Positions 1 through 64,000 of a stretch of 64,000 bases of DNA are shown here, one piece after another. A program made the position numbers and the translations under genes. Source of the stretch: Deltaproteobacteria bacterium (lineage in GTDB: Bacteria; Myxococcota_A; Polyangia; Polyangiales; Houyiibacteriaceae); the NCBI GenBank assembly GCA_017644045.1, contig JAEPMI010000013.1, positions 327,556 through 391,555 of the forward strand. Direction: 5' to 3'. The notes under the pieces are model-generated. The model ran no database searches. It worked only from the letters and a program-made list of their open reading frames with translations, and had not been told where the DNA came from. The first letter of the stretch is position 1. Every line of letters starts with the position of its first letter.

Positions 1-847
1 AGCCAAGGCGAAGACCCTGGCCGCCGAGGGCAAGGTGCGCGTGGATGGCCACCGGGTCCGGAAGGGCCACCGGGTCGCCGCCGGCGAGGTCGTCACCCTC
101 GAGGAGCTCCCGCCCCCCAGCGACTTCGATCCCGCGCCCAACGCCGAGCTGGCGCTGCAGATCGCTCACGAGGACGAGCACCTCGTGGTGGTCGACAAGC
201 AGGCGGGTGTCCCCTGTCACCCGCTCCGCCCCGACGAGCGCGACACCATCGCGAACGCCCTCGTGGCGCGCTACCCGGAGATGATCGGCATCGGCCACGC
301 CAACCGCGAAGCCGGCCTGCTCCACCGCCTCGACAACGACACCAGCGGGCTCCTGCTCGCGGCGCGGGACCGCGCGACTTTCGAGCGCCTGAGCGAGGAG
401 CTCGCCGAGCGCCGGGTCGACAAGCGCTACGCCGCGCTCTGTCGGGGCTTCGTCCACGCCCCGGCCTTCATCGACTGGCCCATCGCCCACGACAAGGCCG
501 ATCGCCGCCGGATGCTGGTCTGCGAGCGCCCCGAAGAGGCGGACCGGATGGGCGCGCGCCCCGCGTCGACCGAGGTGCTCGAGGCCGATCTGGTCGGTTC
601 GGGCGCCTTCAGCCTGGTCGAGGTCCGAGCCAAGAGCGCTCGCCGCCATCAGGTTCGGGCCCACCTGGCATCGCTGGGTCACCCGCTGGCAGGCGACGAG
701 CTCTACGGGGGACCCCCGATCGACGGGCTCGACCGCCACTTCCTCCATGCCTCCCGCATCGTGCTCACCGGCGCCGACGGGAAGCGGCTCGAGCTCCGCT
801 CGGAGCTGCCGCCGGACCTGGCGGCCGTCGTCCGCGGCCTCGAGTGA
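1..847 (+). CDS. RluA/RluD-family pseudouridine synthase, 5' end cut by window edge
   Basis: The frame is open from base 2, and the listed GTG start at 35 lies inside an S4-like segment (AKAKTLAAEGKVRVDGHRV). Catalytic-Asp motif HRLDNDTSGLLL is present. The C-terminal RRHQVRAHLASLGHPLAGDELYG is typical of the RluA family. Confidence 0.85.
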   Translation, partial: AKAKTLAAEGKVRVDGHRVRKGHRVAAGEVVTLEELPPPSDFDPAPNAELALQIAHEDEHLVVVDKQAGVPCHPLRPDERDTIANALVARYPEMIGIGHANREAGLLHRLDNDTSGLLLAARDRATFERLSEELAERRVDKRYAALCRGFVHAPAFIDWPIAHDKADRRRMLVCERPEEADRMGARPASTEVLEADLVGSGAFSLVEVRAKSARRHQVRAHLASLGHPLAGDELYGGPPIDGLDRHFLHASRIVLTGADGKRLELRSELPPDLAAVVRGLE

Positions 848-853
848 CGGCTG

Positions 854-888
854 CGTGAACGTCGCCCTTCGTAAGGTGAGCGTTCACG
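854..888. terminator. Hairpin CGTGAACG / CGTTCACG (8-bp arms, 19-nt loop) between two plus-strand genes
   Basis: Inverted repeat read directly in the 45-bp spacer after the stop at 845-847. There is no T-tract, so its function (terminator or operator) is uncertain. Confidence 0.25.
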
Positions 889-901
889 AGACTTGGCTAG
901 G

Positions 902-2314
902 ATGCGCGCCATGGCTCGCTTCCTCGCGCTCAGCTTGATCTTCGCGCTCGCCTGCGGCGACGACGACTCGACCTCGGACGACACCCTCGACGCCGGACCG
1001 ACCGATGGCGGTCCGCGCGACCAGGGCCCGCCCGACGGCGGCGCGTGCTCCCAGGCGCCGACCGTCACTCCCGACGATCCGCCCGACGCGGGCCCGGCCG
1101 CGCCCGCTCCGACCGAGGACTGCGGCGAGCCGACCTTCACCGACGACACCGTCCTGCGCCGCTGGCCCTACCTGCAGAGCGTCAGCCCGACCACCGCGAA
1201 AGTGATCTGGACGACCACCGGTGGCGGCGAGGGCTCGGTCCGCATTCGCGCAGCCGGGGACACCGAGTGGACCACCGTGGTCGCCGACGCCGAGCTCTTC
1301 GACACGGTTCGCACCGAGGACGAGGTCGACTACTCCGCCTACCTCGCGGAGCTCACCGGGCTGAGCCCGTCGAGCGCCTACTGCTACGAGGTCCTCGAGG
1401 ACGGCGAGACCCTCGCTTCCAACCTGACCCTCCGCACCGGCTGGGTCGGTGCGGGTGCCGACGAGGGGAGCCGCCCGCTCCGGATCATCGCCTTCGGCGA
1501 CAGCGGGAACGGCAGCCCCGAGCAGGCGGGGGTCCGAGACGTCTTCATGGAGGACGACTACGACCTCTTCCTCCACCTCGGCGACATGGCCTACGGCGAC
1601 GGCACCTTCGTCGAGTTCGAGACGAACATGTTCCAGGTCTACCGGGATTTCCTCCATCGGGTCCCGAGCTGGCCGACCATCGGCAACCACGAGTTCAAGA
1701 CCGACAGCGGCCAGCCCTACCGCGACGTCTACTACCTGCCCGAGCAGGCGTTCCGCGAGGAGGAGCAGGAGTACTACTACTCCTTCGATCAGGGGAACGT
1801 GCACTTCGTCTCCGTCGACTCGAACGAGGCCCGCATCATCCCGATCGCGCTCGACACCGCGGACCGCTTCGACGACGACATGATCGACTGGCTCGCCGCG
1901 GACCTCGCCGCCTCGGACGCCGAGTGGAAGATCGCGATCTTCCACCACCCGCCCTACAGCTCGAGCAGCCGCTCACCGAACGGCACGGTCCGCGCGCAGA
2001 TCCTGCCCGTTCTCGAAGCCGGCGGTGTGGACCTCGTCCTCGTCGGCCACGACCATCACTACGAGCGGACCCACCCCATGCTCGGCGGCTGCATCGCGCC
2101 GGACCCGCTCAGCGGCATCACCTACGTCGTCGCCGGTGCAGGCGGCGCGGGCCTCCGCGGCGACGTCAACGACCAATGGTGGGCGGCCAGCAGCAACGAC
2201 GAGAAGCACAGCTTCTTCCGCATGACCATTCACGGCTGCGCCCTCCGCGGCGAAGCCGTGACCATCGACGGCGACATCATCGACCAGATCACCCTCGACG
2301 GCTGCGACCCCTGA
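902..2314 (+). CDS. Calcineurin-like metallophosphoesterase lipoprotein (purple-acid-phosphatase-like)
   Basis: Lipobox MRAMARFLALSLIFALACGDDD. Phosphoesterase motifs FGDSGNG, GDMAYGDG, GNHEF, FHHPPY and GHDHHYER are present. The ATG at 902 was chosen over the TTG at 893, so the start is approximate. Confidence 0.85.
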   Translation: MRAMARFLALSLIFALACGDDDSTSDDTLDAGPTDGGPRDQGPPDGGACSQAPTVTPDDPPDAGPAAPAPTEDCGEPTFTDDTVLRRWPYLQSVSPTTAKVIWTTTGGGEGSVRIRAAGDTEWTTVVADAELFDTVRTEDEVDYSAYLAELTGLSPSSAYCYEVLEDGETLASNLTLRTGWVGAGADEGSRPLRIIAFGDSGNGSPEQAGVRDVFMEDDYDLFLHLGDMAYGDGTFVEFETNMFQVYRDFLHRVPSWPTIGNHEFKTDSGQPYRDVYYLPEQAFREEEQEYYYSFDQGNVHFVSVDSNEARIIPIALDTADRFDDDMIDWLAADLAASDAEWKIAIFHHPPYSSSSRSPNGTVRAQILPVLEAGGVDLVLVGHDHHYERTHPMLGGCIAPDPLSGITYVVAGAGGAGLRGDVNDQWWAASSNDEKHSFFRMTIHGCALRGEAVTIDGDIIDQITLDGCDP

Positions 2315-2320
2315 ACCCCC

Positions 2321-2365
2321 GGGGACACTCCCCCCTCCCGGATCCCCCGCAAAAACAGGGGTCTC
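2321..2365. repeat. Intergenic repeat element, copy A (GGGGACACTCCCCCCTCCCGG + CCCC..GGGG hairpin + CTCC)
   Basis: Near-identical 21-22 nt core and similar flank recur at 35912-35957. Both copies lie immediately downstream of plus-strand stop codons. Confidence 0.6.
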
Positions 2366-2398
2366 CGAGACCAAAATGAAAACTCCCCCGACCGGGGG

Positions 2399-3340
2399 TC
2401 AGCCGCGGCTCTCCGCCGCCGGCTCCCGCCCCTTCGCTGCCGGATACGCCGCCCGCCGCACCCACGCCGCCTCCGGGTCCAGCCCGAGCTCGCGCAGCGC
2501 CGGGAAGATCTCGTGCTCCAGCGTCGCGTAGAAGATCATCGCGAACTGCCGCTCGCTCAGCGTGCCCAGGTTCGGCTCTTCCGCGTCCTCCCCCGGCACG
2601 ATCTCCATCTCCGAGTCGGCCAGGTCCTCGATCCGCACCTGCCCACACGTGGTCCGCTCGAAGCCCGCGAAGGACTTCGCCAGCTGCTCCTGCAGCGCCG
2701 CGCGACCCTCGTCGTCGAGCAACGGCACGAGCACCGCGAGCGACTCCCACCCGAAGCGGGCGTGGAACTGCTCGTCCCGCAGGATCTGCTCGGCGGCCGC
2801 ACGCGGAAGCGGGTCGGTCGCCACCGTGGCGACCGCTTCCAGCATGGGCTTCGACAAGGTCTCGCCGAGACAGCACGCGGTCAGGATTGCCCGCGACGCC
2901 CACGCGAAGAGCGCCTGCCGGTCGTCACCCCTGGGCGCGCTCGGCCACGGCTCCCGCGGCATGCGCCAGGCGAAGAAGTCCGCGGGCGCCGCGTCCGTTC
3001 GAGCCTCCGGGTAGAACGCCTCGGCCGTCCGAGCGCACAGCTCCACGTGCCGCACCTCGTCGGTGATCAGCCGGGCGAGCGCGCCGAGGATCTCCACCGG
3101 CGCGCGAGCCCGCGTCAGCGCATGGGTGACCGCGCTGAATTGCAGCACCGATCCATGCTCGGCGCGCGCGCGGGCCATCCAATGCCACGCCGCTCGGCGC
3201 CGGAGTGGCTCGGGGTACGCGCTGGGATCGAACGCTTCGATCGCCGGCCAAGGGTCGCGATGCACCTGGTTGCGGTGCATCGCGCCCAGCGACCGGGTGG
3301 TCTCCGCGAGGAGCTCGGAGGACGTCGGCTCCGACGTCAT
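2399..3340 (-). CDS. Ferritin-like (di-iron carboxylate type) protein, function unknown
   Basis: Two E...ExxH pairs are present: AEHGS...DEVRH and GETLS...DEQFH. Start is taken at MTSEPTSS (ATG 3340). The longer N-terminal extension to 3487 is Pro/Arg/Thr-rich and overlaps the upstream gene. Confidence 0.6.
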   Translation of the reverse strand: MTSEPTSSELLAETTRSLGAMHRNQVHRDPWPAIEAFDPSAYPEPLRRRAAWHWMARARAEHGSVLQFSAVTHALTRARAPVEILGALARLITDEVRHVELCARTAEAFYPEARTDAAPADFFAWRMPREPWPSAPRGDDRQALFAWASRAILTACCLGETLSKPMLEAVATVATDPLPRAAAEQILRDEQFHARFGWESLAVLVPLLDDEGRAALQEQLAKSFAGFERTTCGQVRIEDLADSEMEIVPGEDAEEPNLGTLSERQFAMIFYATLEHEIFPALRELGLDPEAAWVRRAAYPAAKGREPAAESRG

Positions 3341-3347
3341 CGGAGGG

Positions 3348-3617
3348 TCAGTCGCCGGCCGGGTTCGCGGTCGGAAGGGGCTCTTCCTCGGCCGCGACGT
3401 TGGTGTGCTCCTCTTCCTCGGGAGCGACGTTGGTGTGCGGCTCGCCCTCCTCGTGGGCGGCGACGTTGGTGTCCGGATCCTCGTCACCCGCGGCGACGTT
3501 GGTGTGGGGCTCTTCGGCCTCGCCGCCGCCGCAGCCCATGCCCATCGCCGGGGTGACCAGCAGGGCGCCGGTCACGGCAAAATGGAGGACGCGCTTCTTT
3601 CGCTCGGTGGTGCTCAT
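3348..3617 (-). CDS. Small acidic lipoprotein with four (E/D)nP(H/D)TNVA repeats
   Basis: MSTTERKKRVLHFAVTGALLVTPAMGMGCGGG lipobox, followed by EEPHTNVAAG / DEDPDTNVAAH / EEGEPHTNVAP / EEEEHTNVAAE. The DNA shows cgacgttggtgt four times with a 30-33 bp period. The stop lies 7 nt before the ferritin-like gene. Confidence 0.55.
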   Translation of the reverse strand: MSTTERKKRVLHFAVTGALLVTPAMGMGCGGGEAEEPHTNVAAGDEDPDTNVAAHEEGEPHTNVAPEEEEHTNVAAEEEPLPTANPAGD

Positions 3618-3698
3618 GGGGCGGAGCTTTCGCCGCCCCGCCCCCGATGGCAAGCGCTCGGCTGGACCGACACATGGGTTCACGGTAGAGCCCGCGCC

Positions 3699-4187
3699 AT
3701 GCAGGTCGCGGACAAGAAGGTCGTCACCCTCACGTACACGCTCTCGGACCCTGGCGGTGCCGAGCTGGAGCGCAGCGCGGAGGACTCCCCGCTGGTGTAT
3801 CTCCATGGCGCCAAGAACATCGTTCCGGGGCTCGAGAAGGAGCTCGCGGGCAAGTCGGAGGGCGACGAGTTCCAGGCGGTCGTCGCTCCGGAAGAGGGCT
3901 ACGGCCCGAAGCGTGGCCTCAAGCCGGTCCGTCTGCCGCGCTCCAGCTTCGCCAAGGACGCCGAGCTGAAGCCCGGCATCGCCTTCATGACCCGCGGTCC
4001 CCAGGGCCAGCCGATGCCGCTCTGGATCAAGAAGGTCCAGGGCCCGACGGTGATCTGCTCGGTCGAGCACCCCTTCGCCGGCATGGAGCTCCACTTCCGC
4101 GGGACCATCGTGGAGGTTCGCGACGCCACCGAGGAAGAGGTCGAGCACGGCCACGCCCACGGTCCCGGCAGCGCCCACGACCATTGA
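3699..4187 (+). CDS. slyD: FKBP-type peptidyl-prolyl isomerase SlyD with short His-rich tail
   Basis: 162 aa. VVTLTYTLSD...LVYLHG...GLEKEL...HPFAG..L.F...V matches the SlyD FKBP plus IF-domain layout. The tail is EHGHAHGPGSAHDH. Confidence 0.85.
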   Translation: MQVADKKVVTLTYTLSDPGGAELERSAEDSPLVYLHGAKNIVPGLEKELAGKSEGDEFQAVVAPEEGYGPKRGLKPVRLPRSSFAKDAELKPGIAFMTRGPQGQPMPLWIKKVQGPTVICSVEHPFAGMELHFRGTIVEVRDATEEEVEHGHAHGPGSAHDH

Positions 4188-4189
4188 GG

Positions 4190-4227
4190 AATCTCGACGC
4201 TCCCCCTTTGGGGAGCGCCGGAGATTG
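4190..4227 (+). terminator. GC-rich hairpin after slyD (CGCTCCCC-cttt-GGGGAGCG, flanked by AATCTC/GAGATT)
   Basis: Read directly 3 nt after the slyD stop. It has an 8-bp GC stem with a 4-nt loop and an outer 6-bp complementarity. There is no U-tract. Confidence 0.45.
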
Positions 4228-4292
4228 AACACGCAGACACGCGGGAGTTATCCTCTCCCACGGCGATTTTCCGACGGGACGAGGATTTCTTC

Positions 4293-5279
4293 ATGCGTGC
4301 CCATCGATCTCTTCTCTGCTTGGCGCTGGTGTTCGGCGGCTGCGACTGCGGTGATGACTCCACGGACGTGATGACCGACGACGCCGAGGACATGGGCGGC
4401 GGCGGCTCCGACATGAGCATGCCGACCGACGGAGAGGTCCCTGGAACCGACATGAGCGGCCCGACGGACCTCGGGCCCGTGGAGGACATGCTCCCGGACG
4501 GCAGCATCGTCCTCGATGGCGGCCGGGTCTGCTTCCCGGCGACCTGCCAAGGCAGCATCAACCACTGCGGCGACTGCGTGGACAACGACGGCGATGGGCT
4601 GGTCGACAGCGACGACCCAGACTGCCTCGGCCCCTGCGACAACAACGAGACCGGCCTCTATCACGGGCTTCCGGGCGGCGACACGCCCAACTGCAAGCTC
4701 GACTGCTACTACGACACCGACCAGGGCTCGGGGAACGATGGCTGCCGCTTCGACGCGCGCTGCGACCCGGAGAGCCCGGACGAGATCCCCAACTGCGTCT
4801 ACGACCCGACGCCGCCGCCTTCGGCGAACTGCGGAGACACGCAGACCGACGAGTGCATCGAGTTCTGTCAGCCGCTCACGCCCAACGGCTGTGACTGCTT
4901 CGGCTGCTGCGAGATTGGCGACCACACCGTCTTCGTCGGCTCCTACGACCCCGGGACCGACACGCACACCTGCACCCTCGAGCTCGCCCTCGCCGGTGAC
5001 CTCGAGGCCTGCCACGAGTGCACCCAGCAGATGGACTGCTTCAACGACTGCGGTCGCTGCGAGCTCTGCCTCGGCCGAGATCCCGAGGACCTGCCGGACG
5101 ACTGCTTCCCACCGCCGCCGACCGACATGGGTCCGCCGCCCGATGGGTCGACGCCCTCCGACATGTTCACGCCCGATCCCCGCTGTCCCGATGGGCGGCA
5201 GCCGTGTGGCGTCGAGGGCGACCCGATGTGTCCCGCCAACTACTTCTGCCTGACCGGCTGCTGCACCCTCTTCGGCTGA
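4293..5279 (+). CDS. Cysteine-rich secreted lipoprotein, unknown function
   Basis: Signal/lipobox MRAHRSLLCLALVFGGCDCGDD. Many Cys residues follow, including CGDCVDNDGDGLVDSDDPDCLGPC and CDCFGCCE, with a Pro-rich C-terminal part. Confidence 0.7.
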   Translation: MRAHRSLLCLALVFGGCDCGDDSTDVMTDDAEDMGGGGSDMSMPTDGEVPGTDMSGPTDLGPVEDMLPDGSIVLDGGRVCFPATCQGSINHCGDCVDNDGDGLVDSDDPDCLGPCDNNETGLYHGLPGGDTPNCKLDCYYDTDQGSGNDGCRFDARCDPESPDEIPNCVYDPTPPPSANCGDTQTDECIEFCQPLTPNGCDCFGCCEIGDHTVFVGSYDPGTDTHTCTLELALAGDLEACHECTQQMDCFNDCGRCELCLGRDPEDLPDDCFPPPPTDMGPPPDGSTPSDMFTPDPRCPDGRQPCGVEGDPMCPANYFCLTGCCTLFG

Positions 5280-5328
5280 TGCCACTTCGACCGCCGGACA
5301 GCTGGGCCCGCCCGAGCTAGGCTCGGGC

Positions 5329-6582
5329 GTGGTCACCCGTCGCATCCTCCTCGCGCTGCTCGTCACCGCGTTCGCCTGTGGTGACGATGACGGAGCGGGC
5401 GATGACGCGGGCCCGGCGGACGCCTTCGTACCGGTGGAGCCAGACCTCGGTGGGGACGCCGACGCGGGCGGCGAGTCGGACGCGTTCGTCACGGGACCGG
5501 ACCTCGGTCCGGCAGCGACCTACTTCGGCACCATCCGCTACGAAGACCGACCGCAGGACCAAGATGGCTTCACCGGCGCCATCGTGCCGACGCCCGCGCC
5601 GGGTGTCCTGGTCGACCTGCTCGACGGGAGCGGCGCCACCCTCGAGTCGGTCCGCACCGACGCGGACGGCGCCTACGTCTTCGAGGCGACCAGCGGCGGC
5701 GCCACGATCCGGGCCGCGAGCGACACGCTCTTCGGCGATCACCGCGCAGTGGTGATCGACCGCCGCCGCCGAGCCTCGCTCTACTCGTTGGAGGCCGTGG
5801 CGAACGAAGGCAGCGCCACCGATCTGCTGGCCGAAGCCTCGGGCGTGGGCGGCCCCTTCAACGTGGTCGCCGTCAGCTACCTCGCCTTCGAGACCTACGC
5901 GCCCTACGTCGGCGCGGCCGCACCCACGCTCGCGTATCGTTGGGAGCCGGGCCGCGCCTTCGGCTGCGGGTCTTGCTACGGCGACGACGAGATCTCACTG
6001 GGCGGGGGTACCGACGACACCGACGAGTACGACGACGTCATCATCGTTCACGAGCTCGGTCACTACTTCGTCGAGCACTACTCGGCCGACTCGTCGCCTG
6101 GCGGAAGCCATCGCGACCTGCAGGTCGAGCCGGTCCTCGCGTACGGCGAAGGCCTCGCCTACGCGTTCGCCGGTGTGGTCCTCGGCGCTCCCTGGGTCAT
6201 CGACACCTTCATCGACGATACGCGCTTCATCGACTTCGAGGAGATGACGATCGACGGCGCGGGCGATCCGACCTTCACGGGCACCACCACCGGCACCGCC
6301 ACCGGCAACCTCCGCGAGGAGATCGTCAGCGGGATCCTGTGGGACGCCTTCGACCCCGCCAGCGGCTCGGAGCCCTTCGATCGCGTGGCGCTCGGCCTCG
6401 ACGGCTGGATGCGCCTGCTCGTCGATCACTTCGGCGCGGGCGGTCTCTCCGACCGCGGCGCCACCGGCATCGATCTCACCGACTTTCTCGACGCCCTCGT
6501 CTGCGTCAGCGACGTCCCGGCAGCGGACGTCGCCGCGCTCGCCGACGACCGCGAGTTCCCCTGGTCGGCGCCCGACTGCTGA
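5329..6582 (+). CDS. Putative zinc metalloprotease lipoprotein (HExxH)
   Basis: Lipobox LLALLVTAFACGDDDG and zincin motif VIIVHELGHYFVEHY. No finer family assignment is possible by eye. Confidence 0.65.
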   Translation: MVTRRILLALLVTAFACGDDDGAGDDAGPADAFVPVEPDLGGDADAGGESDAFVTGPDLGPAATYFGTIRYEDRPQDQDGFTGAIVPTPAPGVLVDLLDGSGATLESVRTDADGAYVFEATSGGATIRAASDTLFGDHRAVVIDRRRRASLYSLEAVANEGSATDLLAEASGVGGPFNVVAVSYLAFETYAPYVGAAAPTLAYRWEPGRAFGCGSCYGDDEISLGGGTDDTDEYDDVIIVHELGHYFVEHYSADSSPGGSHRDLQVEPVLAYGEGLAYAFAGVVLGAPWVIDTFIDDTRFIDFEEMTIDGAGDPTFTGTTTGTATGNLREEIVSGILWDAFDPASGSEPFDRVALGLDGWMRLLVDHFGAGGLSDRGATGIDLTDFLDALVCVSDVPAADVAALADDREFPWSAPDC

Positions 6583-6592
6583 TCGCCGATTG

Positions 6593-7840
6593 CTAGAGCT
6601 TGCCCTTGCCGACGATCACGTCGGCGAGGGTGCACTCGGCGTCGCCGCTCGTGGCCTGCTGGAGCTCGTCGAGCTTCTCGGTCTTCACCTCGGCGCCGCG
6701 GATGGTGTCGAGCACCTCCTTCACGCTGGTGTCTTTGGCGCCCCGGATCAGCGCGACCCGTGGTCGCTGGTCTCGGCCGACGACCCGCACGAGCTTCCCG
6801 CGCCGTAGCGGGTCGAGCGCCTTCTCCAGCATCGCGCGCGGCACGCCGAGCCGGCGCGCGAGGGTGCGCAGCCGAGGCGGCGGGCGACCGGCCACCTCCG
6901 CTGCGGCCACGGCCTCCACCGCCGCGGCGGCGACGCCCTCCATCAGCCGGGAGCCCGGCCACGGCTCGCCGAGGCGGTAGCCGTAGTTCTGCCAGTCGTT
7001 GAGGAACGCCGCGACCTCGGCGCCGAGCAGCACCATCAACCAGCTCGAGAAGACCCAGAGCAGGAAGAGCGGCACGGCTGCGAGACCCGCATAGAGCGCG
7101 TCGTATCGAGCGACGATCACCTGCGCCTGCAGCTCGACCCAGAACGTGGCGTAGCCGAGGACGGCGGCGACCAGCCCACCGATGATCGCCGACTTCCACG
7201 GGACCGGTGCGTTCGCGACACCCTTGTAGAGCCCGGCACAGCCGATGGTCCCCAGGAAGACCGCGATCACGTGCAGGAGCTGCTTTGGGAACGCCGTGTC
7301 GACGTGCAGCTTGTGCATCACCGCCGCGAAGAGGGTGATCAGTCCGGCAGCGATCGGCAGGAGGAGGAAGAGCCCGAAGTAGTCCCGAAGCCGTCGCTCC
7401 CATCGGCGGTCCTGATCGGCGTCGAAGACGTCGTTCAGCGCGCCCTCCATCGCGGAGAACACCAGGACCACCGCGTAGAGGAGGACCGGCAGACCACCCC
7501 AGCCGAGCGCCCCGAGGTCTGCCCCATCGACCGTGGCCAGGAGCTGCCGCAGGGCCGTGGCCAGCGAGGTCTCCGTGCCTTCCGTCTCCTCACCGAAGGC
7601 CGCTCCCAGCCAGGGGTCCAGCACCTCGCGGCGGAGCGGTGAGTAGAGTCCGGTCAGGTCCAGGATCGCCACGACCAGCACCAAAAACGGCACCGCGGCG
7701 AAGGCCGTATCGAAGGCGAGACCACTCGCCTTCTCGAGCGGACGACGGTGGAGGAACCCCTTGGCGACCCATTTGACCGCTCCCCAGAGGTTGGGCTTGG
7801 TCCGCCAGTCGACGCCTACCACAGCCCATGGCTGCGACAT
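6593..7840 (-). CDS. YihY/BrkB (virulence factor BrkB / RNase BN-like) family membrane protein
   Basis: Start is taken at MSQPWAVVG (ATG 7840). Multi-pass hydrophobic core has the family-like segment YKGVANAPVPWKSAIIGGLVAAVLGY...LYAGLAAVPLFLLWVFSSWLMVLLGAEVAAF. The N-terminal 235 aa of the long ORF were rejected. Confidence 0.8.
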   Translation of the reverse strand: MSQPWAVVGVDWRTKPNLWGAVKWVAKGFLHRRPLEKASGLAFDTAFAAVPFLVLVVAILDLTGLYSPLRREVLDPWLGAAFGEETEGTETSLATALRQLLATVDGADLGALGWGGLPVLLYAVVLVFSAMEGALNDVFDADQDRRWERRLRDYFGLFLLLPIAAGLITLFAAVMHKLHVDTAFPKQLLHVIAVFLGTIGCAGLYKGVANAPVPWKSAIIGGLVAAVLGYATFWVELQAQVIVARYDALYAGLAAVPLFLLWVFSSWLMVLLGAEVAAFLNDWQNYGYRLGEPWPGSRLMEGVAAAAVEAVAAAEVAGRPPPRLRTLARRLGVPRAMLEKALDPLRRGKLVRVVGRDQRPRVALIRGAKDTSVKEVLDTIRGAEVKTEKLDELQQATSGDAECTLADVIVGKGKL

Positions 7841-7990
7841 TCCGGGCCGTCCGGCAAGGGTTTGGCGCACGTTCCGCGAAAACGTCGCAGGTGGGGGGTA
7901 GCGTCCGCTCGATTGATCGTTACATGTGTTCAGTGCTCGACGCTTGCGCAGTAGTCGCACCAGAGCACCCCCTCGAACGAGGAGCCTCCA

Positions 7991-8878
7991 ATGACCCTCT
8001 CCATGGAACAGACCAGCCTGCCCTTCGTTGCCGATCGCTTCGACAACGCCTCCCTCGGCGCCCATCTCGGCGCCATCGCGGATGCGCTCGAGGCCGGCCG
8101 TGAGAGCGTGCACCGGGTCCGCGCCTTTCGCGCCGCCGCCGTCTCGGTCGCCAACGCGGCCAAGCCCGTCGCCGAGCTCGGCCGGCAGGAGCTCGAGGAG
8201 ATCCCCGGGGTCGGTCCCCGCATCGCCGGCGTCATCCTCGACCACGTGGCCGGTCGCTCGGGCATGCTCGAGCGGCTCCACCGCCACGTTCGTCCCTCCG
8301 ACCACCTGACCCTTCTCGACGGGGTCGGTGAGACCCTCGCCGACCGCATCCGGGAGACCCTGGGCGCGGAGACCCTCGAGGCCCTCGAGACTCAGATCGA
8401 CCGCCTCGAAGAGGTGGAAGGTGTCGGCCGCTCCAAGGCGGAGCGGATCCGCGAGAGCCTCGAGGCTCGGCTCGCCCGCCGGCGTCAGCCCGTTCGCGCG
8501 CATCGAAACCCGCCCGTTCGGCTGCTCCTCGAGGTCGACGAGCACTACCGCCAGGCCGTCGCCGAGGGCTCGCTACCGCGCTTCGCTCCCCGCCGGAACA
8601 ACCCGAGCGGCGAGCGCTGGCTACCGATCCTCCGCACCGAGCTCGAGGGTTGGAGCTTCCGAGCGATGTTCTCCAACTCCGACCTGGCCCACGACCTCGG
8701 CCGCACCGACGACTGGGTCGTGGTGCTCGCCGAGCGCGAGGGCGAGGAGAGCCGGGCGACCATCGTGACCGAGAAGCGGGGCCGGCTCTCCGGTCAGCGC
8801 GTCGTTCGGGGCCGCGAAGGCGAGAGCCGCCGCCATCACCTCGATCGAGCGGTGGCCCCGGCGTCGCACGCCGCCTGA
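7991..8878 (+). CDS. Helix-hairpin-helix domain protein (Pol X N-terminal-like DNA-binding protein)
   Basis: Repeated HhH signatures LEEIPGVGPRIAGVI, LLDGVGETLADRI and LEEVEGVGRSKAERI. GAGGAG Shine-Dalgarno lies 7 nt upstream of the ATG. Confidence 0.6.
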   Translation: MTLSMEQTSLPFVADRFDNASLGAHLGAIADALEAGRESVHRVRAFRAAAVSVANAAKPVAELGRQELEEIPGVGPRIAGVILDHVAGRSGMLERLHRHVRPSDHLTLLDGVGETLADRIRETLGAETLEALETQIDRLEEVEGVGRSKAERIRESLEARLARRRQPVRAHRNPPVRLLLEVDEHYRQAVAEGSLPRFAPRRNNPSGERWLPILRTELEGWSFRAMFSNSDLAHDLGRTDDWVVVLAEREGEESRATIVTEKRGRLSGQRVVRGREGESRRHHLDRAVAPASHAA

Positions 8879-8918
8879 TCACCGTTCAGCACGGCAGGAG
8901 CTGTAAGCGCCGAAGTGC

Positions 8919-8977
8919 CCGAGATCGTGAGTGTCCGGAAGAACTGGCCACACATGTGTGGCCGCTCACGATCTCGG
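8919..8977. promoter_or_regulatory. Nested palindrome: 13-bp arms CCGAGATCGTGAG / CTCACGATCTCGG enclosing the perfect 18-bp palindrome GGCCACACATGTGTGGCC
   Basis: Read directly in the 131-bp spacer between 8878 and 9010. The role (terminator or operator) is not determinable from sequence. Confidence 0.5.
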
Positions 8978-9009
8978 TTGTGGAAGCTGGTGAGGGTGGA
9001 GGTGCCGCC

Positions 9010-10572
9010 ATGCCCCTTCGATTCCTCCTCGCTTCGCTGATCGTCGCGCTCGCGTGCGACGATTCACCGCCCACCGACGCCCCCGCTGGCGAGCTTCGCC
9101 CGCGCTCGGAGCCGATCGAGTACGTCGGACTCGCGGTCGAAATGCCGCTCGCGACTCCCGCGGAGCTCGAGAGCCGGCTCGGTCCGCTCTTCGGTGACAC
9201 CGCGCGAGGCGGCGCGACACTCGACGGGGTGGAGATCCAACCGGGCCTCTTCCTCTCGTCGTTCCCCGACACGCGCACGCCGGACCAGGTGGTCATCGAA
9301 CTCGCGATGGAGACGGTCAACGCGCGCGATCGACGGACGGTCCTGCGCGTCCCGGCCTCGTTCGACTACGGCCAGCTCTTCCTGGACACCGCGGCGGTGG
9401 CCCTGACCCGTGGCGCGGCGGTCGAGGCCGAGGAGCCCGGCTCCATGGATCCCTTCTTCCTCGAGTACCGAGCGGTGAGCCCGAACGGCGGCTCGCTCAC
9501 CATCGAGGTCGCGTTCGAGAACGGCGCGGCGACCCTGGAGATCGCCACCCACACGCCGGAGACCTCGTTGCAGCCCGGCCTGGTCAACGCGCCGGCCTTC
9601 GGGGGCGAGCCCTACGAGCAGCTCGCGGGGACCGTTTGGTTCACCCTCTCCCGCGACCAGTTCGACTTCTTCTCCACCCGCGCCTACGGCATCACCGCCG
9701 GCGCCGCGCAGAACTTCCAGGACTTCCGGCTGCTGCCGCACGATTGGCTCCGGCTCACCGTCACGCCGCAGCTCTCGGACGAGATGGTCAACGTGGGCTT
9801 CGAGGTGGTGGACCTGGACGGTCGCCGGATCCCGTTCGCGAACGCGCCGGCCTCGCTGCTGGCCGGTGAGCAGTTCCGCGAGAACGTCTTCCGGATGGTC
9901 CGCAACATGCTCGATCAGGAAGCGGCCGAGACCGGATCGTCGACACGCTTCACCGTGCCCTTCCACTACGACGACCCGGAGGGTGGCGGCGTGGTGAAGG
10001 TGATCGCCCAGGGACAGGGTGGCGTGTTCCAGATCGCCTACGCGGTCGAGTCCCCGCGGCAGCGGCTTCGGCCGGTGGAGTTCCTCCCCTACCAGGGCGT
10101 TCTCGACGTGCCCGACGAGCTGCCGCCGCGCGATACCAGCTGCGCGGACGTGGGCTCGACAGAGGCGGTCGAGGGTCGCTTCCTCATTCGCTTCGACGCA
10201 TCACCCACCGTGCGCGAGTCCGAAGACCTGACGCACCCGCTCCGCGGCAACATCTGGGGCAGCGTCTACCGCGCGGACGACGTCACCCTCGCCGGCCCCA
10301 ACGAGGGCGCGGAGGCCGTCGCTTCGTTCGCGTATACCGACGTCGACATCACCACGATGGGCGAGGGCGAGACCTACCCGCTCGACGTGATGCTCCCGGT
10401 CGGCGAGTACCAGCTCCTCGGCTTCATGGACGTCGACGGGAACGCGACCGATGAGATGGCCGATCCGGACGAGGGCGATCCCGTGACCCTGCCCATCGGT
10501 GGCTACGACCTGAAGTGCGCGGAGCAGCCCATCGTGGTCGAGTTCGCGCTTCTCCTCCCGCCCGGGCGGTGA
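9010..10572 (+). CDS. Lipoprotein, unknown function (520 aa)
   Basis: MPLRFLLASLIVALACDDSPP lipobox at an internal ATG, with high GC3. The stop overlaps the next gene's start (GTGA at 10569-10572). Confidence 0.65.
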   Translation: MPLRFLLASLIVALACDDSPPTDAPAGELRPRSEPIEYVGLAVEMPLATPAELESRLGPLFGDTARGGATLDGVEIQPGLFLSSFPDTRTPDQVVIELAMETVNARDRRTVLRVPASFDYGQLFLDTAAVALTRGAAVEAEEPGSMDPFFLEYRAVSPNGGSLTIEVAFENGAATLEIATHTPETSLQPGLVNAPAFGGEPYEQLAGTVWFTLSRDQFDFFSTRAYGITAGAAQNFQDFRLLPHDWLRLTVTPQLSDEMVNVGFEVVDLDGRRIPFANAPASLLAGEQFRENVFRMVRNMLDQEAAETGSSTRFTVPFHYDDPEGGGVVKVIAQGQGGVFQIAYAVESPRQRLRPVEFLPYQGVLDVPDELPPRDTSCADVGSTEAVEGRFLIRFDASPTVRESEDLTHPLRGNIWGSVYRADDVTLAGPNEGAEAVASFAYTDVDITTMGEGETYPLDVMLPVGEYQLLGFMDVDGNATDEMADPDEGDPVTLPIGGYDLKCAEQPIVVEFALLLPPGR

Positions 10573-12272
10573 GCCCGCATCACTCAGCTCGGCTTCTCCC
10601 GCTCCTCGTCGCCGCGCTGAGCTGCGGTGACGCGTTCTCGCACGACCACGTCTCCACGGGCAGCACGATTCTGGTCGCCGAGGGCGCGCTCTGGCTGACC
10701 AGCCCCGACGACGACGCGGTGGTGTCGCTCGACCTGGACTCGCTCGACGAGCTCGCGCGCTTCCCGATCGGCGGCGCGCCCGAGCGGATGCTCCGCGCGT
10801 CGGACGGTCGGCTCTGGGTCTCGCTCCCGCTCGCGGCCGCGGTCGCCACCATCGATGGGAGCCTCGTCGCGCGCCATGCGATCCCGTGTGGCGGCTCCTA
10901 CGACCTCGCCGAGCGACGAGACGGGAGCATCGCCGTGAGCTGCCCGAACGACGACCGTGTCGTCGTGCTCGATCGGGCCGGCGCCGTGGTCGCGGTCGCC
11001 GATGTCACCGGCCGCCCCCTCGCGCTCGCGGCGATGGGAGACGAGCTCCACGTCGGCCTGCAGCGGCTCGGTGGCGTTCGCGTGCTCGACGCCAGCCTGA
11101 GCTCGACTGGCGAGCGAACCCTCGAGGGCACGCCGGGTGTCCACGCGAGTCACCCCTCGCATTTCGCCGTCGATCGCTCGCGCGGTCTGGTCGGAACCTA
11201 CGAACGAGTCGAGCACGACGCGGACCGAAGCCGGCCGCCCGAGATCGGAGGCTACGGCTCGGTCGTCGACGACCAGCCCCGGATCGATCCCCGGCTGCAC
11301 GGCGCTTGCGATGGTCCGTACGCGCGCTTCGATGGCGGGCCCTTCGTCTTCAGCGGTCCGTCCGGTGCGGCGTGGGACGGCGACCTGCTCTGGGTCACAC
11401 ACCGCCAGACCGACAACGTGGCGCTGGTCCGCTGCGGTGAATCGATCACGGTCGTCGAAGCTCATCGGGTCGGTCGTGGCCCGCGCGGGATCGCGATCCA
11501 CGAGGGTCGCGCGTACGTGGACGTCGGCTTCGACCACGCGGTCGCGGTGCTCGAGAGGGGCGCCTCGACACCCGTGCTCGAGCGGCGGCGCGAGCTCGGC
11601 GAGACGCGCATGGACGCGCTCGCTCTCCGTGGCCGCGATCTCTTCCACGACGCCGTCGACATTCACCTGACGCCGAGCGGCGTGGTCACCTGCGCGACGT
11701 GCCATCCGGGTGGCACCGACGACGGGCTCACGTGGTTCCTGCACACACCGGGCGTCGATCGGAAGCTGCGCCGTACGCCGCCCGCCTGGCGCGCTCGCGC
11801 CGCGAACGCGCCCTACCACTGGGATGGCACGGTCCCGGACATCGACACGCTCGGTCGAGACACGATCCACGAGCTCATGGAAGGCGACGGACTGCTCGTC
11901 GACTACGAGGCGCTCACCGCGTACCTGGAGCAGGTCCCGGCGCCGCCGCCGCGGCCCATCGAGGACGAGGCCGCCACGAACCGCGGGGCGATGGTCTTCG
12001 TCGATGCGGGCTGCGCGGACTGTCACCCGAACGGCGGCACCGACGGCGCCACGCACACGGTGCTGGCGGCTGCCGCCGATCCCGACGCGCGCCTCGGGTC
12101 GGCAGACACCCCCACGCTCGAAGCGATCCGCGCTCGCGCGCCCTTCTTGCACGATGGGCGGGCGCCGACCCTTCGCAGCGTGCTGCTCGACCACGGCGCC
12201 ATGCACGGCGCGGCCGGTTCCCTCGGAGACGCGGAGCTGGAGGACCTCTTGGCCTACCTGGAGTCGCTGTGA
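10569..12272 (+). CDS. Lipoprotein with beta-propeller-like N-terminal half and di-haem cytochrome c peroxidase/MauG-like C-terminal half
   Basis: GTG start followed by LLPLLVAALSCGD. Two CxxCH motifs (CATCHPGG, CADCHPNG) and APFLHDGRAPTL are present. The C-terminus is LEDLLAYLESL. Confidence 0.7.
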   Translation: MSPHHSARLLPLLVAALSCGDAFSHDHVSTGSTILVAEGALWLTSPDDDAVVSLDLDSLDELARFPIGGAPERMLRASDGRLWVSLPLAAAVATIDGSLVARHAIPCGGSYDLAERRDGSIAVSCPNDDRVVVLDRAGAVVAVADVTGRPLALAAMGDELHVGLQRLGGVRVLDASLSSTGERTLEGTPGVHASHPSHFAVDRSRGLVGTYERVEHDADRSRPPEIGGYGSVVDDQPRIDPRLHGACDGPYARFDGGPFVFSGPSGAAWDGDLLWVTHRQTDNVALVRCGESITVVEAHRVGRGPRGIAIHEGRAYVDVGFDHAVAVLERGASTPVLERRRELGETRMDALALRGRDLFHDAVDIHLTPSGVVTCATCHPGGTDDGLTWFLHTPGVDRKLRRTPPAWRARAANAPYHWDGTVPDIDTLGRDTIHELMEGDGLLVDYEALTAYLEQVPAPPPRPIEDEAATNRGAMVFVDAGCADCHPNGGTDGATHTVLAAAADPDARLGSADTPTLEAIRARAPFLHDGRAPTLRSVLLDHGAMHGAAGSLGDAELEDLLAYLESL

Positions 12273-13642
12273 ACGGAAGAACCGCCATCCTGACCTCGCT
12301 CGTGCTGATCCTCGCCTGTGGCGACGACGACGATGCGACGACCGCGACCGACGCCTCCGTGGACGCCGCTCCCGCCGTGGACGCCGGGCCCTACTGGGAG
12401 CCGCTCGATCGCCCGCCGCTCCCTGCGGGCAACGCGCCGGACGCCACCGACGAAGAGCGCTACCAGGGCATGCTCCGCTTCCTCTGGGATCCGTGGGACA
12501 CGGAGGTGCTGGACCAATGGCCGCCAGCGGAGTTCATGCTGCAGCTCCTCGAGGACGAGCCCGAGGTCTTCGGTGAGCAGTTCTCCGAGTTCGGGTTCAT
12601 CCCCGACCCGAACGACGATCTGCCCATCGGACTCAAGCGCGGGCTGATGGACGACACCCGGATCCACGAGACCTGCGCGATGTGTCACGTCGCGCGGCTG
12701 CCCTCGGGCGAGCTCTGGCTCGGGCTGCCGGCGACCGAGCTCGACATCGGCGCGTTCCGCGTGGCCATCAACGAGCGCTGGGTCGCGGCAGGCAACGACC
12801 CACTCATGACCGACCTGCAGATCGCGAAGGCGCAGCAGCTCGGGCCGGGTCGCCAGAACGCGGAGAGCAGCAGCTACGAGCAGGTCGTGCCCGCCGACTT
12901 CCCGCCCTACTTCGGTCTCGGCGACCGCGACGCGATGAACTATCTCGGCACCGGCGCGGACGCTCGGACGGAGGGCTACTTCGCGATCTTCGCGTTCGGC
13001 GCCGGCGATCCGAACGATGCGGAGGCGCTCGTCCCCTTCCCGCCGACCAGCCGAACCGGTCCGATGGTGGCCTTCCTCGAGAGCATCGCGCCGCCGCCGC
13101 CCACTCCCCAGGAGCCGGGGACCGTGGCGATGGGCGAAGCGATCTTCGAGCGCGAACGCTGCAACGAGTGCCACCACGTCGACGAGCCCGGTGAGATCGG
13201 CATCGTCACCTACGACTACGAGGGAGTGGAGCGCTTTCCCGGCGACGACCCCGAGTTCCCCAACGGGAGCATCGCGACGAGCCGCTGGCATCGGGTCCTG
13301 ATCGATGGCGACGAGAGCGGTGGCGGGGCCGTCGGCGACGAAGGTCGCGCCAATCTCATCCAGTTCATCATCCGAAATCGGCTCGCGGTACGGATGAGCG
13401 ACGGCTACCGCGCGCTCGACCTCCGCGGGGTCTGGGCCACGGCGCCCTACCTGCACAATGGCAGCGTTCCGACCCTCGAAGCGCTCTTCCTGCCACCGGC
13501 CGAACGCCCCGCGAGCTTCGAACGAAGCGGCTTCACCATCGACACGAGCGTGGCTGGCAACGGCAACGGCGGCCACGATTTCGGGACCGGTCTGAGCGAG
13601 GACGAGCGCTCAGCGCTGATCGCCTACCTGCGGACCCTTTGA
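12269..13642 (+). CDS. Di-haem cytochrome c peroxidase-like lipoprotein (second paralogue)
   Basis: GTG start overlaps the previous stop (GTGA). Lipobox ILTSLVLILACGDDDD, CxxCH motifs CAMCHVA and CNECHHV, and APYLHNGSVPTLEAL are present. The C-terminus is RSALIAYLRTL. Confidence 0.7.
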   Translation: MNGRTAILTSLVLILACGDDDDATTATDASVDAAPAVDAGPYWEPLDRPPLPAGNAPDATDEERYQGMLRFLWDPWDTEVLDQWPPAEFMLQLLEDEPEVFGEQFSEFGFIPDPNDDLPIGLKRGLMDDTRIHETCAMCHVARLPSGELWLGLPATELDIGAFRVAINERWVAAGNDPLMTDLQIAKAQQLGPGRQNAESSSYEQVVPADFPPYFGLGDRDAMNYLGTGADARTEGYFAIFAFGAGDPNDAEALVPFPPTSRTGPMVAFLESIAPPPPTPQEPGTVAMGEAIFERERCNECHHVDEPGEIGIVTYDYEGVERFPGDDPEFPNGSIATSRWHRVLIDGDESGGGAVGDEGRANLIQFIIRNRLAVRMSDGYRALDLRGVWATAPYLHNGSVPTLEALFLPPAERPASFERSGFTIDTSVAGNGNGGHDFGTGLSEDERSALIAYLRTL

Positions 13643-13733
13643 ACTGGCATGCACGGGGGTGCTAGCGAGTTGGGCGCCGATCCTCTAATCTTTCCTCTAC
13701 AGGAGAGCGGCTCGCCGCCGAGGAGCAGAGAAA

Positions 13734-14300
13734 ATTTCAGCCAAAGTCTTCGTGGGTAACCTCAACTACCGGACAACGAAAGAGGACCTCGTCGAGTTCC
13801 TCTCGCCGGCAGGAGAGGTCGTCGACGCGTTTCTCCCGACCGATCGGGAAACGGGTCGACCGAGAGGGTTCGGGTTCGTGACGTTCGCCAGCGAAGACCA
13901 GGCACGTGCGTGCATCGAGCAGTTCAATGGGAAGGAGCTCGGTGGCCGAGCCCTGAACATCAACGCGGCCGAGGAGCGTCGTCGTGGTGGCGGTGGCCCG
14001 CCCGGTCGCGGTGGCCCGCCTGGTCGCGGTGGCCCTCCTCGCGGTGGCGATCGCGACCGTGGTCGCGGTGGCCGCTCGTCTCCGATCGCCGAGTTCAAGC
14101 GCGGTGGTCCGTCCGACCGACCGCCGCCCCGGCGCGGTGGTCCGGTGCCGCCTCCTCCCGAGGAGGCGGAGATCGCCTACGACCAGGAAGAGCGGAAGTT
14201 CGACGGCGGCGCCGATGAAGACGAGCCGCACTGGAAGAAGAAGAAGAAGAAGCGCAAGGGCAGCCGCCGAGGGCTGCGCGCCAAGAAGCGCAGCCTCTGA
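13734..14300 (+). CDS. RRM-type RNA-binding protein with RGG/Pro-Gly and poly-Lys tail, probable ATT start
   Basis: RNP2 (K)VFVGNL and RNP1 RGFGFVTF are present. The first canonical start (GTG 13752) would delete half of RNP2. AGGAG at 13721-13725 sits 8 nt before ATT 13734. If GTG is used, the CDS is 13752-14300. Confidence 0.8.
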   Translation: MSAKVFVGNLNYRTTKEDLVEFLSPAGEVVDAFLPTDRETGRPRGFGFVTFASEDQARACIEQFNGKELGGRALNINAAEERRRGGGGPPGRGGPPGRGGPPRGGDRDRGRGGRSSPIAEFKRGGPSDRPPPRRGGPVPPPPEEAEIAYDQEERKFDGGADEDEPHWKKKKKKRKGSRRGLRAKKRSL

Positions 14301-14309
14301 CGCCAACGC

Positions 14310-15287
14310 ATGACGATGGGGCAGCGTCGGTCACTCGGTGAGCGGTTCCGTCAGCGGGTCGGTGGCGTGGCCGCCGAGGCCTTCTTCCAGGGCCTGAGCA
14401 ACGCGGCTCGGCTCCATCCTCAGGCGCGGCCCGAGCGTCACGGGGTCGAGGTCATCCGTGACCTCGACTATCGTGGCACCGGCGACGACTTCCACCTGCT
14501 CGACGTCTATCGTCCGATCGAGCGAAACGAGCCCCTGCCCGTGGTGCTGCACATCCACGGCGGGGGCTTTCGCATTCTCTCCAAGGACACCCACTGGGTG
14601 ATGGGCCTCGCGTTCGCGCGCCGGGGCGCGATCGTGTTCAACGTCAGCTACCGGCTCGCGCCTCGTCATCCCTTTCCGGCGGCCGTCGAAGACGTGTGTG
14701 CGGCCTACGAGTGGGTCGTGGAGAACGCCGCTCGTTTCGGTGGAGACCCGTCCAAGCTCATCATCGCAGGCGAGTCCGCTGGCGCGAACCTGACGACCGC
14801 GCTCACGGTGGCGACCACCTTCGAGCGACCGGAGCCCTACGCTCGCCGGGTCTTCGAGCGAGGCATCGTCCCGATCGGCGCCATGCCCTTCTGTGGGATC
14901 CTCCACGTGTCGGAGATCGACCGCTACTTCGAGAGGGGGAAGCTCTCCCCCTGGGTGGTCGACCGGATGCGTGAGGTCTCGTCGGCGTACCTCTCCGGGC
15001 CCGAGCCGGAGCACGGGATCGATCTGGCGAACCCGTTGGTGATGCTCGAGTCCGAGCTGGAGCCGGATCGCCCGCTGCCGCCCTTCTTCGCCCCGGTGGG
15101 CACCAAGGACCCGATCCTCGACGACACGCGTCGCCTCGCCCGAGCGCTGGAACGGCGGGGCGTTCCCTGCGAGACCACCTACTATGCCGGCGAGCCCCAT
15201 GCCTTCCATGCCTTCGTGTTCCGGCAGAACGCTCGTCGTTGCTGGGCGGATGCCTACCGCTTCGTCGACCGCTGCGTCGCCGACTGA
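14310..15287 (+). CDS. Alpha/beta hydrolase, hormone-sensitive-lipase/Aes-type esterase
   Basis: Oxyanion HIHGGGF, nucleophile elbow GESAGAN, and distal DPILDD and GEPHAFH. Confidence 0.85.
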   Translation: MTMGQRRSLGERFRQRVGGVAAEAFFQGLSNAARLHPQARPERHGVEVIRDLDYRGTGDDFHLLDVYRPIERNEPLPVVLHIHGGGFRILSKDTHWVMGLAFARRGAIVFNVSYRLAPRHPFPAAVEDVCAAYEWVVENAARFGGDPSKLIIAGESAGANLTTALTVATTFERPEPYARRVFERGIVPIGAMPFCGILHVSEIDRYFERGKLSPWVVDRMREVSSAYLSGPEPEHGIDLANPLVMLESELEPDRPLPPFFAPVGTKDPILDDTRRLARALERRGVPCETTYYAGEPHAFHAFVFRQNARRCWADAYRFVDRCVAD

Positions 15288-15296
15288 GGCCCCCGA

Positions 15297-17135
15297 ATGA
15301 GCGTGGACCCGAGCGACGTCCCGTCGATCGGAGAGACGGGTTGGGTCTCGGACCGCGTGCGGCGCGCCGTGCAGACGCGTCGCATCGTCGGCCTGGTTCG
15401 CCCCTATTTCGGTCGCTTCCTGTTGGCGACCGTTTTCCTGCTCATCGGTAGCAGCATCTCGCTCGTCTACCCCCAGGCCATCCGCTACGCGCTCGACCAG
15501 GGACTCTCGGACGACGCCACCCTCGCGACCTACGATCGCATCGGCATGGGTCTCATCGGGCTCTTCCTCTTCCAGGCGATCTTCACCTGGCTGCGGCACT
15601 ACCTGATGAGCTGGCTCGGCGAACGCGCGGTGGTCGATCTCCGTATTCGCGTCGCGTCGCACATGCTCCGGCTGCCGGTCGGCTGGTTCCACGAGCGGCG
15701 CACGGGCGAGCTCGTCGGTCGGATCGCCGGCGACGTGACGCTCCTCGAGAGCTTCGTGGGCTCGCAGCTCAGCATGGGCCTGCGGAACGTCGTCACGCTC
15801 TTCGGTGCCGCCATCCTCCTCTTCGTCGTGAACGCGGAGCTCGGGCTCTTCATGCTCGCGATCGTCCCCGCGATGGTCGTGACGGTGATCGTCTTCGGGC
15901 GCTTCATCCGGAAGATGAGCAAGGGGCTGCAGGACGCGATCGCCGAGACGAACGCCCGTCTGCAGGAGAGCTTCGGAGCCATCGAGACCGTGCAGGCGTT
16001 CGGCCAGGAGGACGGCGAATCCGAGCGCTACCGAAAGGGCACCGCCTACGCCTTCTCGCGCGCGCTGAAGCTCGCCCGATGGCGCGCGTCCTTCTTCGCC
16101 GTCGCGTCGCTCTCCGGCTACCTGGCTCTCGGCGCGATCGTCTGGGTCGGCATTCGCCGGGTGGCTCAGGGCGAGATCACCGCGGGCGAGCTCATGGCCT
16201 TCGTCCTCTACTCGGGCATGGTGGCCGCGTCGCTGGCGTCGTTGGCGTCGCTGTGGGGCGCTCTCCAGCGGGCCGGCGGGGCGACCGAGCGGCTCTTCGA
16301 GATCCTCGAGACCGAGCCCGACGTGCAGGATCCCGCCGAACCGCAGCCGCTCCCCGAAGAGCCGGCGGCGTTGGTCTTCGAGGGGGTCCGCTTCGCCTAC
16401 GCCGAAGGCGACGAGGTGCTCCGCGGGATCGACCTCCGGATCGAGCCCGGTGAGACCGTTGCGCTGGTCGGACCCTCCGGCGCTGGCAAGACGACCCTCA
16501 CCAACCTCGTGTTGCGCTTCTACGATCCGACCGCGGGCCGGATCACGCTGGGAGGCGTCGACTTCCGCGACGCCGCCCTCGAAGCGCTCCGGAGCAAGAT
16601 GGCCGTGGTCCCGCAGGACCCGGTCCTCTTCGCCGAGTCGATCGCCGAGAACCTCTCCTACGGAAAGCCGGACGCCAGCCGCGAGGCGATCGAAGATGCC
16701 GCCGCGAGAGCCTTCGCCGCCGAGTTCATCGAGGGCTTCCCGGACGGATACGCGACCGTGTGCGGTGAGCGAGGCGTGAAGCTCTCCGGTGGGCAGCGAC
16801 AGCGTATCGCCATCGGGCGAGCGCTGCTGGTCGACCCTCAGATCCTGATCCTCGACGAGGCGACCTCGAGTCTCGATGCCCAATCCGAGGCCTACGTTCA
16901 GCGGGCGCTCGCGGCGGCGGCGGAAGGCCGCACCACCCTGGTGATCGCCCACCGTCTCTCCACCGTTCGCGACGCGGACCGCATCGTGGTCCTTCGCGAC
17001 GGACGCGTGGTCGAGCAGGGGACTCACGACTCGCTCATGGCTGCCGGCGGGCTCTACCGTGACCTGGTGCAGCACCAGCTCGAGGCTTCGCCGGAGCCCG
17101 AAGGTCCGGCCCTCGCCGCAGGCGGTGGGGCATGA
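15297..17135 (+). CDS. ABC transporter, fused permease/ATPase (MsbA/multidrug exporter type)
   Basis: Six-TM N-terminal half, Walker A GPSGAGKTT, signature LSGGQRQR, Walker B ILILDEATS and H-loop VIAHRL. Confidence 0.9.
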   Translation: MSVDPSDVPSIGETGWVSDRVRRAVQTRRIVGLVRPYFGRFLLATVFLLIGSSISLVYPQAIRYALDQGLSDDATLATYDRIGMGLIGLFLFQAIFTWLRHYLMSWLGERAVVDLRIRVASHMLRLPVGWFHERRTGELVGRIAGDVTLLESFVGSQLSMGLRNVVTLFGAAILLFVVNAELGLFMLAIVPAMVVTVIVFGRFIRKMSKGLQDAIAETNARLQESFGAIETVQAFGQEDGESERYRKGTAYAFSRALKLARWRASFFAVASLSGYLALGAIVWVGIRRVAQGEITAGELMAFVLYSGMVAASLASLASLWGALQRAGGATERLFEILETEPDVQDPAEPQPLPEEPAALVFEGVRFAYAEGDEVLRGIDLRIEPGETVALVGPSGAGKTTLTNLVLRFYDPTAGRITLGGVDFRDAALEALRSKMAVVPQDPVLFAESIAENLSYGKPDASREAIEDAAARAFAAEFIEGFPDGYATVCGERGVKLSGGQRQRIAIGRALLVDPQILILDEATSSLDAQSEAYVQRALAAAAEGRTTLVIAHRLSTVRDADRIVVLRDGRVVEQGTHDSLMAAGGLYRDLVQHQLEASPEPEGPALAAGGGA

Positions 17136-17227
17136 GGCCTTCGCGCCCCTCCATTCCTCCGTCGCGTCGCGAGCGACGCCGGAGCCGAGAGCCCCAGCCG
17201 CCGCCGCTGAGTCCCACGCGGGACCGG

Positions 17228-18418
17228 ATGCGCCGACTCTTCGTCGGCTTCCTCACCCTCCTCGCCGGCGCGGGCCTCGGTTGGCTGGCCTCGGACGTGG
17301 TCGACGACGACCGCTTTCGCGAGATGGCCCAGATCGCTCAAGCCCTGATGGAGGAAGAGGACGGCGCCGCGTGGCCGCCGCGCCAGCACGAGGGCCAGCT
17401 CGACGCGGGCACGCCTCGGCCGGTTCGCGACGCTGGGCTGAACGTCGACGCGGGCCCGCCGTTGCCCACCCCGCCGCCGGCGCGCCCGGGTTTCCAGGTT
17501 CGGCAGGAACAGCGCGATGGGCTCTATCTGCTCGAGGCGGTGATCGGCGACGCCGACTTCGACGATCCCCTGCCGCTGGTGGTCGTGCTGCACGGTCGAG
17601 GCGACCGTGCCCACGTGCCCGGCGGTCCCTTCATGAACCTCGCGCACCCAGTGCGCGTGATCGTGCCCCAGGCCCCGGACCCGCTCGGCGACGGCTGGCA
17701 GTGGCTGCCCGTGCGGGTGGGTGACAACCTCGTCGACCGCCTCTCGTCGACGCTCTTCGAGACCGCGGACCGGTTGGCGAGCTTCATCCAGGGCTTGCTC
17801 GACGAGCGCCGCACCGAAGGCCGCGCCATCGTGACCGGGTTCAGCCAGGGGGGCCTGCTGACCATGACCCTCGGGGTTCACCACGACGACGTGGTCGGCC
17901 ACGCGATCCCGCTGGCGTCCTGGCTGCCTCCGCCCCTCGAGCCTTCGTACCTACGGCGCGATCGGCGGCCCGCGGGGATCCGATCGATGCACGGCACCGC
18001 GGACACGATCGTGCCCATCGACCCGACCACCGCGCTCTTCGGGCGACTCTCGGAGATCGGCTACGACGTGGAGCTCGTTCAGGTGCCCGGCATCGAGCAC
18101 ACGATGAGCCAGGAGATGAACCTGCTCTTCCACGAGTGGCTGGACGAGGCAGTGTGCGAGATGGTCGAGGATCCCGTCTGCGCGGCGAGCGCCCGCCAGC
18201 GAGCGGCCGAGCTCCGAGCGCTGCCGGCGCCGCCGATGCCCGATGCCTTCGTCCCACTCGATGGGGCCGTGCTGGATGGGGCCGTGCAGGACGGAGCCGT
18301 CCTGGACGGGGCGGTGCGCCGTCGGCCGCGGCTGGACGGGGGACCCCTGCCCGCGGTGCCCGATCGGGTCGATGAGGCGCCGGTCCCGGAGATTCCGCCG
18401 CCCGGTTTTGAAAACTGA
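17228..18418 (+). CDS. Membrane-anchored alpha/beta hydrolase (phospholipase/carboxylesterase family) with repetitive C-terminal tail
   Basis: Start at MRRLFVGFLTLLAGAGLGWL. Catalytic-type motifs GFSQGG, HGTADTIVP and GIEHTM are present. The tail is DGAVLDGAVQDGAVLDGAV. Confidence 0.7.
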   Translation: MRRLFVGFLTLLAGAGLGWLASDVVDDDRFREMAQIAQALMEEEDGAAWPPRQHEGQLDAGTPRPVRDAGLNVDAGPPLPTPPPARPGFQVRQEQRDGLYLLEAVIGDADFDDPLPLVVVLHGRGDRAHVPGGPFMNLAHPVRVIVPQAPDPLGDGWQWLPVRVGDNLVDRLSSTLFETADRLASFIQGLLDERRTEGRAIVTGFSQGGLLTMTLGVHHDDVVGHAIPLASWLPPPLEPSYLRRDRRPAGIRSMHGTADTIVPIDPTTALFGRLSEIGYDVELVQVPGIEHTMSQEMNLLFHEWLDEAVCEMVEDPVCAASARQRAAELRALPAPPMPDAFVPLDGAVLDGAVQDGAVLDGAVRRRPRLDGGPLPAVPDRVDEAPVPEIPPPGFEN

Positions 18419-18459
18419 GCCGATCCCGTGAAGATGTGGCCACTGGAACAGGTGGACCC

Positions 18460-19836
18460 ATGCGCTTTCTTCTCTCCCTGACGCTCACTCTCGGACTGCT
18501 CGGCTGCGGCGACGACGGCCGCCGGGTGTCTCGCGACACTCCCACCACCGACATGGGCGGTGACCCCGGCGACCGTGACTTCGGTCCGCCCCGCAGCGGG
18601 AACGCGACCATCTACGGCCAGGTCTGGGCGCCGGGGAACGCACCCGGGATGGTTCCCGCCGGCCACGAGATCCCGATCTTCGATGCGCTCGTTCGCCTCA
18701 CGGTCGATCGGGTGCCGGCGATCCCGGCCGGGGTCTATTGCGAGTCCTGCCAGGACGTCGGCGGTTGGTACTCGCGCAGCGATCACGACGGCAACTTCCG
18801 GATCGACAACGTGGTGGGGGGCAGATACTGGCTGACCATCGAGAAGGGGCAGTTCCGGATCGAGCGGCTCATCGAGATCGCGGAGTTCGACGAGTACGCG
18901 GCCCCGGCCGAAGCCACCACGCTTCCCTCCGTGCACGACCCGGATTCGGGGAGCTGGGTCCCGCGCATCGCGGTCGCCACGGGCATTCACGACTCGCTCG
19001 AGGACGTGCTCGGGAAGATGAGCATCGGCGACGTCGACGGCAGCGGCTCCTACGCGGTCGGTGCCGGCACCGACCAGATCGACTTCTACGACAACGGCGG
19101 CGCCGACTTCAGCGGCCACATGGAAGGCACGCTCACCGACCTCGTCAGCGACCTCGGTCGGATGATGCAGTACCACGTGATCTTCATTCCCTGCGCGAGC
19201 GCCGGCCACACGAGCGCGCTCCAGGACTCGGCGGTGCTCGACAACATCCGCGAGTACGTGCAGATGGGCGGCAAGCTCTACGTCACCGACTGGTCCGGCG
19301 AGTGGATGGACAACGTCTTCCCGTCGTTCATCGAGCTCGGTGCGGGTGAGGACACGCCGGCCGCCGCCTACGACCTCGAGTCGAACACCTGGAACACCAG
19401 CCTCTTCGGCGACGCCGACGGGTCGCTCTATTCGAGCCCCGACGGAGAAGCGGTGAACACCGACCTGCACGCCTGGCTCGATGGACAATCGGGCCCGCTG
19501 GCCGAGGGCGGCACCGGCACCTTCAACGCCAGCTACTTCGACGTGGTCGACAGCTGGAACGTCGTGGAGAACCTCGAGCGCACGCTCATCGGCTACGACG
19601 ACGAGGGGCTCCCGGTCTACGACGACCCGGAGGCGTGGGTCATCGGCTCCGTCAACGGCAGCGGCGCGAAGAAGCCACTGACCGTCACCTTCGAGCCGGG
19701 CGGCTGCGGTCGCGTCCTCTACTCGACCTATCACACCACCGGTACGCCTCACGACGGACTGGTCCCGCAGGAGCGGGTGCTGCTCTACCTCATCATGGAG
19801 ATCGGTATCTGCAAGACGGGTCCGATCCTGATCTGA
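18460..19836 (+). CDS. Lipoprotein with carboxypeptidase-regulatory-like beta-sandwich N-domain, function unknown
   Basis: MRFLLSLTLTLGLLGCGDDG lipobox. IYGQVWAP...SDHDGNFRIDNVVGGRYWLTIEKG resembles a CarboxypepD_reg fold. The remainder is unassigned. Confidence 0.65.
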   Translation: MRFLLSLTLTLGLLGCGDDGRRVSRDTPTTDMGGDPGDRDFGPPRSGNATIYGQVWAPGNAPGMVPAGHEIPIFDALVRLTVDRVPAIPAGVYCESCQDVGGWYSRSDHDGNFRIDNVVGGRYWLTIEKGQFRIERLIEIAEFDEYAAPAEATTLPSVHDPDSGSWVPRIAVATGIHDSLEDVLGKMSIGDVDGSGSYAVGAGTDQIDFYDNGGADFSGHMEGTLTDLVSDLGRMMQYHVIFIPCASAGHTSALQDSAVLDNIREYVQMGGKLYVTDWSGEWMDNVFPSFIELGAGEDTPAAAYDLESNTWNTSLFGDADGSLYSSPDGEAVNTDLHAWLDGQSGPLAEGGTGTFNASYFDVVDSWNVVENLERTLIGYDDEGLPVYDDPEAWVIGSVNGSGAKKPLTVTFEPGGCGRVLYSTYHTTGTPHDGLVPQERVLLYLIMEIGICKTGPILI

Positions 19837-20042
19837 GTCGGTCGCGACACACGCGCGATGAATGCGCGCTCAATCACGTTTCCCCCGTGTTTCTAGGGGC
19901 GATGGCCGAAGGTTGCGCACGAGACGTCGCTCACGACGCGTCGCGTAAACGCGGGTCGTTGGCAGGCTTCCTGCTTTGTTCTCGGGTGAGGCGCGCGCGC
20001 ACTGCGCCGCCGTCACGAGAGAGAGATGGGGGAAAGTCCACC

Positions 20043-20234
20043 ATGAAGTACGCACACGACGAAGAGAATCAGCCCAACCTGCTCGAGAACCTGGAGCGCC
20101 TCAGCCACGGATCGCCGCTCTACAGCGGGGATCTCGGCAGCGTGCTCGGCGACGAAGACGACACCTGGATGCTCTTCGAGCACAACGCCCGCATCGACCT
20201 CGAGGTCGAGTGCTGGGGTCGGCGCCTCGCCTGA
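20043..20234 (+). CDS. Small hypothetical acidic protein (63 aa)
   Basis: ATG preceded by GGGGGAAAG 8 nt upstream. Only the last 63 codons of the 199-aa ORF look protein-like, and there is no recognisable motif. Confidence 0.3.
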   Translation: MKYAHDEENQPNLLENLERLSHGSPLYSGDLGSVLGDEDDTWMLFEHNARIDLEVECWGRRLA

Positions 20235-20333
20235 GCGACCGAGGCGAACCGTGACACGCTGACGAGGTGTGTGGCGGTTTACGCGCCTCCTTGTCGCGAA
20301 GTGCGAGAATGTTTTCGCATGATGCGCCGCGTC

Positions 20334-20361
20334 GGATGTCCGACGCGGCGCGTTGCAATTG
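20334..20361. terminator. Perfect inverted repeat GCGCCGCGTCGGA-tg-TCCGACGCGGCGC between convergent genes
   Basis: Read directly. A second hairpin GGGCTCA-cgcgt-TGAGCCC follows at 20375-20393, just beyond the minus-strand stop at 20402. Confidence 0.45.
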
Positions 20362-20401
20362 ATGGGGCTCACGCGTTGAGCCCTCATTCATCGGGGCGAG
20401 G

Positions 20402-21358
20402 TCAGCCCCAGAGGCTCGGACCGTAGGGGGCGATCCGGTCACCCTCGTAGGTCAGGCCGGGCTCTCGATCGCGGGCCAAGAGGAGTGGACCATCCAGGTC
20501 CACCAGGAACGCATCCGACGCCAGCAGGAGCGCGGGGGCGATCGCCAGCGACGTCGAGACCGCACAGCCGACCATGACGAGCAGACCGGCGTCGGCCGCA
20601 CGGTCACGCGCGGCGAGCGCATCCCGAAGACCACCGGTCTTGCCGAGCTTCAGGTTCACGCCGTCGTAGCGATCGGCGAGCCGCGCGACGTCGGCCGCCG
20701 AGTGGCAGCTCTCGTCCGCGAGGACGGCGAGCGGGAAGCTGCCACGCCGTAGCTCCGAGTCCGCGCGGCGCGGCAGGGGCTGCTCGATGGCCACCACCCC
20801 GAGCTCCGCGAGTGCTTCGGCGGATTCGCCGAGCGCGCGAAGGGTCCAGGACTCGTTGCCGTCGACCACGAGCCGTGCGGTCGGGGCGCCCCGCCGAACG
20901 GCTTCGGCCAAGGCGATCGCGTCGTCGGGCCCTGCCTTGATCTTCAGCGTCGCGAACTCCTGCCGACGCGCGGCGGAGGCCTCCATCGCCTCGGGTGAGT
21001 CGATGCCGATCGTGTACGCGGTGCGGCAACCCTCGAAGGGCGCGCAGCCGAGCACCTCGTGGGCGCGTCGTCCGCTTCGCTTGCACTCGAGGTCGATCGC
21101 GGCGAGCTCCATCCCGTTGCGCGCTGCGCCCGGCGGCAGCTGGTCCGGGGTCGACGCGCTCGCGAGCTGCGCCAAGACCGACTCCACCGTCTCACCGTAG
21201 CCGTCGTAGGGCACGCACTCGCCGAGGCCCCGAGCCTCGCCGGAGCGCGCCTCGACGACGATGACCGCCGTCTCGTGGCGCGTGACCTTGGCGGTGCGGA
21301 AGGCACCCTCGATCGGCCATCGCTCGACGCTCGCGCGCCACTCGATCGGGCCGCTCAG
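20402..21358 (-). CDS. Dipeptide (L-Ala-D/L-Glu-type) epimerase, enolase superfamily, N-terminus lacks a canonical start
   Basis: LKIKAG (KxK), VVDGNESW, IEQPL, LADES, NLKLGKTGG. The capping-domain sequence IEWRASVERWPIEGAFRTAKV..VVEARSG..GLGEC lies upstream of the first ATG/GTG/TTG (21214) but in the same open frame. CTG at 21358 overlaps the upstream stop. Confidence 0.75.
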   Translation of the reverse strand: MSGPIEWRASVERWPIEGAFRTAKVTRHETAVIVVEARSGEARGLGECVPYDGYGETVESVLAQLASASTPDQLPPGAARNGMELAAIDLECKRSGRRAHEVLGCAPFEGCRTAYTIGIDSPEAMEASAARRQEFATLKIKAGPDDAIALAEAVRRGAPTARLVVDGNESWTLRALGESAEALAELGVVAIEQPLPRRADSELRRGSFPLAVLADESCHSAADVARLADRYDGVNLKLGKTGGLRDALAARDRAADAGLLVMVGCAVSTSLAIAPALLLASDAFLVDLDGPLLLARDREPGLTYEGDRIAPYGPSLWG

Positions 21359-22062
21359 CGGAACTGCTCGACCAGGTCGAGGATCAGCGGGCTCGACCAG
21401 TCACGGGCGCCGTCGTAGCGAAAGCGGACCACGCCGCGGGGATCGATGATGAACGTCTCGGGGTAGAGCTCGGTGCCGAACATCCCGTTGACCACGCTCT
21501 TGTCGGGATCGAAGAGGTGCGTGAGGCGCGGGTTCTGCGGCAGGTGCTCGGCGACCGCCTCCATGCCCGCGTCGGTGGAGATGGCCACCACCTCCACGTC
21601 GTCCCACTCCTCCGCCATGTGGGCGAGGAGCTCGAGGCTGGGCATCTCTTCCAGGCAAGGCGCGCAGGTCTCGCTCCAGAAGTTCATGATGACGACCTTC
21701 CCGCGCTGGTCTTCCATCCGCCAGGTGCCGCCATCGGCGGTCTCGACGGTGAAGTCGGGGACCAGTCGGTCGTGGCCCAGATAGTGCGGGAAGCCGCCTT
21801 CGCCGGCAGCGAGCTGCTCGAAGCGCTCGTCGCCGAAGAGCGAGCGCAGCGGCGCTTCGTCCGCGCGCGTGATCGCGTCCTTCAGCGCCATGCCGAGCAC
21901 GATGATCAGCGGTAGGGCGATCGCGCCCGCGACGGACGCCGCGATCACCTCGGCGCGCACCTGCTCCGGCTCGAGCGCTTTGCGCTCTTTCTTGGCCTTC
22001 TTCTCCTTGGCAGGCTTCTCGGCCGGCGCATCGCTCTCGCGGTCTCGCTTCTCGTCGCTCAT
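21355..22062 (-). CDS. TlpA/ResA-like membrane-anchored thioredoxin (thiol:disulfide oxidoreductase)
   Basis: Lys/Glu-rich N-terminus, one TM (VIAASVAGAIALPLIIVLGMAL) and the redoxin motif NFWSETCAPCLEEMP. Confidence 0.8.
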   Translation of the reverse strand: MSDEKRDRESDAPAEKPAKEKKAKKERKALEPEQVRAEVIAASVAGAIALPLIIVLGMALKDAITRADEAPLRSLFGDERFEQLAAGEGGFPHYLGHDRLVPDFTVETADGGTWRMEDQRGKVVIMNFWSETCAPCLEEMPSLELLAHMAEEWDDVEVVAISTDAGMEAVAEHLPQNPRLTHLFDPDKSVVNGMFGTELYPETFIIDPRGVVRFRYDGARDWSSPLILDLVEQFR

Positions 22063-22574
22063 GCGGATTCCACGTGTCCCTTCGAGGGCTCCCAGCCGGC
22101 CATCGGGTCTTCCACCCGTGGCGGCTCGATCGTCTCGCCACCGACCGTGAGAGCCATGGCGTCACCCTGCTCCACGAGCAAGGGCGCGAGCTGGGTCGTG
22201 GCGTGGTTGTCGAAGCGCGCCGGGACGCGGCCCTCGCGAACGTCGCACCAGAGGGAGTCGTCCGGAGCGATGCGGAGCGACTGCGGGTCGAGCCCCTCCA
22301 CTCGGTCGCCCGAGAGGTGCAGCTGCACTCGATCGCCGTCCAGCGTCACCGACCGGACGAAGAAGGGCGGGCCCTCGATCGCCGCGTAGACCCAGTGGAT
22401 GTCGTTCTTCAGGCAGAAGCGGCCATCGGGCGCCCGATCGATCCAGCGCTCGAAGGAGCGGACCAGGTTGTCGTGGGCGATGCGCTCCTCGCCGTCGAAC
22501 CAGCGGCCGGCTCGGTCCCGACGGATCGAGGTCTCGCGGGTGTAGCCGCGCTTCAACATCTCCTCGGGCGTCAC
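22059..22574 (-). CDS. DUF1285-family protein
   Basis: IRRDRAGRWFDGEERIAHDNLVRSFERWIDRAPDGRFCLKND...IEGPPFFV matches the DUF1285 pattern as I remember it. The start is uncertain (GTG 22574 or ATG 22559). The stop overlaps the TlpA-like start (ATGA). Confidence 0.6.
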   Translation of the reverse strand: MTPEEMLKRGYTRETSIRRDRAGRWFDGEERIAHDNLVRSFERWIDRAPDGRFCLKNDIHWVYAAIEGPPFFVRSVTLDGDRVQLHLSGDRVEGLDPQSLRIAPDDSLWCDVREGRVPARFDNHATTQLAPLLVEQGDAMALTVGGETIEPPRVEDPMAGWEPSKGHVESA

Positions 22575-22670
22575 CCGCTCGCCATACCACGGCGAGGGCC
22601 GATGGGCATGAGTCCAGCTCGCATCTCTCGCGGCTTGCGATGGCGACGGAAAACGATAGAGTCGGCCGCC

Positions 22671-23315
22671 ATGAGCCAGGACGTCGTCACTTTCCTCCGC
22701 GAGACCTTTCCCCGCCTCTTCGAAAAGGGCGTTTCCGACCTGGAGGCGAAAGCCGCCGGCGGTGACGCGAAGGCCCAGGCGGCCCTCGACGACGTGAAGG
22801 GCGCCACCGGCGCCGTCGTCCTCGAGGTCGAGGGCGTGGACACCGTCTACCTCCGTGCGGACGCCGGCAAGATGACGGTGCTCGACGCGGCGCCCGACGG
22901 CAGCGACGTGAAGCTCGCGGTCGCCGCGCCCAGCAAGGCGATGCAGACGCTCCTCGGTGAGGCCCAGGCCGCCGGCGAGCTCGAGGACGAGTCCAAGGCT
23001 GCCAAGCGCGCCGTCATGACGGCCAGCAAGCGCCTTCAGGACGCGCTGGGCGACACGAGCCTCGAGTTCCACGTCATCGCGACCGGCGTGCCGGACCTCG
23101 ACGAGGTCACCATCAAGATCGGCCTCAACGCGCCGGAGCCCCCGGCCGAGCCGAAGTTCACCGCCACCATCGCGTACTCGGACCTCGAGGCGATGCAGAC
23201 CGGCGAGACCAACATCCAGATGCTCTTCATGGGCGGCAAGCTCCGGATGGCCGGCGACTACTCGTCGGCGCTCCAGATGGGCATGCAGCTCATGGCTCAG
23301 ATGCAGCAGCAGTGA
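22671..23315 (+). CDS. SCP2 sterol-carrier-like domain protein
   Basis: 214 aa starting at MSQDVVTFLRETFPRLFEKG. C-terminal GETNIQMLFMGGKLRMAGDYSSALQM is the typical SCP2 tail. Confidence 0.7.
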   Translation: MSQDVVTFLRETFPRLFEKGVSDLEAKAAGGDAKAQAALDDVKGATGAVVLEVEGVDTVYLRADAGKMTVLDAAPDGSDVKLAVAAPSKAMQTLLGEAQAAGELEDESKAAKRAVMTASKRLQDALGDTSLEFHVIATGVPDLDEVTIKIGLNAPEPPAEPKFTATIAYSDLEAMQTGETNIQMLFMGGKLRMAGDYSSALQMGMQLMAQMQQQ

Positions 23316-24159
23316 ACGCGAGGAGCGCGGGCAGCACCCGCGCGACCTCTTCCTCACTGTCGGGCGGGTAGAACCAGCGGGTCGGACGAACCCAGGTCCT
23401 TGGCTGACGCACCTGCAGCCCGCCGCTTCCCAGCTCCACCAGGAGCGCGAGCGCGCCGTAGCGCTCGTGCAGGTGGTCGAGCTCCATCCCCGGGGCGAAC
23501 GCGCCGGGCACCCAGCGCGACGACTGGCGGATCCGGTAGTGGAGCCCGTCGATGGAAGATTGGAGCGCCTCGGCGGCCCGGCGGTGCTCGTCGTAGCGAT
23601 GGGGGCGACGCCAGACGCTGCCGTAGGGGTGGAGGATCATCCGTCCGAAGCTGTGCAGGCTGAGGGCGCGGTCGATCGTCGAGCCTGCCGCGACCATCAC
23701 GTCGAGGGCCTCGAGCACCGAGCGGACTTCCGGCTCGCTGGCCGGCCCGCTGCCGGAGTGACCGAGAAAAGGCACGAGCCGGGTCCCGAAGCGGGCAGCC
23801 GTCCAATGGGTGGGCCAGTTCCGGTTGAGGTCCACGCCCCGAGCGTTCGCCCGCCGAAAGCGCCGACGGCCCGCGGCGAGATCCGCGGCCACCGAGGCCG
23901 CGCCGTCGGGATTGACCAGCGGCGCGACCCAAATCCGTCGATCGCTCGGCGGGCTCGCCGCGAGTCGCTCGGCCAGCGCGCACGCGGCGTCCACGCCGAT
24001 CCACTCCATCGCGTGGATCCCGCCCAGCACCACCGTGACCCGCGCGGCGTTTTCTGGTCCGAAAGCGAACGCACGCAGCGGTCGACCCTCGACGCTCCGA
24101 CCGAAGACCTCCGACGACCGCTCGGCGGCCAGTCGCTCCACCCGTGCCTCGGCGCTCAT
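23290..24159 (-). CDS. M14-family zinc carboxypeptidase-like protein
   Basis: Start at MSAEARVERL. Zinc and substrate motifs GGIHAMEW (HxxE), GVDLNRNW and SLHSFG are present. There is a 26-nt convergent overlap with the SCP2 gene. Confidence 0.75.
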   Translation of the reverse strand: MSAEARVERLAAERSSEVFGRSVEGRPLRAFAFGPENAARVTVVLGGIHAMEWIGVDAACALAERLAASPPSDRRIWVAPLVNPDGAASVAADLAAGRRRFRRANARGVDLNRNWPTHWTAARFGTRLVPFLGHSGSGPASEPEVRSVLEALDVMVAAGSTIDRALSLHSFGRMILHPYGSVWRRPHRYDEHRRAAEALQSSIDGLHYRIRQSSRWVPGAFAPGMELDHLHERYGALALLVELGSGGLQVRQPRTWVRPTRWFYPPDSEEEVARVLPALLAFTAAASEP

Positions 24160-24211
24160 GGCTCCTGAGTACCGGTCCCTGACGAAAGGGCAAAGTGAGC
24201 GCTGCTCGTCT

Positions 24212-27022
24212 ATGCTGCGCGCCATGCTTGGCCGACTCTCGGGGCTCCTGATCCTCTGCGGGCTCGTCGCTTCCTGCGGAGACGATGACTCCCCGCCCGA
24301 AGACATGGGCATGGCCGACGCGAACCGGACCGTGTTCTGCAACCCGCCCGAGATCGCCTGGGTCGGTCCGCCCATCGCCACCGGGGTCGGCGTGACCCGG
24401 ACCACGCGCGTCTCCGTCGAGCGAGACTTCTGCGAGGACCTCCCGCTCGAGCTGAGCTTCTCCGACCCGTCCATCGCGACCGCTCCAGCGACCGTGACGA
24501 TCGTCGCCGACACCAGCGAGGTGGAGGTCGAGATCACCGGCGCGGCGGTGGGCGAGACGGTCCTGACGGCCGCGTACACCGACCGCGTCACCAGCCAGCG
24601 TTTCGAGACGACGCTCGACGTTCGGGTCGCCGACTCCGCCGTGCCCACCTGTGAGGGGACCGGCGCCGGCGAGCTCGCGCCCGGCGGCGAGGTTCGCGTC
24701 AGCGGGAGCTCCGTCGGCATCGCGCTCGCCGAGGGCGCCGCGGCCGACAATCGCTACCACGTCGATCCCTTCGACGTGTCGATCGAGTGCGCCGACGACA
24801 TCGTGCCAGAGGGCTACGTCGCCATCGGGCCGGCAGTGACCATCGGGCCGAGCCACGTGCGGCTTCGGCGCGAGGTGCCGATCACGATCCCCGCCGAGGT
24901 CGCGCTCCTACCGAGCGGCGCCAAGCGCAAGCACGTCGAGATCGCCTACGTCGGCACCAACGTCGGCGAGCCCCGCATCGTCCCGGTGGCCAACCCGGAC
25001 CTGCTGAGCGAGCAGGGCATGATGACCTTCTGGGTGCCCCGCCTCGGTACCTACCAGGCCGTGCATCGCGAGGGCATCCCCACCACCCGCGAGCGTCGCT
25101 TCTCCTATCGGGCGATCACCGGCGTCTCGATGGGCTCGGGCGGATCGGCGCTGATCGGGACCCACAACCCGGAGCGCTTCGACTTCGTCGGTCCGCTCGG
25201 GGGGCCGGTCGATTGGATCCACATGCTCCACTACATCCGGACTTGGCACCTCGGCGGCTTCTGCACCGAGGCCGAGCGCGAGCTCGACCCGGAGGGGTGC
25301 GCCGCGGGCTCGAGCTCCGACCGAACCCCCGTGCCGCCGCGGCTCCACGAGGTCGATCAGGACTACGAGCACTGGTACTTCCCCGAGGACGTCGGCGGGC
25401 AGGGCGGGACCTTCGACCGCCGGCAGTACATGCAGATCTTCCAGGACCTCTCGCGGATGTTCGAGAACCCGAACTCGACGCGGAGCCTCGACCCGAGCGA
25501 GCCGAACATCACACCTCCCGGCGTGCCCGACAGCGAGCGGATGCGACCGCGCGCCGAGCGCTGCAGCGACCCGGTGATCATCGCGGCCAACGCCGACGGC
25601 GGCGACGCCGATCCCGCGACGGGCTTCTATGACGACGAGTACAACCCCGAGGGCCAGTACCCGGTCATGACCTTCTGCGACGGCGCGGAGATCGTCGTGG
25701 GCGGTGCGCGGGACGTCGGCGTCTGGGACTCGTCGCCCGATGCACGCAACGACGCGCCGATCGAGGTGGCCCTGGCCGTCGACATCGACGGCGATGGCGT
25801 ACGCGATCCGGGCGAGCCGGTGATCCGTCAGGGCCGCGAACCCTTCGAGGACTGCGGTCTCGACCAGGTCTGCAACGAAGACGAGGAAGGCTACGACCCC
25901 GTCACGAACCCGGACCCGGCCGGCGACGACTACGACTTCCAGTACAACCCGCGCGGCACGGAGAACAACTGGCTGCGGGACTACACGGGCGAGCCAGTCG
26001 ATGGGTGCGACAGCCCCTTCGCGGAGGCCGGCGTCGGTGAGCTCTTCAGCGACGATGGCCTGGACGGTGTGCCCGGCACGCCGCAGCTCGGCGACGGCGG
26101 CTACGACTCCGGCGAAGGCGACGGCTGCTGGACGATGGCGCGAGGCATGCGCCAGATGCTCGACAACAACCCGCGGAGCTTCGTGCTCGAGGAAGACATC
26201 GAGGTGCTCCGCGACCTCGACTTCTTCGGCGACGGCGGCGTGCGCGACCTCTTCAACTTCGGCGCGAACCAGGACCAGCTCGCGGGAGCGTTCGTCGCCC
26301 GCGGCTTCCCCCTCCAGCTCTACAACAACCACGCCGCGCTTCAGGACGCTTCGCTCGACGAGCTCGAGTTCAGCTACCGCGAGGTCGACTGGAGCGAGAT
26401 CGGTCAGTACGTCCAGCTCCGCTACGGCGACATCGACGCGACCGCGCGCCAGCTCGAGATGGGCGACGGGGCCCACGTCGGGACCATCAATCAGACGGTC
26501 ACCCGCATGCTCAGCGTGATGGCCTGGATGGGCCAGCGCTGGCCCGACGGCGACCGCAGCCGGGTCGCGGACCGCATCTGCACCGAGATCAACGCTCAGT
26601 GCGACGACATCAACCAGTTCACCTTCGACTTCACCTCGTCTCGGGGGCGCACGGGCCCGGTCTCGGTCGTGCTCCCGCCCGGCTACTTCCAGGACGAGTA
26701 CCAGGACACGACCTACCCGGTGGTCTACCTGCTCCACGGCTATGGCATGACGCCGGAGGACCTGCTCCCGACCGGCGTGTTGATCTGGAGCTTCATGACC
26801 ACCGGCTCCATTCCCGAGGCGCAGCGGCTGCAGAAGATGATCTTCGTCTTCCCGGACGGTCAGTGCCGCGGCGACGAGTGCGTGCGAGGAACCTTCTTCG
26901 CCGACTCCCCGGAGTCGAACCCGGGCGGCGCTCAGATGGAGACGTTCATGCTCGAGTTGATGGATCACATCGACGAGACGTACCGAACGCGCGATCCTGA
27001 GACTCACACCATCGTAGAGTAG
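24212..27022 (+). CDS. Large lipoprotein (936 aa) carrying esterase-D/PF00756-like segments in permuted order plus Asp-rich calcium-binding-like loops
   Basis: MLRAMLGRLSGLLILCGLVASCGDDDSPP lipobox. The nucleophile-elbow segment RAITGVSMGSGGSALIGTHNPERFDFVGP is near 25.1 kb. YPVVYLLHGYGMTPEDL...MIFVFPDG...ETFMLELMDHIDETY is at the extreme C-terminus. DIDGDGVRDPGEP-type loops lie between them. Confidence 0.7.
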   Translation: MLRAMLGRLSGLLILCGLVASCGDDDSPPEDMGMADANRTVFCNPPEIAWVGPPIATGVGVTRTTRVSVERDFCEDLPLELSFSDPSIATAPATVTIVADTSEVEVEITGAAVGETVLTAAYTDRVTSQRFETTLDVRVADSAVPTCEGTGAGELAPGGEVRVSGSSVGIALAEGAAADNRYHVDPFDVSIECADDIVPEGYVAIGPAVTIGPSHVRLRREVPITIPAEVALLPSGAKRKHVEIAYVGTNVGEPRIVPVANPDLLSEQGMMTFWVPRLGTYQAVHREGIPTTRERRFSYRAITGVSMGSGGSALIGTHNPERFDFVGPLGGPVDWIHMLHYIRTWHLGGFCTEAERELDPEGCAAGSSSDRTPVPPRLHEVDQDYEHWYFPEDVGGQGGTFDRRQYMQIFQDLSRMFENPNSTRSLDPSEPNITPPGVPDSERMRPRAERCSDPVIIAANADGGDADPATGFYDDEYNPEGQYPVMTFCDGAEIVVGGARDVGVWDSSPDARNDAPIEVALAVDIDGDGVRDPGEPVIRQGREPFEDCGLDQVCNEDEEGYDPVTNPDPAGDDYDFQYNPRGTENNWLRDYTGEPVDGCDSPFAEAGVGELFSDDGLDGVPGTPQLGDGGYDSGEGDGCWTMARGMRQMLDNNPRSFVLEEDIEVLRDLDFFGDGGVRDLFNFGANQDQLAGAFVARGFPLQLYNNHAALQDASLDELEFSYREVDWSEIGQYVQLRYGDIDATARQLEMGDGAHVGTINQTVTRMLSVMAWMGQRWPDGDRSRVADRICTEINAQCDDINQFTFDFTSSRGRTGPVSVVLPPGYFQDEYQDTTYPVVYLLHGYGMTPEDLLPTGVLIWSFMTTGSIPEAQRLQKMIFVFPDGQCRGDECVRGTFFADSPESNPGGAQMETFMLELMDHIDETYRTRDPETHTIVE

Positions 27023-27047
27023 GCTCGAGCCAGAAGACCGCGCAGAC

Positions 27048-28124
<1,077 letters not shown>

Positions 28125-28182
28125 GCGCGGATTGGCCGCGCCACCGCTCCGAGGGCTACGATCCCTCTCGGAGGTGGTGGTG

Positions 28183-28995
28183 ATGCGCTGGGTCATTCTC
28201 TTCTCGGGACTCCTGATCGCGTGCGGGGACGACGACGGATCGGCCGACGGTCCGGGATCCGACATGGCGGTCGCTGACTCCGGTAGCGGCGAGAGCGACG
28301 CTGGTGGCGGCGACGATGGCGGCCCGGCCGAAGACGGCGGCTCGCTGGACGACGGCGGCCCCGAGGGCGACATGGGTCCGGTCTGCAGCGAGATGAACCC
28401 GAGCGGGTTCTGCTCCGAGCGCGGCGTGAGCTGTGAGTGTTGCCCCGCGGGCGGGCCGCGTTCCAACTGCCTGTGCACCAGCACCTGCATGACGGACGAC
28501 GACTGCACGAACGCGGAGCGGCCGCGCTGCAACCGGGACATGATGAACCCCGGCGCGACCGGCATCTGCACTCCGACCGAGTTCGCCTGTGCCTGGGGGG
28601 CGATCTGCGCATCGCCCGACACCCCGATCGCCACGCCCGATGGTGATCGCGCGATCGGAACGCTGGTGCCCGGTGACCTCGTCTTCTCCATCGAAGATGG
28701 GGCGGTCGTCGCGGTCCCCATCGCGCGGGTCGCGCAGACCGAGGTCGACGAACACGTCGTCGTCCGCATCCGCCTCGACGGCGGTGACGAGCTCTTCCTG
28801 AGCCCGGGTCACCCGCTGGCCGATGGCGGCTCCGTGGGCGAGCTGGAGCCCGGCGACCTGCTCGGCGAGCTCGAGGTGCTCGAGACGGAGCTCGTCGAGT
28901 ACGAGCACCCGTCCACCCACGACATCTTGCCGGCGTCCGAGACCGGCGCGTACTTCGCCGGCGGCGCGCTGATGGGATCGTCGCTCTTCGAGTGA
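28183..28995 (+). CDS. Lipoprotein with Cys-rich N-domain and C-terminal Hint (hedgehog/intein, bacterial intein-like) domain
   Basis: MRWVILFSGLLIACGDDDGS lipobox. From about 28606 the sequence reads C-ASPDTPIATPDGDRAIGTLVPGDLVFS (Hint block A-like), LSPGHPL (TxxH-like block B) and THDILPASETGAYFAGGALMGS (block F/G-like). The protein ends 5 aa later. Confidence 0.6.
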   Translation: MRWVILFSGLLIACGDDDGSADGPGSDMAVADSGSGESDAGGGDDGGPAEDGGSLDDGGPEGDMGPVCSEMNPSGFCSERGVSCECCPAGGPRSNCLCTSTCMTDDDCTNAERPRCNRDMMNPGATGICTPTEFACAWGAICASPDTPIATPDGDRAIGTLVPGDLVFSIEDGAVVAVPIARVAQTEVDEHVVVRIRLDGGDELFLSPGHPLADGGSVGELEPGDLLGELEVLETELVEYEHPSTHDILPASETGAYFAGGALMGSSLFE

Positions 28996-28996
28996 G

Positions 28997-30148
28997 TCAG
29001 CGTTCGCCAGGTAGGGCGGCGTCGACGATCTTCTCGGTGAGGCGGGCGACCCCCAGCTCTGCCAGGGCGTCGATTCGATGGCGAGTCACCGCGCTCTTCG
29101 CGGCGGCCTTCGCGGCGGTCGCGCGGTAGACCTGCACGCTGTAGCGGCGGTGGCTGAGGACGTGGATGACCGAGCCACAGCGATCGCCGATCGTCGCCCG
29201 GAGTCCATGTTCGTGGAGACAGCGAAGTGCTTCGTCTCCGCCGCTGCTCGCTCCGCGCTCGCCGAGCTCCAGCTGGGTGGGCGGCGACTCGACCATCGGC
29301 ACCATCCAGAGCCCGGCGAATAGCTCGCCTTCTTCGCGCTTGGTGAGGAAGACCTCGCGCGCGGCGCCGCGTCCACGGGTCGCGACCACGGCCGTGAGGC
29401 TGACCTCGGTCGGCTTCTTCTTCTTGCGCGGGACCGGTAGCGTCTCCTGGATGCCCGCTTCGCGAGCCTCGCATCGCTCGGCCCACGGACAGGCGCCGCA
29501 GCTCGGGGATTTGGGCGTGCAGACGAGCGCGCCGAGCTCCATGAGCGCCTGGTTGAAGTCGCCGGGCCGCGGTCCCTGGACGAGCTCCTCGGCGTGCGCC
29601 CAGAGCGCCTTCTCGGTGGCGGCCTTCCCAAGCATCGTCTCGATGCGGAACACCCGGCTCAGGACGCGCGCGACGTTCCCGTCGACGATCGGTTCCGGCA
29701 ACCCGAACGCGATCGAACCGAGGGCGCCCGCCGTGTATCGGCCGACGCCCGGGAGTGCGAGTCGGGCGGCCGGATCGCGCGGGAGCTCGCCGCCATAGCT
29801 GGCGACCATCTCCTTCACGCCGGCATGGAGCATGCGCGCGCGCCGGTAGTAGCCGAGCCCGCTCCACGCCGCGAGCACGTCGTCCTCGCTGGCGTCGGCC
29901 AGCGCCTGGGCCGTGGGAAAGCGCTCGAGGAAGCGGTGGTAGTAGGGGATGGCCGTGTCGACACGGGTCTGCTGACACATGACCTCGCTCACCCAGATCG
30001 CATAGGGATCGGAGGTCTCGCGCCAGGGCAGCGAGCGGCCATGCGCGTCGTACCAATCCAACAGCTCGGCGCGCATGCTCACGAGCGCGGTCGTAGCATG
30101 GGGGCGGGCTGCCTCCACCACCGTTGATGGATTGCACCCACGCTGCAC
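28997..30148 (-). CDS. mutY: A/G-specific adenine DNA glycosylase MutY
   Basis: LLDWYDAHGRSLPWR, DPYAIWVSEVMCQQTRV, HhH-GPD LPGVGRYTAGA and the 4Fe-4S loop CTPKSPSCGACPWAERC are present, with a NUDIX-like C-domain. The start may instead be ATG 30076 (MRAELLDWY). Confidence 0.85.
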   Translation of the reverse strand: MQRGCNPSTVVEAARPHATTALVSMRAELLDWYDAHGRSLPWRETSDPYAIWVSEVMCQQTRVDTAIPYYHRFLERFPTAQALADASEDDVLAAWSGLGYYRRARMLHAGVKEMVASYGGELPRDPAARLALPGVGRYTAGALGSIAFGLPEPIVDGNVARVLSRVFRIETMLGKAATEKALWAHAEELVQGPRPGDFNQALMELGALVCTPKSPSCGACPWAERCEAREAGIQETLPVPRKKKKPTEVSLTAVVATRGRGAAREVFLTKREEGELFAGLWMVPMVESPPTQLELGERGASSGGDEALRCLHEHGLRATIGDRCGSVIHVLSHRRYSVQVYRATAAKAAAKSAVTRHRIDALAELGVARLTEKIVDAALPGER

Positions 30149-30255
30149 GAATCCCGCGGCGGTCGTGCCTTTGGCGCACCAACTGTGTGCGAAGCGTCGT
30201 AGATCGCGGTGGCGCGCTTTGGCACCTTCGGCCGCGGAACACGGAGGTTGGTTAC

Positions 30256-32181
30256 ATGCGACGCGTAGTTTGGTTGCTTCCTTTCTTGGCCGCGATGGCC
30301 TTTGGTTGCGGTGAGTCCACGGTGGTGGACTCGGACGGAGGCGACGACGCCGACGCCGCCGTGACTCCCACCTGCGGCGAACGCGGGACCGATTGCTGTG
30401 ACGGCGACCTCTGTGAGGCCGGCCTGAGCTGCGAGGGTGGGACCTGCATCGATCCGACCTCCTGCGGCTTCGTCGGTGAGCCGTGCTGTGAAGATGGCGA
30501 CGAGTGCACCGGCACCGCGGTTTGCAACGCCTCGGGCGTCTGCGAGCCCGGCACCCCCGCCTGCGGCGACGAGGGCGATCCCTGCTGCGATGGCGACACC
30601 TGTACCGGGGACCTCGTGTGCACCGCCGGTGGCACCTGTGAGACCGAGACGCCCGACTGCGGCACCGTGGGCCTCAGCTGCTGCGACGGTGACGTCTGCA
30701 GCTCCGGCATCTGCGTGGATGGCACCTGCGAGCCCGAGCCGACCTGCGGCACGGTCGGCAACGAGTGCTGCGACGGCGGCCTCTGCGACACGGGCGTCTG
30801 CTCCGGCGGCAACTGCATCGCCTGCGGCGCCGGCGGCCAGACCTGCTGCGCCGGTGACGTCTGCGACAGCGGCAACACCTGCGATGGCGACACCTGCGTT
30901 TCGTGTGGCGGCGCTGGCGAGGCCTGCTGCGATCGCGGCACCTGCGACGGCGGCGGCTGCTGCGTCGGTGGTGACTGCGTCGCCGACGGCGACGACTGCG
31001 TGCCCGGCACGACGTGCGGCAGCGGAAGCTGCGGCGGCTGTGGTGGCCCCGGTGAGCCTTGCTGCCCCGGCAACACCTGCACCGCGGGTGGCGTGACGTG
31101 TGGCGCGGGCGGGAGCTGCGTGGCCTGCGGCGGCGCGGGTCAGCCCTGCTGCGGCGGCGACTCCTGCGACGGCGGCCTCGGCTGCGGTCCGGCGGGCGTC
31201 TGCGCCGCGTGTGGTGGCGCCGGCGAGGTGTGTTGCGCCGGTGACAGCTGCGACGCGGGCTTCGCCTGTGGCGGCGGCGACGTCTGCGTGACCTGCGGTG
31301 GACCGGGCGAGGCCTGCTGCGCGGGCGATACCTGCACCGATGGCTGCTGCGACCCTTCGACGGACGCGTGCGTCGCGACCGGTAGCGACTGCGGGTTCGG
31401 CGCGTGCGGTGCCAGCGGCAGCTGCGAGGTCTGCGGCTTCGCGGGCGAAGCCTGCTGCCCGGGCGACACCTGCGAGGGCGGCGGCTGCTGTGACGGCAGC
31501 ACCTGTGTGGCCAGCGGCTACGCGGTCTCGACGAGCGGCGAGGTCTGCAGCAACGGCATGGTCTCCGCCTGTGGCGGCGACGGACAGCCCTGCTGTGGTG
31601 ACCAGACCTGCAACGCGGGCGGCTGCTGCATCAACGGGACCTGCGCCGGCGCTGGCGAGGAGTGCTTCTCCGCCGGTGGTCCCGGTGGTGGCACCTTCAC
31701 CTGCATGGACAGCGAGTGCGCGACCGCCGGTGGCACCGACTGCGGCACGATCGGTGACGGCTGCTGCAACAGCCCCTTCGGCCGCTTCTGCACCGAGGCG
31801 GGCTCCATCTGCACGGGTGGCTTCGGCGGTGGCAACTGTCTCGCCTGCGGCGACCCCGGCGAGGCGTGTTGCGAGGGCCAGGCCTGCAACGGCGGTGGCT
31901 GCTGCGTCGACGGCGAGTGCGTCGGTGAGACCGACAGCTGCGGCGCCGGCGAGGGCAGCTGCGTCGCGGGCGCCTGTCAGGACGGCGCGTGCGGTCGCGT
32001 CGGTGGCCCGTGCTGTGGTTCCGGGATCGGTTGCAGCGCGCCCTTCGCCGTCTGCGGCGGCGGCGTCTGCGTCAGCTGCGGTGGTCTCGGCGAGAGCTGC
32101 TGCGGTGGCAACGAGTGCGCGCTGCCCTACGTGTGTCAGTTCGGCGGCGGTGGCGGCACCTGCGTCGAACCGTCCCCGTGA
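30256..32181 (+). CDS. Cys/Gly-rich repeat lipoprotein (641 aa), 17 CGxxGxxCC units, no family recognised
   Basis: MRRVVWLLPFLAAMAFGCGES lipobox after GGAGG. By my count there are 17 copies of C-G-x-x-G-x-x-C-C and 22 CC doublets, each followed by x-G-x-x-C-x-x-G-x-x-C. All six frames are open here, so strand choice rests on the lipobox and the Cys periodicity. Confidence 0.7.
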   Translation: MRRVVWLLPFLAAMAFGCGESTVVDSDGGDDADAAVTPTCGERGTDCCDGDLCEAGLSCEGGTCIDPTSCGFVGEPCCEDGDECTGTAVCNASGVCEPGTPACGDEGDPCCDGDTCTGDLVCTAGGTCETETPDCGTVGLSCCDGDVCSSGICVDGTCEPEPTCGTVGNECCDGGLCDTGVCSGGNCIACGAGGQTCCAGDVCDSGNTCDGDTCVSCGGAGEACCDRGTCDGGGCCVGGDCVADGDDCVPGTTCGSGSCGGCGGPGEPCCPGNTCTAGGVTCGAGGSCVACGGAGQPCCGGDSCDGGLGCGPAGVCAACGGAGEVCCAGDSCDAGFACGGGDVCVTCGGPGEACCAGDTCTDGCCDPSTDACVATGSDCGFGACGASGSCEVCGFAGEACCPGDTCEGGGCCDGSTCVASGYAVSTSGEVCSNGMVSACGGDGQPCCGDQTCNAGGCCINGTCAGAGEECFSAGGPGGGTFTCMDSECATAGGTDCGTIGDGCCNSPFGRFCTEAGSICTGGFGGGNCLACGDPGEACCEGQACNGGGCCVDGECVGETDSCGAGEGSCVAGACQDGACGRVGGPCCGSGIGCSAPFAVCGGGVCVSCGGLGESCCGGNECALPYVCQFGGGGGTCVEPSP

Positions 32182-32292
32182 CCTGAGGCGAGGGCCCCGG
32201 TTCGGTGACTGCATCGGACCGGGTGCTCGCATTCTCGAGAGGGCCGAGTTTCCACGGGCGCGTCAGCGGGGTTGACCCTATGCTGGCGCCCG

Positions 32293-34926
32293 ATGCGGGA
32301 CTCGGCCCTCGTCCTTTCCGTCTTGCTCGCGCTCGCGAGCGTGCTTCTTCCCTCTCCCGCCGCGGCGCAGTCCGACGCCGAAGAGGAAGAGCGGCAGCCC
32401 GTCGTGGTGCCGCCGCGCCTCGAGGAGTTCGTCGAGGCGACCTATCCACCGGCGGCGCAGGAAGCGCAGCTCGAGGCGACGGTCGAGCTGCAGATCACGA
32501 TCGCGGTGGACGGCTCGGTCACCGACGCCAGCGTGGTCGAGCCCAAAGGCAACGGCTTCGACGAGGCGGCGCTCGAGGCCGTCCGCCGTTTCCGCTTCAG
32601 CCCGGCGACCGTGGACGGGACGCCGACGCCGGTACGCATCCGCTACCGCTACGAGTTCACCCTCGACGAGCCGGAGCCCGAAGAGGAGCTCCCGCCGGAA
32701 GAAGAAGAGGAGCGACCCGGTCGGCTCGAGGGTCGCGTGCTCACCGTCGAGGACGACGAGCCGGTGGCGGGCGCCGAGGTCGTGCTCACCAACGCGGACC
32801 AGTCGATCGCTCGTCGCACCGTGGCCGCGGAAGACGGCTCGTTCCGGATGGACGAGCTCCCTCCCGGTGAGTACCAGGTTCGGATCCTGGGTGCCGAGTA
32901 CGGCGATCAGACGCAGACCGAGACCGTTGGCGCGGGCGAGGTCACGGAGGTGGTCTACCGCCTGCGCTCCGAAGCCGAGCAGGTGCCGGACGACGAGCTC
33001 AGCTTCGGTGCGACCGCCGTGGTCGAGGCACCGCCGCGCGAGGTCACCCGTCGGTCGATCGGTCGCGAGCAGCTCACGTCGATCCCGGGCACTCGCGGCG
33101 ACGCGCTCCGGGCGGTCGAGATCCTCCCCGGCGTCGCTCGTCCGGCCTTCGGCAGCGGCGCGCTCATCGTTCGCGGTGCGGCGCCCGGCGACAGCCAGGC
33201 CTTTCTCGAGGGCATCCCGATCCCGCTTCTCTACCACTTCGGCGGTCTGACGAGCTTCATCCAGTCGCGGCTCCTCGAGCGCGTCGACTTCTACCCGGGC
33301 AACTTCTCGGTCCGCTACGGCCGCAAGATGGGCGGCGTGCTCGAGGTCGAGACGCGCGACCCGCGCGGCGACGGTCTGCACGGCGTGGCGGAGCTGAGCG
33401 TCATCGACGTGGGTCTGCTCGCGGAGTTCCCGCTCGGCGAGAACGCGAGCGGCGCCTTCGGCATCCGTCGCAGCATGATCGACGTCGTCTTCAACAACGT
33501 CATCCCCGAGGACCTCGAGATCGGTGTCTCGCAGCTGCCCGTCTACTACGACTGGCAGGCGTTCGTGACCTGGCGCCCGACCGACCGCGACAAGGTGAAG
33601 ATGCTCGCGTACGGATCGAGCGATCGCTTCGAGATCTTCGCGGGTGACTCCATCGGCGACGACCCCGACGTGCGCGGCGACGTGAGCCTCACCACCCGCT
33701 TCAACTTCTTCCACCTGAACTGGAACCGCCAGATCGACTCGCGCAGCGACGTCGACATCGATCTGCAGTACGGACCGGTGCGGCTGAACTTCGGCCTCGG
33801 TGACCTCATCGAGTTCGACCTGCTCTCCCAGCAGGTCTACACGCGGATGGAGTACACGACGCGGCCGACCAGCAGCGTTCGACTCATCGCCGGTCTCGAC
33901 GCTTATGTCTCGCCCTTCACCCTCGACTACACCGGTCCGGCGCCTTGTCAGGGCGAGGGTGGCAACTGTCAGACCGAGCTCGACGACACCCTCGAGCCGC
34001 TCTCTTTCGATGGGGTCGCGACGCGGCCGGGCATCTACCTCGAGAGCGCTTTCGACCTCGCGCCCACGCGGCTCGTGATCGGTCTGCGGACCGACTACGA
34101 CTCGACCATCGATCGCTGGAACGTGGACCCGCGCTTCAGCGGCTTCCTCGACGTCGGTGGTGGCTTCAAGCTGAAGACGGGCCTCGGCCTCTACAGCCAG
34201 CCGCCGGAGTTCCAGGAGTCCGCAGAGGTCATCGGCAACCCGAACCTCGACTGGATCCACTCGGTTCACACCGGGCTCGGCGTCGAATACGAGAACGACG
34301 CCCTCGGCATCGAGGCGGGCGTCGAGGGGTTCTACAAGTACCTCTGGGACCGCGTCGTCGGCACCGAGAACGGCGTGCCGCCGCGCTTCATCAACGACGG
34401 CATCGGCCGCATCTACGGCATGGAGGTCAGCTTCCGCCATCAGATGCGCCGCGAGATCCCGCTCTTCTTGCAGCTCAGCTACACGCTGATGCGCAGCGAG
34501 CGCCGGGACGACCCGAGCTCGGACGAGGACTGGCGCCTCTTCGACTTCGACCAGACCCACATCTTCACGCTCGCGGCGAGCTACCGCCTGCCGAAGAACT
34601 GGGAGGTCGGCGCGGCCATCCGGATCATCAGCGGCAACCCCTACACGCCGATCGTCACCGGCATCTACAACGAGGACCGCGACACCTACCTGCCGGTCTA
34701 CGGCGCGAACAACAGCGTGCGGAACCCGCTCTACCACCGGCTCGATCTGCGGGTGGAGAAGAAGTGGAAGTTCAGCTCCTGGATGCTCGCCCTCTTCCTG
34801 GACATCCGGAACGTCTACAACCAGCAGAACCAGGAGGGGCTCATCTACAGCAACGACTATCGCCAGTCGACGCGGCTGACGGGCCTTCCCATCATCCCCG
34901 CGCTCGGCATTCGAGGTGAGCTGTGA
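32293..34926 (+). CDS. TonB-dependent receptor with N-terminal TonB C-terminal-like domain and CarboxypepD_reg domain
   Basis: Signal peptide SVLLALASVLLPSPAAAQ. TonB_C-like YPPAAQEAQLEATVELQITIAVDGSVTDASVVEPKGNGFDEAALEAVRRFRFSPA. GRLEGRVLT..AGAEVVL..GEYQVRI beta-sandwich. Plug motif TRGDALRAVEILPGV. Long barrel ends in ALGIRGEL. Confidence 0.8.
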   Translation: MRDSALVLSVLLALASVLLPSPAAAQSDAEEEERQPVVVPPRLEEFVEATYPPAAQEAQLEATVELQITIAVDGSVTDASVVEPKGNGFDEAALEAVRRFRFSPATVDGTPTPVRIRYRYEFTLDEPEPEEELPPEEEEERPGRLEGRVLTVEDDEPVAGAEVVLTNADQSIARRTVAAEDGSFRMDELPPGEYQVRILGAEYGDQTQTETVGAGEVTEVVYRLRSEAEQVPDDELSFGATAVVEAPPREVTRRSIGREQLTSIPGTRGDALRAVEILPGVARPAFGSGALIVRGAAPGDSQAFLEGIPIPLLYHFGGLTSFIQSRLLERVDFYPGNFSVRYGRKMGGVLEVETRDPRGDGLHGVAELSVIDVGLLAEFPLGENASGAFGIRRSMIDVVFNNVIPEDLEIGVSQLPVYYDWQAFVTWRPTDRDKVKMLAYGSSDRFEIFAGDSIGDDPDVRGDVSLTTRFNFFHLNWNRQIDSRSDVDIDLQYGPVRLNFGLGDLIEFDLLSQQVYTRMEYTTRPTSSVRLIAGLDAYVSPFTLDYTGPAPCQGEGGNCQTELDDTLEPLSFDGVATRPGIYLESAFDLAPTRLVIGLRTDYDSTIDRWNVDPRFSGFLDVGGGFKLKTGLGLYSQPPEFQESAEVIGNPNLDWIHSVHTGLGVEYENDALGIEAGVEGFYKYLWDRVVGTENGVPPRFINDGIGRIYGMEVSFRHQMRREIPLFLQLSYTLMRSERRDDPSSDEDWRLFDFDQTHIFTLAASYRLPKNWEVGAAIRIISGNPYTPIVTGIYNEDRDTYLPVYGANNSVRNPLYHRLDLRVEKKWKFSSWMLALFLDIRNVYNQQNQEGLIYSNDYRQSTRLTGLPIIPALGIRGEL

Positions 34927-35864
34927 AGTCGACGAGTCGAGCGCTGCTGGGGGTCTTCGTGCTCGCGGCTCTCGCGGCCTGCGGCGAGAGCCCGGACCCG
35001 GGCTATCTGCTGACCCGCCAGCGGGTCGTCGGCGCCATCCGCACGGTGGTCGGTGAGCCCGAGCGCACCACCCCGCGCCCCGGCGAGACCGTGCGCGTGC
35101 AGTGGCAGACGATCGCGCCCGGCGTCGTGGAGCCGCACACCTGGCTGATCCTCGCGTGTGCTCCCTCGGACCAGGCGTTCGGTGTTCCGGTCTGCGGCGA
35201 GGCGCCCTTCGAGATCTTCTCGCAGACCACGCCGGTCGACGGCCCGCCCGACCTCGAGATCGAGGTGCCTGCCGACTACGAGGCGGACCAGCTCGTCCTG
35301 CTCGGTTCGATCTGCATGGGCGGCATCGTGGAGACGAACCTCGACCCGACCAGCACGATCGAGGACCTGCGCCCCTGTCGCGGCGACGAGGGGACGGGTG
35401 AGATCGTGTCGGGCACCGTCACCGTCGAGCAGCGCCCCGAGCTCCGCAACCTGCGGCCGCGCTTCATGTCGCTCTCGCTCCGCGGCGAGGAGATGACGGA
35501 GACCGTCGACGAGGCCCGTCAGCCCTGCGTCGGTGGCACTCTGCCGGTGGTGAGCCTCGACGAGGAAGCCGAGATCACCATCACGCCGGTGCCGGACCAG
35601 CGAGAGACCTACATCGATCCGGTGCTCGAAGAGGAGACCGTCGAGGAGCTGCAGAACAGCCTCTTCGTCACCGAGGGCACGCTGAACCGGCGCTTCACCT
35701 TCATCGACGAGGGAACGCCCGAGCCTACCGTCGAGTTCCTCGCGGAGGCCGACGACGACGACCCGCTCCCCGACGAGGGCCGCAGCGTGAAGCTCGTCGT
35801 GGTCATGCGCGACCGCCGCGGCGGCGAAGACATCATCAGCCGCGCCTTCTGCCTCGTCCCCTGA
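34923..35864 (+). CDS. Lipoprotein, unknown function, translationally coupled to the TonB-dependent receptor
   Basis: GTG start overlaps the receptor stop (GTGA). Lipobox LGVFVLAALAACGESPD. There is no recognisable motif. Confidence 0.6.
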   Translation: MKSTSRALLGVFVLAALAACGESPDPGYLLTRQRVVGAIRTVVGEPERTTPRPGETVRVQWQTIAPGVVEPHTWLILACAPSDQAFGVPVCGEAPFEIFSQTTPVDGPPDLEIEVPADYEADQLVLLGSICMGGIVETNLDPTSTIEDLRPCRGDEGTGEIVSGTVTVEQRPELRNLRPRFMSLSLRGEEMTETVDEARQPCVGGTLPVVSLDEEAEITITPVPDQRETYIDPVLEEETVEELQNSLFVTEGTLNRRFTFIDEGTPEPTVEFLAEADDDDPLPDEGRSVKLVVVMRDRRGGEDIISRAFCLVP

Positions 35865-35911
35865 CCCAGCTGAAAGGGCCCCCGCCCCCACCAGCTGCCA
35901 CCATTTGGAAG

Positions 35912-35957
35912 GGGGACACTCCCCCCCTCCCGGCACCCCTATTTTCCAGGGGCCTCC
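35912..35957. repeat. Intergenic repeat element, copy B
   Basis: GGGGACACTCCCCCCCTCCCGGCACCCCTATTTTCCAGGGGCCTCC. Compare with copy A at 2321-2365. Confidence 0.6.
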
Positions 35958-35975
35958 TGCCTTAAACTGAGTTCA

Positions 35976-37412
35976 ATGCGCACCCGTCTCATCCTGGGGG
36001 CGCTCGCCACTCTCCTCCTCGCCGCCTGTGGTGACGACGACACCAGCGAGCCCACCGACGCCGGCCTCGACGCCGCCATCGATCTCGGCCCACCACCCGA
36101 GTGGCCCGGCGAGCTCGCCGAGACCGACACCCTCGGCGACCGACGCGGTCGCGCGATCGCCCGTTCCATCGTCCACATCCACTCGCCCCTCTCCCATGAC
36201 GCCTGCGACGGCGAAGGCTGGGTCGATGGCGAGCTGGCCGACCCGACCTGCCTCGAGCACTTCCGCGCCGCCGCCTGCGCGCTGAACATGGACGTGCTCT
36301 TCCTGACCGACCACGTTCCGCACGTGCACGAGGTGCCCTTCGAAGAGGGTCTGTGGATCGGCGAGCCCTTCGGAGCGGCGCCCGTCATGAACGAGACGGG
36401 CGACACCGTCGCCAGCCGTCTCACCTGCCCGAGCGGTCACCAGGTCTTGCTCACCCTCGGCAGCGAGAACGAGCTCATGCCGCTCGCGCTCGACCGGCAC
36501 CCGACCGAGTCCACCGACCTGATGGACCTCGAGGACGTCTACGAGGGCTCGACCCCGGAAGTGATCGCCGGTCTCCGCGACGCGGGCGGTCTCGTCTGGG
36601 CCGCGCACACGGAGGAGAAGGATCTCGACTGGCTGCGCCGGGTGCAGCCCGACGGCCTGGAGCTCTACAACCTCCACGCCAACGTCGATCCGACCATTCG
36701 CTCGGAGTCCCTCGGTCTCGAGCCGGCGCCCTACCTCGGCCGCCTCCTCGACTTCACCCGCGCGGGGCTCCGACTCGCGCCCGACCTGGCGGTCATGACC
36801 TTCCTCGATCCGAATCGTGTCGCCCTCGAGCGTTGGGACACGTTGCTCGCCGAGGGCACGCACGTCGTCGGTACCGGGGGCTGCGACGCACACGAGAACG
36901 CCTTCCCGCAGCTCCTCACCGACGGCGAGCGAGCCGACTCCTACCGCCGGATGATGAGCTGGATCACCAATCATCTCCTCGTCGACGAGCGCACACCGGA
37001 GGCCTACGAAGCCGCGCTCGCCGAGGGCCGCGTCTTCGCCGTCTTCGAGTTCCTCGGCACCCCGACCGGCCTCGACTTCGTCGCCACGAGCGGCGCCGAG
37101 AGCTACGACATGGGTGAGACCGCGCCGCTCGGGGCCACGATTCACGCGCCGCTCCCGGTGATCGGTGACACTCACCCGGTCGACCCGGAGACCACGATCT
37201 CGCTCCACCTGATCCACAGCCAGGACGGCGGTGGGGTCGAGGTCGCGTCCGCCACCGACGCCGATCTCGAGTTCACGCCGACGGAGCCCGGCGCCTATCG
37301 CCTCGAGGTGCGCATGGTCCCCGAGCACACGCGCCCCTACCTGAACCGTCGGGCCGACGAGCTCATCCGTGAGCTCCCCTGGGCCTACAGCAACCCGATC
37401 TTCGTCGAGTAA
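35976..37412 (+). CDS. Lipoprotein, PHP / CehA-McbA-like metallohydrolase (putative)
   Basis: Lipobox LGALATLLLAACGDDDTSEP. HxH...D motif IVHIHSPLSHDACDG and the later GGCDAHEN are consistent with a PHP-type trinuclear metal site. The assignment is tentative. Confidence 0.55.
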   Translation: MRTRLILGALATLLLAACGDDDTSEPTDAGLDAAIDLGPPPEWPGELAETDTLGDRRGRAIARSIVHIHSPLSHDACDGEGWVDGELADPTCLEHFRAAACALNMDVLFLTDHVPHVHEVPFEEGLWIGEPFGAAPVMNETGDTVASRLTCPSGHQVLLTLGSENELMPLALDRHPTESTDLMDLEDVYEGSTPEVIAGLRDAGGLVWAAHTEEKDLDWLRRVQPDGLELYNLHANVDPTIRSESLGLEPAPYLGRLLDFTRAGLRLAPDLAVMTFLDPNRVALERWDTLLAEGTHVVGTGGCDAHENAFPQLLTDGERADSYRRMMSWITNHLLVDERTPEAYEAALAEGRVFAVFEFLGTPTGLDFVATSGAESYDMGETAPLGATIHAPLPVIGDTHPVDPETTISLHLIHSQDGGGVEVASATDADLEFTPTEPGAYRLEVRMVPEHTRPYLNRRADELIRELPWAYSNPIFVE

Positions 37413-39977
37413 GTGGAGACGCCGCGCCTCTTCGGGCGGACACGGGCGCGCGCCGAGCTCGACGCAGCCATCGCCGACCCGGCCCTTCGATGGGTGAGCG
37501 TCGTCGGGCTCGGCGGCGTGGGCAAGAGCGCCCTCGTGCTCGACTGGCTCGAGCGGCATCCGTCGGCCGACCACACCCTCTGCCGGCTCGATCACACCGG
37601 CGCCGCCAGCCTCCCCCTCGCCCTCGCGTCCGCCCTCGGAGCGCGGGTCTCGGAGGCGACGCTCGAGAGCCTCGGCGTGGCGCTCGCCGATGCTCCGCCC
37701 ACCCTGCTGATCCTCGACGGCGCCGAGGTCCTGAGCGCCGACGAAATGCTCCAGCTCGGCGAGTGGTGCGCTTCTCTCGAGTCGATGCGGGTCGTCGCGA
37801 CCAGCCGCTGGCCCCTCCGTGTCGAAGGCGAGCGCGTCCTCCGCTTGGAGCCCCTCGAGCTGCCGGAAGCCGGCGACGACGCGGAACGCTCGCCCGCCGT
37901 GGCGATGCTGCTCGAGCGAATGGCCCGTCTCGGAGCGGGCGAGCCCGAGCTCGACGCGGTGGTGGACCTCGCCCGAGCCCTCGGAGGCCTCCCGCTGGGG
38001 CTCGAGCTCTGCGCTCGCACCGCGGCTCTCCTCGGGCCCGCAGAGACGCTCGCTCGGCTGGGTGACGTGGTCGCGCTCGAGGATCCGAAGCGCGAGCCAG
38101 AGCATCGCCAAGCGAGCCTGCAGCGGGTGCTCGACACCACCCTGGAAGAGAGCCCCGAGTGGGTGCGCCAGGGGCTCGGGCAGGCAACCATCTTCCAGAC
38201 GGCGTTCTCGCTCGCGGCGGCGGAGGCCGTCATCACGCTTCCCAGAGGGCGCTCGGTGCTCGCGTTGGTGCACGAGCTCGTGGACCGCGCGCTGGTGCAG
38301 GTCGACCGGGGTGCGGAGCGACGCTTTCGCCTCCACGACCTGGTCCGCCACGCCGCCTCCGCTCGCCGCGCGGACGACGTCGCGCTCCGGGAGCGGCACG
38401 AGGCGCACTTTCTCGAGGGCTTCGCCGACGAGTGTCTCCAGAACGCCTTCACCGACGTCTCGAGTCGCCGTCGGCTGCTGCTCGAGTCGCCCGACCTCCT
38501 GCACGCCTGCGCTCGGGTTCGCGAGGACCCCGACGCCGAACCGAAGCGGCTCGCTCGCGTGGCCATCGTCGCCAGGGCCTTCTTCTTGGCCGGCATTCGT
38601 CTCCCGGCGCTCGACGCGCTGGTCGAGCGCGTGACCCGGACCGAGACCCTACACGCGCTCGGTCCGGCGGGCGCGTCGTCGATCGCCGAGCTCGTCGGCA
38701 CCCTTCGCAGCTGGGAGCGCTCGGACGACGCTGGCGAGTGGCTCGAGCGCGCGGTGCGCCTGGCCGAGGACAGCGGCAAGCCGGAGCTCCGCTTCGGTGC
38801 GCTGATGAGGCAAGCCCATGCGCATCTCGCGCTCGGCCAAGCGAGAGAAGCGAAGAGCACGGTCGACGCGATGCGCGCGCTCCTCTCGGAGCTCTCCGAG
38901 CCGAAGTGGAGGGCGTGGGTGCTCGCGCTCGGAGCGCTCGCGGAGCGCCACCGGGCCGAGGTGCCATGGCTCGAAGCGCAGCTTCGTGAGGCCAGCCGCA
39001 TCCTCGGTGAGGTCGACGCGCCGGATGCGTCCCTCGCCTGGACTCGCGTGCGGCTCGCCGACCTCCTGGTCGACGCCGGCCGCGCCGACGACGGACTGAG
39101 AGAGGCGCGAGGGGCGGCCCGACTCAGCGCCGCCAACCCTCAGCTCCGGTCCTACGTTCGCCTCATCGAGGCTCTCGCCCACACCGGCCGGTCGGACTTC
39201 GAGCGGGCAGAGGCCGAAGTCCTCGCGATCGAAGAGAGCGCGGCCATCGACGAGAGCATCCGCCGCCTCTCCATCGTCGCCCGCGCGAGTCTGCGGCTCC
39301 GTCGTGAGCAGTGGGCGCAGGCGATGGTGGACTTCGAGACGCTGAACCAGCTTCCGGTCGAGAGCGGTCACGAGGCGTCGGCCGCGGTGGTGCACCTGGG
39401 CCTCGCGGTCGCGGCCGCACACGCCGGCGCTCCGGAACGCGCGCGGCAGGCCTTGGCGGAGGCCGGATCCCGGATCGCCGACCGCGACCCGCGCGGGCCT
39501 TTCGCCGGAGTGCTCGACCGTGGCCATGCGCTCCTCGACGGTCGCGCGCTGGCGGCGAGGCCCGCCATTCGCCCGACGCTCCTTCCAACCGTGGCGGCCG
39601 TGCTCCGTCTCGTCGCCGAGGCGGCGGAGGCGGGCGCGGGTCCCTCGATGCAGGTGGGGCCCGAAGCTCTCTGGGTTCGCGTCGCGAGCGCGGATGCCCT
39701 CTCGATGACTCGGCGACCGGTGCTCCAGCGGCTCCTCTGGGCGTTGGTGGAGCTCCACCGAGCCGGCGCGGCGACCCTCACGACCGACGAGCTCTTCGAG
39801 CACGGCTGGCCCGGCGAGACCATCGACGTGGGCGCGGCCCGGAACCGAGCCCGGGTGGCGCTGACCCGCCTCCGGAAGCTCGGACTGGACGCGGTGATCG
39901 AGCGCCTGCCCGAGGGGGTCCGCATCCGCCCGGCCGTGCGCGTGGAGCTGGTCGACGCCCATCGCCCCCCGAATTAG
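37413..39977 (+). CDS. STAND-type P-loop NTPase with TPR-like helical repeats and C-terminal OmpR/PhoB-type winged-helix domain
   Basis: GTG immediately follows the TAA of the upstream gene. Walker A GLGGVGKSAL and Walker B LLILDGAE are present, followed by a long Ala/Leu/Arg helical region. The C-terminus TTDELFEHGWPGETIDVGAARNRARVALTRLRKLGL...RLPEGVRIRP resembles trans_reg_C. Confidence 0.7.
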   Translation: METPRLFGRTRARAELDAAIADPALRWVSVVGLGGVGKSALVLDWLERHPSADHTLCRLDHTGAASLPLALASALGARVSEATLESLGVALADAPPTLLILDGAEVLSADEMLQLGEWCASLESMRVVATSRWPLRVEGERVLRLEPLELPEAGDDAERSPAVAMLLERMARLGAGEPELDAVVDLARALGGLPLGLELCARTAALLGPAETLARLGDVVALEDPKREPEHRQASLQRVLDTTLEESPEWVRQGLGQATIFQTAFSLAAAEAVITLPRGRSVLALVHELVDRALVQVDRGAERRFRLHDLVRHAASARRADDVALRERHEAHFLEGFADECLQNAFTDVSSRRRLLLESPDLLHACARVREDPDAEPKRLARVAIVARAFFLAGIRLPALDALVERVTRTETLHALGPAGASSIAELVGTLRSWERSDDAGEWLERAVRLAEDSGKPELRFGALMRQAHAHLALGQAREAKSTVDAMRALLSELSEPKWRAWVLALGALAERHRAEVPWLEAQLREASRILGEVDAPDASLAWTRVRLADLLVDAGRADDGLREARGAARLSAANPQLRSYVRLIEALAHTGRSDFERAEAEVLAIEESAAIDESIRRLSIVARASLRLRREQWAQAMVDFETLNQLPVESGHEASAAVVHLGLAVAAAHAGAPERARQALAEAGSRIADRDPRGPFAGVLDRGHALLDGRALAARPAIRPTLLPTVAAVLRLVAEAAEAGAGPSMQVGPEALWVRVASADALSMTRRPVLQRLLWALVELHRAGAATLTTDELFEHGWPGETIDVGAARNRARVALTRLRKLGLDAVIERLPEGVRIRPAVRVELVDAHRPPN

Positions 39978-40039
39978 GCCGCATTACATCGCATTTCATC
40001 GGGGAGCGCGGCTCGTTCGGCCGGCGCACCGTTCGGTCG

Positions 40040-40825
40040 ATGCTCCACCGAATCGCCCGCCTGGCTCGCGCCACCCTCCTCTGTCTCCTGCTCGTCCACG
40101 GCTGCGGAGTCAGCCGCAGTCACCTGGTCGAGGAGCGACCCGCCGAAGAGGCCGGTCCCTACATCGAGGCCCTCGTCCGGGTCGCGCAGGCTCGCGGCTA
40201 CGAGGTGCGCACTCAGGAAGACCGCGTCGCGAAGTTCGTCTTCGATCCCGAGTCGCGCGGGTGGATCACCTACCAGGTCAAACGAAACGGTATCGTGATG
40301 GTCGTGACCCTCGGCGAGGACGAGGCTCCCCAGGACCAGCTCGACGCGGCCTTCGCCCAGGGCGAGGCGCTGGGGCGGGAGCTCATGGACGAGGCCCGCG
40401 GCGTGGCGGTCGAGATCCTCGCCGAGCGGCAGCGCGAAGCCGAGCTCCGCGCGGAGCGCGAGCGGCGAGAAGCGGCCGAGGAAGAAGAGCGCGACCGACA
40501 GCGCGCTGCGGAGCGCGAGCAGCGACGGGCGGAGCTCGCGGCGTTCATGGCCGACAACCAGAGCCGGTCGCGCGCCAACGCCGTCGGCAACGACGAGCCC
40601 GACCCCGGCCAACCCGGCGGAAACGAGGGCGGCAGCAGCGCCCACTGCTGCGTGAACGGCCAGTTCTACGATTGCCCGAGCGCCGCCGCGGTGGACCAGT
40701 GTGTGGGCCGCTTCACCCGCTGCATCAGCGGCTGCGGGATGAGCTGCATGGAGCAGTGCCTGCAGAGCGATCCGCCCGACCCCTCGTCCTGCAACCGGGA
40801 GCCCAGCCGCGACGGCGAGTGCTGA
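40040..40825 (+). CDS. Lipoprotein with Glu/Arg coiled-coil segment and Cys-rich C-terminus
   Basis: MLHRIARLARATLLCLLLVHGCG lipobox at an internal ATG. ERQREAELRAERERREAAEEEERDRQRAAEREQRRAEL follows. The tail HCCVNGQFYDCPSAAAVDQCVGRFTRCISGCGMSCMEQC is Cys-rich. Confidence 0.55.
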   Translation: MLHRIARLARATLLCLLLVHGCGVSRSHLVEERPAEEAGPYIEALVRVAQARGYEVRTQEDRVAKFVFDPESRGWITYQVKRNGIVMVVTLGEDEAPQDQLDAAFAQGEALGRELMDEARGVAVEILAERQREAELRAERERREAAEEEERDRQRAAEREQRRAELAAFMADNQSRSRANAVGNDEPDPGQPGGNEGGSSAHCCVNGQFYDCPSAAAVDQCVGRFTRCISGCGMSCMEQCLQSDPPDPSSCNREPSRDGEC

Positions 40826-40831
40826 GACCCG

Positions 40832-42358
40832 TCAGAGGAACTCGCGGGGCGGCAGACTGCGCCGCTCGCCCTCGTCTTCGTCGGGCTCCGCAGGGCGTGC
40901 CTTCTTCTCTTCCTTGGCGGCGTCCTCGACGATCTCGAGCGCGCGCGCGGCGCGGTGGTCCTTGTGGCCGAGGGCTTTGTTGTCGACGACCTGCACGGTG
41001 TGCAGCCGGTGCAGGTACTCGAGGTCGAGCTCGCCGGTGCTCGGCAGCATGAAGACGCCGTAGAGGCGCGCCACGGACCGCAGTCGCTCCACGGTGTCGA
41101 GGGGCACGTGGCACTGGGCGTGGGTCAGCACGTAGACGATGGGCGTCCGCCGCTCCCGGCGCTGCAGCCGCTGCAGCTCGCTGACGAGCATGCCGAAGAC
41201 CTTCGCGTAGTTGCGGCCGCGCTCGCCCTTGAAGCAGAGCACATAGGGCACGCTGATCCCGCCGGTGTCGCTCCGACCGGGGCGGGCGTGCTGCACCTCG
41301 TAGAGCCGCGAGTCGAAGAAGCGCAGGTACACGTCTTCGCCCTGGAGCATCAGCTTCTTGATGAGGGTCAGCGCGAGCCCGCGCGCGAAGGTGCTCCGCT
41401 GGCCACGCATCGACGCGCTCGCGTCCACCAGCAGGTAGTGCAGGCGGCGGTCTTCCTCGTGCTGCTTCTCCCGCGCGTAGTAGAAGACCTCGTTCTCCGC
41501 GTAGCGACGGTCGAAGAGCTCGGGGTCGAAGGCGAGCTCGCTGAGCACGAGCGAGTCGATCGTCCCGCGGCGCTCGACGCCGGAGTAGCCATCGACGGCG
41601 AACGACTGCTGGCCGCTGGCGCGCTTCGTCTCGAGCACGCTCGGCAGCAGGTCGAGGGAGAAGTTCACCACGTCGTTCGCTTCCGGCGACTCGAAGACGT
41701 TCAGCAGGTCGAGCATCTCGAGGGCGCCAGCCGCCGAGGCCTCGGCCCCGAACATCCCGAGCAGCTTGAGCGTGTCGAGGTCGATCTGCTCGACGGTGGT
41801 GATCAGCCGCAACCGCTCACGGGTGAGGTGCTGCAGGAAGCCGAGGTCGTCGGTCCGGTCGACGCTCTTGAAGAGCGCCGGCAGCTGCGGCTCGAGATCC
41901 CGGTAGACCTCCGGGTCCAGCGGCAGCACCGCGGGCGAGCCGGCGGCTCCGGCCTGACCTCGGTAGCGCTCGAACATCGGCCCCAGCACCTTGAGCAGGA
42001 CGACGCTGATGAGGTCGTCGCCGAGCCGCCACTGCCGCGCCTTCTCGAGCACCTCGCTGTCGGCGATCTCCTGCAGCGTCTCCGTGTAGAGCTGCAGCGC
42101 CTCGCCGGCGGGTCCGCTCAGACCGAGCTGCGCCAGGAAGGGCCGCGGCCCCACCGGGATGCTCGTGGGGTCGACGACCATCAACATGCCGAGGTCGTGC
42201 ACGGCCCAGAAGGGCACCTCGAGCGCGACCCGGTCGAGGGCGGTCCGCCACTGCGCCGCTCGGAGCGCGAGCATCGGGTTGTCGTTCCGGACGACGCTCA
42301 ACGCGAGCGAGCCGATCGCTCGCGCCGCAGGGCTGCCGCTCAGATGCTCGCCGACGGG
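40832..42358 (-). CDS. vWA-domain protein, CoxE/ViaA-like
   Basis: MIDAS motif LLVDASASMRG with downstream vWA-like strands (VYLRFFDS, PIVYVLTHA). The N-terminal ~290 aa are unassigned. The start is uncertain (GTG 42358 or ATG 42274), and the Arg-rich extension to 42592 was rejected. Confidence 0.65.
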   Translation of the reverse strand, partial: PVGEHLSGSPAARAIGSLALSVVRNDNPMLALRAAQWRTALDRVALEVPFWAVHDLGMLMVVDPTSIPVGPRPFLAQLGLSGPAGEALQLYTETLQEIADSEVLEKARQWRLGDDLISVVLLKVLGPMFERYRGQAGAAGSPAVLPLDPEVYRDLEPQLPALFKSVDRTDDLGFLQHLTRERLRLITTVEQIDLDTLKLLGMFGAEASAAGALEMLDLLNVFESPEANDVVNFSLDLLPSVLETKRASGQQSFAVDGYSGVERRGTIDSLVLSELAFDPELFDRRYAENEVFYYAREKQHEEDRRLHYLLVDASASMRGQRSTFARGLALTLIKKLMLQGEDVYLRFFDSRLYEVQHARPGRSDTGGISVPYVLCFKGERGRNYAKVFGMLVSELQRLQRRERRTPIVYVLTHAQCHVPLDTVERLRSVARLYGVFMLPSTGELDLEYLHRLHTVQVVDNKALGHKDHRAARALEIVEDAAKEEKKARPAEPDEDEGERRSLPPREFL

Positions 42359-42426
42359 CACCCCGGAGGAATACCACAGACGCCGCCCAGACCCACGAGT
42401 GGGCGACCGGCCTCGATCGTGCTCCA

Positions 42427-43041
42427 ATGCGCGTCGTGAACCGGGTCCTCCTCTCGATCGCGTGCGCCATGATCGGCTGTGGCGATCTGGGTTTCGTGGT
42501 CGCCCTCGACGGCGGACCCGAAGAGCCCGACGCGTTCGCGCCCGACGGTGGCGGTTTCGACCAGGGCCTGCGGGACATGGGTCCGCCACCATCCGACGGC
42601 GCGCCCCGAGACGCCTTTCGCCCCGATGGCTTCCGACCGGACGCCTTCCGGCCCGACGCGTTCGTGCCAGAAGACTGCACCAATCGGACCGACGACGACG
42701 GTGACGGCGACACGGACTGCTTCGACTCCGATTGCTCGGCCCACGCGGCGTGTCAGCCGGTCGCCGCGGAGGTCTGCACCAACGCCATCGACGACGACAT
42801 GGACGGCGCCACCGACTGCGACGATGGCGACTGCGCCGGTCAGACCGACTGCGGCACGATCAGCGAGTCGGTCCTCGACTGCCTGAACCTCTGCGTCTTC
42901 GAGCCGGAGCCCTTCTTCCCCGCCTGTCACCTCGATTGCCAGACCGATCTCGGGGTCCAGGGCAGCCGCGAGACCAACTGCAGCGACGGCCTCGACAACG
43001 ACGACGACGGGCAGACCGACGCCGACGACTTCGACTGCTGA
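42427..43041 (+). CDS. Asp/Cys-rich lipoprotein with three C-x-N/D-x2-D-D/N-D-x-D-G-x2-D-x2-D-x-D-C motifs
   Basis: Lipobox LLSIACAMIGCGDLG. The motifs are CTNRTDDDGDGDTDCFDSDC, CTNAIDDDMDGATDCDDGDC and CSDGLDNDDDGQTDADDFDC. Confidence 0.6.
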   Translation: MRVVNRVLLSIACAMIGCGDLGFVVALDGGPEEPDAFAPDGGGFDQGLRDMGPPPSDGAPRDAFRPDGFRPDAFRPDAFVPEDCTNRTDDDGDGDTDCFDSDCSAHAACQPVAAEVCTNAIDDDMDGATDCDDGDCAGQTDCGTISESVLDCLNLCVFEPEPFFPACHLDCQTDLGVQGSRETNCSDGLDNDDDGQTDADDFDC

Positions 43042-43063
43042 CGCACGGTGACGGCCATGTAGA

Positions 43064-43656
43064 GTGGCGGCGATGGTTCCCCGCTTCGCCCTCGCCGCAC
43101 TCGTTCTCTCCCTCGCCTGTGGCGACGACTCCGGCGGCTCGAGCTCCGAGCTCTGTGATGGCCCGGCCGACTGCGACGATGGCACCTTCTGCAACGGCTT
43201 CGAGGTCTGCATGCCCGGTGTGCCAGGCTCGGGTGAAGATGGCTGCCGGCCCTCGGCTTCGACCCGACGGGGAACCAGCTGATCCAAGCGGCCTCCGATG
43301 GGCTGGCCGTCTGGCCGATGGGAGCCACGCTCCCGACCGCCGGTTCGCGCACGGTGGGCGGCGGGTCGGGCGGAAGCACCTTCGATCTCCACGGCGGCTC
43401 GCGATTCGCGCTGGGGGGAACTCCAGTCGTCATCGGCGACGTCGTGGGTGGCGTTCCGACCCAGACGACGTCGTTCTTCGAGTCCAACGAAGAGGTCGTC
43501 TGGGTCTACGACGGGACGATGCTGGCCACGCTGGCGAACGCGCCCCAGGCGTACGCGGTCTCGGCGGACGGATCGACCGCGATGCGACTGCGGACCAACT
43601 TCGCTGGAATCTCCAGGACCTACGCGACCGAGAAGTACCGCTGCGCGGAGCGGTGA
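43064..43656 (+). pseudogene. Possible frameshifted lipoprotein gene (72-aa lipobox ORF plus 112-aa ORF in the adjacent frame)
   Basis: ORF 43064-43282 (ALAALVLSLACGDDSGG, Cys-rich) stops abruptly. The next frame is open from 43237, reads protein-like sequence (FDPTGNQLIQAASDGLAVWPMGATLP...) and has high GC3 to 43656, but lacks its own signal peptide. These could equally be two separate small genes. Confidence 0.35.
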
Positions 43657-43660
43657 CGCT

Positions 43661-44050
43661 TCACTCGCGGCGGTACGGGTCCTTCATCGTCGGCGCCTGA
43701 CCGCCGTAGGGATCGAAGGGCTGTGGGGGCGGCTGATCGTACCCGTAGCCACTCGGCATCATGACCGGCGCGACCAGCTCGCGCGCCTTGGCGGAGTGAC
43801 CGCTGGTGGTCGAGCGGATGGCGGCGATCGTGTACCAGGGCGCGACCAGGAGCGGGAAGAGCAGGTTGGCCGGCAGGATGTTGATCAACGCGAGCTTGCC
43901 GAGCTCCTTCCGCATGCACGACGGGCAAGCGACTACCGTGCCGTGCTTGAAGGACGCCCCGAACCACAGGAAGAGCAGGAAGGTCGGGAGCCGGTAGGCC
44001 TTGAGGCTCTCGGTCATCTGACCGCACTTGGGGCAGGGGAGCTGGTCCAT
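43661..44050 (-). CDS. Zinc-ribbon membrane protein, unknown function
   Basis: MDQLPCPKCG...CPSCM (CxxC x2) flanks hydrophobic segments, with a Pro/Gly/Tyr-rich C-terminal tail. Confidence 0.5.
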   Translation of the reverse strand: MDQLPCPKCGQMTESLKAYRLPTFLLFLWFGASFKHGTVVACPSCMRKELGKLALINILPANLLFPLLVAPWYTIAAIRSTTSGHSAKARELVAPVMMPSGYGYDQPPPQPFDPYGGQAPTMKDPYRRE

Positions 44051-44087
44051 CGCCCCCAAGGATACGCCCACCGCCTTTCGATCTCCC

Positions 44088-45971
44088 TCAGCCGTTCAGG
44101 AGCCGGCGGATGGTCGCGATCAGCACCGCCTGAGAGACGGGCTTGCCCAGCGACTCGAAGGGCGGCTCGAGCTCCCCCGCGACGGATTCGGCGTGGTGCC
44201 CCGAGCAGAGCAAGACCGGCAACGTGGGGAATCGCTTCCGGAGCTCGCGTGCCAGCTCGACCCCCGAGATGTGGGGCATGGCCACGTCGGTGACGAGGAT
44301 GTCGATGGTCCGCCCATCGCTCATCAGCTCCATCGCCTCTGTGCCATCGGCGGCGGCGACGACCTCGAAGCCGTAGTGGCCGAGAGTGCGGCTCATGACA
44401 CGGCAGAGCAGTCGATCGTCTTCGACGAGCAGCACTCGTCCGCCCAGCTCGTTGCGTTCGGGGGGCGCCGTCGAGGGGCGGATGACCGTCGGCGGCTCCG
44501 TGGATGTCGGCAAGAGCAGGAAGAAAGTCGTCCCCAGCCCGACCTCCGAGCGCACCCGGACGCGGCCGCCCGCGTGAACCACCAGGCTCTTGACCGTCGC
44601 GAGCCCCAGCCCTCCACCGGAGCCCTCGTTCTTCGAGCTCACGAAGGGCTCGAAGATCAGCTCCAGGTGGTTGGCCGCGATCCCCACACCATCGTCTTCG
44701 ACCTCCAGCAGGAGCATCGGCTCGCCCGGCGATGGGTCGGAATCGAAGCTCGCCCGATCGCCATCCGTGGCCACCCGGACGCGAAGCGCGAGGGTGCCCC
44801 CCTCGGGCATCGCCTCGTGAGCGTTGACGATGAGGTTCACGAGGATCTGCTCGAGCTGCGAGGGATCGAGAAAGACCGACGGGAGGTTCTGCTCGATGGT
44901 GATCGTGAGATCGATCCGGGAACCGAGGATTCGGCCCAGCAGCGTCTGCAATCCCTCGAGCAGCTCGTCGATCCGGAAGGAGACCGGCGTGACCTCCTCT
45001 CGCCGTGCGAACGCGAGCAGCCGCTCGGTCATGGCCGCGCCGCGCTCCGCGGTGTCGAGGAGGGTCCGAACGTCGGACGCCGTCTCGGGGCCCACCTGAT
45101 CGGCGATCAGCTCTCCGAGTCCGATGATGGCCGCCAGGATGTTGTTGAAGTCGTGCGCGATGCCGCCGGCGAGGCGCCCGAGCGAGTCCAGCCGCTCCGC
45201 CCGGCGGAGGCGCTTCTCCGCGACCGCGAGGTCGTCTGCCATCGTGTGCTCCGCGGTGCGGTCCACCGCGAAGACGAAGAGGTGACCGCCGCGGCGGATC
45301 CCCAGGGTGCGGAAGATGCGGAGCTGTTTGGCTCCGGTGACGGGTCGAAGGGGGAGCGCATCCGCCTGCGCGCGACCCGTATCGCGAGTTTGTGTCAGGA
45401 ACCTCAGGAAATGCTGTTGGTCCCAATACAGCGATTGAGCCCGCAGACCTTTGATTTTGAACACTCCCCCATCCGTGACCTCGATCGCCCGTTGGTTGTA
45501 CTGGACGAAGGTGAAGTCTCCGTCGGGTTCGATGCGCCAGACGTAGACGGCGGTCTCTCCTTCGGCCAGCCAGGCCGAAGCCACGGAGTCTTGGAGCGAG
45601 TCGAGTGAGGGCGCGGGCGGGAGCTCGTCGGCGGGGGCGTGGGCGAACACGACGAGGGCGTCGTCCCCGAGCGGGATCACCCGATAATGGGTGAGCACCG
45701 ACACGCCCCGGGTACGCATGGGGACCTCGAGCGAGAGCGAGCGAACCTCCCCGGTGCGCGCGGCTTCGCGAACCAGCCGCGGAATCGCCTCGACATCCGG
45801 GAAGATCGCTTCGAGGGTCAGGCCGACGAACGTGTCGGAGGCGACGCCGGCCACCTCGCGTGCCGCGTCGTTCATGTCCGCCACGACGAAGCCGCTCTCC
45901 TCCGCCCGGACGAGGACGCCCGCCATGGGGGCGTCCTTCCATGCGCGTTCCCACCGCACCGTCTCAGCCAA
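44088..45971 (-). CDS. Hybrid sensor histidine kinase / response regulator (PAS-PAS-HisKA-HATPase-REC)
   Basis: H-box LAGGIAHDFNNILAAIIG, N-box NLIVNAHEAM, G1 DDGVGI and G2 GGGLGLA. Receiver VLLVEDDRLL...ILVTDVAMPHISG. No TM segment is present. Confidence 0.85.
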   Translation of the reverse strand: MAETVRWERAWKDAPMAGVLVRAEESGFVVADMNDAAREVAGVASDTFVGLTLEAIFPDVEAIPRLVREAARTGEVRSLSLEVPMRTRGVSVLTHYRVIPLGDDALVVFAHAPADELPPAPSLDSLQDSVASAWLAEGETAVYVWRIEPDGDFTFVQYNQRAIEVTDGGVFKIKGLRAQSLYWDQQHFLRFLTQTRDTGRAQADALPLRPVTGAKQLRIFRTLGIRRGGHLFVFAVDRTAEHTMADDLAVAEKRLRRAERLDSLGRLAGGIAHDFNNILAAIIGLGELIADQVGPETASDVRTLLDTAERGAAMTERLLAFARREEVTPVSFRIDELLEGLQTLLGRILGSRIDLTITIEQNLPSVFLDPSQLEQILVNLIVNAHEAMPEGGTLALRVRVATDGDRASFDSDPSPGEPMLLLEVEDDGVGIAANHLELIFEPFVSSKNEGSGGGLGLATVKSLVVHAGGRVRVRSEVGLGTTFFLLLPTSTEPPTVIRPSTAPPERNELGGRVLLVEDDRLLCRVMSRTLGHYGFEVVAAADGTEAMELMSDGRTIDILVTDVAMPHISGVELARELRKRFPTLPVLLCSGHHAESVAGELEPPFESLGKPVSQAVLIATIRRLLNG

Positions 45972-46010
45972 ACCGACATTCGTCGCCCGGTCAACCGGCG
46001 CCGAAGGGGG

Positions 46011-47753
46011 TCACTCGGATGGGGGAGAGGAATCTTCTATCGGCCGAGTACCCGGTGGCCAAATGGTGAACACGGCTCGTACCCGTCGTATGTCGGTGGT
46101 CGCGTTGGCCTCGCTCTCCGCGTTCACCGTGATCCCTTCTCGGCTCAGCGCGGCGCTCAGCTCGGCGCGAGCGCGAGCCCGCGACGCGGGCGGACCGATG
46201 ACGTCCACGGTGACCCAGCCCGCCTGCCGAAGCTGCGCGAGCGGAAGCGAACGAAGGTCGATGCGGAAGTCCACGACGCCGCCGAGGAGGACATAGCCGA
46301 TGGTCACTTCGGCCGTGACCGGCTCCACCTCGATCTCGACCTGCGGGATCTGCACCTCGATGGATCCACCGACCTGCCCGCTGGGTGGAGCGACGGGTTC
46401 CGGTTCCGGTTCCGGCGGCGGCGGTGGGGCCGGCGGGACGGGGTTGTGACCGCTCCCGGTGGTCGCGGGGCAGGCCGCGCGGATCTCCGTTTGGCGACGG
46501 TAGGCTTGGCGTCGGTCGTAGTTGCCGATCATCCACTCGAGGGTCAGCGCGATCTGGTGCTCGCCGCGATACTCACCGGCGACGCCACCGCGGTAGCGGA
46601 GGTAGAGCAACCCACCGCCGTTGCAGCTGGTGTAGACGAGGCCCAGCCGGGCATCCACGAACGCGCCCGGGCCGACCTCGCGTGGCGTGTCGCCGTAGAT
46701 GCCGATCGCGCCACCGCCGACCTCCAGGTAGAGCGGAAGCCGCGCGAGGTAGAGGCGTAGGCCGAGCGAGCCCGTGACGAAGCGCGAGAAGGGCGCACGC
46801 ATGTCACCGCGCGCGTCGCTGGTGTTGAACGCACCGAGCTCGGCGCGGATCCGCGGCTCGACCAGTGGATGGAGGTTCAGGCCGAGCCCCATCTCGACGG
46901 CCATGCTCGTCTTCAGCTCGGGCTGCCAGGCCATCACCAGACCCATGGCGAAGCGGAAGGGACCGTTGATGCGGGGCTCGTGGAAGTTGCGCGGTGCGTG
47001 CAGTCGGTTGGCGAAACCGAAGCCCAAGGTCAGCAGCACCGAGCGGCTCTCGCTCCCGTCCGCGAGGCCCTGCAGGTATCGGAGGCCCAGCTCGAGATCG
47101 AAGGCCATGTCGCCGCCCGTGAGGGTGCCCATGCTCAACGTGAGACCCGCCCCCACCACCGGATGGCTGGCGAGGCGATCGGTGAGTGAGATCCCGTAGC
47201 CGCCGTGGAGCTGGAAGCCGATGGAGCGCCGGTCGGCGTCGCTCAGGTAGTGGCGAAAGCGTAGCTGCGCGCTGAAGGTGTGCAGGCGGAGGTTCGGGTA
47301 GACCTGGTCGACCACGCCATCGCCGTCGGTGTCGTGGGCGGTTCCGCGGGTCCGGGTGGCGAGCCACTCGGCGCCGATGCCGAACCAGCGGGTCGGCCAG
47401 AGCGAGAGGTCGAAACCGCCGCCCACGTGTCGGTCGACGTTGTCCGCCGGGTCCTCACCCACGCCGAGGTGCAGGTGGAAGTGGTAGTCGACCTCGAGGC
47501 CGGCGTTCCGGAAGGGGGGATGGCAGGTGTAGCGCTCACCGCTTCCGCGCGCCGGGATCAGCTGGCCCGGCTCGCAGGGCGGGAGCCCACGAAAGGTGGG
47601 AGCCCCCCGCGGCCAGTCCCAGGTCGCCGGGACATGGGTGACTTCCTCACCCTCATCCTCACGCTCGCCCTCGCCCTGATCGATCTGCGCGGACGCCAAC
47701 GAGGGCACCGCGAGCACGGCGAAGAGCAAGAAGAAGCGAGCCACGGCACGCAC
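46011..47753 (-). CDS. Secreted protein with beta-barrel-like body, Pro-rich linker and degenerate OmpA_C-like tail (OmpA-like architecture, inferred)
   Basis: Signal peptide MRAVARFFLLFAVLAVPSLASAQ. Alternating hydrophobic pattern over about 400 aa, then PVPPAPPPPPEPEPEPVAPP. The tail VDFRIDLRSLPLAQL...RARAELSAALSREGI...IRRVRAVF loosely resembles OmpA_C. Confidence 0.6.
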   Translation of the reverse strand: MRAVARFFLLFAVLAVPSLASAQIDQGEGEREDEGEEVTHVPATWDWPRGAPTFRGLPPCEPGQLIPARGSGERYTCHPPFRNAGLEVDYHFHLHLGVGEDPADNVDRHVGGGFDLSLWPTRWFGIGAEWLATRTRGTAHDTDGDGVVDQVYPNLRLHTFSAQLRFRHYLSDADRRSIGFQLHGGYGISLTDRLASHPVVGAGLTLSMGTLTGGDMAFDLELGLRYLQGLADGSESRSVLLTLGFGFANRLHAPRNFHEPRINGPFRFAMGLVMAWQPELKTSMAVEMGLGLNLHPLVEPRIRAELGAFNTSDARGDMRAPFSRFVTGSLGLRLYLARLPLYLEVGGGAIGIYGDTPREVGPGAFVDARLGLVYTSCNGGGLLYLRYRGGVAGEYRGEHQIALTLEWMIGNYDRRQAYRRQTEIRAACPATTGSGHNPVPPAPPPPPEPEPEPVAPPSGQVGGSIEVQIPQVEIEVEPVTAEVTIGYVLLGGVVDFRIDLRSLPLAQLRQAGWVTVDVIGPPASRARARAELSAALSREGITVNAESEANATTDIRRVRAVFTIWPPGTRPIEDSSPPSE

Positions 47754-47800
47754 GGACGTTCGGACGCTGACCTAGCTTCAAAAGGGGGTGACGAAGCTCG

Positions 47801-48973
47801 CTATTGCGCGAACTTGCCGGACTGGAACACGTGGCCGAGGAGCTGCTCGACCCGGCCGATCGCCTCGCGGGCGGGCTGGGTGCCGATGGCCTGGAGGGCG
47901 GCCTTGATCTCGTTGAGCGCCTTCAGGTGGCTGAAGAGCTGGATGTCGCTCATCGGCCGATCGCTGGTGAGCAGATCGCGGATGCGGTTGATCTCCTGGA
48001 TCAGCGCGTCGAGCCCCACGTCGGCGGCGCCGAAGCGGCGGGCCTCCGGGTGCTCGCGGTACCAGGCCTCGAGCACCGGCCCGGTGATGCCCTCGAGGAT
48101 CTCCGCCTGGTCGAGGTTGTTCCACGTGTGCCGGAGGATGAAGAAGTCGCTCGGGTCCGCGGTCGGACGCCCGTCGAGGAGCGCGCTGGCCGCGAAGAGC
48201 TTGAGCATCTTGATCGCGCGGCGGTCGGAGAGCGACACGCCTTCGGAGCGGATCTGGAAGACCAGGCCCTTGTAGGCGGCGAGGAACTCCTCGGTGAACT
48301 TCATGCGGGGCGCGAAGTTCCCGTGGAGGCCGTGCAGCTCCTGGCTGGTCAGCGCCGGCTGCAGCTTGTCGTAGCTGCCGGTGAGCTTGCTGACCTCGTG
48401 GTCGATGCCCTTCAGGAGCAGATCGTGGAAGTGATAGCTGTCGAGGTTCTCGCTGCGCACGCGCAGCAGGAAGCGGTCGAAGACCGCCATCAGGTCTTCG
48501 TCGTTCGGGACCTCGTTGCTCGCGCCGAAAGCGCTGATCAGGGGCACGGTGAGCCGCTGACCGCCGACGGTGTAGATGCGCTCGTTGAGCACGCTGAGCA
48601 GCGAGTTGAGGATGGCGGAGTTCGCCTTGAAGATCTCGTCGAGGAAGACGATCTCCGACTCCGGGAGCATCCCCTCGGTGCGGCGCCTGTACTCGCCGGT
48701 CCGGAACGCCTGGATGTCGATCGGGCCGAAGATCTCGTTCGGCTCGGTGAAGCGGGTCAGCAGGTACTCGAAGTAGTTCGCCTGGATCAGCTTCGAGAAG
48801 AGGCGCACGAGCGCGCTCTTCGCCGTACCGGGCGGACCGATGAGGACCATGTGCTCGCCGGCGAGCGCGGCGATCAGCATCAGCCGCACGACCTCCGACT
48901 TGCCGAGGAAGGTGCTCTCGAGCTGTCGAGCGACGTGCTGCAGCTTGCGGGCGATTTGCGCGTCCTGGCTCAC
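47801..48973 (-). CDS. RavA-like (MoxR-class) AAA+ ATPase
   Basis: GKSEVVRLMLIAALAGEHMVLIGPPGTAKSALV (Walker A), YLLTRFTEPNEIFGP, SEIVFLDEIFKANSAILNSLLSVLNER (Walker B/sensor) and DRFLLR, SDRRAIKMLKL. It is collinear with the E. coli RavA AAA+ module as I recall it. GTG start. Confidence 0.85.
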   Translation of the reverse strand: MSQDAQIARKLQHVARQLESTFLGKSEVVRLMLIAALAGEHMVLIGPPGTAKSALVRLFSKLIQANYFEYLLTRFTEPNEIFGPIDIQAFRTGEYRRRTEGMLPESEIVFLDEIFKANSAILNSLLSVLNERIYTVGGQRLTVPLISAFGASNEVPNDEDLMAVFDRFLLRVRSENLDSYHFHDLLLKGIDHEVSKLTGSYDKLQPALTSQELHGLHGNFAPRMKFTEEFLAAYKGLVFQIRSEGVSLSDRRAIKMLKLFAASALLDGRPTADPSDFFILRHTWNNLDQAEILEGITGPVLEAWYREHPEARRFGAADVGLDALIQEINRIRDLLTSDRPMSDIQLFSHLKALNEIKAALQAIGTQPAREAIGRVEQLLGHVFQSGKFAQ

Positions 48974-49019
48974 GAGGCGCCTTTCGTATCACTCTGGTCG
49001 GTGGATGAATAGGGGGCGC

Positions 49020-50141
49020 TCATGCGCTCTCCTTCAGGGGCTGGGCTCGCTCGAGCAACGAGAGGGCCATTTCCACGGCGTCGTCGCCGGCCTGTTGCTG
49101 GAGCTTCGCTGCCCGTTCGCGGAGCTCCGCGGCGTCGTTCGGGTTCACCGCGATGAGCCCTCGGACGGGTCCGCGGACCTGGAAGAGCGCTGGCAGCACC
49201 GCCGCGAAGAGCTCCTCGTCGCCGACCGCGGGCTCGCTCCGCGGCCGATGGCCGGCGCGCTCGTCGAAGACCTCGAGGATCTGCATCTCGGCGATCAGCG
49301 CGAGCGCGACGAAGAGATGCTGCGGCGAGGGATCCTCGGCGGACAGCACGCGGAGCGCGTGGCCGAAGGGCTGGGCCACGTGGCCGGTGCCGCGCTTCAC
49401 GAGCTCCTGGACGATGCCGGCCCGGAGGACGTCGTCGCTGAGCACCGCCAGCGACGCCTGGCCGAAGCGGAGCTCGGGCGACAGGTCGTGCCGGAGGATC
49501 TGAGTGATCGGGGAGCGCGCGACCAGGGCCTTGAGCGGGGTCTCGAGGTCGAGCTCGGGCGTGCCTTCCATCGCCAGCTCGAGCATGCCGCGCTGGGTCT
49601 TGTCCTGGCGCACGAAGCGGACCTTCGGGAGCGCGACGACGTTCCCGGGCGGCGGCCGACCGTAGAAGCGGTAGGTGTAGGCCCAGTTCTTCACCACCGT
49701 GTCCTCGCGCTCGAGCGAGAGCGCGCGGTCGAGGACCACGTGGCGACCCAGCGCCTCCGAGCGGGTCCGCGGCATCGGGATCGCCTGGATGAGCTCGAAG
49801 ACCCACTCGCGCACGGGGGCCCGTGCGCCGCGGGCGAAGGCGCGGTCGAGCTCCGGGTCGGTGAGCCAGAAGAGATCGTGGACCGCCATCAGCGTCGCGA
49901 TGAGGCCCCGCTCGGCGAGCTCGACCAGCTCCACCGGCGCCAGCTCGCTCGAGAGGCGAGCGAGCGCTTCCAGGATCGACCCTTCGACGGTCGTCTCGAC
50001 CGGGCGGGCGAGCGCGAAGTGATCCAGCGCGGCCGGCGGGAGCGCACGCGTGCACTGGGCCACGCCTCCGTTGAGCAGCGGGTCCAGGAAGTGAGTGACC
50101 AGCTCTTGGTAGAGCTCGTGGACCTTGTCCTGGTCGCTCAA
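49020..50141 (-). CDS. Hypothetical protein (373 aa), no recognisable motif
   Basis: High GC3 and balanced composition. The TTG start overlaps the stop of the upstream gene (gatTTGAgc) and lies 46 nt upstream of the ATPase. Confidence 0.6.
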   Translation of the reverse strand: MSDQDKVHELYQELVTHFLDPLLNGGVAQCTRALPPAALDHFALARPVETTVEGSILEALARLSSELAPVELVELAERGLIATLMAVHDLFWLTDPELDRAFARGARAPVREWVFELIQAIPMPRTRSEALGRHVVLDRALSLEREDTVVKNWAYTYRFYGRPPPGNVVALPKVRFVRQDKTQRGMLELAMEGTPELDLETPLKALVARSPITQILRHDLSPELRFGQASLAVLSDDVLRAGIVQELVKRGTGHVAQPFGHALRVLSAEDPSPQHLFVALALIAEMQILEVFDERAGHRPRSEPAVGDEELFAAVLPALFQVRGPVRGLIAVNPNDAAELRERAAKLQQQAGDDAVEMALSLLERAQPLKESA

Positions 50142-51676
50142 TCCTCGTCCTCACCCGACGGCAGCGCCAGGACCTCGGGGCTCGAGGCGTCCTTGAGCGG
50201 CACGCCCCAGAGCGGAAAGCGGCGCGGCGGCTCGTACTGAAGCAGCGGCAGCGGCTTTTCGGTGTCCTCGAGCGGATCGGCGATGAGCGGGACCGCGGCC
50301 ACGTCGCGGAGCACGCGACGGGAGACCGGGCCGAAGGCTCCGGCGGGGATCACTCGCGGGGCGTCGACCTCGGGATCGAAGAAGACGTAGCCGTCGCCGC
50401 GATCGCGGACGAGGTCCTGCAGCACCGCGGGCGAGACCGCGGGGACGAGCGAGAGGCCGGAGGGCACGTAGATCCGCGGCGCCACCTCCGAGTGGAAGAT
50501 GCCGAGAGGGACGCCCTCGATGCCGCTTGGGTCGAGTAGGTAGAAGCGGTCCTCGCCCACGGCGATCTTCAGCGCCGCCAACGTGTTGGGCGGGAGCGCG
50601 TAGAGCATCCGCGCGAGCCACTCGCGGTTGGCGAAGGGGACGACCGTGGCGGTCACGGCGCGCCACGGCTCGGTCGAGGGCGCGAGGCGGAGCGGCAGCG
50701 AGAGATCCAGGCTGGTCTCGACCCCGCCACCCTCGGCGACGGCGGCGGCTCCTTCGAGGTCGACTCCCGTCCGCACCAGGGAGCGGACCGGGGCGAAGGG
50801 CGGCAGCGGGTCGACGATGAGGACCTCACCGTCGCCGCGGAAGAAGTGGAGCGCCTCGTCGTTGAAGAGGCTCGAGCAGCTCTCGAGCGCGATCGGGTGG
50901 CGGTAGCCGAGCTCGACACCGAAGGAGCGGCCGAGCGGTTCGAAGACGTGAACGCCTGGCAGGCTCGCGAAGAGCCGAGTCACCCGCTCGGGGGTCTCCG
51001 AGACGTCGAAGAGATAGAGGCGCTTGGGCCGATCCTCGAAGGCGCTCGCGGGAGGCCACTCCGCCAGCGCGGCCTGCGCGGCGACCTGCCACCGGAAGAG
51101 GTAGGAGAGCATCGCACCGCCGACGCCCACCTCCGCCGTGGCCCAGAGGCGCGCGGGCAGGGGCTCGCCGCGGGTCGCGGGGACCCGATAGGGCTGGAGC
51201 TTGAAGACCAGATCGCGGAAGGCGAGATCCCGGTCGAAGCGGTACGACTGGCGGAAGGCGTCGTCGTAGAGGACCAGGTCGGCGGGCTCATCCAGGAGCT
51301 CCACCACGTCGTAGCCGAGCGGCGAACCGGAGTCGCGATACTTCACGAAGTGCCGCGAGGTGCCGGTGAAGACCAGGCCGCCCGCCAGCTTCGCGACGCC
51401 GGCCACCCGGTCCATCCGGTAGCTCGACTCGGCCTGGACGGTGAGCATGATCTCCCGCGTCCGGAGCGGGGTCTCCAGCCGCCGGAGCACCAGCGTCGGC
51501 AGCAGCTCGTCGAGCGAGCCCTCGTCGCCGTAGGCCCGGAGGAAGGCGACCAGCCGGTCGATCGACGGGAAGAGCACCAGGCCCTTCTGGCCGAGCACCA
51601 CGCCGCGAGCGTCGGGGGCGACGCCCGGAGTGCGGAAGCGGGTCTGGTGGAGCGCGGCGCGCTCGAGGTGAGCCAT
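50138..51676 (-). CDS. Hypothetical protein (512 aa), no recognisable motif
   Basis: Start taken at MAHLERAALHQ (ATG 51676). It is the first gene of the cluster and is preceded by a 366-bp non-coding region. Confidence 0.6.
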   Translation of the reverse strand: MAHLERAALHQTRFRTPGVAPDARGVVLGQKGLVLFPSIDRLVAFLRAYGDEGSLDELLPTLVLRRLETPLRTREIMLTVQAESSYRMDRVAGVAKLAGGLVFTGTSRHFVKYRDSGSPLGYDVVELLDEPADLVLYDDAFRQSYRFDRDLAFRDLVFKLQPYRVPATRGEPLPARLWATAEVGVGGAMLSYLFRWQVAAQAALAEWPPASAFEDRPKRLYLFDVSETPERVTRLFASLPGVHVFEPLGRSFGVELGYRHPIALESCSSLFNDEALHFFRGDGEVLIVDPLPPFAPVRSLVRTGVDLEGAAAVAEGGGVETSLDLSLPLRLAPSTEPWRAVTATVVPFANREWLARMLYALPPNTLAALKIAVGEDRFYLLDPSGIEGVPLGIFHSEVAPRIYVPSGLSLVPAVSPAVLQDLVRDRGDGYVFFDPEVDAPRVIPAGAFGPVSRRVLRDVAAVPLIADPLEDTEKPLPLLQYEPPRRFPLWGVPLKDASSPEVLALPSGEDED

Positions 51677-52042
51677 CGGCCGGCATCCTACGCGCCCGGC
51701 CCAGGTCACGAAAGCTCAGACTCGGGGCGGTTTCGGGGCTCGGCAGGTCCAATGGGCAGATTCGGGCGAGACGCACCGCACACTTCGCCAATCCGGTCTG
51801 AGCCAGCTCTTCACCCACCTGCACGAGAGTCCGGCCCGCGGGGTCTCGTCGCGTCGAGCCATGCGTCCAGCGAGTATCGGGCGCCGGCGCGAGATGGGCG
51901 CGGTGGCTCGCACCGCAGACGACTGGGCGCCGAGGGTGTTGGGGCAGCCGGGACCCCGTGAGAGACGTGCGTAGGCTCACGATGGCCGTCGTCGCAGGTC
52001 CGGGGCGTGTGACCGATGGGGCTCCTCGCGTGTCCCATCGTC

Positions 52043-52594
52043 ATGACCAGCCCCGTGACCACTTCCGGCTCCTCGACGAAGACCAGCTCTGACCCGAAGG
52101 GCGGCTCCCCAAAGGGGGACTCGCCACTGCAGGTCGTTCAGCGCCGGCGGAAGTGGCCGCTGGTGGTGGCCGCCATCCTGACCCTCGCCGTATTCGTCGG
52201 CGGGTGGCTCTTCGACGCCCGGCTCATCACGGGGCCGAAACTCGAGGAGGCCACCACCCAGCTCGAAGCCGCGAACGCGCGGGCGGACGAGCTCGAGGGG
52301 ACCGCTGCGGAGCGGCTCCGTGAGCTCGAGACCCTCCGCGAGAGGACCGATCTCCTGGCGGCGAGAGCCGACATCGCCCGCGCGCTCGACGCGCTGGACG
52401 ACCGCAACTTCGGCATCGCCCAGCGGGCGCTCGGACGGGCCGCCCAGACACTCGAGCAAAGTCCCGCGAACGGAAGCGCGGATCTCGCGAACCAGGTCGG
52501 GGAGGTAGACGTGCGGCCGGTGGAGGATCTCAGCGCGATCCGTGAGCAGGTCAAGGGCCTCGGTCAGGCCTTGGACGACTTGCTGGGCTCCTGA
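52043..52594 (+). CDS. Single-pass membrane protein with coiled-coil ectodomain
   Basis: Ser/Thr/Lys-rich N-terminus, TM WPLVVAAILTLAVFVGGWLF, then a helical Ala/Glu/Arg/Leu region. High GC3. The start may instead be 52016. Confidence 0.5.
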   Translation: MTSPVTTSGSSTKTSSDPKGGSPKGDSPLQVVQRRRKWPLVVAAILTLAVFVGGWLFDARLITGPKLEEATTQLEAANARADELEGTAAERLRELETLRERTDLLAARADIARALDALDDRNFGIAQRALGRAAQTLEQSPANGSADLANQVGEVDVRPVEDLSAIREQVKGLGQALDDLLGS

Positions 52595-53409
52595 GACTCT
52601 CGCACGATCAGCGGCTGCTCGACCAGCAGCGTGCAGGGGATCGAGCGGGTCGTCGTGGCATCGATCCTGAGGATCGCCGCGGTGGCGGAGTAGCCGACGA
52701 TCCGCCCGACGAGCCCGTCGTGCTCGAGCTCCGAGCCGACGGGAAAGAGGCGGTCGCAGTACCGCCGAGCCACGAGATTCGCAAAAGTCGGACGGCACGC
52801 GAGCGCGAACGCGAGCGCCAGGGCCGCCACCACACCACCAACGACCACCACCATCAACGACCCCACGAGCTCGGTGTCGATGCCTGCCTGTTCGGCGGCC
52901 ATGGTCACGGCGACGGCGGCGATCCCATAGAACGCGATCTCCCCCACGAGCTGCGGAGCGCTGAGTCCCGTCTCCCGGGTCCGTAGAACGCGACGGACAA
53001 ACTGACCGAGCCACACGCCGGCGACGATGAGGGCCAGCGCCGCGACCAACCGCGGAAGGAAGGCCATCGCCGCGGAGAGCAGCTGGGCGACCGCCTCGAA
53101 TCCCGCGAGCTCCGCTGCCGCGGAGAGCGCGACGAGAATCGTCGCGAAAAAGACGATGCGGCCGAGAAAGCGCGCGAGCCCAGACCGCGCACCCAGCGCG
53201 TAGAGCACGCGCGCGACCCCTGCCTCCTCTCCGAGAGCTTCGAGCCGACTCCGCCGGACGATCCAGCGCGTCACCGCGCTCATCACGATCGCGCCGAGCC
53301 AGCCCAGCAGGAGCACCACCACGATCGCGGCTAGGGTGGGTAAGAGGGCGAGCACACGAGCCAGAAAGGTCTCCCACGTACTCTCCAACCAGGCGCTCGT
53401 CTCAGTCAT
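52564..53409 (-). CDS. Multi-pass membrane protein with 'conserved TM helix' repeats (MscS-N-terminal-like)
   Basis: Start at MTETSAWLESTWETFLARVL. There are four or five long hydrophobic helices with similar spacing. The assignment is by resemblance only. Confidence 0.55.
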   Translation of the reverse strand: MTETSAWLESTWETFLARVLALLPTLAAIVVVLLLGWLGAIVMSAVTRWIVRRSRLEALGEEAGVARVLYALGARSGLARFLGRIVFFATILVALSAAAELAGFEAVAQLLSAAMAFLPRLVAALALIVAGVWLGQFVRRVLRTRETGLSAPQLVGEIAFYGIAAVAVTMAAEQAGIDTELVGSLMVVVVGGVVAALALAFALACRPTFANLVARRYCDRLFPVGSELEHDGLVGRIVGYSATAAILRIDATTTRSIPCTLLVEQPLIVRESQEPSKSSKA

Positions 53410-53626
53410 CGTCGGCCTCCTCATCCTCTTCCTGAGCGCGGGGGGACACCGCGTTGATGGAGTCGAGCACGAACCCCCCGAAGACGTCGACCAAGGAGGG
53501 AGTGTCCAGCGCTTCGACGCGCCGAGCGACGTTCTCGGTGAAGGTATCGCTGACCTGCACCCGCTGGGCCCGAAGCGGACCGAGCAGGTAGTGCACGCGC
53601 TCTTCGGTCTCGTCGCGCTCACTCAT
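53402..53626 (-). CDS. Small acidic protein (74 aa), possible anti-sigma or adaptor component
   Basis: The ATG overlaps the sigma-factor stop (ATGA), and its 3' end overlaps the next gene's start by 8 nt. No TM or Cys is present. It ends in EEDEEADDD. Confidence 0.45.
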   Translation of the reverse strand: MSERDETEERVHYLLGPLRAQRVQVSDTFTENVARRVEALDTPSLVDVFGGFVLDSINAVSPRAQEEDEEADDD

Positions 53627-54255
53627 CGGTCTCTCCCCGATGGTTCGACGGTCGACGCCGCCGTGTCCGTGTCGGTGCGGGCTTCATATCGTTCCACGAA
53701 GGCCTCCCGGGCGCGCTTCAAGCGCATCTTGGCCGCCGAGAGACCGACGTCGAGAGACTCGGCGATCTCCTGCAGCGAGAGCTCCTCGACGTGTCGGAGG
53801 ATGAGGATTTCACGATAGGGATACGGTAGGTCGGAGAGGACGAGCAATAGCGCCTGGTGTTCTGGGTAGGCCTCGGGAGAACCCACCGGGTTGTCGGGAG
53901 CCCACGCCGACTCGCGAAGGATCCGATGGCGGTTGGCTTCGTCCCGGCGGGCGTTGAACGCGAGCCGGGTGGCAGCGGTCCTCACGTACGCTCGGAAGTC
54001 GACCACGTCCGGCAGCGCGTCGAGCCGCTGGAAGACCCGGACGAACGCCTCCTGCGCGTAGTCTTCCGCTTGCGCCGGCGGCACAGCGAGCAGATGGGAG
54101 AGCAGGCGCACCAGCCAGCTTTGGTGTCGGGCCACCAGCGCGCCGAACGCGCGGCGGCCGGACCGCCCCCCCGCTCGTGCCACCACGAGCAGCTCTCGAT
54201 CGCTGGCGTCTTCCACGACCGCGGGACTCTCGCACGACTCCGACGGCCGACCCAC
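53623..54255 (-). CDS. ECF-type RNA polymerase sigma-70 family factor
   Basis: Region 2 has AEDYAQEAFVRVF and FRAYVRTAATRLAFNARRDE. Region 4 has REILILRHVEELSLQEIAESLDVGLSAAKMRLKRARE. Confidence 0.85.
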   Translation of the reverse strand: MGRPSESCESPAVVEDASDRELLVVARAGGRSGRRAFGALVARHQSWLVRLLSHLLAVPPAQAEDYAQEAFVRVFQRLDALPDVVDFRAYVRTAATRLAFNARRDEANRHRILRESAWAPDNPVGSPEAYPEHQALLLVLSDLPYPYREILILRHVEELSLQEIAESLDVGLSAAKMRLKRAREAFVERYEARTDTDTAASTVEPSGRDR

Positions 54256-54532
54256 GATTTCGAGTGACCTCCGTCAAGACCCGCGTGTCACCGGAGCATG
54301 ACACGGGATGACCGCCGAGAAGAGAGCCGGGCGCCCACTTCGGGCGTGCGGCTTCCCGTGTTCCTGGCCGCTACCACGCTGACCCTGCTCGTCGTGCCAT
54401 CGGGACTCAGTTGCACCGAACGGGCAGAGGCCGCGTGGTGGTGCGCGCTGGCGACGAGTCTGTTCGCCGCGCTCTTCGCACCCGGCCCGGACGATGGCGG
54501 TCCCCCCGACACCCTTGGAGGAAGACGGTAAC

Positions 54533-56650
54533 ATGAACAGAGTTTTCGCTACGGCGCTCGCGCTCACCCTCTGGTGGACCGGTGCCGCCATCGGTTCGGC
54601 GCAACGCGGGACCATTCCCGTGAACATCGAGTCGACCCCACCGGGCGCGACGGTGTTTGTGGACTCGACCGACGGTCCGGCTCTCGGCACGACCCCCCTT
54701 CGGAACGTGCGGGTCCCGAGAGGAAGGCATCGGCTCATCTTCCGGCTCGACGGTCACGAGGAGACGTCGACGGACGCGAACGTTCGACGCCGACGTGAGA
54801 CCTTCCGAGCCGAGCTGCCGGCCCAGGCTCTGCTCACGCTGAGCGCCGGCAGCGCGGCGACGTCGGCGGCGCTGATCCGCATCGACGGTGAGCCACGGGG
54901 GTCCTTCCCGCTGCGCCTGGTGGTGACCCCAGGCCGGCACCTCGTTCAGGTGGAACGGGCTGGGTTCATCACGTTCACTCAATGGGTCGAGGTCGGACGG
55001 GCCCAGCAGGTCGCCATGCCGGTGACCCTCGCGCCCGAGCCTCCCCGCACCGGCTCGATTCTGGTGGCCGGTGACACTCCTGGCGCCGAGGTGTTCGTCG
55101 ATGGTGCGCCTCGGGGCACCACCCCGACCGTTCTCGACGGTATCCCGGCCGGCGAGCATCGCGTCGAGGTACGCGCGCCCGACGTCGAATCCTTCGCCGA
55201 GACGGTGCGGGTCGAGGTTGGCGAGCGGCTGACGTTGAACCCGACGCTCCGTCCGAGTGCCCCGCCTGGGAGTACGGTGCGGGTCCTCACGAACGTGCCG
55301 GCGCGCGTCGTGGTCGACGGCGAGCTGGTGGGCACCTCCCCGGTGACCACGCGGCGGCTCGTTCCCGGCGAGCACATTCTCGAAGCGGAAGCCGATGGCT
55401 ATCAGCGGGTGCAGCAGCCCCTCGTCATCGGCGACGAGGGCGATCGCGTGCTCTCACTCCGGCTCGAGCCAGTGGTGCGGGCGCCGGGCGTGATCGTCAT
55501 CAACGCCGAGGTCGAGGGCGCGACCGTCTCGGTCAACGGTGAGGACCGGGGTGCGCCACCAGTCGTCATCGAAGACGCGGAGGCTCGCACCCATGCGATC
55601 ATCGTGGAGGCCCCCGGACACCGACCGTTCCGGGGGACGTGCCAGACCGCGCCTGGCCGCGACTGCCGCATCCACGCAGAGCTCGAGTCGCTGCCGGTCC
55701 AGGTCCGCGTCGTGCTGGACCCCCCAGTGGAAGACGCCGAGCTCTGGGTCGACGACGAGCTCGCCGGGCCGGTGCCCTTCGACGGCACGCTCCCTGCGGG
55801 GGCGAGGCTGATCGAGGTGCGGGCGGAGGGGTTTCGAACCCACCGCACCCGAGCGACGTTGGTGGTGAGCCCCGAGCCACGCCTCTTCGAAGTCACCCTG
55901 AGGCGGGAAGGTGAGCTGACGGAAGAACAACAACGGGTGGCGGCCGAAGACCGCGCCCGCCGTCATCGCCAGGCCGTGGCCCGATCCGGTGCCCCGCTCG
56001 AAAGCGACTACGCCATCTTGGACTTCTCCACCGGCTGGCCGTACCTCCTCGAGGGTCGACTCGGCATCGGCATTCTGCCGTGGCTGGAAGCCGGTGTCGC
56101 GGTCCGCTCGTTCGTCCGGCTCACGGAGTTCGAAGGGCGCGCGAAGGTCGGCTACCGACCGATCCCGCAGGTGTCCCTCGGCGTTCAGGTCCGAGTCGCC
56201 GGTGGCATCGGCCCCTCACGCGGGGCGAACGACGAAGACCGCGCGGCCGGCCAGACGGATGGGCACCCCGCCAACACCGGCTTCGTGTCACTGGAGGCCC
56301 TCGGCACGCTGCACTTCAATCGGGCCGGCAACTTCACCCTCTGGACGGCCATCGACTTCAGCAGCGACCGCTGGGACTGGTTGGGCAGTGACCGCGGCTG
56401 CCGCGATGTCGCCGGATGTGACATGCCGTCGGGTGAGCTCATCGAGGGTCGCCAGCGAGCGCTTCGAGCACGTCTCGGTGGTTCGTTCGAGTTCATCGTG
56501 ACCCGGCACTGGAACGTCTGGTTCTCGATGGAGGGCGTGATCGGACCCGGTCGGCGCATCTACGGCGACATCTTCCGGGCAGGTCGTTCCGACATCGAGA
56601 TCTACCCGCGGGCGGGTCTGACCTACAAGTTCGGCTACGCGGCGGATTGA
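54533..56650 (+). CDS. Secreted protein with about six PEGA domains and a C-terminal beta-rich domain
   Basis: Signal peptide MNRVFATALALTLWWTGAAIGSAQ. Repeated units follow, such as ESTPPGATVFVD, GDTPGAEVFVDGAPRGTTP, TNVPARVVVDGELVGTSP and EVEGATVSVNGEDRGAPP. Confidence 0.75.
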   Translation: MNRVFATALALTLWWTGAAIGSAQRGTIPVNIESTPPGATVFVDSTDGPALGTTPLRNVRVPRGRHRLIFRLDGHEETSTDANVRRRRETFRAELPAQALLTLSAGSAATSAALIRIDGEPRGSFPLRLVVTPGRHLVQVERAGFITFTQWVEVGRAQQVAMPVTLAPEPPRTGSILVAGDTPGAEVFVDGAPRGTTPTVLDGIPAGEHRVEVRAPDVESFAETVRVEVGERLTLNPTLRPSAPPGSTVRVLTNVPARVVVDGELVGTSPVTTRRLVPGEHILEAEADGYQRVQQPLVIGDEGDRVLSLRLEPVVRAPGVIVINAEVEGATVSVNGEDRGAPPVVIEDAEARTHAIIVEAPGHRPFRGTCQTAPGRDCRIHAELESLPVQVRVVLDPPVEDAELWVDDELAGPVPFDGTLPAGARLIEVRAEGFRTHRTRATLVVSPEPRLFEVTLRREGELTEEQQRVAAEDRARRHRQAVARSGAPLESDYAILDFSTGWPYLLEGRLGIGILPWLEAGVAVRSFVRLTEFEGRAKVGYRPIPQVSLGVQVRVAGGIGPSRGANDEDRAAGQTDGHPANTGFVSLEALGTLHFNRAGNFTLWTAIDFSSDRWDWLGSDRGCRDVAGCDMPSGELIEGRQRALRARLGGSFEFIVTRHWNVWFSMEGVIGPGRRIYGDIFRAGRSDIEIYPRAGLTYKFGYAAD

Positions 56651-56685
56651 TGTGACCAACGTGGGGGAGTGCGTGTCGTGATGTC

Positions 56686-56904
56686 ATGGCACGCGCTCTC
56701 CTCACTCGTTGCGCTCCGTACCTCGGACCGGTTGCCTGGCTCACGGCGCTGGTGGTCATCGCGTTCACCCCGGTCGGCTCCGCCGATGCACGGCTCCTCT
56801 CGTCGTTGCTCTACCTGGCGCTGGCCTGCGGGGTCACGGACGCGACATGGCTCTCGAACGCGCGGCGACGCCCGTCGAGTCGTCGGCAGAAGGTGAGCCG
56901 GTGA
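56686..56904 (+). CDS. Possible small membrane protein (72 aa)
   Basis: Two hydrophobic stretches (VAWLTALVVIAFTPV, LLSSLLYLALACGV). There is no motif and only moderate codon bias. Confidence 0.25.
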   Translation: MARALLTRCAPYLGPVAWLTALVVIAFTPVGSADARLLSSLLYLALACGVTDATWLSNARRRPSSRRQKVSR

Positions 56905-56975
56905 AGAACCGGGCGCTGAAGCCGGCAGCGATCCGGAATCTGGCCAGGCGTCAGCCAGCCCGTACCGGCGGCGCT

Positions 56976-57413
56976 CTAGCGTCGGGCCGCGAGCCAGGCG
57001 TCGAGCGAGTAGCGGCCGACCTCGTGGCGGGTGAAGTGGATGCACACGCCGATCAGGCAGACGTTCTTCACGAGGTTGGTGCGCTGGAGGATGTCCCAGG
57101 TCCACGCCCAGTCGGCGGGCAGCCCCTCGGGCTTCCGGATCACGCCGGGCAGGTGAACGGTCCCCGTCACCACCACCAGGAACGCGATGAGCAGGAGCGC
57201 GCCCGCTTTCAGGTGGTAGCCGGTGGCGATGGACGAGCCGCCGACCAGCAGGAGGACTCCCGCGCCGATCGACGCGAGCCGGGCGAAGGGGACCCAGTGC
57301 GGCATGAGGAACTGGATCAGGTCGTCGGAGAAGATGTGCTCGAAGCCGAGCCCCAGGAAGATGGTGCTGACCAGCAGTCGGAAGACCAGATCGTTCGCGT
57401 CCCGCCCCAACAC
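56976..57413 (-). CDS. DoxX-family membrane protein
   Basis: RLLVSTIFLGLGFEHIF...ASIGAGVLLLVGGSSIATGYHLKAGALLLIAFLVVVTGTVHLP is the typical four-helix DoxX layout. Confidence 0.8.
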   Translation of the reverse strand: MLGRDANDLVFRLLVSTIFLGLGFEHIFSDDLIQFLMPHWVPFARLASIGAGVLLLVGGSSIATGYHLKAGALLLIAFLVVVTGTVHLPGVIRKPEGLPADWAWTWDILQRTNLVKNVCLIGVCIHFTRHEVGRYSLDAWLAARR

Positions 57414-57503
57414 GGTGAATCACGGTAACAGACCGGTGGCGTCGCTTGGTCGACCAATGAACTCCGACTCGCGTCTTCGCTGGACCGGTGTAGGCTCGGC
57501 CCG

Positions 57504-57947
57504 ATGGTGCGCCTCCTCGCGTCGATCGTGCTCGTGTCCTCCCTGGTCGCCGGGACGGCCATGGCCGACCCGCCTGCGCCGACGCTGGCGTCACGGCTCG
57601 ACGCCGTCTCCGCCAGCCCCTTCGCGAGCGCCGCTGACGGAACGGTCGAGCAGGCGCGGGGCGCGCTGGAGCGTGCCGAGAGCCTTCGCGCCGAAGGGAA
57701 CGCCGCCGCCGCCGCGCGCGCCGAGGCCATCGCTCGCGCCGCGGTGCACCTCGCCGAGCGCCAGGTCGCACGCGCGGCCGAGCACACGGAGCGGGACGCG
57801 GTCGCTCATCGACTCGCGGAGATCCGGCAGCGGCTGGAGACGGCGCTCGAAGCGCTCGCCCGAATGGTCGCCGCCGGAAGCGACGCCTCCGACGCGGCCG
57901 CTGCTGCGGTCGAGGCGGCGGACGGAGAAGGAGAGGACGAGGAGTGA
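57504..57947 (+). CDS. Secreted Ala/Arg/Glu-rich helical protein (DUF4398-like, tentative)
   Basis: Signal peptide MVRLLASIVLVSSLVAGTAMA followed by a helical low-complexity region. The stop overlaps the next gene's GTG start. Confidence 0.5.
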   Translation: MVRLLASIVLVSSLVAGTAMADPPAPTLASRLDAVSASPFASAADGTVEQARGALERAESLRAEGNAAAAARAEAIARAAVHLAERQVARAAEHTERDAVAHRLAEIRQRLETALEALARMVAAGSDASDAAAAAVEAADGEGEDEE

Positions 57948-58957
57948 GGCTCGCGTTGCTCGTCTCGCTCGCCGTCGCCTGCGGCGGTGCACCGACCGCG
58001 GGGATGCGGCTCGCGTTCGAGGAGGCCGACGTCGCTCGTGCGGAGCGCGCGCCCGATCTGCTGGCTCGGGCCCGCGAGGCGCGCGAACGCGCCGAGGCCG
58101 CGGCGGCCGCGGGTGACGACGACGCGGCGGCCGACCACGCCACCGAGGCGCGCCTCTGGCTGCGCGCGGCTCTGGTGGAGGTGGACCGACTCGAGCTCGA
58201 AGCGGCTCGCCTCGACGACGAGCGCGAGGAGGAGGCGGCCGCCCAGCGGCTCGCCCAAACCCAGAGCGAGCGCCGGGCGCGGGAGGCGACCCTGGGACGG
58301 GAGCGCGCCGCGGCCGTGGCGCGGGAGCAGATGGAGCTCGCCTTCGTCGCCGCGGAGGCCCGCGAGACTCGCCGGCAGGATCCGGGCGCGATGGACCCGC
58401 TGGCCGCTGCCCGTGCCTTCCTCGATCGGGCTCGGTTGCTGACCGGGGCGGCGCGCGCGCTCGGCGCCCCCGCCGAGAGCACCGCGGCACTCCTCGCGAC
58501 GCTGGAGACCGCACCGACGACGCGCGATGGGAACCAGGCCCTTCGGGAAGCGCTCGGCCTCCACCGCCAGGCGCTCACCCTGCTGGGCGACGCGCGCGCG
58601 GAGTCGCCGGTGACCCCGGCGGTGATCGCCAGCTTCGTCGAGTCCGCGAGAGAGCGGGGCCTGGAGGTCTCGCTGACGCCGGATGGCGCCTTCGTCTCGC
58701 TGGATCGCAACGACGTGTCGAAAATGGCCGATCTGGTGCGGGAGTTCCCCCACGGTCCGGTCCGGCTCCAGGGGCGGGGTGCCCGCCGCTTCCACGGAGC
58801 GCTCGGTCGCGAGGAGGGCGTTCGTCGCGGCCGGCTGAGCAGCGACGAGTCGGCCGGAGAGCTCAGCGCGCAGCTGCCCGCCTACGGCACCTCCGCCGGT
58901 CTCCCCAGCGAGACCGCCGAAGAGCCCGAATCAGAGCCCGCCCCCGACGCGGGCTGA
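57944..58957 (+). CDS. Helical Ala/Arg/Glu-rich lipoprotein, unknown function
   Basis: MRLALLVSLAVACGGAPT lipobox, followed by long predicted helices. Confidence 0.5.
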   Translation: MRLALLVSLAVACGGAPTAGMRLAFEEADVARAERAPDLLARAREARERAEAAAAAGDDDAAADHATEARLWLRAALVEVDRLELEAARLDDEREEEAAAQRLAQTQSERRAREATLGRERAAAVAREQMELAFVAAEARETRRQDPGAMDPLAAARAFLDRARLLTGAARALGAPAESTAALLATLETAPTTRDGNQALREALGLHRQALTLLGDARAESPVTPAVIASFVESARERGLEVSLTPDGAFVSLDRNDVSKMADLVREFPHGPVRLQGRGARRFHGALGREEGVRRGRLSSDESAGELSAQLPAYGTSAGLPSETAEEPESEPAPDAG

Positions 58958-59029
58958 TCGGACGGAACTCACTGCGGGCCGGGGAGAACGGCGGCATCCG
59001 ACCGTATCCCCAACCGGAGGACCTTCGCC

Positions 59030-62000
59030 TTGCCGTACCTGCTCCGTCTCGCCGCCGCCGCGGCCCTCTCGACCTTCGCGCTCTCGGCCGCCGCCGAAGC
59101 CCAGACCACGATCCCGGGCGGCAACCTCGGGCCGGCCACCACCTGGACGCTCGCCGGCAGCCCCTACATCGTGCAGGGCGACGTGACCGTTCCGACGGGA
59201 GCCACGCTCACGATCCAGGCGGGAGCCGAGGTGCGCTTCGCGACGAGCGACCTGCTCGCCAGTGGCCTCGACACCGCTCGGGTCGAGCTCACGGTCGAGG
59301 GCACGCTCAACGTGCAAGGCGACTCGGCGTCTCCCGTGCTGATGCGCGCGAACGGCACGACCACCCCGGGCTCCTGGTACGGCGTCGTGGTCGCGAGCGG
59401 CTCCGCCTCGGCCACCTTCGACCACGTCCAGATGCGGCATGGCCGCTATGGCGTTCGCGCCGATGACGACGTGACCATGAACGACGCCGACCTGCAGGAC
59501 ATCTCCCAGTACGGCGTCTACGTCGAGAGCGGCAGCACCACGCTCACGCGCCTGCGCGCCACTCGGACGCGATACGGCGTCTACGTGACCAGCGCCGGCT
59601 CTGCGGTCCTGGACGAGGCGATCATCTGGGACCAGTCGATCCACTGCATCCAGATCGACCAGAACAGCTCGTCGCCAGCGGACACGCAGATCCTGCAGTC
59701 GACCCTCTACGACTGCAGCTACGGCGTCTACTACAACGCCGCCTCCGGCACGAGCCGGCGCGGCGTGGTCCGCGACAGCATCGCGACCAACAACCGGAGC
59801 TACGGCATTCGGCGTGCGGCGTCCGGCACGTTGGAGGTCACCTACACGAATGCCTGGGGCAACTCGAGCGGCGACCTCAGCGGCACCACGGGCAGCACCG
59901 GCAACATCGACACCAACCCGCTCTACGTGAGCGCGCCGACCGACTTTCGGATCACCTCGCGCTCGCCGGCTCGCCTCGCGGGCTCCACCGGCCAGGACCT
60001 GGGCGCGCTGCCCTACGCCGGCGACCTGACCACGGCACTCACCGGGGCCCTCTACTCCGACCTCACCCTCGCCGCCGGCACACACACGGTCACGGGCGAC
60101 CTCATCGTCCGGCCGGGGGTCACGTTGACCCTCGACCCCGGAGCCCGGCTCCGATTCGCGACGAGCGACCTGATGCAGGCGGGTGTGGACACCAGCCGGG
60201 TGGAGCTCCGCGTCCAGGGCACGCTCTCCGCGACAGGAACGGCGATGGCGCCGGTCGAGCTCGAAGGCGTCTCGACGACGGCGGGCAGCTGGTACGGCGT
60301 GCGGCTGGAGACCGGCGGCACGGCGACGATTCAGAACGCCGACATTCGACACGGGCGCTACGGCCTCCGCCTCGAGGACAGCGCTTCCCACGTGCTGGCG
60401 GGGATCGTCCTGCAGGACATCTCGCAGTACGGCGTCTACGTCGACAGCGGCCTGCACGCGATCGATCGGTTGACGGCGACGCGGACTCGCTACGGCGCGT
60501 ACGTGAGCAGCGCCGGCGCGCTCGAGCTCGACGAGGCGATCATCTGGGACCAGTCGATCCACTGCGTCCAGATCGACCAGAACACCAGCTCGCCGGCGAA
60601 CTCGGTGATCACCCAGTCGACCTTCTACGACTGCAGCTACGGCGTCTATTACAACGCCGCGTCGGGCACGAGCCGCCGCGCGATCGTCACCGACTCCATC
60701 GTCACCAACAACCGGAGCTATGGCATCCGGCGAGCGGCCTCCGGCACGCTCGAGGTCACCTACACCGACGCGTGGGCCAACTCGAGTGGTGACCTGAGCG
60801 GCACGACGGGCGGCACCGGGAACATCGTGAGCAACCCGCTCTACGTGAGCGCTCCGACCAACTTCCGGATCACCTCGCGCTCGCCGGCGCGCAGCGCCGG
60901 ATCGATGGGTCAGGACATGGGCGCGCTCCCCTACATCGACGACCTGACCGCCAACCTGCAGGGATCGCTCTATGAGGATCTCTCGCTGCCTTCCGGTACT
61001 CACACCGTCCAGGGCGACCTGATCGTCGAGACCGGGGTGACCCTCACGCTGGAGCCCGGTGCGCGCCTGCGCTTCGCGACCAGCGACGGGATGCAGGCCG
61101 GCGCCGACACCTCCCGCGTCGAGCTGATCGTTCGCGGTACGTTGAACGCCACGGGGACCACGGCGAACCCGGTGCGGCTCGAAGGCGTGTCCACCACGCC
61201 GGGAAGCTGGTATGGCGTCCGCTTCGAGCTCGACGCGACCATGACACTGCAGAACGCGATCGTGGAGCACGGGCGCTATGGCCTGCGCCTCGAGGACGTC
61301 GGCACCCACACGCTGAACCGCATCCAGCTCGAGGACATCTCCCAGTACGGCATCTACGTGGACCGCGGCAGCTTTCAGCTCGACCGCATCACCGCGACGC
61401 GGACGCGCTACGGCCTCTACGTGACCAGCGCCGCGTCGGTACAGCTCACCAACGCGCTCATCCACGACCAGTCGATTCACTGCGTGCAGGTGGATCAGAA
61501 CAGCTCGTCGCCGGCGGACACCGTCCTGGAGCACGTGACCTTCTACGACTGCTCCTACGGCGTCTACTACAACGCCGCGAGCGGCACCTCGCGGCGAACC
61601 GTGGTGCGCAGCTCGCTGGCGACCAACAACCGCAGCTATGGCATCCGGCGGGCCGCATCCGGCACGCTCGAGGTCACCTACACGAACGCCTGGGGCAACT
61701 CGAGCGGCAACCTCAGCGGCACGACCGGCGGTACCGGCAACCTCTCGGCGAACCCGCTCTACGTCGCTCCGGGCAGCGACTTCCATCTGACCATGACCAG
61801 CGTCTCGGTCGACGCGGGTGACCCCGGCGGGAGCGCGACGGTCGACCTCGAGGGCACGGCCCGCCCGCTCGACGGCAACGGGCTCGGCGGGGCCGAGCCG
61901 GACCAGGGCGCCTACGAGTACGTGGCGATGGTCATGTGCGGCAACGGTGTGACCGAGGCCGGCGAGAGCTGCGACGACGGCGCCGCCAACGGCAGCTACG

Positions 62001-63304
62001 GGGCGTGCGCGTCCGATTGCTCTGGACCGGGGCCCTTCTGCGGTGACGGAACGATGAACGGGCCCGAGGGCTGCGATGACGGCAACATGTCGAACACCGA
62101 CGGCTGCCTCAACGACTGCACCACGGCGACCTGCGGCGACGGCTTCATCCGCGCCGGCATGGAGCAGTGCGACGACGGCAACGCCTCGACGACCGACGGC
62201 TGCGCGAACTGCATGATGGCGACCTGCGGCGATGGCTTCGTCCGCACCGGGGTCGAGCAGTGCGACGACGGCAACATGTCGACGTCCGACGCCTGCGTGA
62301 TGTGCATGAACGCGACCTGCGGCGACGGCTTCGTCCAGACCGGTGTGGAGCAGTGCGACGACGCGAACGCGACCAGCACCGACGCCTGCGTGTCCTGCAT
62401 GAACGCGCGCTGTGGCGATGGTCAGATCTGGGCCGGCATGGAGGTCTGCGACGACGGCAACACCGTGGGCGGCGACGGATGCCCCGCGAACTGCGGCGCC
62501 GCGATGTGCGGTGACGGAGTCGTCGATGGTGACGAGGAGTGCGACGACGGCAACGCCGTCAACGGCGACGCCTGCACCAACGGCTGCGTCGCGGCGCGCT
62601 GCGGCGACGGCATCCTCTACATGGGCATGGAGGACTGCGACGACGGCAACGGCGCCAACACCGACGCGTGCCTCAACGACTGCTCCATGGCGATGTGTGG
62701 TGACGGCTTCGTTCGCGCGGGCGTCGAGACCTGCGACGACGGCAACGACGACGACACCGACGGCTGCACCAACACCTGCACGCTCCGGACCTGCGGCGAT
62801 GGCACGGTGCAGACCGGCGAGGCCTGCGACGACGGCAATGCGTCCGACACCGACGACTGCCTGAGCACCTGCCAGAACGCGAGCTGCGGCGACGGCTTCC
62901 GCCAGGTCGGGGTCGAGGCCTGCGACGACGGCAACGCCTCGGACGCGGACGAGTGTCTGGCCGACTGCCGGAACGCGAGCTGCGGCGACGGCTTCATCTG
63001 GGACGGCGTCGAGGAGTGTGACGACGGCAACGGCGAGGACGGCGACGGCTGCGACGCGGCCTGCATGATCGAAGAGGACATGCCCGACCCCGACGGTGGC
63101 GTGCCCGACGAGGACGGCGGCGTGACGGCCGACGACATGTTCACCGGTGGCAGCGACGGAGGCGTCGGCGTGGACGCCGGCACCGAGGACGGTGGCGACG
63201 GCGGTTGCGGTTGTCGCGTGGCGGGCGAGCCGGTCGAGCGGCCCTTCGCACCCTGGCTCGCGCTCGGTGGGCTCGGCCTGCTCTGGTGGCGCCGCCGCCG
63301 CTGA
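59030..63304 (+). CDS. Giant surface protein: three 306-aa right-handed beta-helix-like modules, 12 TIGR02232-type Cys repeats and a MYXO-CTERM tail
   Basis: Signal peptide LAAAAALSTFALSAAAEAQ. Three collinear modules follow (RFATSD...SWYGV...HGRYG..DISQYG.YV...TRTRYG.YV...DQSIHC.Q.DQN.SSPA...FYDCSYGVYYNAASGTSRR...NNRSYGIRRAASGTLEVTYT.AW.NSSG.LSGTTG). Then come 12 units of CGDGxxxxGxExCDDGN...D.C...C. The C-terminus is GGCGCRVAGEPVERPFAPWLALGGLGLLWWRRRR. Confidence 0.85.
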   Translation: MPYLLRLAAAAALSTFALSAAAEAQTTIPGGNLGPATTWTLAGSPYIVQGDVTVPTGATLTIQAGAEVRFATSDLLASGLDTARVELTVEGTLNVQGDSASPVLMRANGTTTPGSWYGVVVASGSASATFDHVQMRHGRYGVRADDDVTMNDADLQDISQYGVYVESGSTTLTRLRATRTRYGVYVTSAGSAVLDEAIIWDQSIHCIQIDQNSSSPADTQILQSTLYDCSYGVYYNAASGTSRRGVVRDSIATNNRSYGIRRAASGTLEVTYTNAWGNSSGDLSGTTGSTGNIDTNPLYVSAPTDFRITSRSPARLAGSTGQDLGALPYAGDLTTALTGALYSDLTLAAGTHTVTGDLIVRPGVTLTLDPGARLRFATSDLMQAGVDTSRVELRVQGTLSATGTAMAPVELEGVSTTAGSWYGVRLETGGTATIQNADIRHGRYGLRLEDSASHVLAGIVLQDISQYGVYVDSGLHAIDRLTATRTRYGAYVSSAGALELDEAIIWDQSIHCVQIDQNTSSPANSVITQSTFYDCSYGVYYNAASGTSRRAIVTDSIVTNNRSYGIRRAASGTLEVTYTDAWANSSGDLSGTTGGTGNIVSNPLYVSAPTNFRITSRSPARSAGSMGQDMGALPYIDDLTANLQGSLYEDLSLPSGTHTVQGDLIVETGVTLTLEPGARLRFATSDGMQAGADTSRVELIVRGTLNATGTTANPVRLEGVSTTPGSWYGVRFELDATMTLQNAIVEHGRYGLRLEDVGTHTLNRIQLEDISQYGIYVDRGSFQLDRITATRTRYGLYVTSAASVQLTNALIHDQSIHCVQVDQNSSSPADTVLEHVTFYDCSYGVYYNAASGTSRRTVVRSSLATNNRSYGIRRAASGTLEVTYTNAWGNSSGNLSGTTGGTGNLSANPLYVAPGSDFHLTMTSVSVDAGDPGGSATVDLEGTARPLDGNGLGGAEPDQGAYEYVAMVMCGNGVTEAGESCDDGAANGSYGACASDCSGPGPFCGDGTMNGPEGCDDGNMSNTDGCLNDCTTATCGDGFIRAGMEQCDDGNASTTDGCANCMMATCGDGFVRTGVEQCDDGNMSTSDACVMCMNATCGDGFVQTGVEQCDDANATSTDACVSCMNARCGDGQIWAGMEVCDDGNTVGGDGCPANCGAAMCGDGVVDGDEECDDGNAVNGDACTNGCVAARCGDGILYMGMEDCDDGNGANTDACLNDCSMAMCGDGFVRAGVETCDDGNDDDTDGCTNTCTLRTCGDGTVQTGEACDDGNASDTDDCLSTCQNASCGDGFRQVGVEACDDGNASDADECLADCRNASCGDGFIWDGVEECDDGNGEDGDGCDAACMIEEDMPDPDGGVPDEDGGVTADDMFTGGSDGGVGVDAGTEDGGDGGCGCRVAGEPVERPFAPWLALGGLGLLWWRRRR
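59103..61856 (+). repeat. Three tandem 918-bp coding repeats (approximate outer boundaries)
   Basis: Marker strings recur with an exact 918-bp period: c-g-(c/a)-ttcgcg at 59234/60152/61070 and accagtcgat at 59631/60549/61467. Confidence 0.8.
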
Positions 63305-63441
63305 TCGACACGGCGCGCCTGGCGTCAGTCGCGGGCGGAGGGCGGGTCGAGGTCCGTCGGCCGCTCGACGCCGACGACGCGAAGCTCGTCCCCGCCACCG
63401 ACTGGCGCGACGAGCAGGCCCATCACGAGTCCGCCGACCCC

Positions 63442-64000
63442 ATGCGCCGCAAGCCGGCACCCCTGGTCTCGGCCCTCCCTGCCCAGCGCCCGGTCAACTT
63501 CACCTACCAGTACGACTGGCTCGCCAACCAGACCGAGTGGACCGACGACGCCAACGCCTTCTACGAACGCTCCCTCGGCAGCAACATCCTGAACGGCCAC
63601 GAGGCCGGCAAACGCCCGGCCGCGCTCTACTTCGCCGGCAACATCCTGAGCGGCGGCGGCGTCGACCCGATGGTCGACCGCGGCGGCTCGGTCAGCCTCG
63701 AGTACGGCGAGAGCGGCAACGTCCTGAGCATGACGGTCCGTGGCCAGTGCCACGACACCATGCAGCTCTGCGACGACCCTGGCGGTACCGACCCGGACGC
63801 GCGGGACCTCGCGCTTGCCACCGACTGCGCCTGCGACGTCGAGCACCACTACCAGTACCGCTGGGACGAGCTGAACCGGCTCGCCGACGCGCCGCTACGA
63901 CCGCGGCAGCACGCTGACGAACTGGGAGATCCAGGTCCGCCAGACCTACCGCTACGACGGCGCGAACGTCCGCATGATCAAGCAGACGCGCGACCAGATG
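63442..64000 (+). pseudogene. RHS/YD-repeat protein fragment with apparent frameshift near 63888-63895, runs off the window
   Basis: The frame from ATG 63442 reads NFTYQYDWLANQ...SLEYGESGNVLSM...HHYQYRWDELNRLADA. The YD-repeat continuation RRYDRGSTLTNWEIQVRQTYRYDGANVRMIKQ is in the +1 frame. No RHS N-terminal region is visible, and the start is uncertain. Confidence 0.45.

Follow-up and report, generated by a model that had tools for sequence, protein, structure and literature searches.

The gene at positions 30256-32181 (+) of the window, the whole stretch of 64,000 nt that was analysed, is a genuine protein-coding gene of a Sandaracinus-like myxobacterium (Polyangia). Its product is best explained, with a probability of about 0.55, as a disulfide-stapled hairpin lipoprotein that would act at the surface as a scaffold or binding array, resistant to proteases and without enzymatic activity. 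Nearly every conserved position was a Cys, Gly or Pro, and no catalytic signature was found, suggesting a non-enzymatic protein.

The gene and its lipoprotein N-terminus

Translation of the ORF gave 641 aa and a stop codon, in agreement with the preliminary description. The following features were assigned to the gene and its surroundings:

30243-30247 (+): Shine-Dalgarno-like GGAGG, 8 nt 5' of the ATG, read directly from the sequence
30256-30309 (+): signal peptide and lipobox, MRRVVWLLPFLAAMAFG followed by C, with the lipid-modified Cys predicted at residue 18; from the translation and the lipoboxes of orthologs
30310-30372 (+): acidic, Cys-free tether, aa 19-39, GESTVVDSDGGDDADAAVTPT; from composition and unit parsing
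30373-31431 (+): N-terminal array of 11 units, aa 40-392; from unit parsing
31108-31335 (+): the sole tandem repeat of any size at the DNA level, 2.7 copies of 84 nt with 71% matches; from Tandem Repeats Finder
31432-32178 (+): conserved C-terminal module, aa 393-641, six units, three of them long; from the A2/A4 alignments
32179-32181 (+): stop codon TGA
32293-34926 (+): TonB-dependent receptor (TonB_C, CarboxypepD_reg, Plug and barrel), a neighbour outside the feature; from Pfam

The GC3 in this frame was 0.86. When the gene was compared with its ortholog of 90% identity in a Sandaracinus MAG (L010), dN/dS was 0.126 and the differences at codon positions 1, 2 and 3 numbered 41, 30 and 169, respectively. 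All 121 Cys were kept in L010, and 120 of 121 in the ortholog L011 at 66% identity. The frame is under purifying selection. All six frames had been described as open for 1.9 kb through codon repetition, which was incorrect on both counts. Apart from the sense frame, just one antisense frame was stop-free across the gene, the remaining four carrying 4-16 stops. Since the adjoining receptor gene likewise had one antisense frame fully open, we attribute this to the 70-73% GC content and not to codon repetition. The open antisense frame could be taken to mean that the ORF is a mere high-GC open frame or that the opposite strand is coding. With the low dN/dS, the substitutions mostly at third codon positions, the conserved Cys, the Shine-Dalgarno sequence and lipobox, the open antisense frame of the receptor gene and the existence of other proteins whose S8, GH5 and CBM9 domains share the reading frame of the repeat, that explanation is effectively refuted already and has a negligible probability.

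The N-terminus, MRR-VVWLLPFLAAMAF-G-C, consisted of a positive start, a hydrophobic core and a lipobox Cys within the first approximately 40 residues. Checked by eye, AMAFGC fitted the lipobox pattern PROSITE PS51257, and classical lipoboxes, among them LALVAC, LLVGC and VTVGC, were present in four of four orthologs (L010, L011, L012 and L013), supporting the lipobox noted earlier. The protein has the features of a signal peptidase II lipoprotein, so that export via the Sec pathway and lipid modification at Cys18 are predicted. Because no Lys is present at position +2, it would probably be sorted to the outer membrane. It may be exposed at the surface rather than on the periplasmic face. At the place equivalent to the acidic tether, short-form relatives carried longer D/P/A-rich tethers. 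Acidity was rejected as a special feature because neighbouring exported proteins were equally acidic and Lys-poor; only Arg depletion was distinctive (0.9% versus 5-12% in the neighbouring exported proteins).

Repeat units, proposed disulfide map and relation to DUF7107

The protein contains 121 Cys (18.9%; 120 in the mature protein), 160 Gly (25%) and many Asp and Glu residues. We parsed 17 units, 11 in the N-terminal array and six in the C-terminal module, consistent with the earlier view of a lipoprotein built almost wholly of short Cys/Gly units. The basic unit is a six-Cys module of about 28 aa with the consensus Ca-G-x-x-G-[QE]-[PA]-Cb-Cc-x-G-x-x-Cd-x5-Ce-x4-Cf, longer variants have 8-10 Cys, and the Cys number was even in every unit. 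Nine short six-Cys units and two ten-Cys units (aa 217-261 and 347-392) make up the N-terminal array, with Pro/Thr/Glu linkers of 5-7 residues between the first four units and connections of about 2 residues between later ones. The loops between the Cys were short, rich in Gly and variable, and no reactive-site residue was conserved in them. In 121 proteins holding 975 CG.....CC motifs, the period peaked at 27-28 aa and 46-48 aa. The tandem repeat at 31108-31335 matched the 28-aa periodicity across units 8-10 (aa 262-346); recent tandem duplication was ruled out because the DNA repeats were so weak.

The 17 copies of CG..G..CC and 22 CC doublets counted in the preliminary description were correct, and the former were far above chance (mean 0.29 and maximum 3 in 5000 shuffles of the mature sequence). 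The number of CC doublets was that expected from composition (22.9 +/- 3.9 in shuffles), indicating no enrichment; only their regular placement is non-random. The aromatic residues were not confined to the last 60 aa as stated before, since 10 of the 13 in the mature protein were spread over the last 249 aa and 3 lay in the 353-aa N-terminal array.

The region of the N-terminal array was found in L010 (87% identity) and L011 (60%). The 249-aa C-terminal module was detected in 154 proteins at E<=1e-10, mostly shorter ones of about 130-445 aa and many of them fragments; those inspected were lipoproteins. Its A2/A4 alignments had 46-54 invariant columns, with conservation falling almost wholly on Cys, Gly and Pro. 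The few conserved aromatics gathered in this module, and no aromatic column was kept in at least half of its 69 sequences.

The disulfide map was derived from the statistics of Cys co-loss in natural variants. Ca and Cc were jointly absent in 33 units and Cb and Ce in 6, the variants including the orthologous unit in the relatives P0004 and P0020. This implies that each six-Cys unit would hold three disulfides, 1-3 (a-c), 2-5 (b-e) and 4-6 (d-f). Such pairwise loss points to disulfides rather than metal thiolates. The map from co-loss differs from the knottin pattern of 1-4, 2-5 and 3-6 and so speaks, indirectly, against an inhibitor cystine knot.

AF2 modelling of three units (aa 262-346) gave a pLDDT of 92.2 and a pTM of 0.72, and the C-terminal module gave 90.3 and 0.81, respectively. 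The units are thus confidently predicted beta-hairpin mini-domains, the last two Cys being placed on opposite strands of the hairpin as in disulfide-directed hairpins. Foldseek searches with both models returned no significant PDB match and none at E<1, leaving the C-terminal module with no fold counterpart in the PDB, and sequence searches of the PDB with the whole protein and the three-unit profile found nothing below E 0.3. The top weak neighbours of the three-unit model were knottins including EETI-II, double-knot toxins and Dickkopf-4 (Dkk4), at E 1-9, target-normalised TM <=0.65 and rmsd 2.3 A over 30 residues, although domains this small rarely reach significance.

Scans of the 641-aa protein against Pfam and NCBIfam gave no match even at E<=10. 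This included TIGR02232 and PF13948 (DUF4215), while the window gene 58958-63301, used as a positive control with the same libraries, scored 215 bits with 11 TIGR02232 repeats; the repeat is thus distinct from that of the 59-63 kb gene, as had been proposed. TIGR04201, the TraA-type repeat, also gave no NCBIfam match, presuming that the model is present in release 20.0. The PF23416 (DUF7107) Pfam model, with a gathering threshold of 24.6 bits, did not match the protein either, and a four-Cys variant unit of the relative P0048 scored only 22 bits against it. When the six-Cys unit (A7) was aligned with DUF7107-type units (A6) by hhalign, the probability was 95.1% with E 3e-8 over 26 of 27 columns, scores that short Cys-rich profiles may inflate. 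In that register Cb, Cd, Ce and Cf fell on the four DUF7107 Cys. The three-unit profile (A1) detected P0193, a protease with DUF7107 arrays and without CG..G..CC, at E 1.5e-25; a single-unit HMM, scaled to full library size, missed it. The profile comparison shows the unit to be a six-Cys derivative of the four-Cys DUF7107 repeat.

The module has no catalogue entry in its six-Cys form, and the literature searched on the repeat, DUF7107 and Sandaracinus Cys-rich proteins contained no description of it. The earlier statement that the repeat matches no Cys-rich fold needs correction in view of the in-register DUF7107 alignment and the weak neighbours among knottin toxins and Dickkopf-4. A match to a described family with known function, which would have spoken against the preliminary description, was not found, because DUF7107 is a family of no known function.

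The three-unit profile matched 1932 representative clusters at E<=1e-3, and the named carriers of the module were Myxococcota, some of them with fusions to secreted proteases and glycosidases. Peptidase_S8 was fused to the module in 11 of 56 multidomain relatives (Pfam); other partners were trypsin-like, M4 and M23 peptidases, GH5, CBM9-like, LamG, VWA and FG-GAP domains. A lipobox was present in at least 156 of 340 relatives, and 207 of the 340 were array-only. Arrays occurred on either side of catalytic domains. Together with the many array-only relatives, this means that a pure spacer role cannot be a full explanation. No shared functional partner was found in the gene neighbourhoods of eight relatives.

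Proposed role and competing explanations

In the scaffold model, the mature protein would consist of 17 small beta-hairpin modules in a row. A basic module would combine a two-disulfide hairpin core of the DUF7107 or disulfide-directed beta-hairpin type with an N-terminal loop held by a further disulfide; the 8- and 10-Cys modules would have the same core with an additional disulfide-bonded loop. The N-terminal array would then most likely form a semi-rigid, protease-resistant stalk that keeps the conserved C-terminal module at a distance from the membrane. Outside the cell of a predatory bacterium, where proteases abound, the C-terminal module and whole array would most likely offer a multivalent surface for binding or adhesion. 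A disulfide-knotted surface scaffold was one of two functions put forward in the preliminary description, and it is the one favoured by the pairwise Cys loss, the lipobox and the confidently predicted hairpins.

The other function, binding of metal or polysulfide through reduced Cys thiolates as in metallothionein, is very improbable. The content of Cys, Gly, Asp and Glu would suit it, and in a few relatives another part of the protein has a MopE copper-binding motif. However, an exported and lipidated protein is located in an oxidising compartment, its 120 mature Cys are distributed in even numbers per unit and lost in specific pairs, the AF2 hairpins were confident without metal, and the homologous DUF7107 units retain just the four core Cys. 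A carbohydrate-binding array like tandem small CBMs, which would anchor the cell, or enzymes fused to the array, on polysaccharide or peptidoglycan, is less difficult to imagine but still unlikely. It would account for relatives fused to GH5, CBM9-like, M23 and LamG domains and for the conserved aromatics of the C-terminal module, and the CGG..G start and C-x4-5-C spacing recall fungal CBM1, a resemblance that we take to be superficial. In contrast, no Pfam CBM, CBM_1 included, matched the protein, and small CBMs need an aromatic platform, for which neither the three aromatics of the N-terminal array nor any aromatic column of the C-terminal module would provide. Somewhat less probable again is a multi-headed array of knottin-like inhibitor or toxin units blocking a target, for example one of the bacterium's own proteases or a prey protease. 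The weak Foldseek neighbours and the secreted peptidase fusions in up to 16 of 56 multidomain relatives (summed Pfam counts) are in line with such an array, and tandem disulfide-rich domains are known to confer avidity (PMC9885460, PMC6262176). Against it are the lack of any Foldseek E-value below 1, the disulfide map unlike that of knottins, loops without a conserved reactive-site residue and the tethering of the protein to its own membrane.

The gene lies upstream of the TonB-dependent receptor on the same strand as described before, with a gap of 111 nt to the receptor ATG at 32293 instead of 112 bp. This raised the idea of a surface co-receptor that hands substrate to the adjacent barrel, as in TbpB/TbpA or SusD/SusC. 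In tbpB-tbpA, too, a lipoprotein gene is followed by the receptor gene. The same strand and short gaps were seen in three genomes (111, 86 and 56 nt), no terminator-like site was found in the gap, and the order MutY, Cys-rich gene, receptor was kept in L010, L011 and L090. The link failed the reciprocal synteny test, however. In 27 metagenome loci an orthologous receptor was preceded by 2 kb or more of sequence, and the Cys-rich gene was present at just one of them, the 92%-identical L090, whereas a homolog of the downstream 313-aa lipoprotein directly followed the receptor in 45 of 55 loci. At L013 both the receptor gene and that of the 313-aa lipoprotein were on the opposite strand, and no receptor was found near the Cys-rich gene in L012, in the other 76 loci scanned or on the contigs of eight further relatives. 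Adjacency was thus confined to the closest clade (L010, L011 and L090). Judged by gene order, the adjacency is coincidental, the 313-aa lipoprotein is the conserved partner of the receptor, and a co-receptor function has a low probability.

Returning to the surface scaffold, it is possible, though we hold it doubtful, that these proteins form a Myxococcota-specific class of "poly-hairpin" surface lipoproteins whose C-terminal head has a novel fold laced by disulfides and binds a ligand of its own. If so, the head might serve in adhesion to prey envelope or matrix or in multivalent capture of secreted enzymes, and the class would be to bacteria what tandem cysteine-rich receptors and toxins are to eukaryotes.

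Myxobacteria have very many exported Cys-rich proteins, mostly annotated as hypothetical. The module is now defined by its boundaries, a probable disulfide map, the DUF7107 link and approximately 1,900 protein clusters, and so is the conserved 249-aa assembly of modules; from these definitions a family model could be curated and the exoproteomes of Myxococcota could be annotated better. Being small, confidently predicted and heavily cross-linked, the units may find use as stable scaffolds, and they lend themselves to studying how two-disulfide hairpins acquire extra disulfides. Current views of these bacteria are unchanged, and until a ligand is found the value is mainly in cataloguing and structure.

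Comparison with known repeats

DUF7107 (PF23416) is a four-Cys hairpin repeat overlapping Dickkopf_N and EB-module matches. It shares with the present unit the core spacing C-x5-C-x5-C-x3-4-C, an upstream G-x-x-G-[QED]-P motif and the tandem arrangement in arrays borne by exoproteins, secreted trypsin-like peptidases among them. The units described here differ in carrying two extra Cys, Ca and Cc (the latter in the CC doublet), whose joint loss in variants suggests a third disulfide. The 8- and 10-Cys long units and the fixed C-terminal module do not belong to DUF7107 either.

The TIGR02232/DUF4215 repeats and the TIGR04201 repeats of the TraA stalk are likewise tandem extracellular Cys-rich repeats of cell-surface proteins in the same phylum, and, as a precedent for the stalk considered here, those of TraA were proposed to form a rigid stalk (PMC3325183). 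Their Cys pattern is different and their HMMs do not match. The predicted anchor here is an N-terminal lipid, in contrast to the MYXO-CTERM of the window's TIGR02232 protein.

Knottins, double-knot toxins and SCREPs resemble the present unit in their size of about 30 residues and in their six Cys, two of which form a CC doublet. In knottins the C-terminal beta-hairpin also carries two Cys, and in tandem double-knot toxins and SCREPs the units are also joined by short linkers. The proposed disulfides a-c and b-e correspond to knottin I-IV and III-VI, but the third would be d-f instead of II-V, a re-pairing with which no closed ring and hence no knot is expected. Knottins are secreted peptides, whereas the present protein would be a bacterial, membrane-anchored chain of 17 units.

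Coding potential and selection

The open reading frame at 30256-32181 (+) translates to 641 aa and a stop codon, is preceded by GGAGG 8 nt 5' of the ATG, and begins with MRRVVWLLPFLAAMAFG-C, a sequence with the layout of a lipoprotein signal. The protein contains 121 Cys (18.9%), 160 Gly (25%), 6 Arg and no Lys. Translation confirmed the 17 copies of CG..G..CC and 22 CC doublets counted in the preliminary description. When the mature sequence was shuffled in 5000 trials, CG..G..CC was expected 0.29 times on average (maximum 3) and CC doublets 22.9 +/- 3.9 times; therefore the motif array is highly non-random, whereas the number of CC doublets alone is not.

Features of the window referred to in the text
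4188-5276 (+): another putative lipoprotein rich in Cys (9.6%), MRAHRSLLCLALVFGGC..., unrelated to the product of the Cys-rich gene, matched by no Pfam or NCBIfam model and devoid of CG..G..CC
28183-28995 (+), 28009-28989 (+): 270-aa lipoprotein MRWVILFSGLLIACGDDD... upstream of the Cys-rich gene, with a weak sub-threshold Hint_2 (intein/hedgehog-like) match, 24 bits vs a cut-off of 28.4
30256-32181 (+): Cys-rich gene
32272-32292: conserved stretch before the receptor ATG
32293-34926 (+): TonB-dependent receptor
32293-35864: receptor and 313-aa lipoprotein
58958-63301 (+): 1447-aa protein with right-handed beta-helix (NosD-like), 11 TIGR02232/DUF4215 Cys-rich acidic repeats and MYXO-CTERM, an architecture that confirms the Myxococcota origin of the window

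All six frames had been described as open, but internal stops were absent only from the sense and one antisense frame, and the other four contained 4-16. Since the receptor gene likewise has a fully open antisense frame, this opening is an effect of the GC content of about 70%. Aromatic residues were not confined to the last 60 aa, as 10 of the 13 in the mature protein fall within the last 249 aa. The first reading of repetition at the DNA level also needs correcting, because just one tandem repeat of appreciable size is present (84 nt x 2.7 copies, 71% matches); the DNA-level repeats of this gene are old.

An identical protein was called on a 1.05-Mb MAG scaffold and one Logan contig. A scan of species-representative genomes yielded four full-length orthologs, all with a lipobox.

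Full-length orthologs and identity in the C-terminal part
L010: uncultured Sandaracinus sp., 93%
L011: Myxococcales UBA1660, 70%
L012: 9-Mb Polyangiales chromosome, 59%
L013: Polyangiaceae bin, 59%

Compared with L010, dN/dS was 0.126, differences at codon positions 1/2/3 were 41/30/169, and all 121 Cys were conserved; 120 of 121 were conserved in L011 at 66% identity. In other proteins the repeat shares its reading frame with subtilase, GH5 and CBM9-like domains. Antisense coding of 30256-32181 was excluded by dN/dS, the codon-position pattern, Cys conservation and these in-frame fusions. The open reading frame is a real gene under selection, and the chance that it is no gene at all is negligible.

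The adjacent TonB-dependent receptor

The receptor (from the N-terminus TonB_C, CarboxypepD_reg, Plug and barrel) starts 111 nt 3' of the Cys-rich gene, and no terminator-like site was found in the gap. The same order with short gaps in L010 (86 nt) and L011 (56 nt), kept also in the 92%-identical close relative L090, favors the link to this receptor hinted at earlier; the lipoprotein would then be a receptor co-factor. However, the receptor is on the opposite strand in L013, and none was found near the Cys-rich gene in L012, the other 76 loci of the same scan or the contigs of eight further relatives. Reciprocally, among 55 metagenome loci with orthologous receptors, 27 had at least 2 kb of upstream sequence, and the Cys-rich gene preceded the receptor in one of these, L090; a homolog of the 313-aa lipoprotein lay directly 3' of the receptor in 45 of the 55. 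The receptor has its conserved partner in the 313-aa protein; the neighbouring position of the Cys-rich gene is local synteny, and a co-factor role is quite unlikely.

The 313-aa lipoprotein, for which no family match was found, follows the receptor with overlapping stop and start codons. Its recurrence beside receptors of 45-59% identity (L092-L142) suggests a dedicated receptor-lipoprotein module. About 20 nt before the receptor ATG are conserved in three genomes (window 32272-32292, L010 7116-7136, L011 6780-6800), reading in frame LTLCWRP, LTLCCRP and LVLCCAP; they might have a regulatory function or supply a TTG start codon upstream. Relative to the window, the Sandaracinus MAG carries an in-frame insert of about 190 nt in the receptor signal-peptide region (L010 7137-7350), which could be genuine or could have arisen in assembly.

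Repeat unit, disulfides and predicted structure

Cutting the protein at every CG..G..CC gave 17 units, 11 short (26-35 aa, six Cys) and 6 long (45-57 aa, eight or ten Cys). In a set made up of the query plus 120 relatives, with 975 CG.....CC motifs, unit periods peaked at 27-28 and 46-48 aa. The consensus is Ca-G-x-x-G-[QE]-[PA]-Cb-Cc-x-G-x-x-Cd-x-x-G-x-x-Ce-x-x-G-x-Cf. The border between units lies after Cf and before the following Ca: Ca opens the array and Cf closes it, and Pro/Thr/Glu linkers, 5-7 residues long, are restricted to this position, in the first four units, later units being joined by about two residues.

Natural variants lacked Ca and Cc jointly in 33 units and Cb and Ce jointly in 6, including the unit of the relatives P0004 and P0020 aligned to aa 579-607; in long units, loss of Cb accompanies loss of the second Cys in the second doublet. 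By elimination, this pairwise co-loss points to disulfides a-c, b-e and d-f, so that a unit would comprise a two-disulfide hairpin core (b-e, d-f) and a stapled N-terminal loop.

Structure predictions
aa 262-346, three units: alignment of 77 sequences, pLDDT 92.2, pTM 0.72
aa 393-641, C-terminal module: alignment of 69 sequences, pLDDT 90.3, pTM 0.81

In the three-unit model, Ce and Cf are on opposite strands of one hairpin. The pTM values suggest that units hold fixed relative positions and are not loose beads. Foldseek searches of the PDB yielded no match with E<1 for either model. Weak top matches of the three-unit model were double-knot toxin, spider knottins (TM 0.65 on target, rmsd 2.3 A over 30 residues, E not below 1), EETI-II, cyclotides and the Dkk4 N-terminal domain; those of the C-terminal module were follistatin, Pfs25 and R-spondin, all with TM <0.15 on query. 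As modelled, the 249-aa assembly is without structural counterpart in the PDB.

Distribution, function and known families

Representative clusters matched by a three-unit profile numbered 1932 (E<=1e-3), or 671 at the stricter threshold of E<=1e-10. Judged by all source names and all 80 genome loci, relatives came from Myxococcota, except for a few MAGs that bore generic labels or were probably misbinned. Of 340 relatives in an approximate census, 207 were array-only, an extra domain lay N-terminal of the array in 67, C-terminal in 41 and on both sides in 25, and at least 156 had a lipobox. Among 56 multidomain relatives, Peptidase_S8 occurred in 11, Trypsin_2 in 3, and M4, M23, GH5, LamG, VWA, FG-GAP, PD40, sortilin and kinase in single cases; CBM9-like fusions were frequent too. 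The C-terminal module is a fixed six-unit assembly carried by 154 proteins at E<=1e-10. Shorter proteins share it in every alignment column, and the ones looked at are lipoproteins in which a lipobox and a disordered tether precede the module; its conserved positions are nearly all Cys, Gly or Pro, together with the Q/E of GQPCC. The best database match, P0001 (L004 21-1715), was called at the start of a contig and couples a dihydroorotase-like N-terminus with a Cys-rich C-terminal module; a frameshift, or two genes fused in calling, is a more probable cause than a genuine fusion.

These results support an extracellular protein that is non-enzymatic, stapled by disulfides and anchored through an N-terminal lipid. 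Its N-terminal units would form a semi-rigid, protease-resistant stalk and the C-terminal module a binding head, with multivalency supplied by the array. This model fits the stalk proposed for TraA Cys-rich repeats (PMC3325183) and the argument that disulfide-rich domains in tandem provide avidity (PMC9885460). It also fits the frequent fusions to secreted hydrolases and the scarcity of Lys, Arg and large hydrophobics in a bacterium secreting many proteases; exported proteins encoded nearby match it in acidity and low Lys content, only Arg depletion being distinctive. Array-only proteins are in the majority, so "spacer" cannot cover the whole role of the arrays. A carbohydrate-binding array is unlikely, an inhibitor or toxin-like array still less probable, and the metal or polysulfide binder suggested previously very improbable; nothing yet points to an unusual mechanism.

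Pfam and NCBIfam scans of the protein gave no match, while in the gene at 58958-63301, used as a positive control, the same libraries detected the beta-helix, MYXO-CTERM and 11 TIGR02232 repeats, which bears out the reported distinction from TIGR02232. In a library of 1.84 billion proteins, the three-unit profile matched the trypsin-like peptidase P0193 (E 1.5e-25), which is without CG..G..CC and whose repeats are DUF7107 (106 bits), overlapped by Dickkopf_N and EB matches. P0193 and P0228, a second trypsin-like peptidase, have 12-17 DUF7107 units each and also scored Dickkopf_N and the EB module, showing that the three Pfam models overlap on bacterial four-Cys hairpin repeats. No mention of DUF7107, a family without known function, was found in the literature searched.

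The unit had been said to match no Cys-rich fold, but when 55 six-Cys units were compared with 39 units of the DUF7107 type, hhalign placed them in register (95% probability, E 3e-8). The four Cys of DUF7107 align with Cb, Cd, Ce and Cf, and G-x-x-G-Q-P coincides in both. Together with the P0193 match, this argues that the module is a six-Cys offshoot of DUF7107. In comparison with knottins, the inferred a-c maps on I-IV and b-e on III-VI, whereas the third bond would be re-paired and therefore no knot is expected. The protein belongs to a large, uncurated branch, apparently restricted to Myxococcota, of DUF7107-type hairpin repeats, marked by an extra disulfide and the conserved 249-aa assembly.

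Follow-up and report, generated by a model that had tools for sequence, protein, structure and literature searches.

MoxR-clade AAA+ ATPases are, with the exception of dynein, associated with a vWA co-chaperone, and MoxR-vWA couples are widespread, though few have a known client. Beside RavA-ViaA, these include the maturation couples CbbQ-CbbO, NorQ-NorD, CoxD-CoxE and MoxR-MoxC/L. The C-terminal part of RavA comprises its triple-helix and LARA domains. A set of MoxR-vWA "ternary systems" has been proposed to act in biological conflict (Kaur, Burroughs, Iyer & Aravind, eLife 2020). Among these, the FtsH ternary systems (vWA-MoxR subsystem 3) correspond to the Pfam families fvmX1-7 and ivWA, and the MoxR-vWA-beta-propeller ternary systems (subsystem 4) to bpMoxR and bpX0-6 (Kaur et al., eLife 2020). 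For both, a GxxxTAKS variant of the P-loop has been described (Kaur et al. 2020).

The locus analyzed here lies in a 64,000-nucleotide stretch of DNA (the window) and belongs to the known kind of MoxR-vWA systems, of which its five-gene set appears to be a new, uncharacterised variant. The reading that best accounts for the data, with a probability of roughly 0.7, is that the window holds the front half of a five-gene Polyangia MoxR-vWA system that acts as an ATP-driven remodelling machine and whose operon has been split by an insertion. The usual order would run from G1 (~510 aa) through G2 (~380 aa) and the bpMoxR ATPase to a vWA protein whose MIDAS is altered and, last, a HEAT protein of ~600 aa, over a range that appears to take in the Sandaracinaceae, Kofleriaceae and Haliangium. 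In the window and its closest relatives the operon seems to have been broken, such that ~5.4 kb of unrelated genes separate the ATPase from the vWA gene; the HEAT gene no longer lies near the system. The features are as follows.

50138-51676, minus strand: G1, ORF of 512 aa; the reading frame extends to a GTG at 51709
49020-50141, minus strand: G2, ORF of 373 aa with a TTG start
47801-48973, minus strand: AAA+ ATPase of the bpMoxR clade, 390 aa
46011-47753, minus strand: inserted ORF of 580 aa; predicted signal peptide, Pro/Glu linker
44088-45971, minus strand: inserted ORF of 627 aa; soluble hybrid histidine kinase with PAS and receiver domains
43661-44071, minus strand: inserted membrane protein of 136 aa with a CxxC...CxxC pattern
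42427-43660, plus strand: opposite-strand block between the inserted genes and the vWA gene
40832-42361, minus strand: vWA-type gene, ~509 aa, putative displaced partner of the ATPase

A previous reading of this DNA from its letters and open reading frames (the sequence-only reading) had counted seven genes at 43661-51676, but the range holds six minus-strand ORFs. Its finer details held up better: the TTG start of G2 shares bases with the TGA stop of G1 (TTGA), the spacings of 46, 47 and 39 nt were borne out, and the motifs GPPGTAKS, VFLDEIFKA and PPAPPPPPEPEPEP were all found in the sequence. The last spacing is 37 nt, as given, when counted from an internal ATG; measured to the GTG start it shrinks to 16 nt.

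The ATPase belongs firmly to the bpMoxR clade (PF20030, E=2.7e-76; 255.6 bits, threshold 27), as in the beta-propeller ternary systems, and also matches AAA_5 and AAA_lid_8 in Pfam. Its Walker A (GPPGTAKS) and Walker B (VFLDEIFKA) motifs are both intact, and GPPGTAKS is kept in 55 of 55 orthologues. The AAA+ module had been called RavA-like, rightly, with residues 7-293 of 390 matching the RavA structures 3nbx (E. coli) and 6q7l at E=8.9e-45. The accompanying suspicion that the locus does not encode a classical RavA-ViaA pair is supported by the score against the NCBIfam RavA equivalog (NF010054), where the ATPase reaches 191.7 bits against a cutoff of 681 over positions 1-295 of 498; no alignment was obtained to RavA residues 297-498, the C-terminal part. 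The locus thus resembles RavA-ViaA in its homologous AAA+ module and in a vWA partner encoded on the same strand, and differs from it in that the partner is not ViaA-like and that three conserved proteins (G1, G2 and HEAT) are added.

The gene content, homology and synteny of the system were observed directly, the synteny in a sample of 58 GTDB species loci. In all 57 loci where it could be assessed, G2 comes directly after G1; MoxR was found in 51 of the 58 and adjoins G2 in 49 of those 51, which upholds the proposal that G1 and G2 are conserved partners of this ATPase clade. The vWA gene adjoins MoxR in 30 loci and is displaced by 2.4-7 kb in five; the HEAT gene adjoins the vWA gene in 29, and the complete five-gene run is present in 27. 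The 3-7.6 kb covered downstream of MoxR yielded no vWA gene in 11 Sandaracinaceae-type loci, and three loci carry G1-G2 without MoxR nearby, from which it follows that the parts may be encodable apart or may not always cooperate. The operon is intact in Sandaracinus amylolyticus (L001, CP070225), a cultivable species, where, as in a metagenome relative, the ATPase is followed by a ~490-530-aa protein and then by the HEAT protein. The HEAT-repeat protein of the relatives is soluble and ~600 aa long, and its gene has no homologue in the window. A divergent sister branch of Kofleriaceae type has all five genes and in addition one for a receiver-domain protein, which sits between MoxR and vWA; FHA and Ser/Thr kinase genes lie upstream. 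The system is conserved in two or more deeply diverged lineages of the Polyangia, with a fixed complement of three additional proteins, none of which has an assigned activity.

The claim that the ATPase has no vWA partner does not stand, as the same strand carries a vWA-type gene at 40832-42361, 5.4 kb downstream of the ATPase. This gene (start set at GTG 42361, with an alternative ATG at 42274) is 64% identical to the gene directly 3' of MoxR in S. amylolyticus, the homologous stretch being 40835-42274; it is intact and 97% identical to the vWA gene of the close relative L004. The lesson is that a partner seemingly missing next door may have moved a few kilobases through recent insertion. In the predicted protein, a conserved N-terminal extension of ~290 aa precedes the vWA domain, whose MIDAS is altered and which stops ~60 residues short of the C-terminus. 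PF19997 (ivWA) was matched by 26 of 26 family members (best E=6.9e-7), at 19-25 bits against a 35-bit threshold and over model positions 2-60 only. Three members matched VWA_2 in register, and a domain-only profile aligned in register with the vWA domain of TRAP (4f1j, E=0.047). The full-length profile matched none of the PDB sequences, and profile searches reported no ViaA or CoxE-type family. Taken together, the sub-threshold matches, the motif and the gene position make a vWA fold probable. The D-x-S/T-x-S part of the MIDAS is retained; in place of the strand-4 Asp stands an invariant His, within T-H-A-x-C-H, and the alignment to TRAP shows nothing equivalent to the MIDAS Thr. With a MIDAS lacking the Thr and the second Asp, peptide capture may differ from that of other vWA proteins or fail altogether.

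G1 and G2 had been described as unassignable proteins with no known motif, which is accurate for the window's own copies (no Pfam, NCBIfam or PADLOC match, and for G1 no fvmX match in Pfam) and does not extend to the wider G1 family. There are 474 G1 homologues, in a family of 498 clusters at 50% identity. Relatives of G1 exceed the Pfam threshold for fvmX7 (25-41 bits against 24), one passes that for bpX2 (27.3 bits against 23.6), and bpX2 matches occur in 31 of 42 family members. By profile comparison, G1 is a distant member of the fvmX7/bpX2 family, a predicted multi-domain alpha/beta protein and the first gene of the conserved system. Its AlphaFold2 model (pLDDT 75.6) is built of tandem ferredoxin/ACT-like beta-alpha-beta modules and has no match in the PDB at E<1e-3. 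The family alignment holds more than 100 invariant columns, and residues 1-26 are invariant in sequence yet modelled at pLDDT <50. G2 is mostly helical and evolves fast, with 29-95% identity among loci as compared to 43-98% for G1, and word search recovered only 52 homologues. Pfam gave no match for G2 apart from one of 46 members (fvmX1, E=8e-4), and fvmX1 matched none of the members from the divergent branch, whose gene at the same position is nonetheless homologous (hhalign 96.9%). The G2 model is confident (pLDDT 90.2, pTM 0.89) and without a structural match in the PDB (best E 0.31) or BFVD; as judged from these profiles and the predicted structure, G2 remains an orphan protein.

Measured against the described classes, the system shares features with both ternary systems. 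As in the FtsH ternary systems, the MoxR carries the GxxxTAKS P-loop, the accessory proteins are found nowhere else and the hosts include deltaproteobacteria/myxobacteria. Two further resemblances are tentative: a divergent vWA domain behind a large N-terminal region, with one metal-binding Asp missing and PF19997 matched sub-threshold by the whole family, and relatives of G1, not the window's G1, that lie above the fvmX7 threshold. The locus departs from that class in that the window's own G1 and vWA protein fall under the Pfam thresholds and the place of the third component is taken by a HEAT-repeat protein. No FtsH-type double AAA+ protein was found anywhere in the 64 kb of the window or up to 10 kb away in 70 loci. 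A six-frame scan of the window and of these loci turned up no FtsH Walker A motif (GxPGxGK[ST]), and none appears in the gene tables. The effectors of FtsH ternary systems (NEFF1, radical SAM, the Ubl-conjugation set and caspase) did not appear in the annotated neighbourhoods. With the beta-propeller ternary systems the locus shares, in addition to the bpMoxR ATPase, the bpX2 matches in the G1 family, the lack of a conventional effector and extra linked alpha and alpha+beta proteins. It differs in a vWA protein without the C-terminal beta-propeller of about four blades (no propeller family was matched) and in having no third component with a variable N-terminus, membrane segment, TPR and beta-propeller, the relatives having HEAT. 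The bpMoxR family and probable members of the fvmX, bpX and ivWA families occur here without FtsH, beta-propeller or effector, which offers a natural test of their conflict specificity. Finally, the proposed ATPase ring and vWA adaptor would, like those of CbbQ-CbbO, NorQ-NorD, CoxD-CoxE and MoxR-MoxC/L, remodel a client complex encoded by neighbouring genes; the neighbour of those couples is an identifiable enzyme client, whereas here the conserved neighbours have no known activity and the MIDAS is altered.

By analogy with the studied couples, we infer complex formation, the client and the output of the system. The ATPase would assemble as a hexameric ring, with the vWA protein as its adaptor gripping an extended client peptide, and ATP hydrolysis would remodel or free a complex that joins the HEAT scaffold with G1 and G2. 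The apparently unstructured N-terminus of G1, ERAALHQTRFRTPGVxPDxRG, in which the Asp is invariant, is a candidate for this client peptide. Phospho-signalling may possibly control the system, and a signalling link is possible given the receiver-domain, FHA and Ser/Thr kinase genes of the sister branch. A bolder version of this proposal, offered tentatively and with more doubt than confidence, is a fifth, signalling-type class that is inherited vertically, non-defensive and specific to Polyangia, with G1 and G2 as clients or adaptors, HEAT as the scaffold and a His/Cys/His vWA site in place of the MIDAS. Phosphorylation would gate its activity: one branch would use the receiver domain together with FHA, a PP2C and the Ser/Thr kinase, the other hybrid kinases. 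If true, the system would stand beside the four "ternary" conflict classes.

A conflict system that acts against invaders, in the manner of abortive infection, is an unlikely alternative with some points in its favor. Under such an arrangement G1, G2 or HEAT would be a cryptic effector or sensor restrained by MoxR-vWA, and the bpMoxR, ivWA, fvmX7 and bpX2 families were all defined from the ternary systems proposed to act in conflict (Kaur et al. 2020). The fast evolution of G2 relative to G1 and the likewise missing conventional effectors of the beta-propeller ternary systems are compatible with this role. However, the annotated loci showed neither an effector nor any peptidase, nuclease, TIR or Ubl component, and none of the six proteins encoded in the range matched a PADLOC-DB 2.0 model at E<=0.1. 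Each sampled assembly carries the system once; it recurs in the same chromosomal context and diverges along family lines (Sandaracinaceae versus Kofleriaceae), with no mobile-element or tRNA signals found, and G1, with its many invariant columns, and MoxR are highly conserved. A system that is single-copy, strongly conserved and free of effector domains is more readily understood as serving cellular assembly or regulation than as mobile defence. It should be noted that we infer this housekeeping role from conservation only, while the related Pfam families come from systems read as conflict systems.

The proposal of the sequence-only reading, a single ATPase-driven envelope or signalling module made up of all the same-strand genes with G1 and G2 in place of the vWA partner, is now very improbable. 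In its favor are the tight same-strand intergenic gaps and the lack of family matches for the window's G1 and G2, and it gains from the repetition of the arrangement in L004 and partly in L005 and from the kinases and receiver domains that recur near the system in other lineages. Synteny has largely refuted it already. Homologues of the 580-aa gene are limited to the window, L004 (83%) and L005 (56%), and the 136-aa gene to the window and L004, so that the cluster is not a single conserved unit; other species carry unrelated genes at the same junction (e.g., a GH3 glycosidase, a CDCA protein and a TPR protein), and the orthologue of the usual post-ATPase vWA gene sits 5.4 kb away. Comparison across species indicates that the genes for the 580-aa protein, the kinase and the zinc-ribbon protein form an insertion specific to this lineage and do not belong to the system, and with this the envelope-module reading falls.

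The individual annotations of the inserted genes fared unevenly. The N-terminal MRAVARFFLLFAVLAVPSLASAQ of the 580-aa ORF resembles a signal peptide, judged by eye, as had been noted; the OmpA_C-like tail and beta-barrel body ascribed to the same protein found no family or PDB-sequence support, Pfam being empty at E<=0.1 and giving just ACT_7 (0.23) at E<=10, with NCBIfam and the PDB sequences also empty. The "PAS-PAS hybrid kinase" has PAS_4, HisKA, HATPase_c and receiver (Response_reg) domains, with a single PAS detected in place of two. It lies between MoxR and vWA in the window, L004 and L005 only, and related kinases occur near the system in L002, L003, L033 and L036 (39-41% identity over the catalytic core). 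For the zinc ribbon attributed to the 136-aa protein, all Pfam matches were sub-threshold.

That G1-G2-MoxR is a self-sufficient module and vWA-HEAT a separate pair that tends to adjoin it is the least credible reading, suggested by the distant locus L063 (G1-G2-MoxR followed by convergent unrelated genes), by the 11 Sandaracinaceae-type loci with no vWA in range and by the separated halves in the window's clade, where HEAT is not nearby, but opposed by five-gene adjacency as the majority state in two deeply diverged branches, by MoxR and vWA blast matches ~100 nt apart (near zero once the conserved N-terminal extension is counted), by the pairing of vWA co-chaperone and ATPase across the MoxR clade and by the intact, near-identical state of the displaced vWA gene.

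The opposite-strand block of the window contains two parts. Positions 43042-43660 hold ~610 nt of extra coding-like sequence that is absent from L004. The remainder, 42427-43041, is an Asp/Cys-rich, lipoprotein-like ORF of 204 aa on the strand opposite to the system, and L004 has a counterpart of 81% identity in the same opposite-strand orientation.

The 390-aa AAA+ ATPase in the window belongs to a conserved five-gene MoxR-vWA system, comprising families distantly related to those of the FtsH and beta-propeller ternary systems, and in this genome the system is split by a recent insertion. The system is uncharacterised. The window (G+C ~70%) derives from a Sandaracinus-like myxobacterium, and the closest public locus, from an uncultured Sandaracinus sp. 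(L004), shares 98% identity in the 512-aa protein, G1. The region 43661-51676 is occupied by six open reading frames, all on the minus strand:

50138-51676, minus strand: G1, 512 aa; the reading frame extends to a GTG at 51709
49020-50141, minus strand: G2, 373 aa; TTG start overlapping the G1 stop (TTGA)
47801-48973, minus strand: ATPase, 390 aa; GPPGTAKS and VFLDEIFKA motifs
46011-47753, minus strand: G4, 580 aa; N-terminus signal-peptide-like, PPAPPPPPEPEPEP
44088-45971, minus strand: kinase, 627 aa; PAS_4, HisKA, HATPase_c and receiver domains
43661-44071, minus strand: zinc-ribbon protein, 136 aa; CxxC...CxxC

The sequence-only reading of this cluster was largely accurate as observation, and its intergenic gaps agree with the map, but it had counted seven genes in the range. 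Orthologue alignment backs the start codons of G1 (ATG at 51676) and G2 (TTG).

The ATPase matches PF20030, bpMoxR, strongly (E=2.7e-76), with additional Pfam matches to AAA_5 and AAA_lid_8. Its AAA+ module (residues 7-293) is homologous to E. coli RavA (E=8.9e-45), but the protein scores 191.7 against a cutoff of 681 for the NCBIfam RavA equivalog and no segment of it aligns to the C-terminal part of RavA. The GPPGTAKS motif is present in 55/55 collected orthologues, and this GxxxTAKS variant is described as peculiar to the MoxR proteins of the FtsH and beta-propeller ternary systems (Kaur et al. 2020, PMC7159879).

The vWA partner, not seen next to the ATPase in the sequence-only reading, is present in the window but has moved away from the ATPase. 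S. amylolyticus (L001) and a metagenomic relative (L002) share the gene order G1, G2, bpMoxR, a ~490-530-aa protein with a weak ivWA match, and a ~600-aa HEAT-repeat protein. The ~490-aa protein has a window orthologue at 40835-42274 (tblastn; minus strand, 64% identity), and a conserved N-terminal extension makes the GTG at 42361 its likely start; 5,439 nt then lie between the ATPase stop and the resulting gene (40832-42361) downstream. Its product probably has a vWA fold. PF19997, the "vWA domain found in the FtsH ternary systems", was matched by 26/26 aligned family members (best E=6.9e-7), with every score below the 35-bit threshold, and VWA_2 was matched in register by 3/26. Against PDB sequences, a domain-only profile weakly matched the vWA domain of Plasmodium TRAP (4f1j, E=0.047), with the DxSxS, GR(T)N and LTD segments in register; designed repeat proteins also matched by this profile were judged spurious, and the full-length profile had no match. 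Alignment to one classical vWA with hhalign placed the MIDAS strand in register at low probability. The MIDAS itself is altered, such that D-x-S/T-x-S is kept, the Thr has no counterpart, and strand 4 ends in an invariant T-H-A-x-C-H (residues 413-418 of 509) instead of the usual LTDG, exchanging Asp for an invariant His. This agrees with Kaur et al. 2020, who note that in the FtsH and beta-propeller ternary classes the vWA domain may be missing one aspartate or both. Speculatively, and going by conservation only, T-H-A-x-C-H and the retained D-x-S/T-x-S might together bind a metal such as Zn in another kind of site.

Whether G1 and G2 keep company with the ATPase across the Myxococcota, a question raised by the sequence-only reading, is addressed by one scan of GTDB species genomes, which returned 58 loci, all Myxococcota, with genes counted by tblastn mapping. 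G2 directly follows G1 in 57/57 assessable loci, and MoxR is present in 51 of the 58 (49 adjacent and two displaced by 4-6 kb) and absent despite sufficient room in three. These three (L016, L041 and L044) carry G1-G2 without MoxR within 2.7-8.9 kb downstream. The vWA gene adjoins MoxR in 30 loci, is displaced by 2.4-7 kb in five, and was not found in 11 where at least 3 kb of sequence remained. The HEAT gene adjoins the vWA gene in 29 loci, and the complete five-gene run occurs in 27. Among the closest relatives of the window (L004-L011 and L013, G1 identity at least 74%), the vWA gene is non-adjacent in all except L013, and neither these loci nor the window hold a HEAT gene at a relaxed threshold. 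A 559-aa gene following G2 in L062 was ruled out as the vWA protein. The G1-G2 and G2-MoxR junctions have hardly ever been opened. Independent or repeated openings of the MoxR-vWA junction, with varied cargo of 2.4-7 kb, are seen in L006/L067, L009/L068, L031, L040, L004 and the window.

The genes occupying this junction in the window have a narrow distribution. G4 is confined to the window, L004 and L005, and the zinc-ribbon gene to the window and L004, which argues against the proposal that the OmpA-like, kinase and zinc-ribbon genes form a module with the ATPase. The earlier interpretation was partly right about a G1-G2-ATPase core and mistaken about the missing vWA protein and the envelope genes. 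G4 has no match in Pfam (even at E<=10), NCBIfam or PADLOC. In L006/L067 the corresponding interval is occupied by a CDCA gene, TPR genes on the reverse strand and a 481-aa gene that lacks annotation; in L009/L068 it is occupied by a GH3 glycosidase and two small genes, both unannotated. Just past the displaced vWA gene of L009/L068, after a reverse-strand TetR gene, lies a large WD40 beta-propeller protein (L068 20100-21164), which could be a chance neighbor or a stand-in for the missing HEAT protein. The window interval also contains opposite-strand lipoprotein-like ORFs (42427-43660), and as a result the vWA gene and the ATPase cannot share one transcript. No tRNA genes or flanking repeats were found around the insertion, and a promoter and terminator scan returned hits at chance level only. 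One of the opposite-strand ORFs (42427-43041, plus strand) encodes a 204-aa Asp/Cys-rich lipoprotein-like product without a Pfam match, in which a DDDxDGxTDCxD-type repeat occurs three times in imperfect form (direct repeats D1 and D2); L010 has many repeats like these. The ~610 nt between this ORF and the zinc-ribbon gene (43042-43660, plus strand) are absent from L004, have a GC3 signal of coding type and a lipoprotein-like start, MVPRFALAALVLSLACGDD, identified by eye from the alignment; the frame seems to change partway, and the segment could represent a small gene that is either frameshifted or of very recent origin.

As stated in the sequence-only reading, G1 and G2 of the window lack known motifs, matching nothing in Pfam (even at E<=10), NCBIfam or PADLOC, and the family link for G1 was obtained solely by scanning its homologues. 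Among 42 aligned homologues, fvmX7 was matched by seven (best E=1.8e-6) and bpX2 by 31. A G1 profile searched against 1.84 billion representative proteins recovered 498 clusters at E<=1e-3, nearly all full-length at ~500 aa. Divergent members reach 41 bits for fvmX7 (threshold 24) and 27.3 bits for bpX2 (threshold 23.6), and a profile built from them retrieves Kofleriaceae and Haliangium proteins, most with precomputed fvmX7 and/or bpX2 matches. A short dCache_1_like match in G1 relatives (best E=5.8e-4) was taken as noise. The AF2 model of G1 (pLDDT 75.6) is a row of beta-alpha-beta modules, and the unsplit multi-domain model gave weak, partial PDB matches to ACT, ferredoxin-like, ABM and PII folds (best E=6.6e-3, TM ~0.1). 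Residues 1-26 (window 51599-51676) and 113-126 are modeled at pLDDT <50, yet are among the most conserved parts of the protein (R6, L9, Q11, R13, R15, T16, P17, G18, V19, P21, D22, R24 and G25; Y113, R114, D115, S118, P119, L120, G121 and D123), and many of the invariant residues hold even across the divergent branch. The combination of poor modeling and invariance points to partner-binding surfaces, and both segments are likely partner-binding elements.

G2 evolves faster than G1 (29-95% versus 43-98% identity), and a word search recovered only 52 homologues. No family match proved reproducible; a single weak match to fvmX1 was not repeated in the divergent branch and was dropped. The AF2 model is very confident (pLDDT 90.2, pTM 0.89), helical with a small sheet, and resembles nothing meaningful in PDB or BFVD. 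The same-position gene in the divergent branch is homologous to G2 (hhalign 96.9%; tblastn).

This Kofleriaceae-type branch (L064 and L069) encodes G1, G2, bpMoxR, a receiver-domain protein (120-125 aa), a vWA protein (hhalign E=8.8e-50) and a HEAT protein. The stand-alone receiver-domain gene lies exactly between MoxR and vWA (L064 13743-14105; L069 17908-18285). FHA and Ser/Thr kinase genes are divergently upstream in L062, L064 and L069, and in L069 a SpoIIE phosphatase gene is inserted between G2 and MoxR. In Sandaracinaceae, hybrid kinases with 39-41% identity to the window kinase occur near the system in four other loci. Myxobacteria encode very many kinases, so this proximity is no more than suggestive.

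The system differs from the described ternary classes. All frames of the window and of 70 loci lack an FtsH-type Walker A, and beta-propeller systems carry the propeller on the vWA protein, whereas the vWA protein here has none. Annotated neighborhoods contain no Ubl, caspase, NEFF1 or radical-SAM genes, PADLOC returned no match, and literature searches on the Pfam names yielded the Kaur et al. 2020 paper only. The system is single-copy in each sampled assembly, an upstream gene common to many loci indicates a recurring chromosomal context, its divergence tracks family boundaries, it is highly conserved and it lacks an effector; together these features favor a putative cellular or regulatory role over one in defence. 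By analogy with MoxR-vWA couples, the ATPase ring and vWA adaptor would act as remodellers of a complex formed by G1, G2 and the HEAT protein, and the N-terminal peptide of G1 is a candidate captured segment.

Elsewhere in the window the genes are unrelated to this system and include a TonB-dependent receptor, a PEGA protein, an ECF sigma factor, an MscS-like protein and an AAA_16/TPR protein. The last of these (37413-39977, plus strand; 854 aa) has a P-loop, GLGGVGKS, and weak AAA_16 and TPR matches (STAND-like). It is encoded downstream of vWA on the other strand, and no link to the MoxR-vWA system was found. The receptor (32272-34926, plus strand; 884 aa) carries an N-terminal TonB_C, CarboxypepD_reg, Plug and the TonB-dependent receptor barrel on a single chain; it is unusual for a TonB C-terminal domain to be fused to a receptor barrel. 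Upstream of G1 on the same strand (52564-54255, minus), the ECF sigma factor gene (53623-54255) adjoins an ORF (52564-53622) whose likely product begins MTETSAW and has mechanosensitive-channel TM-helix matches.
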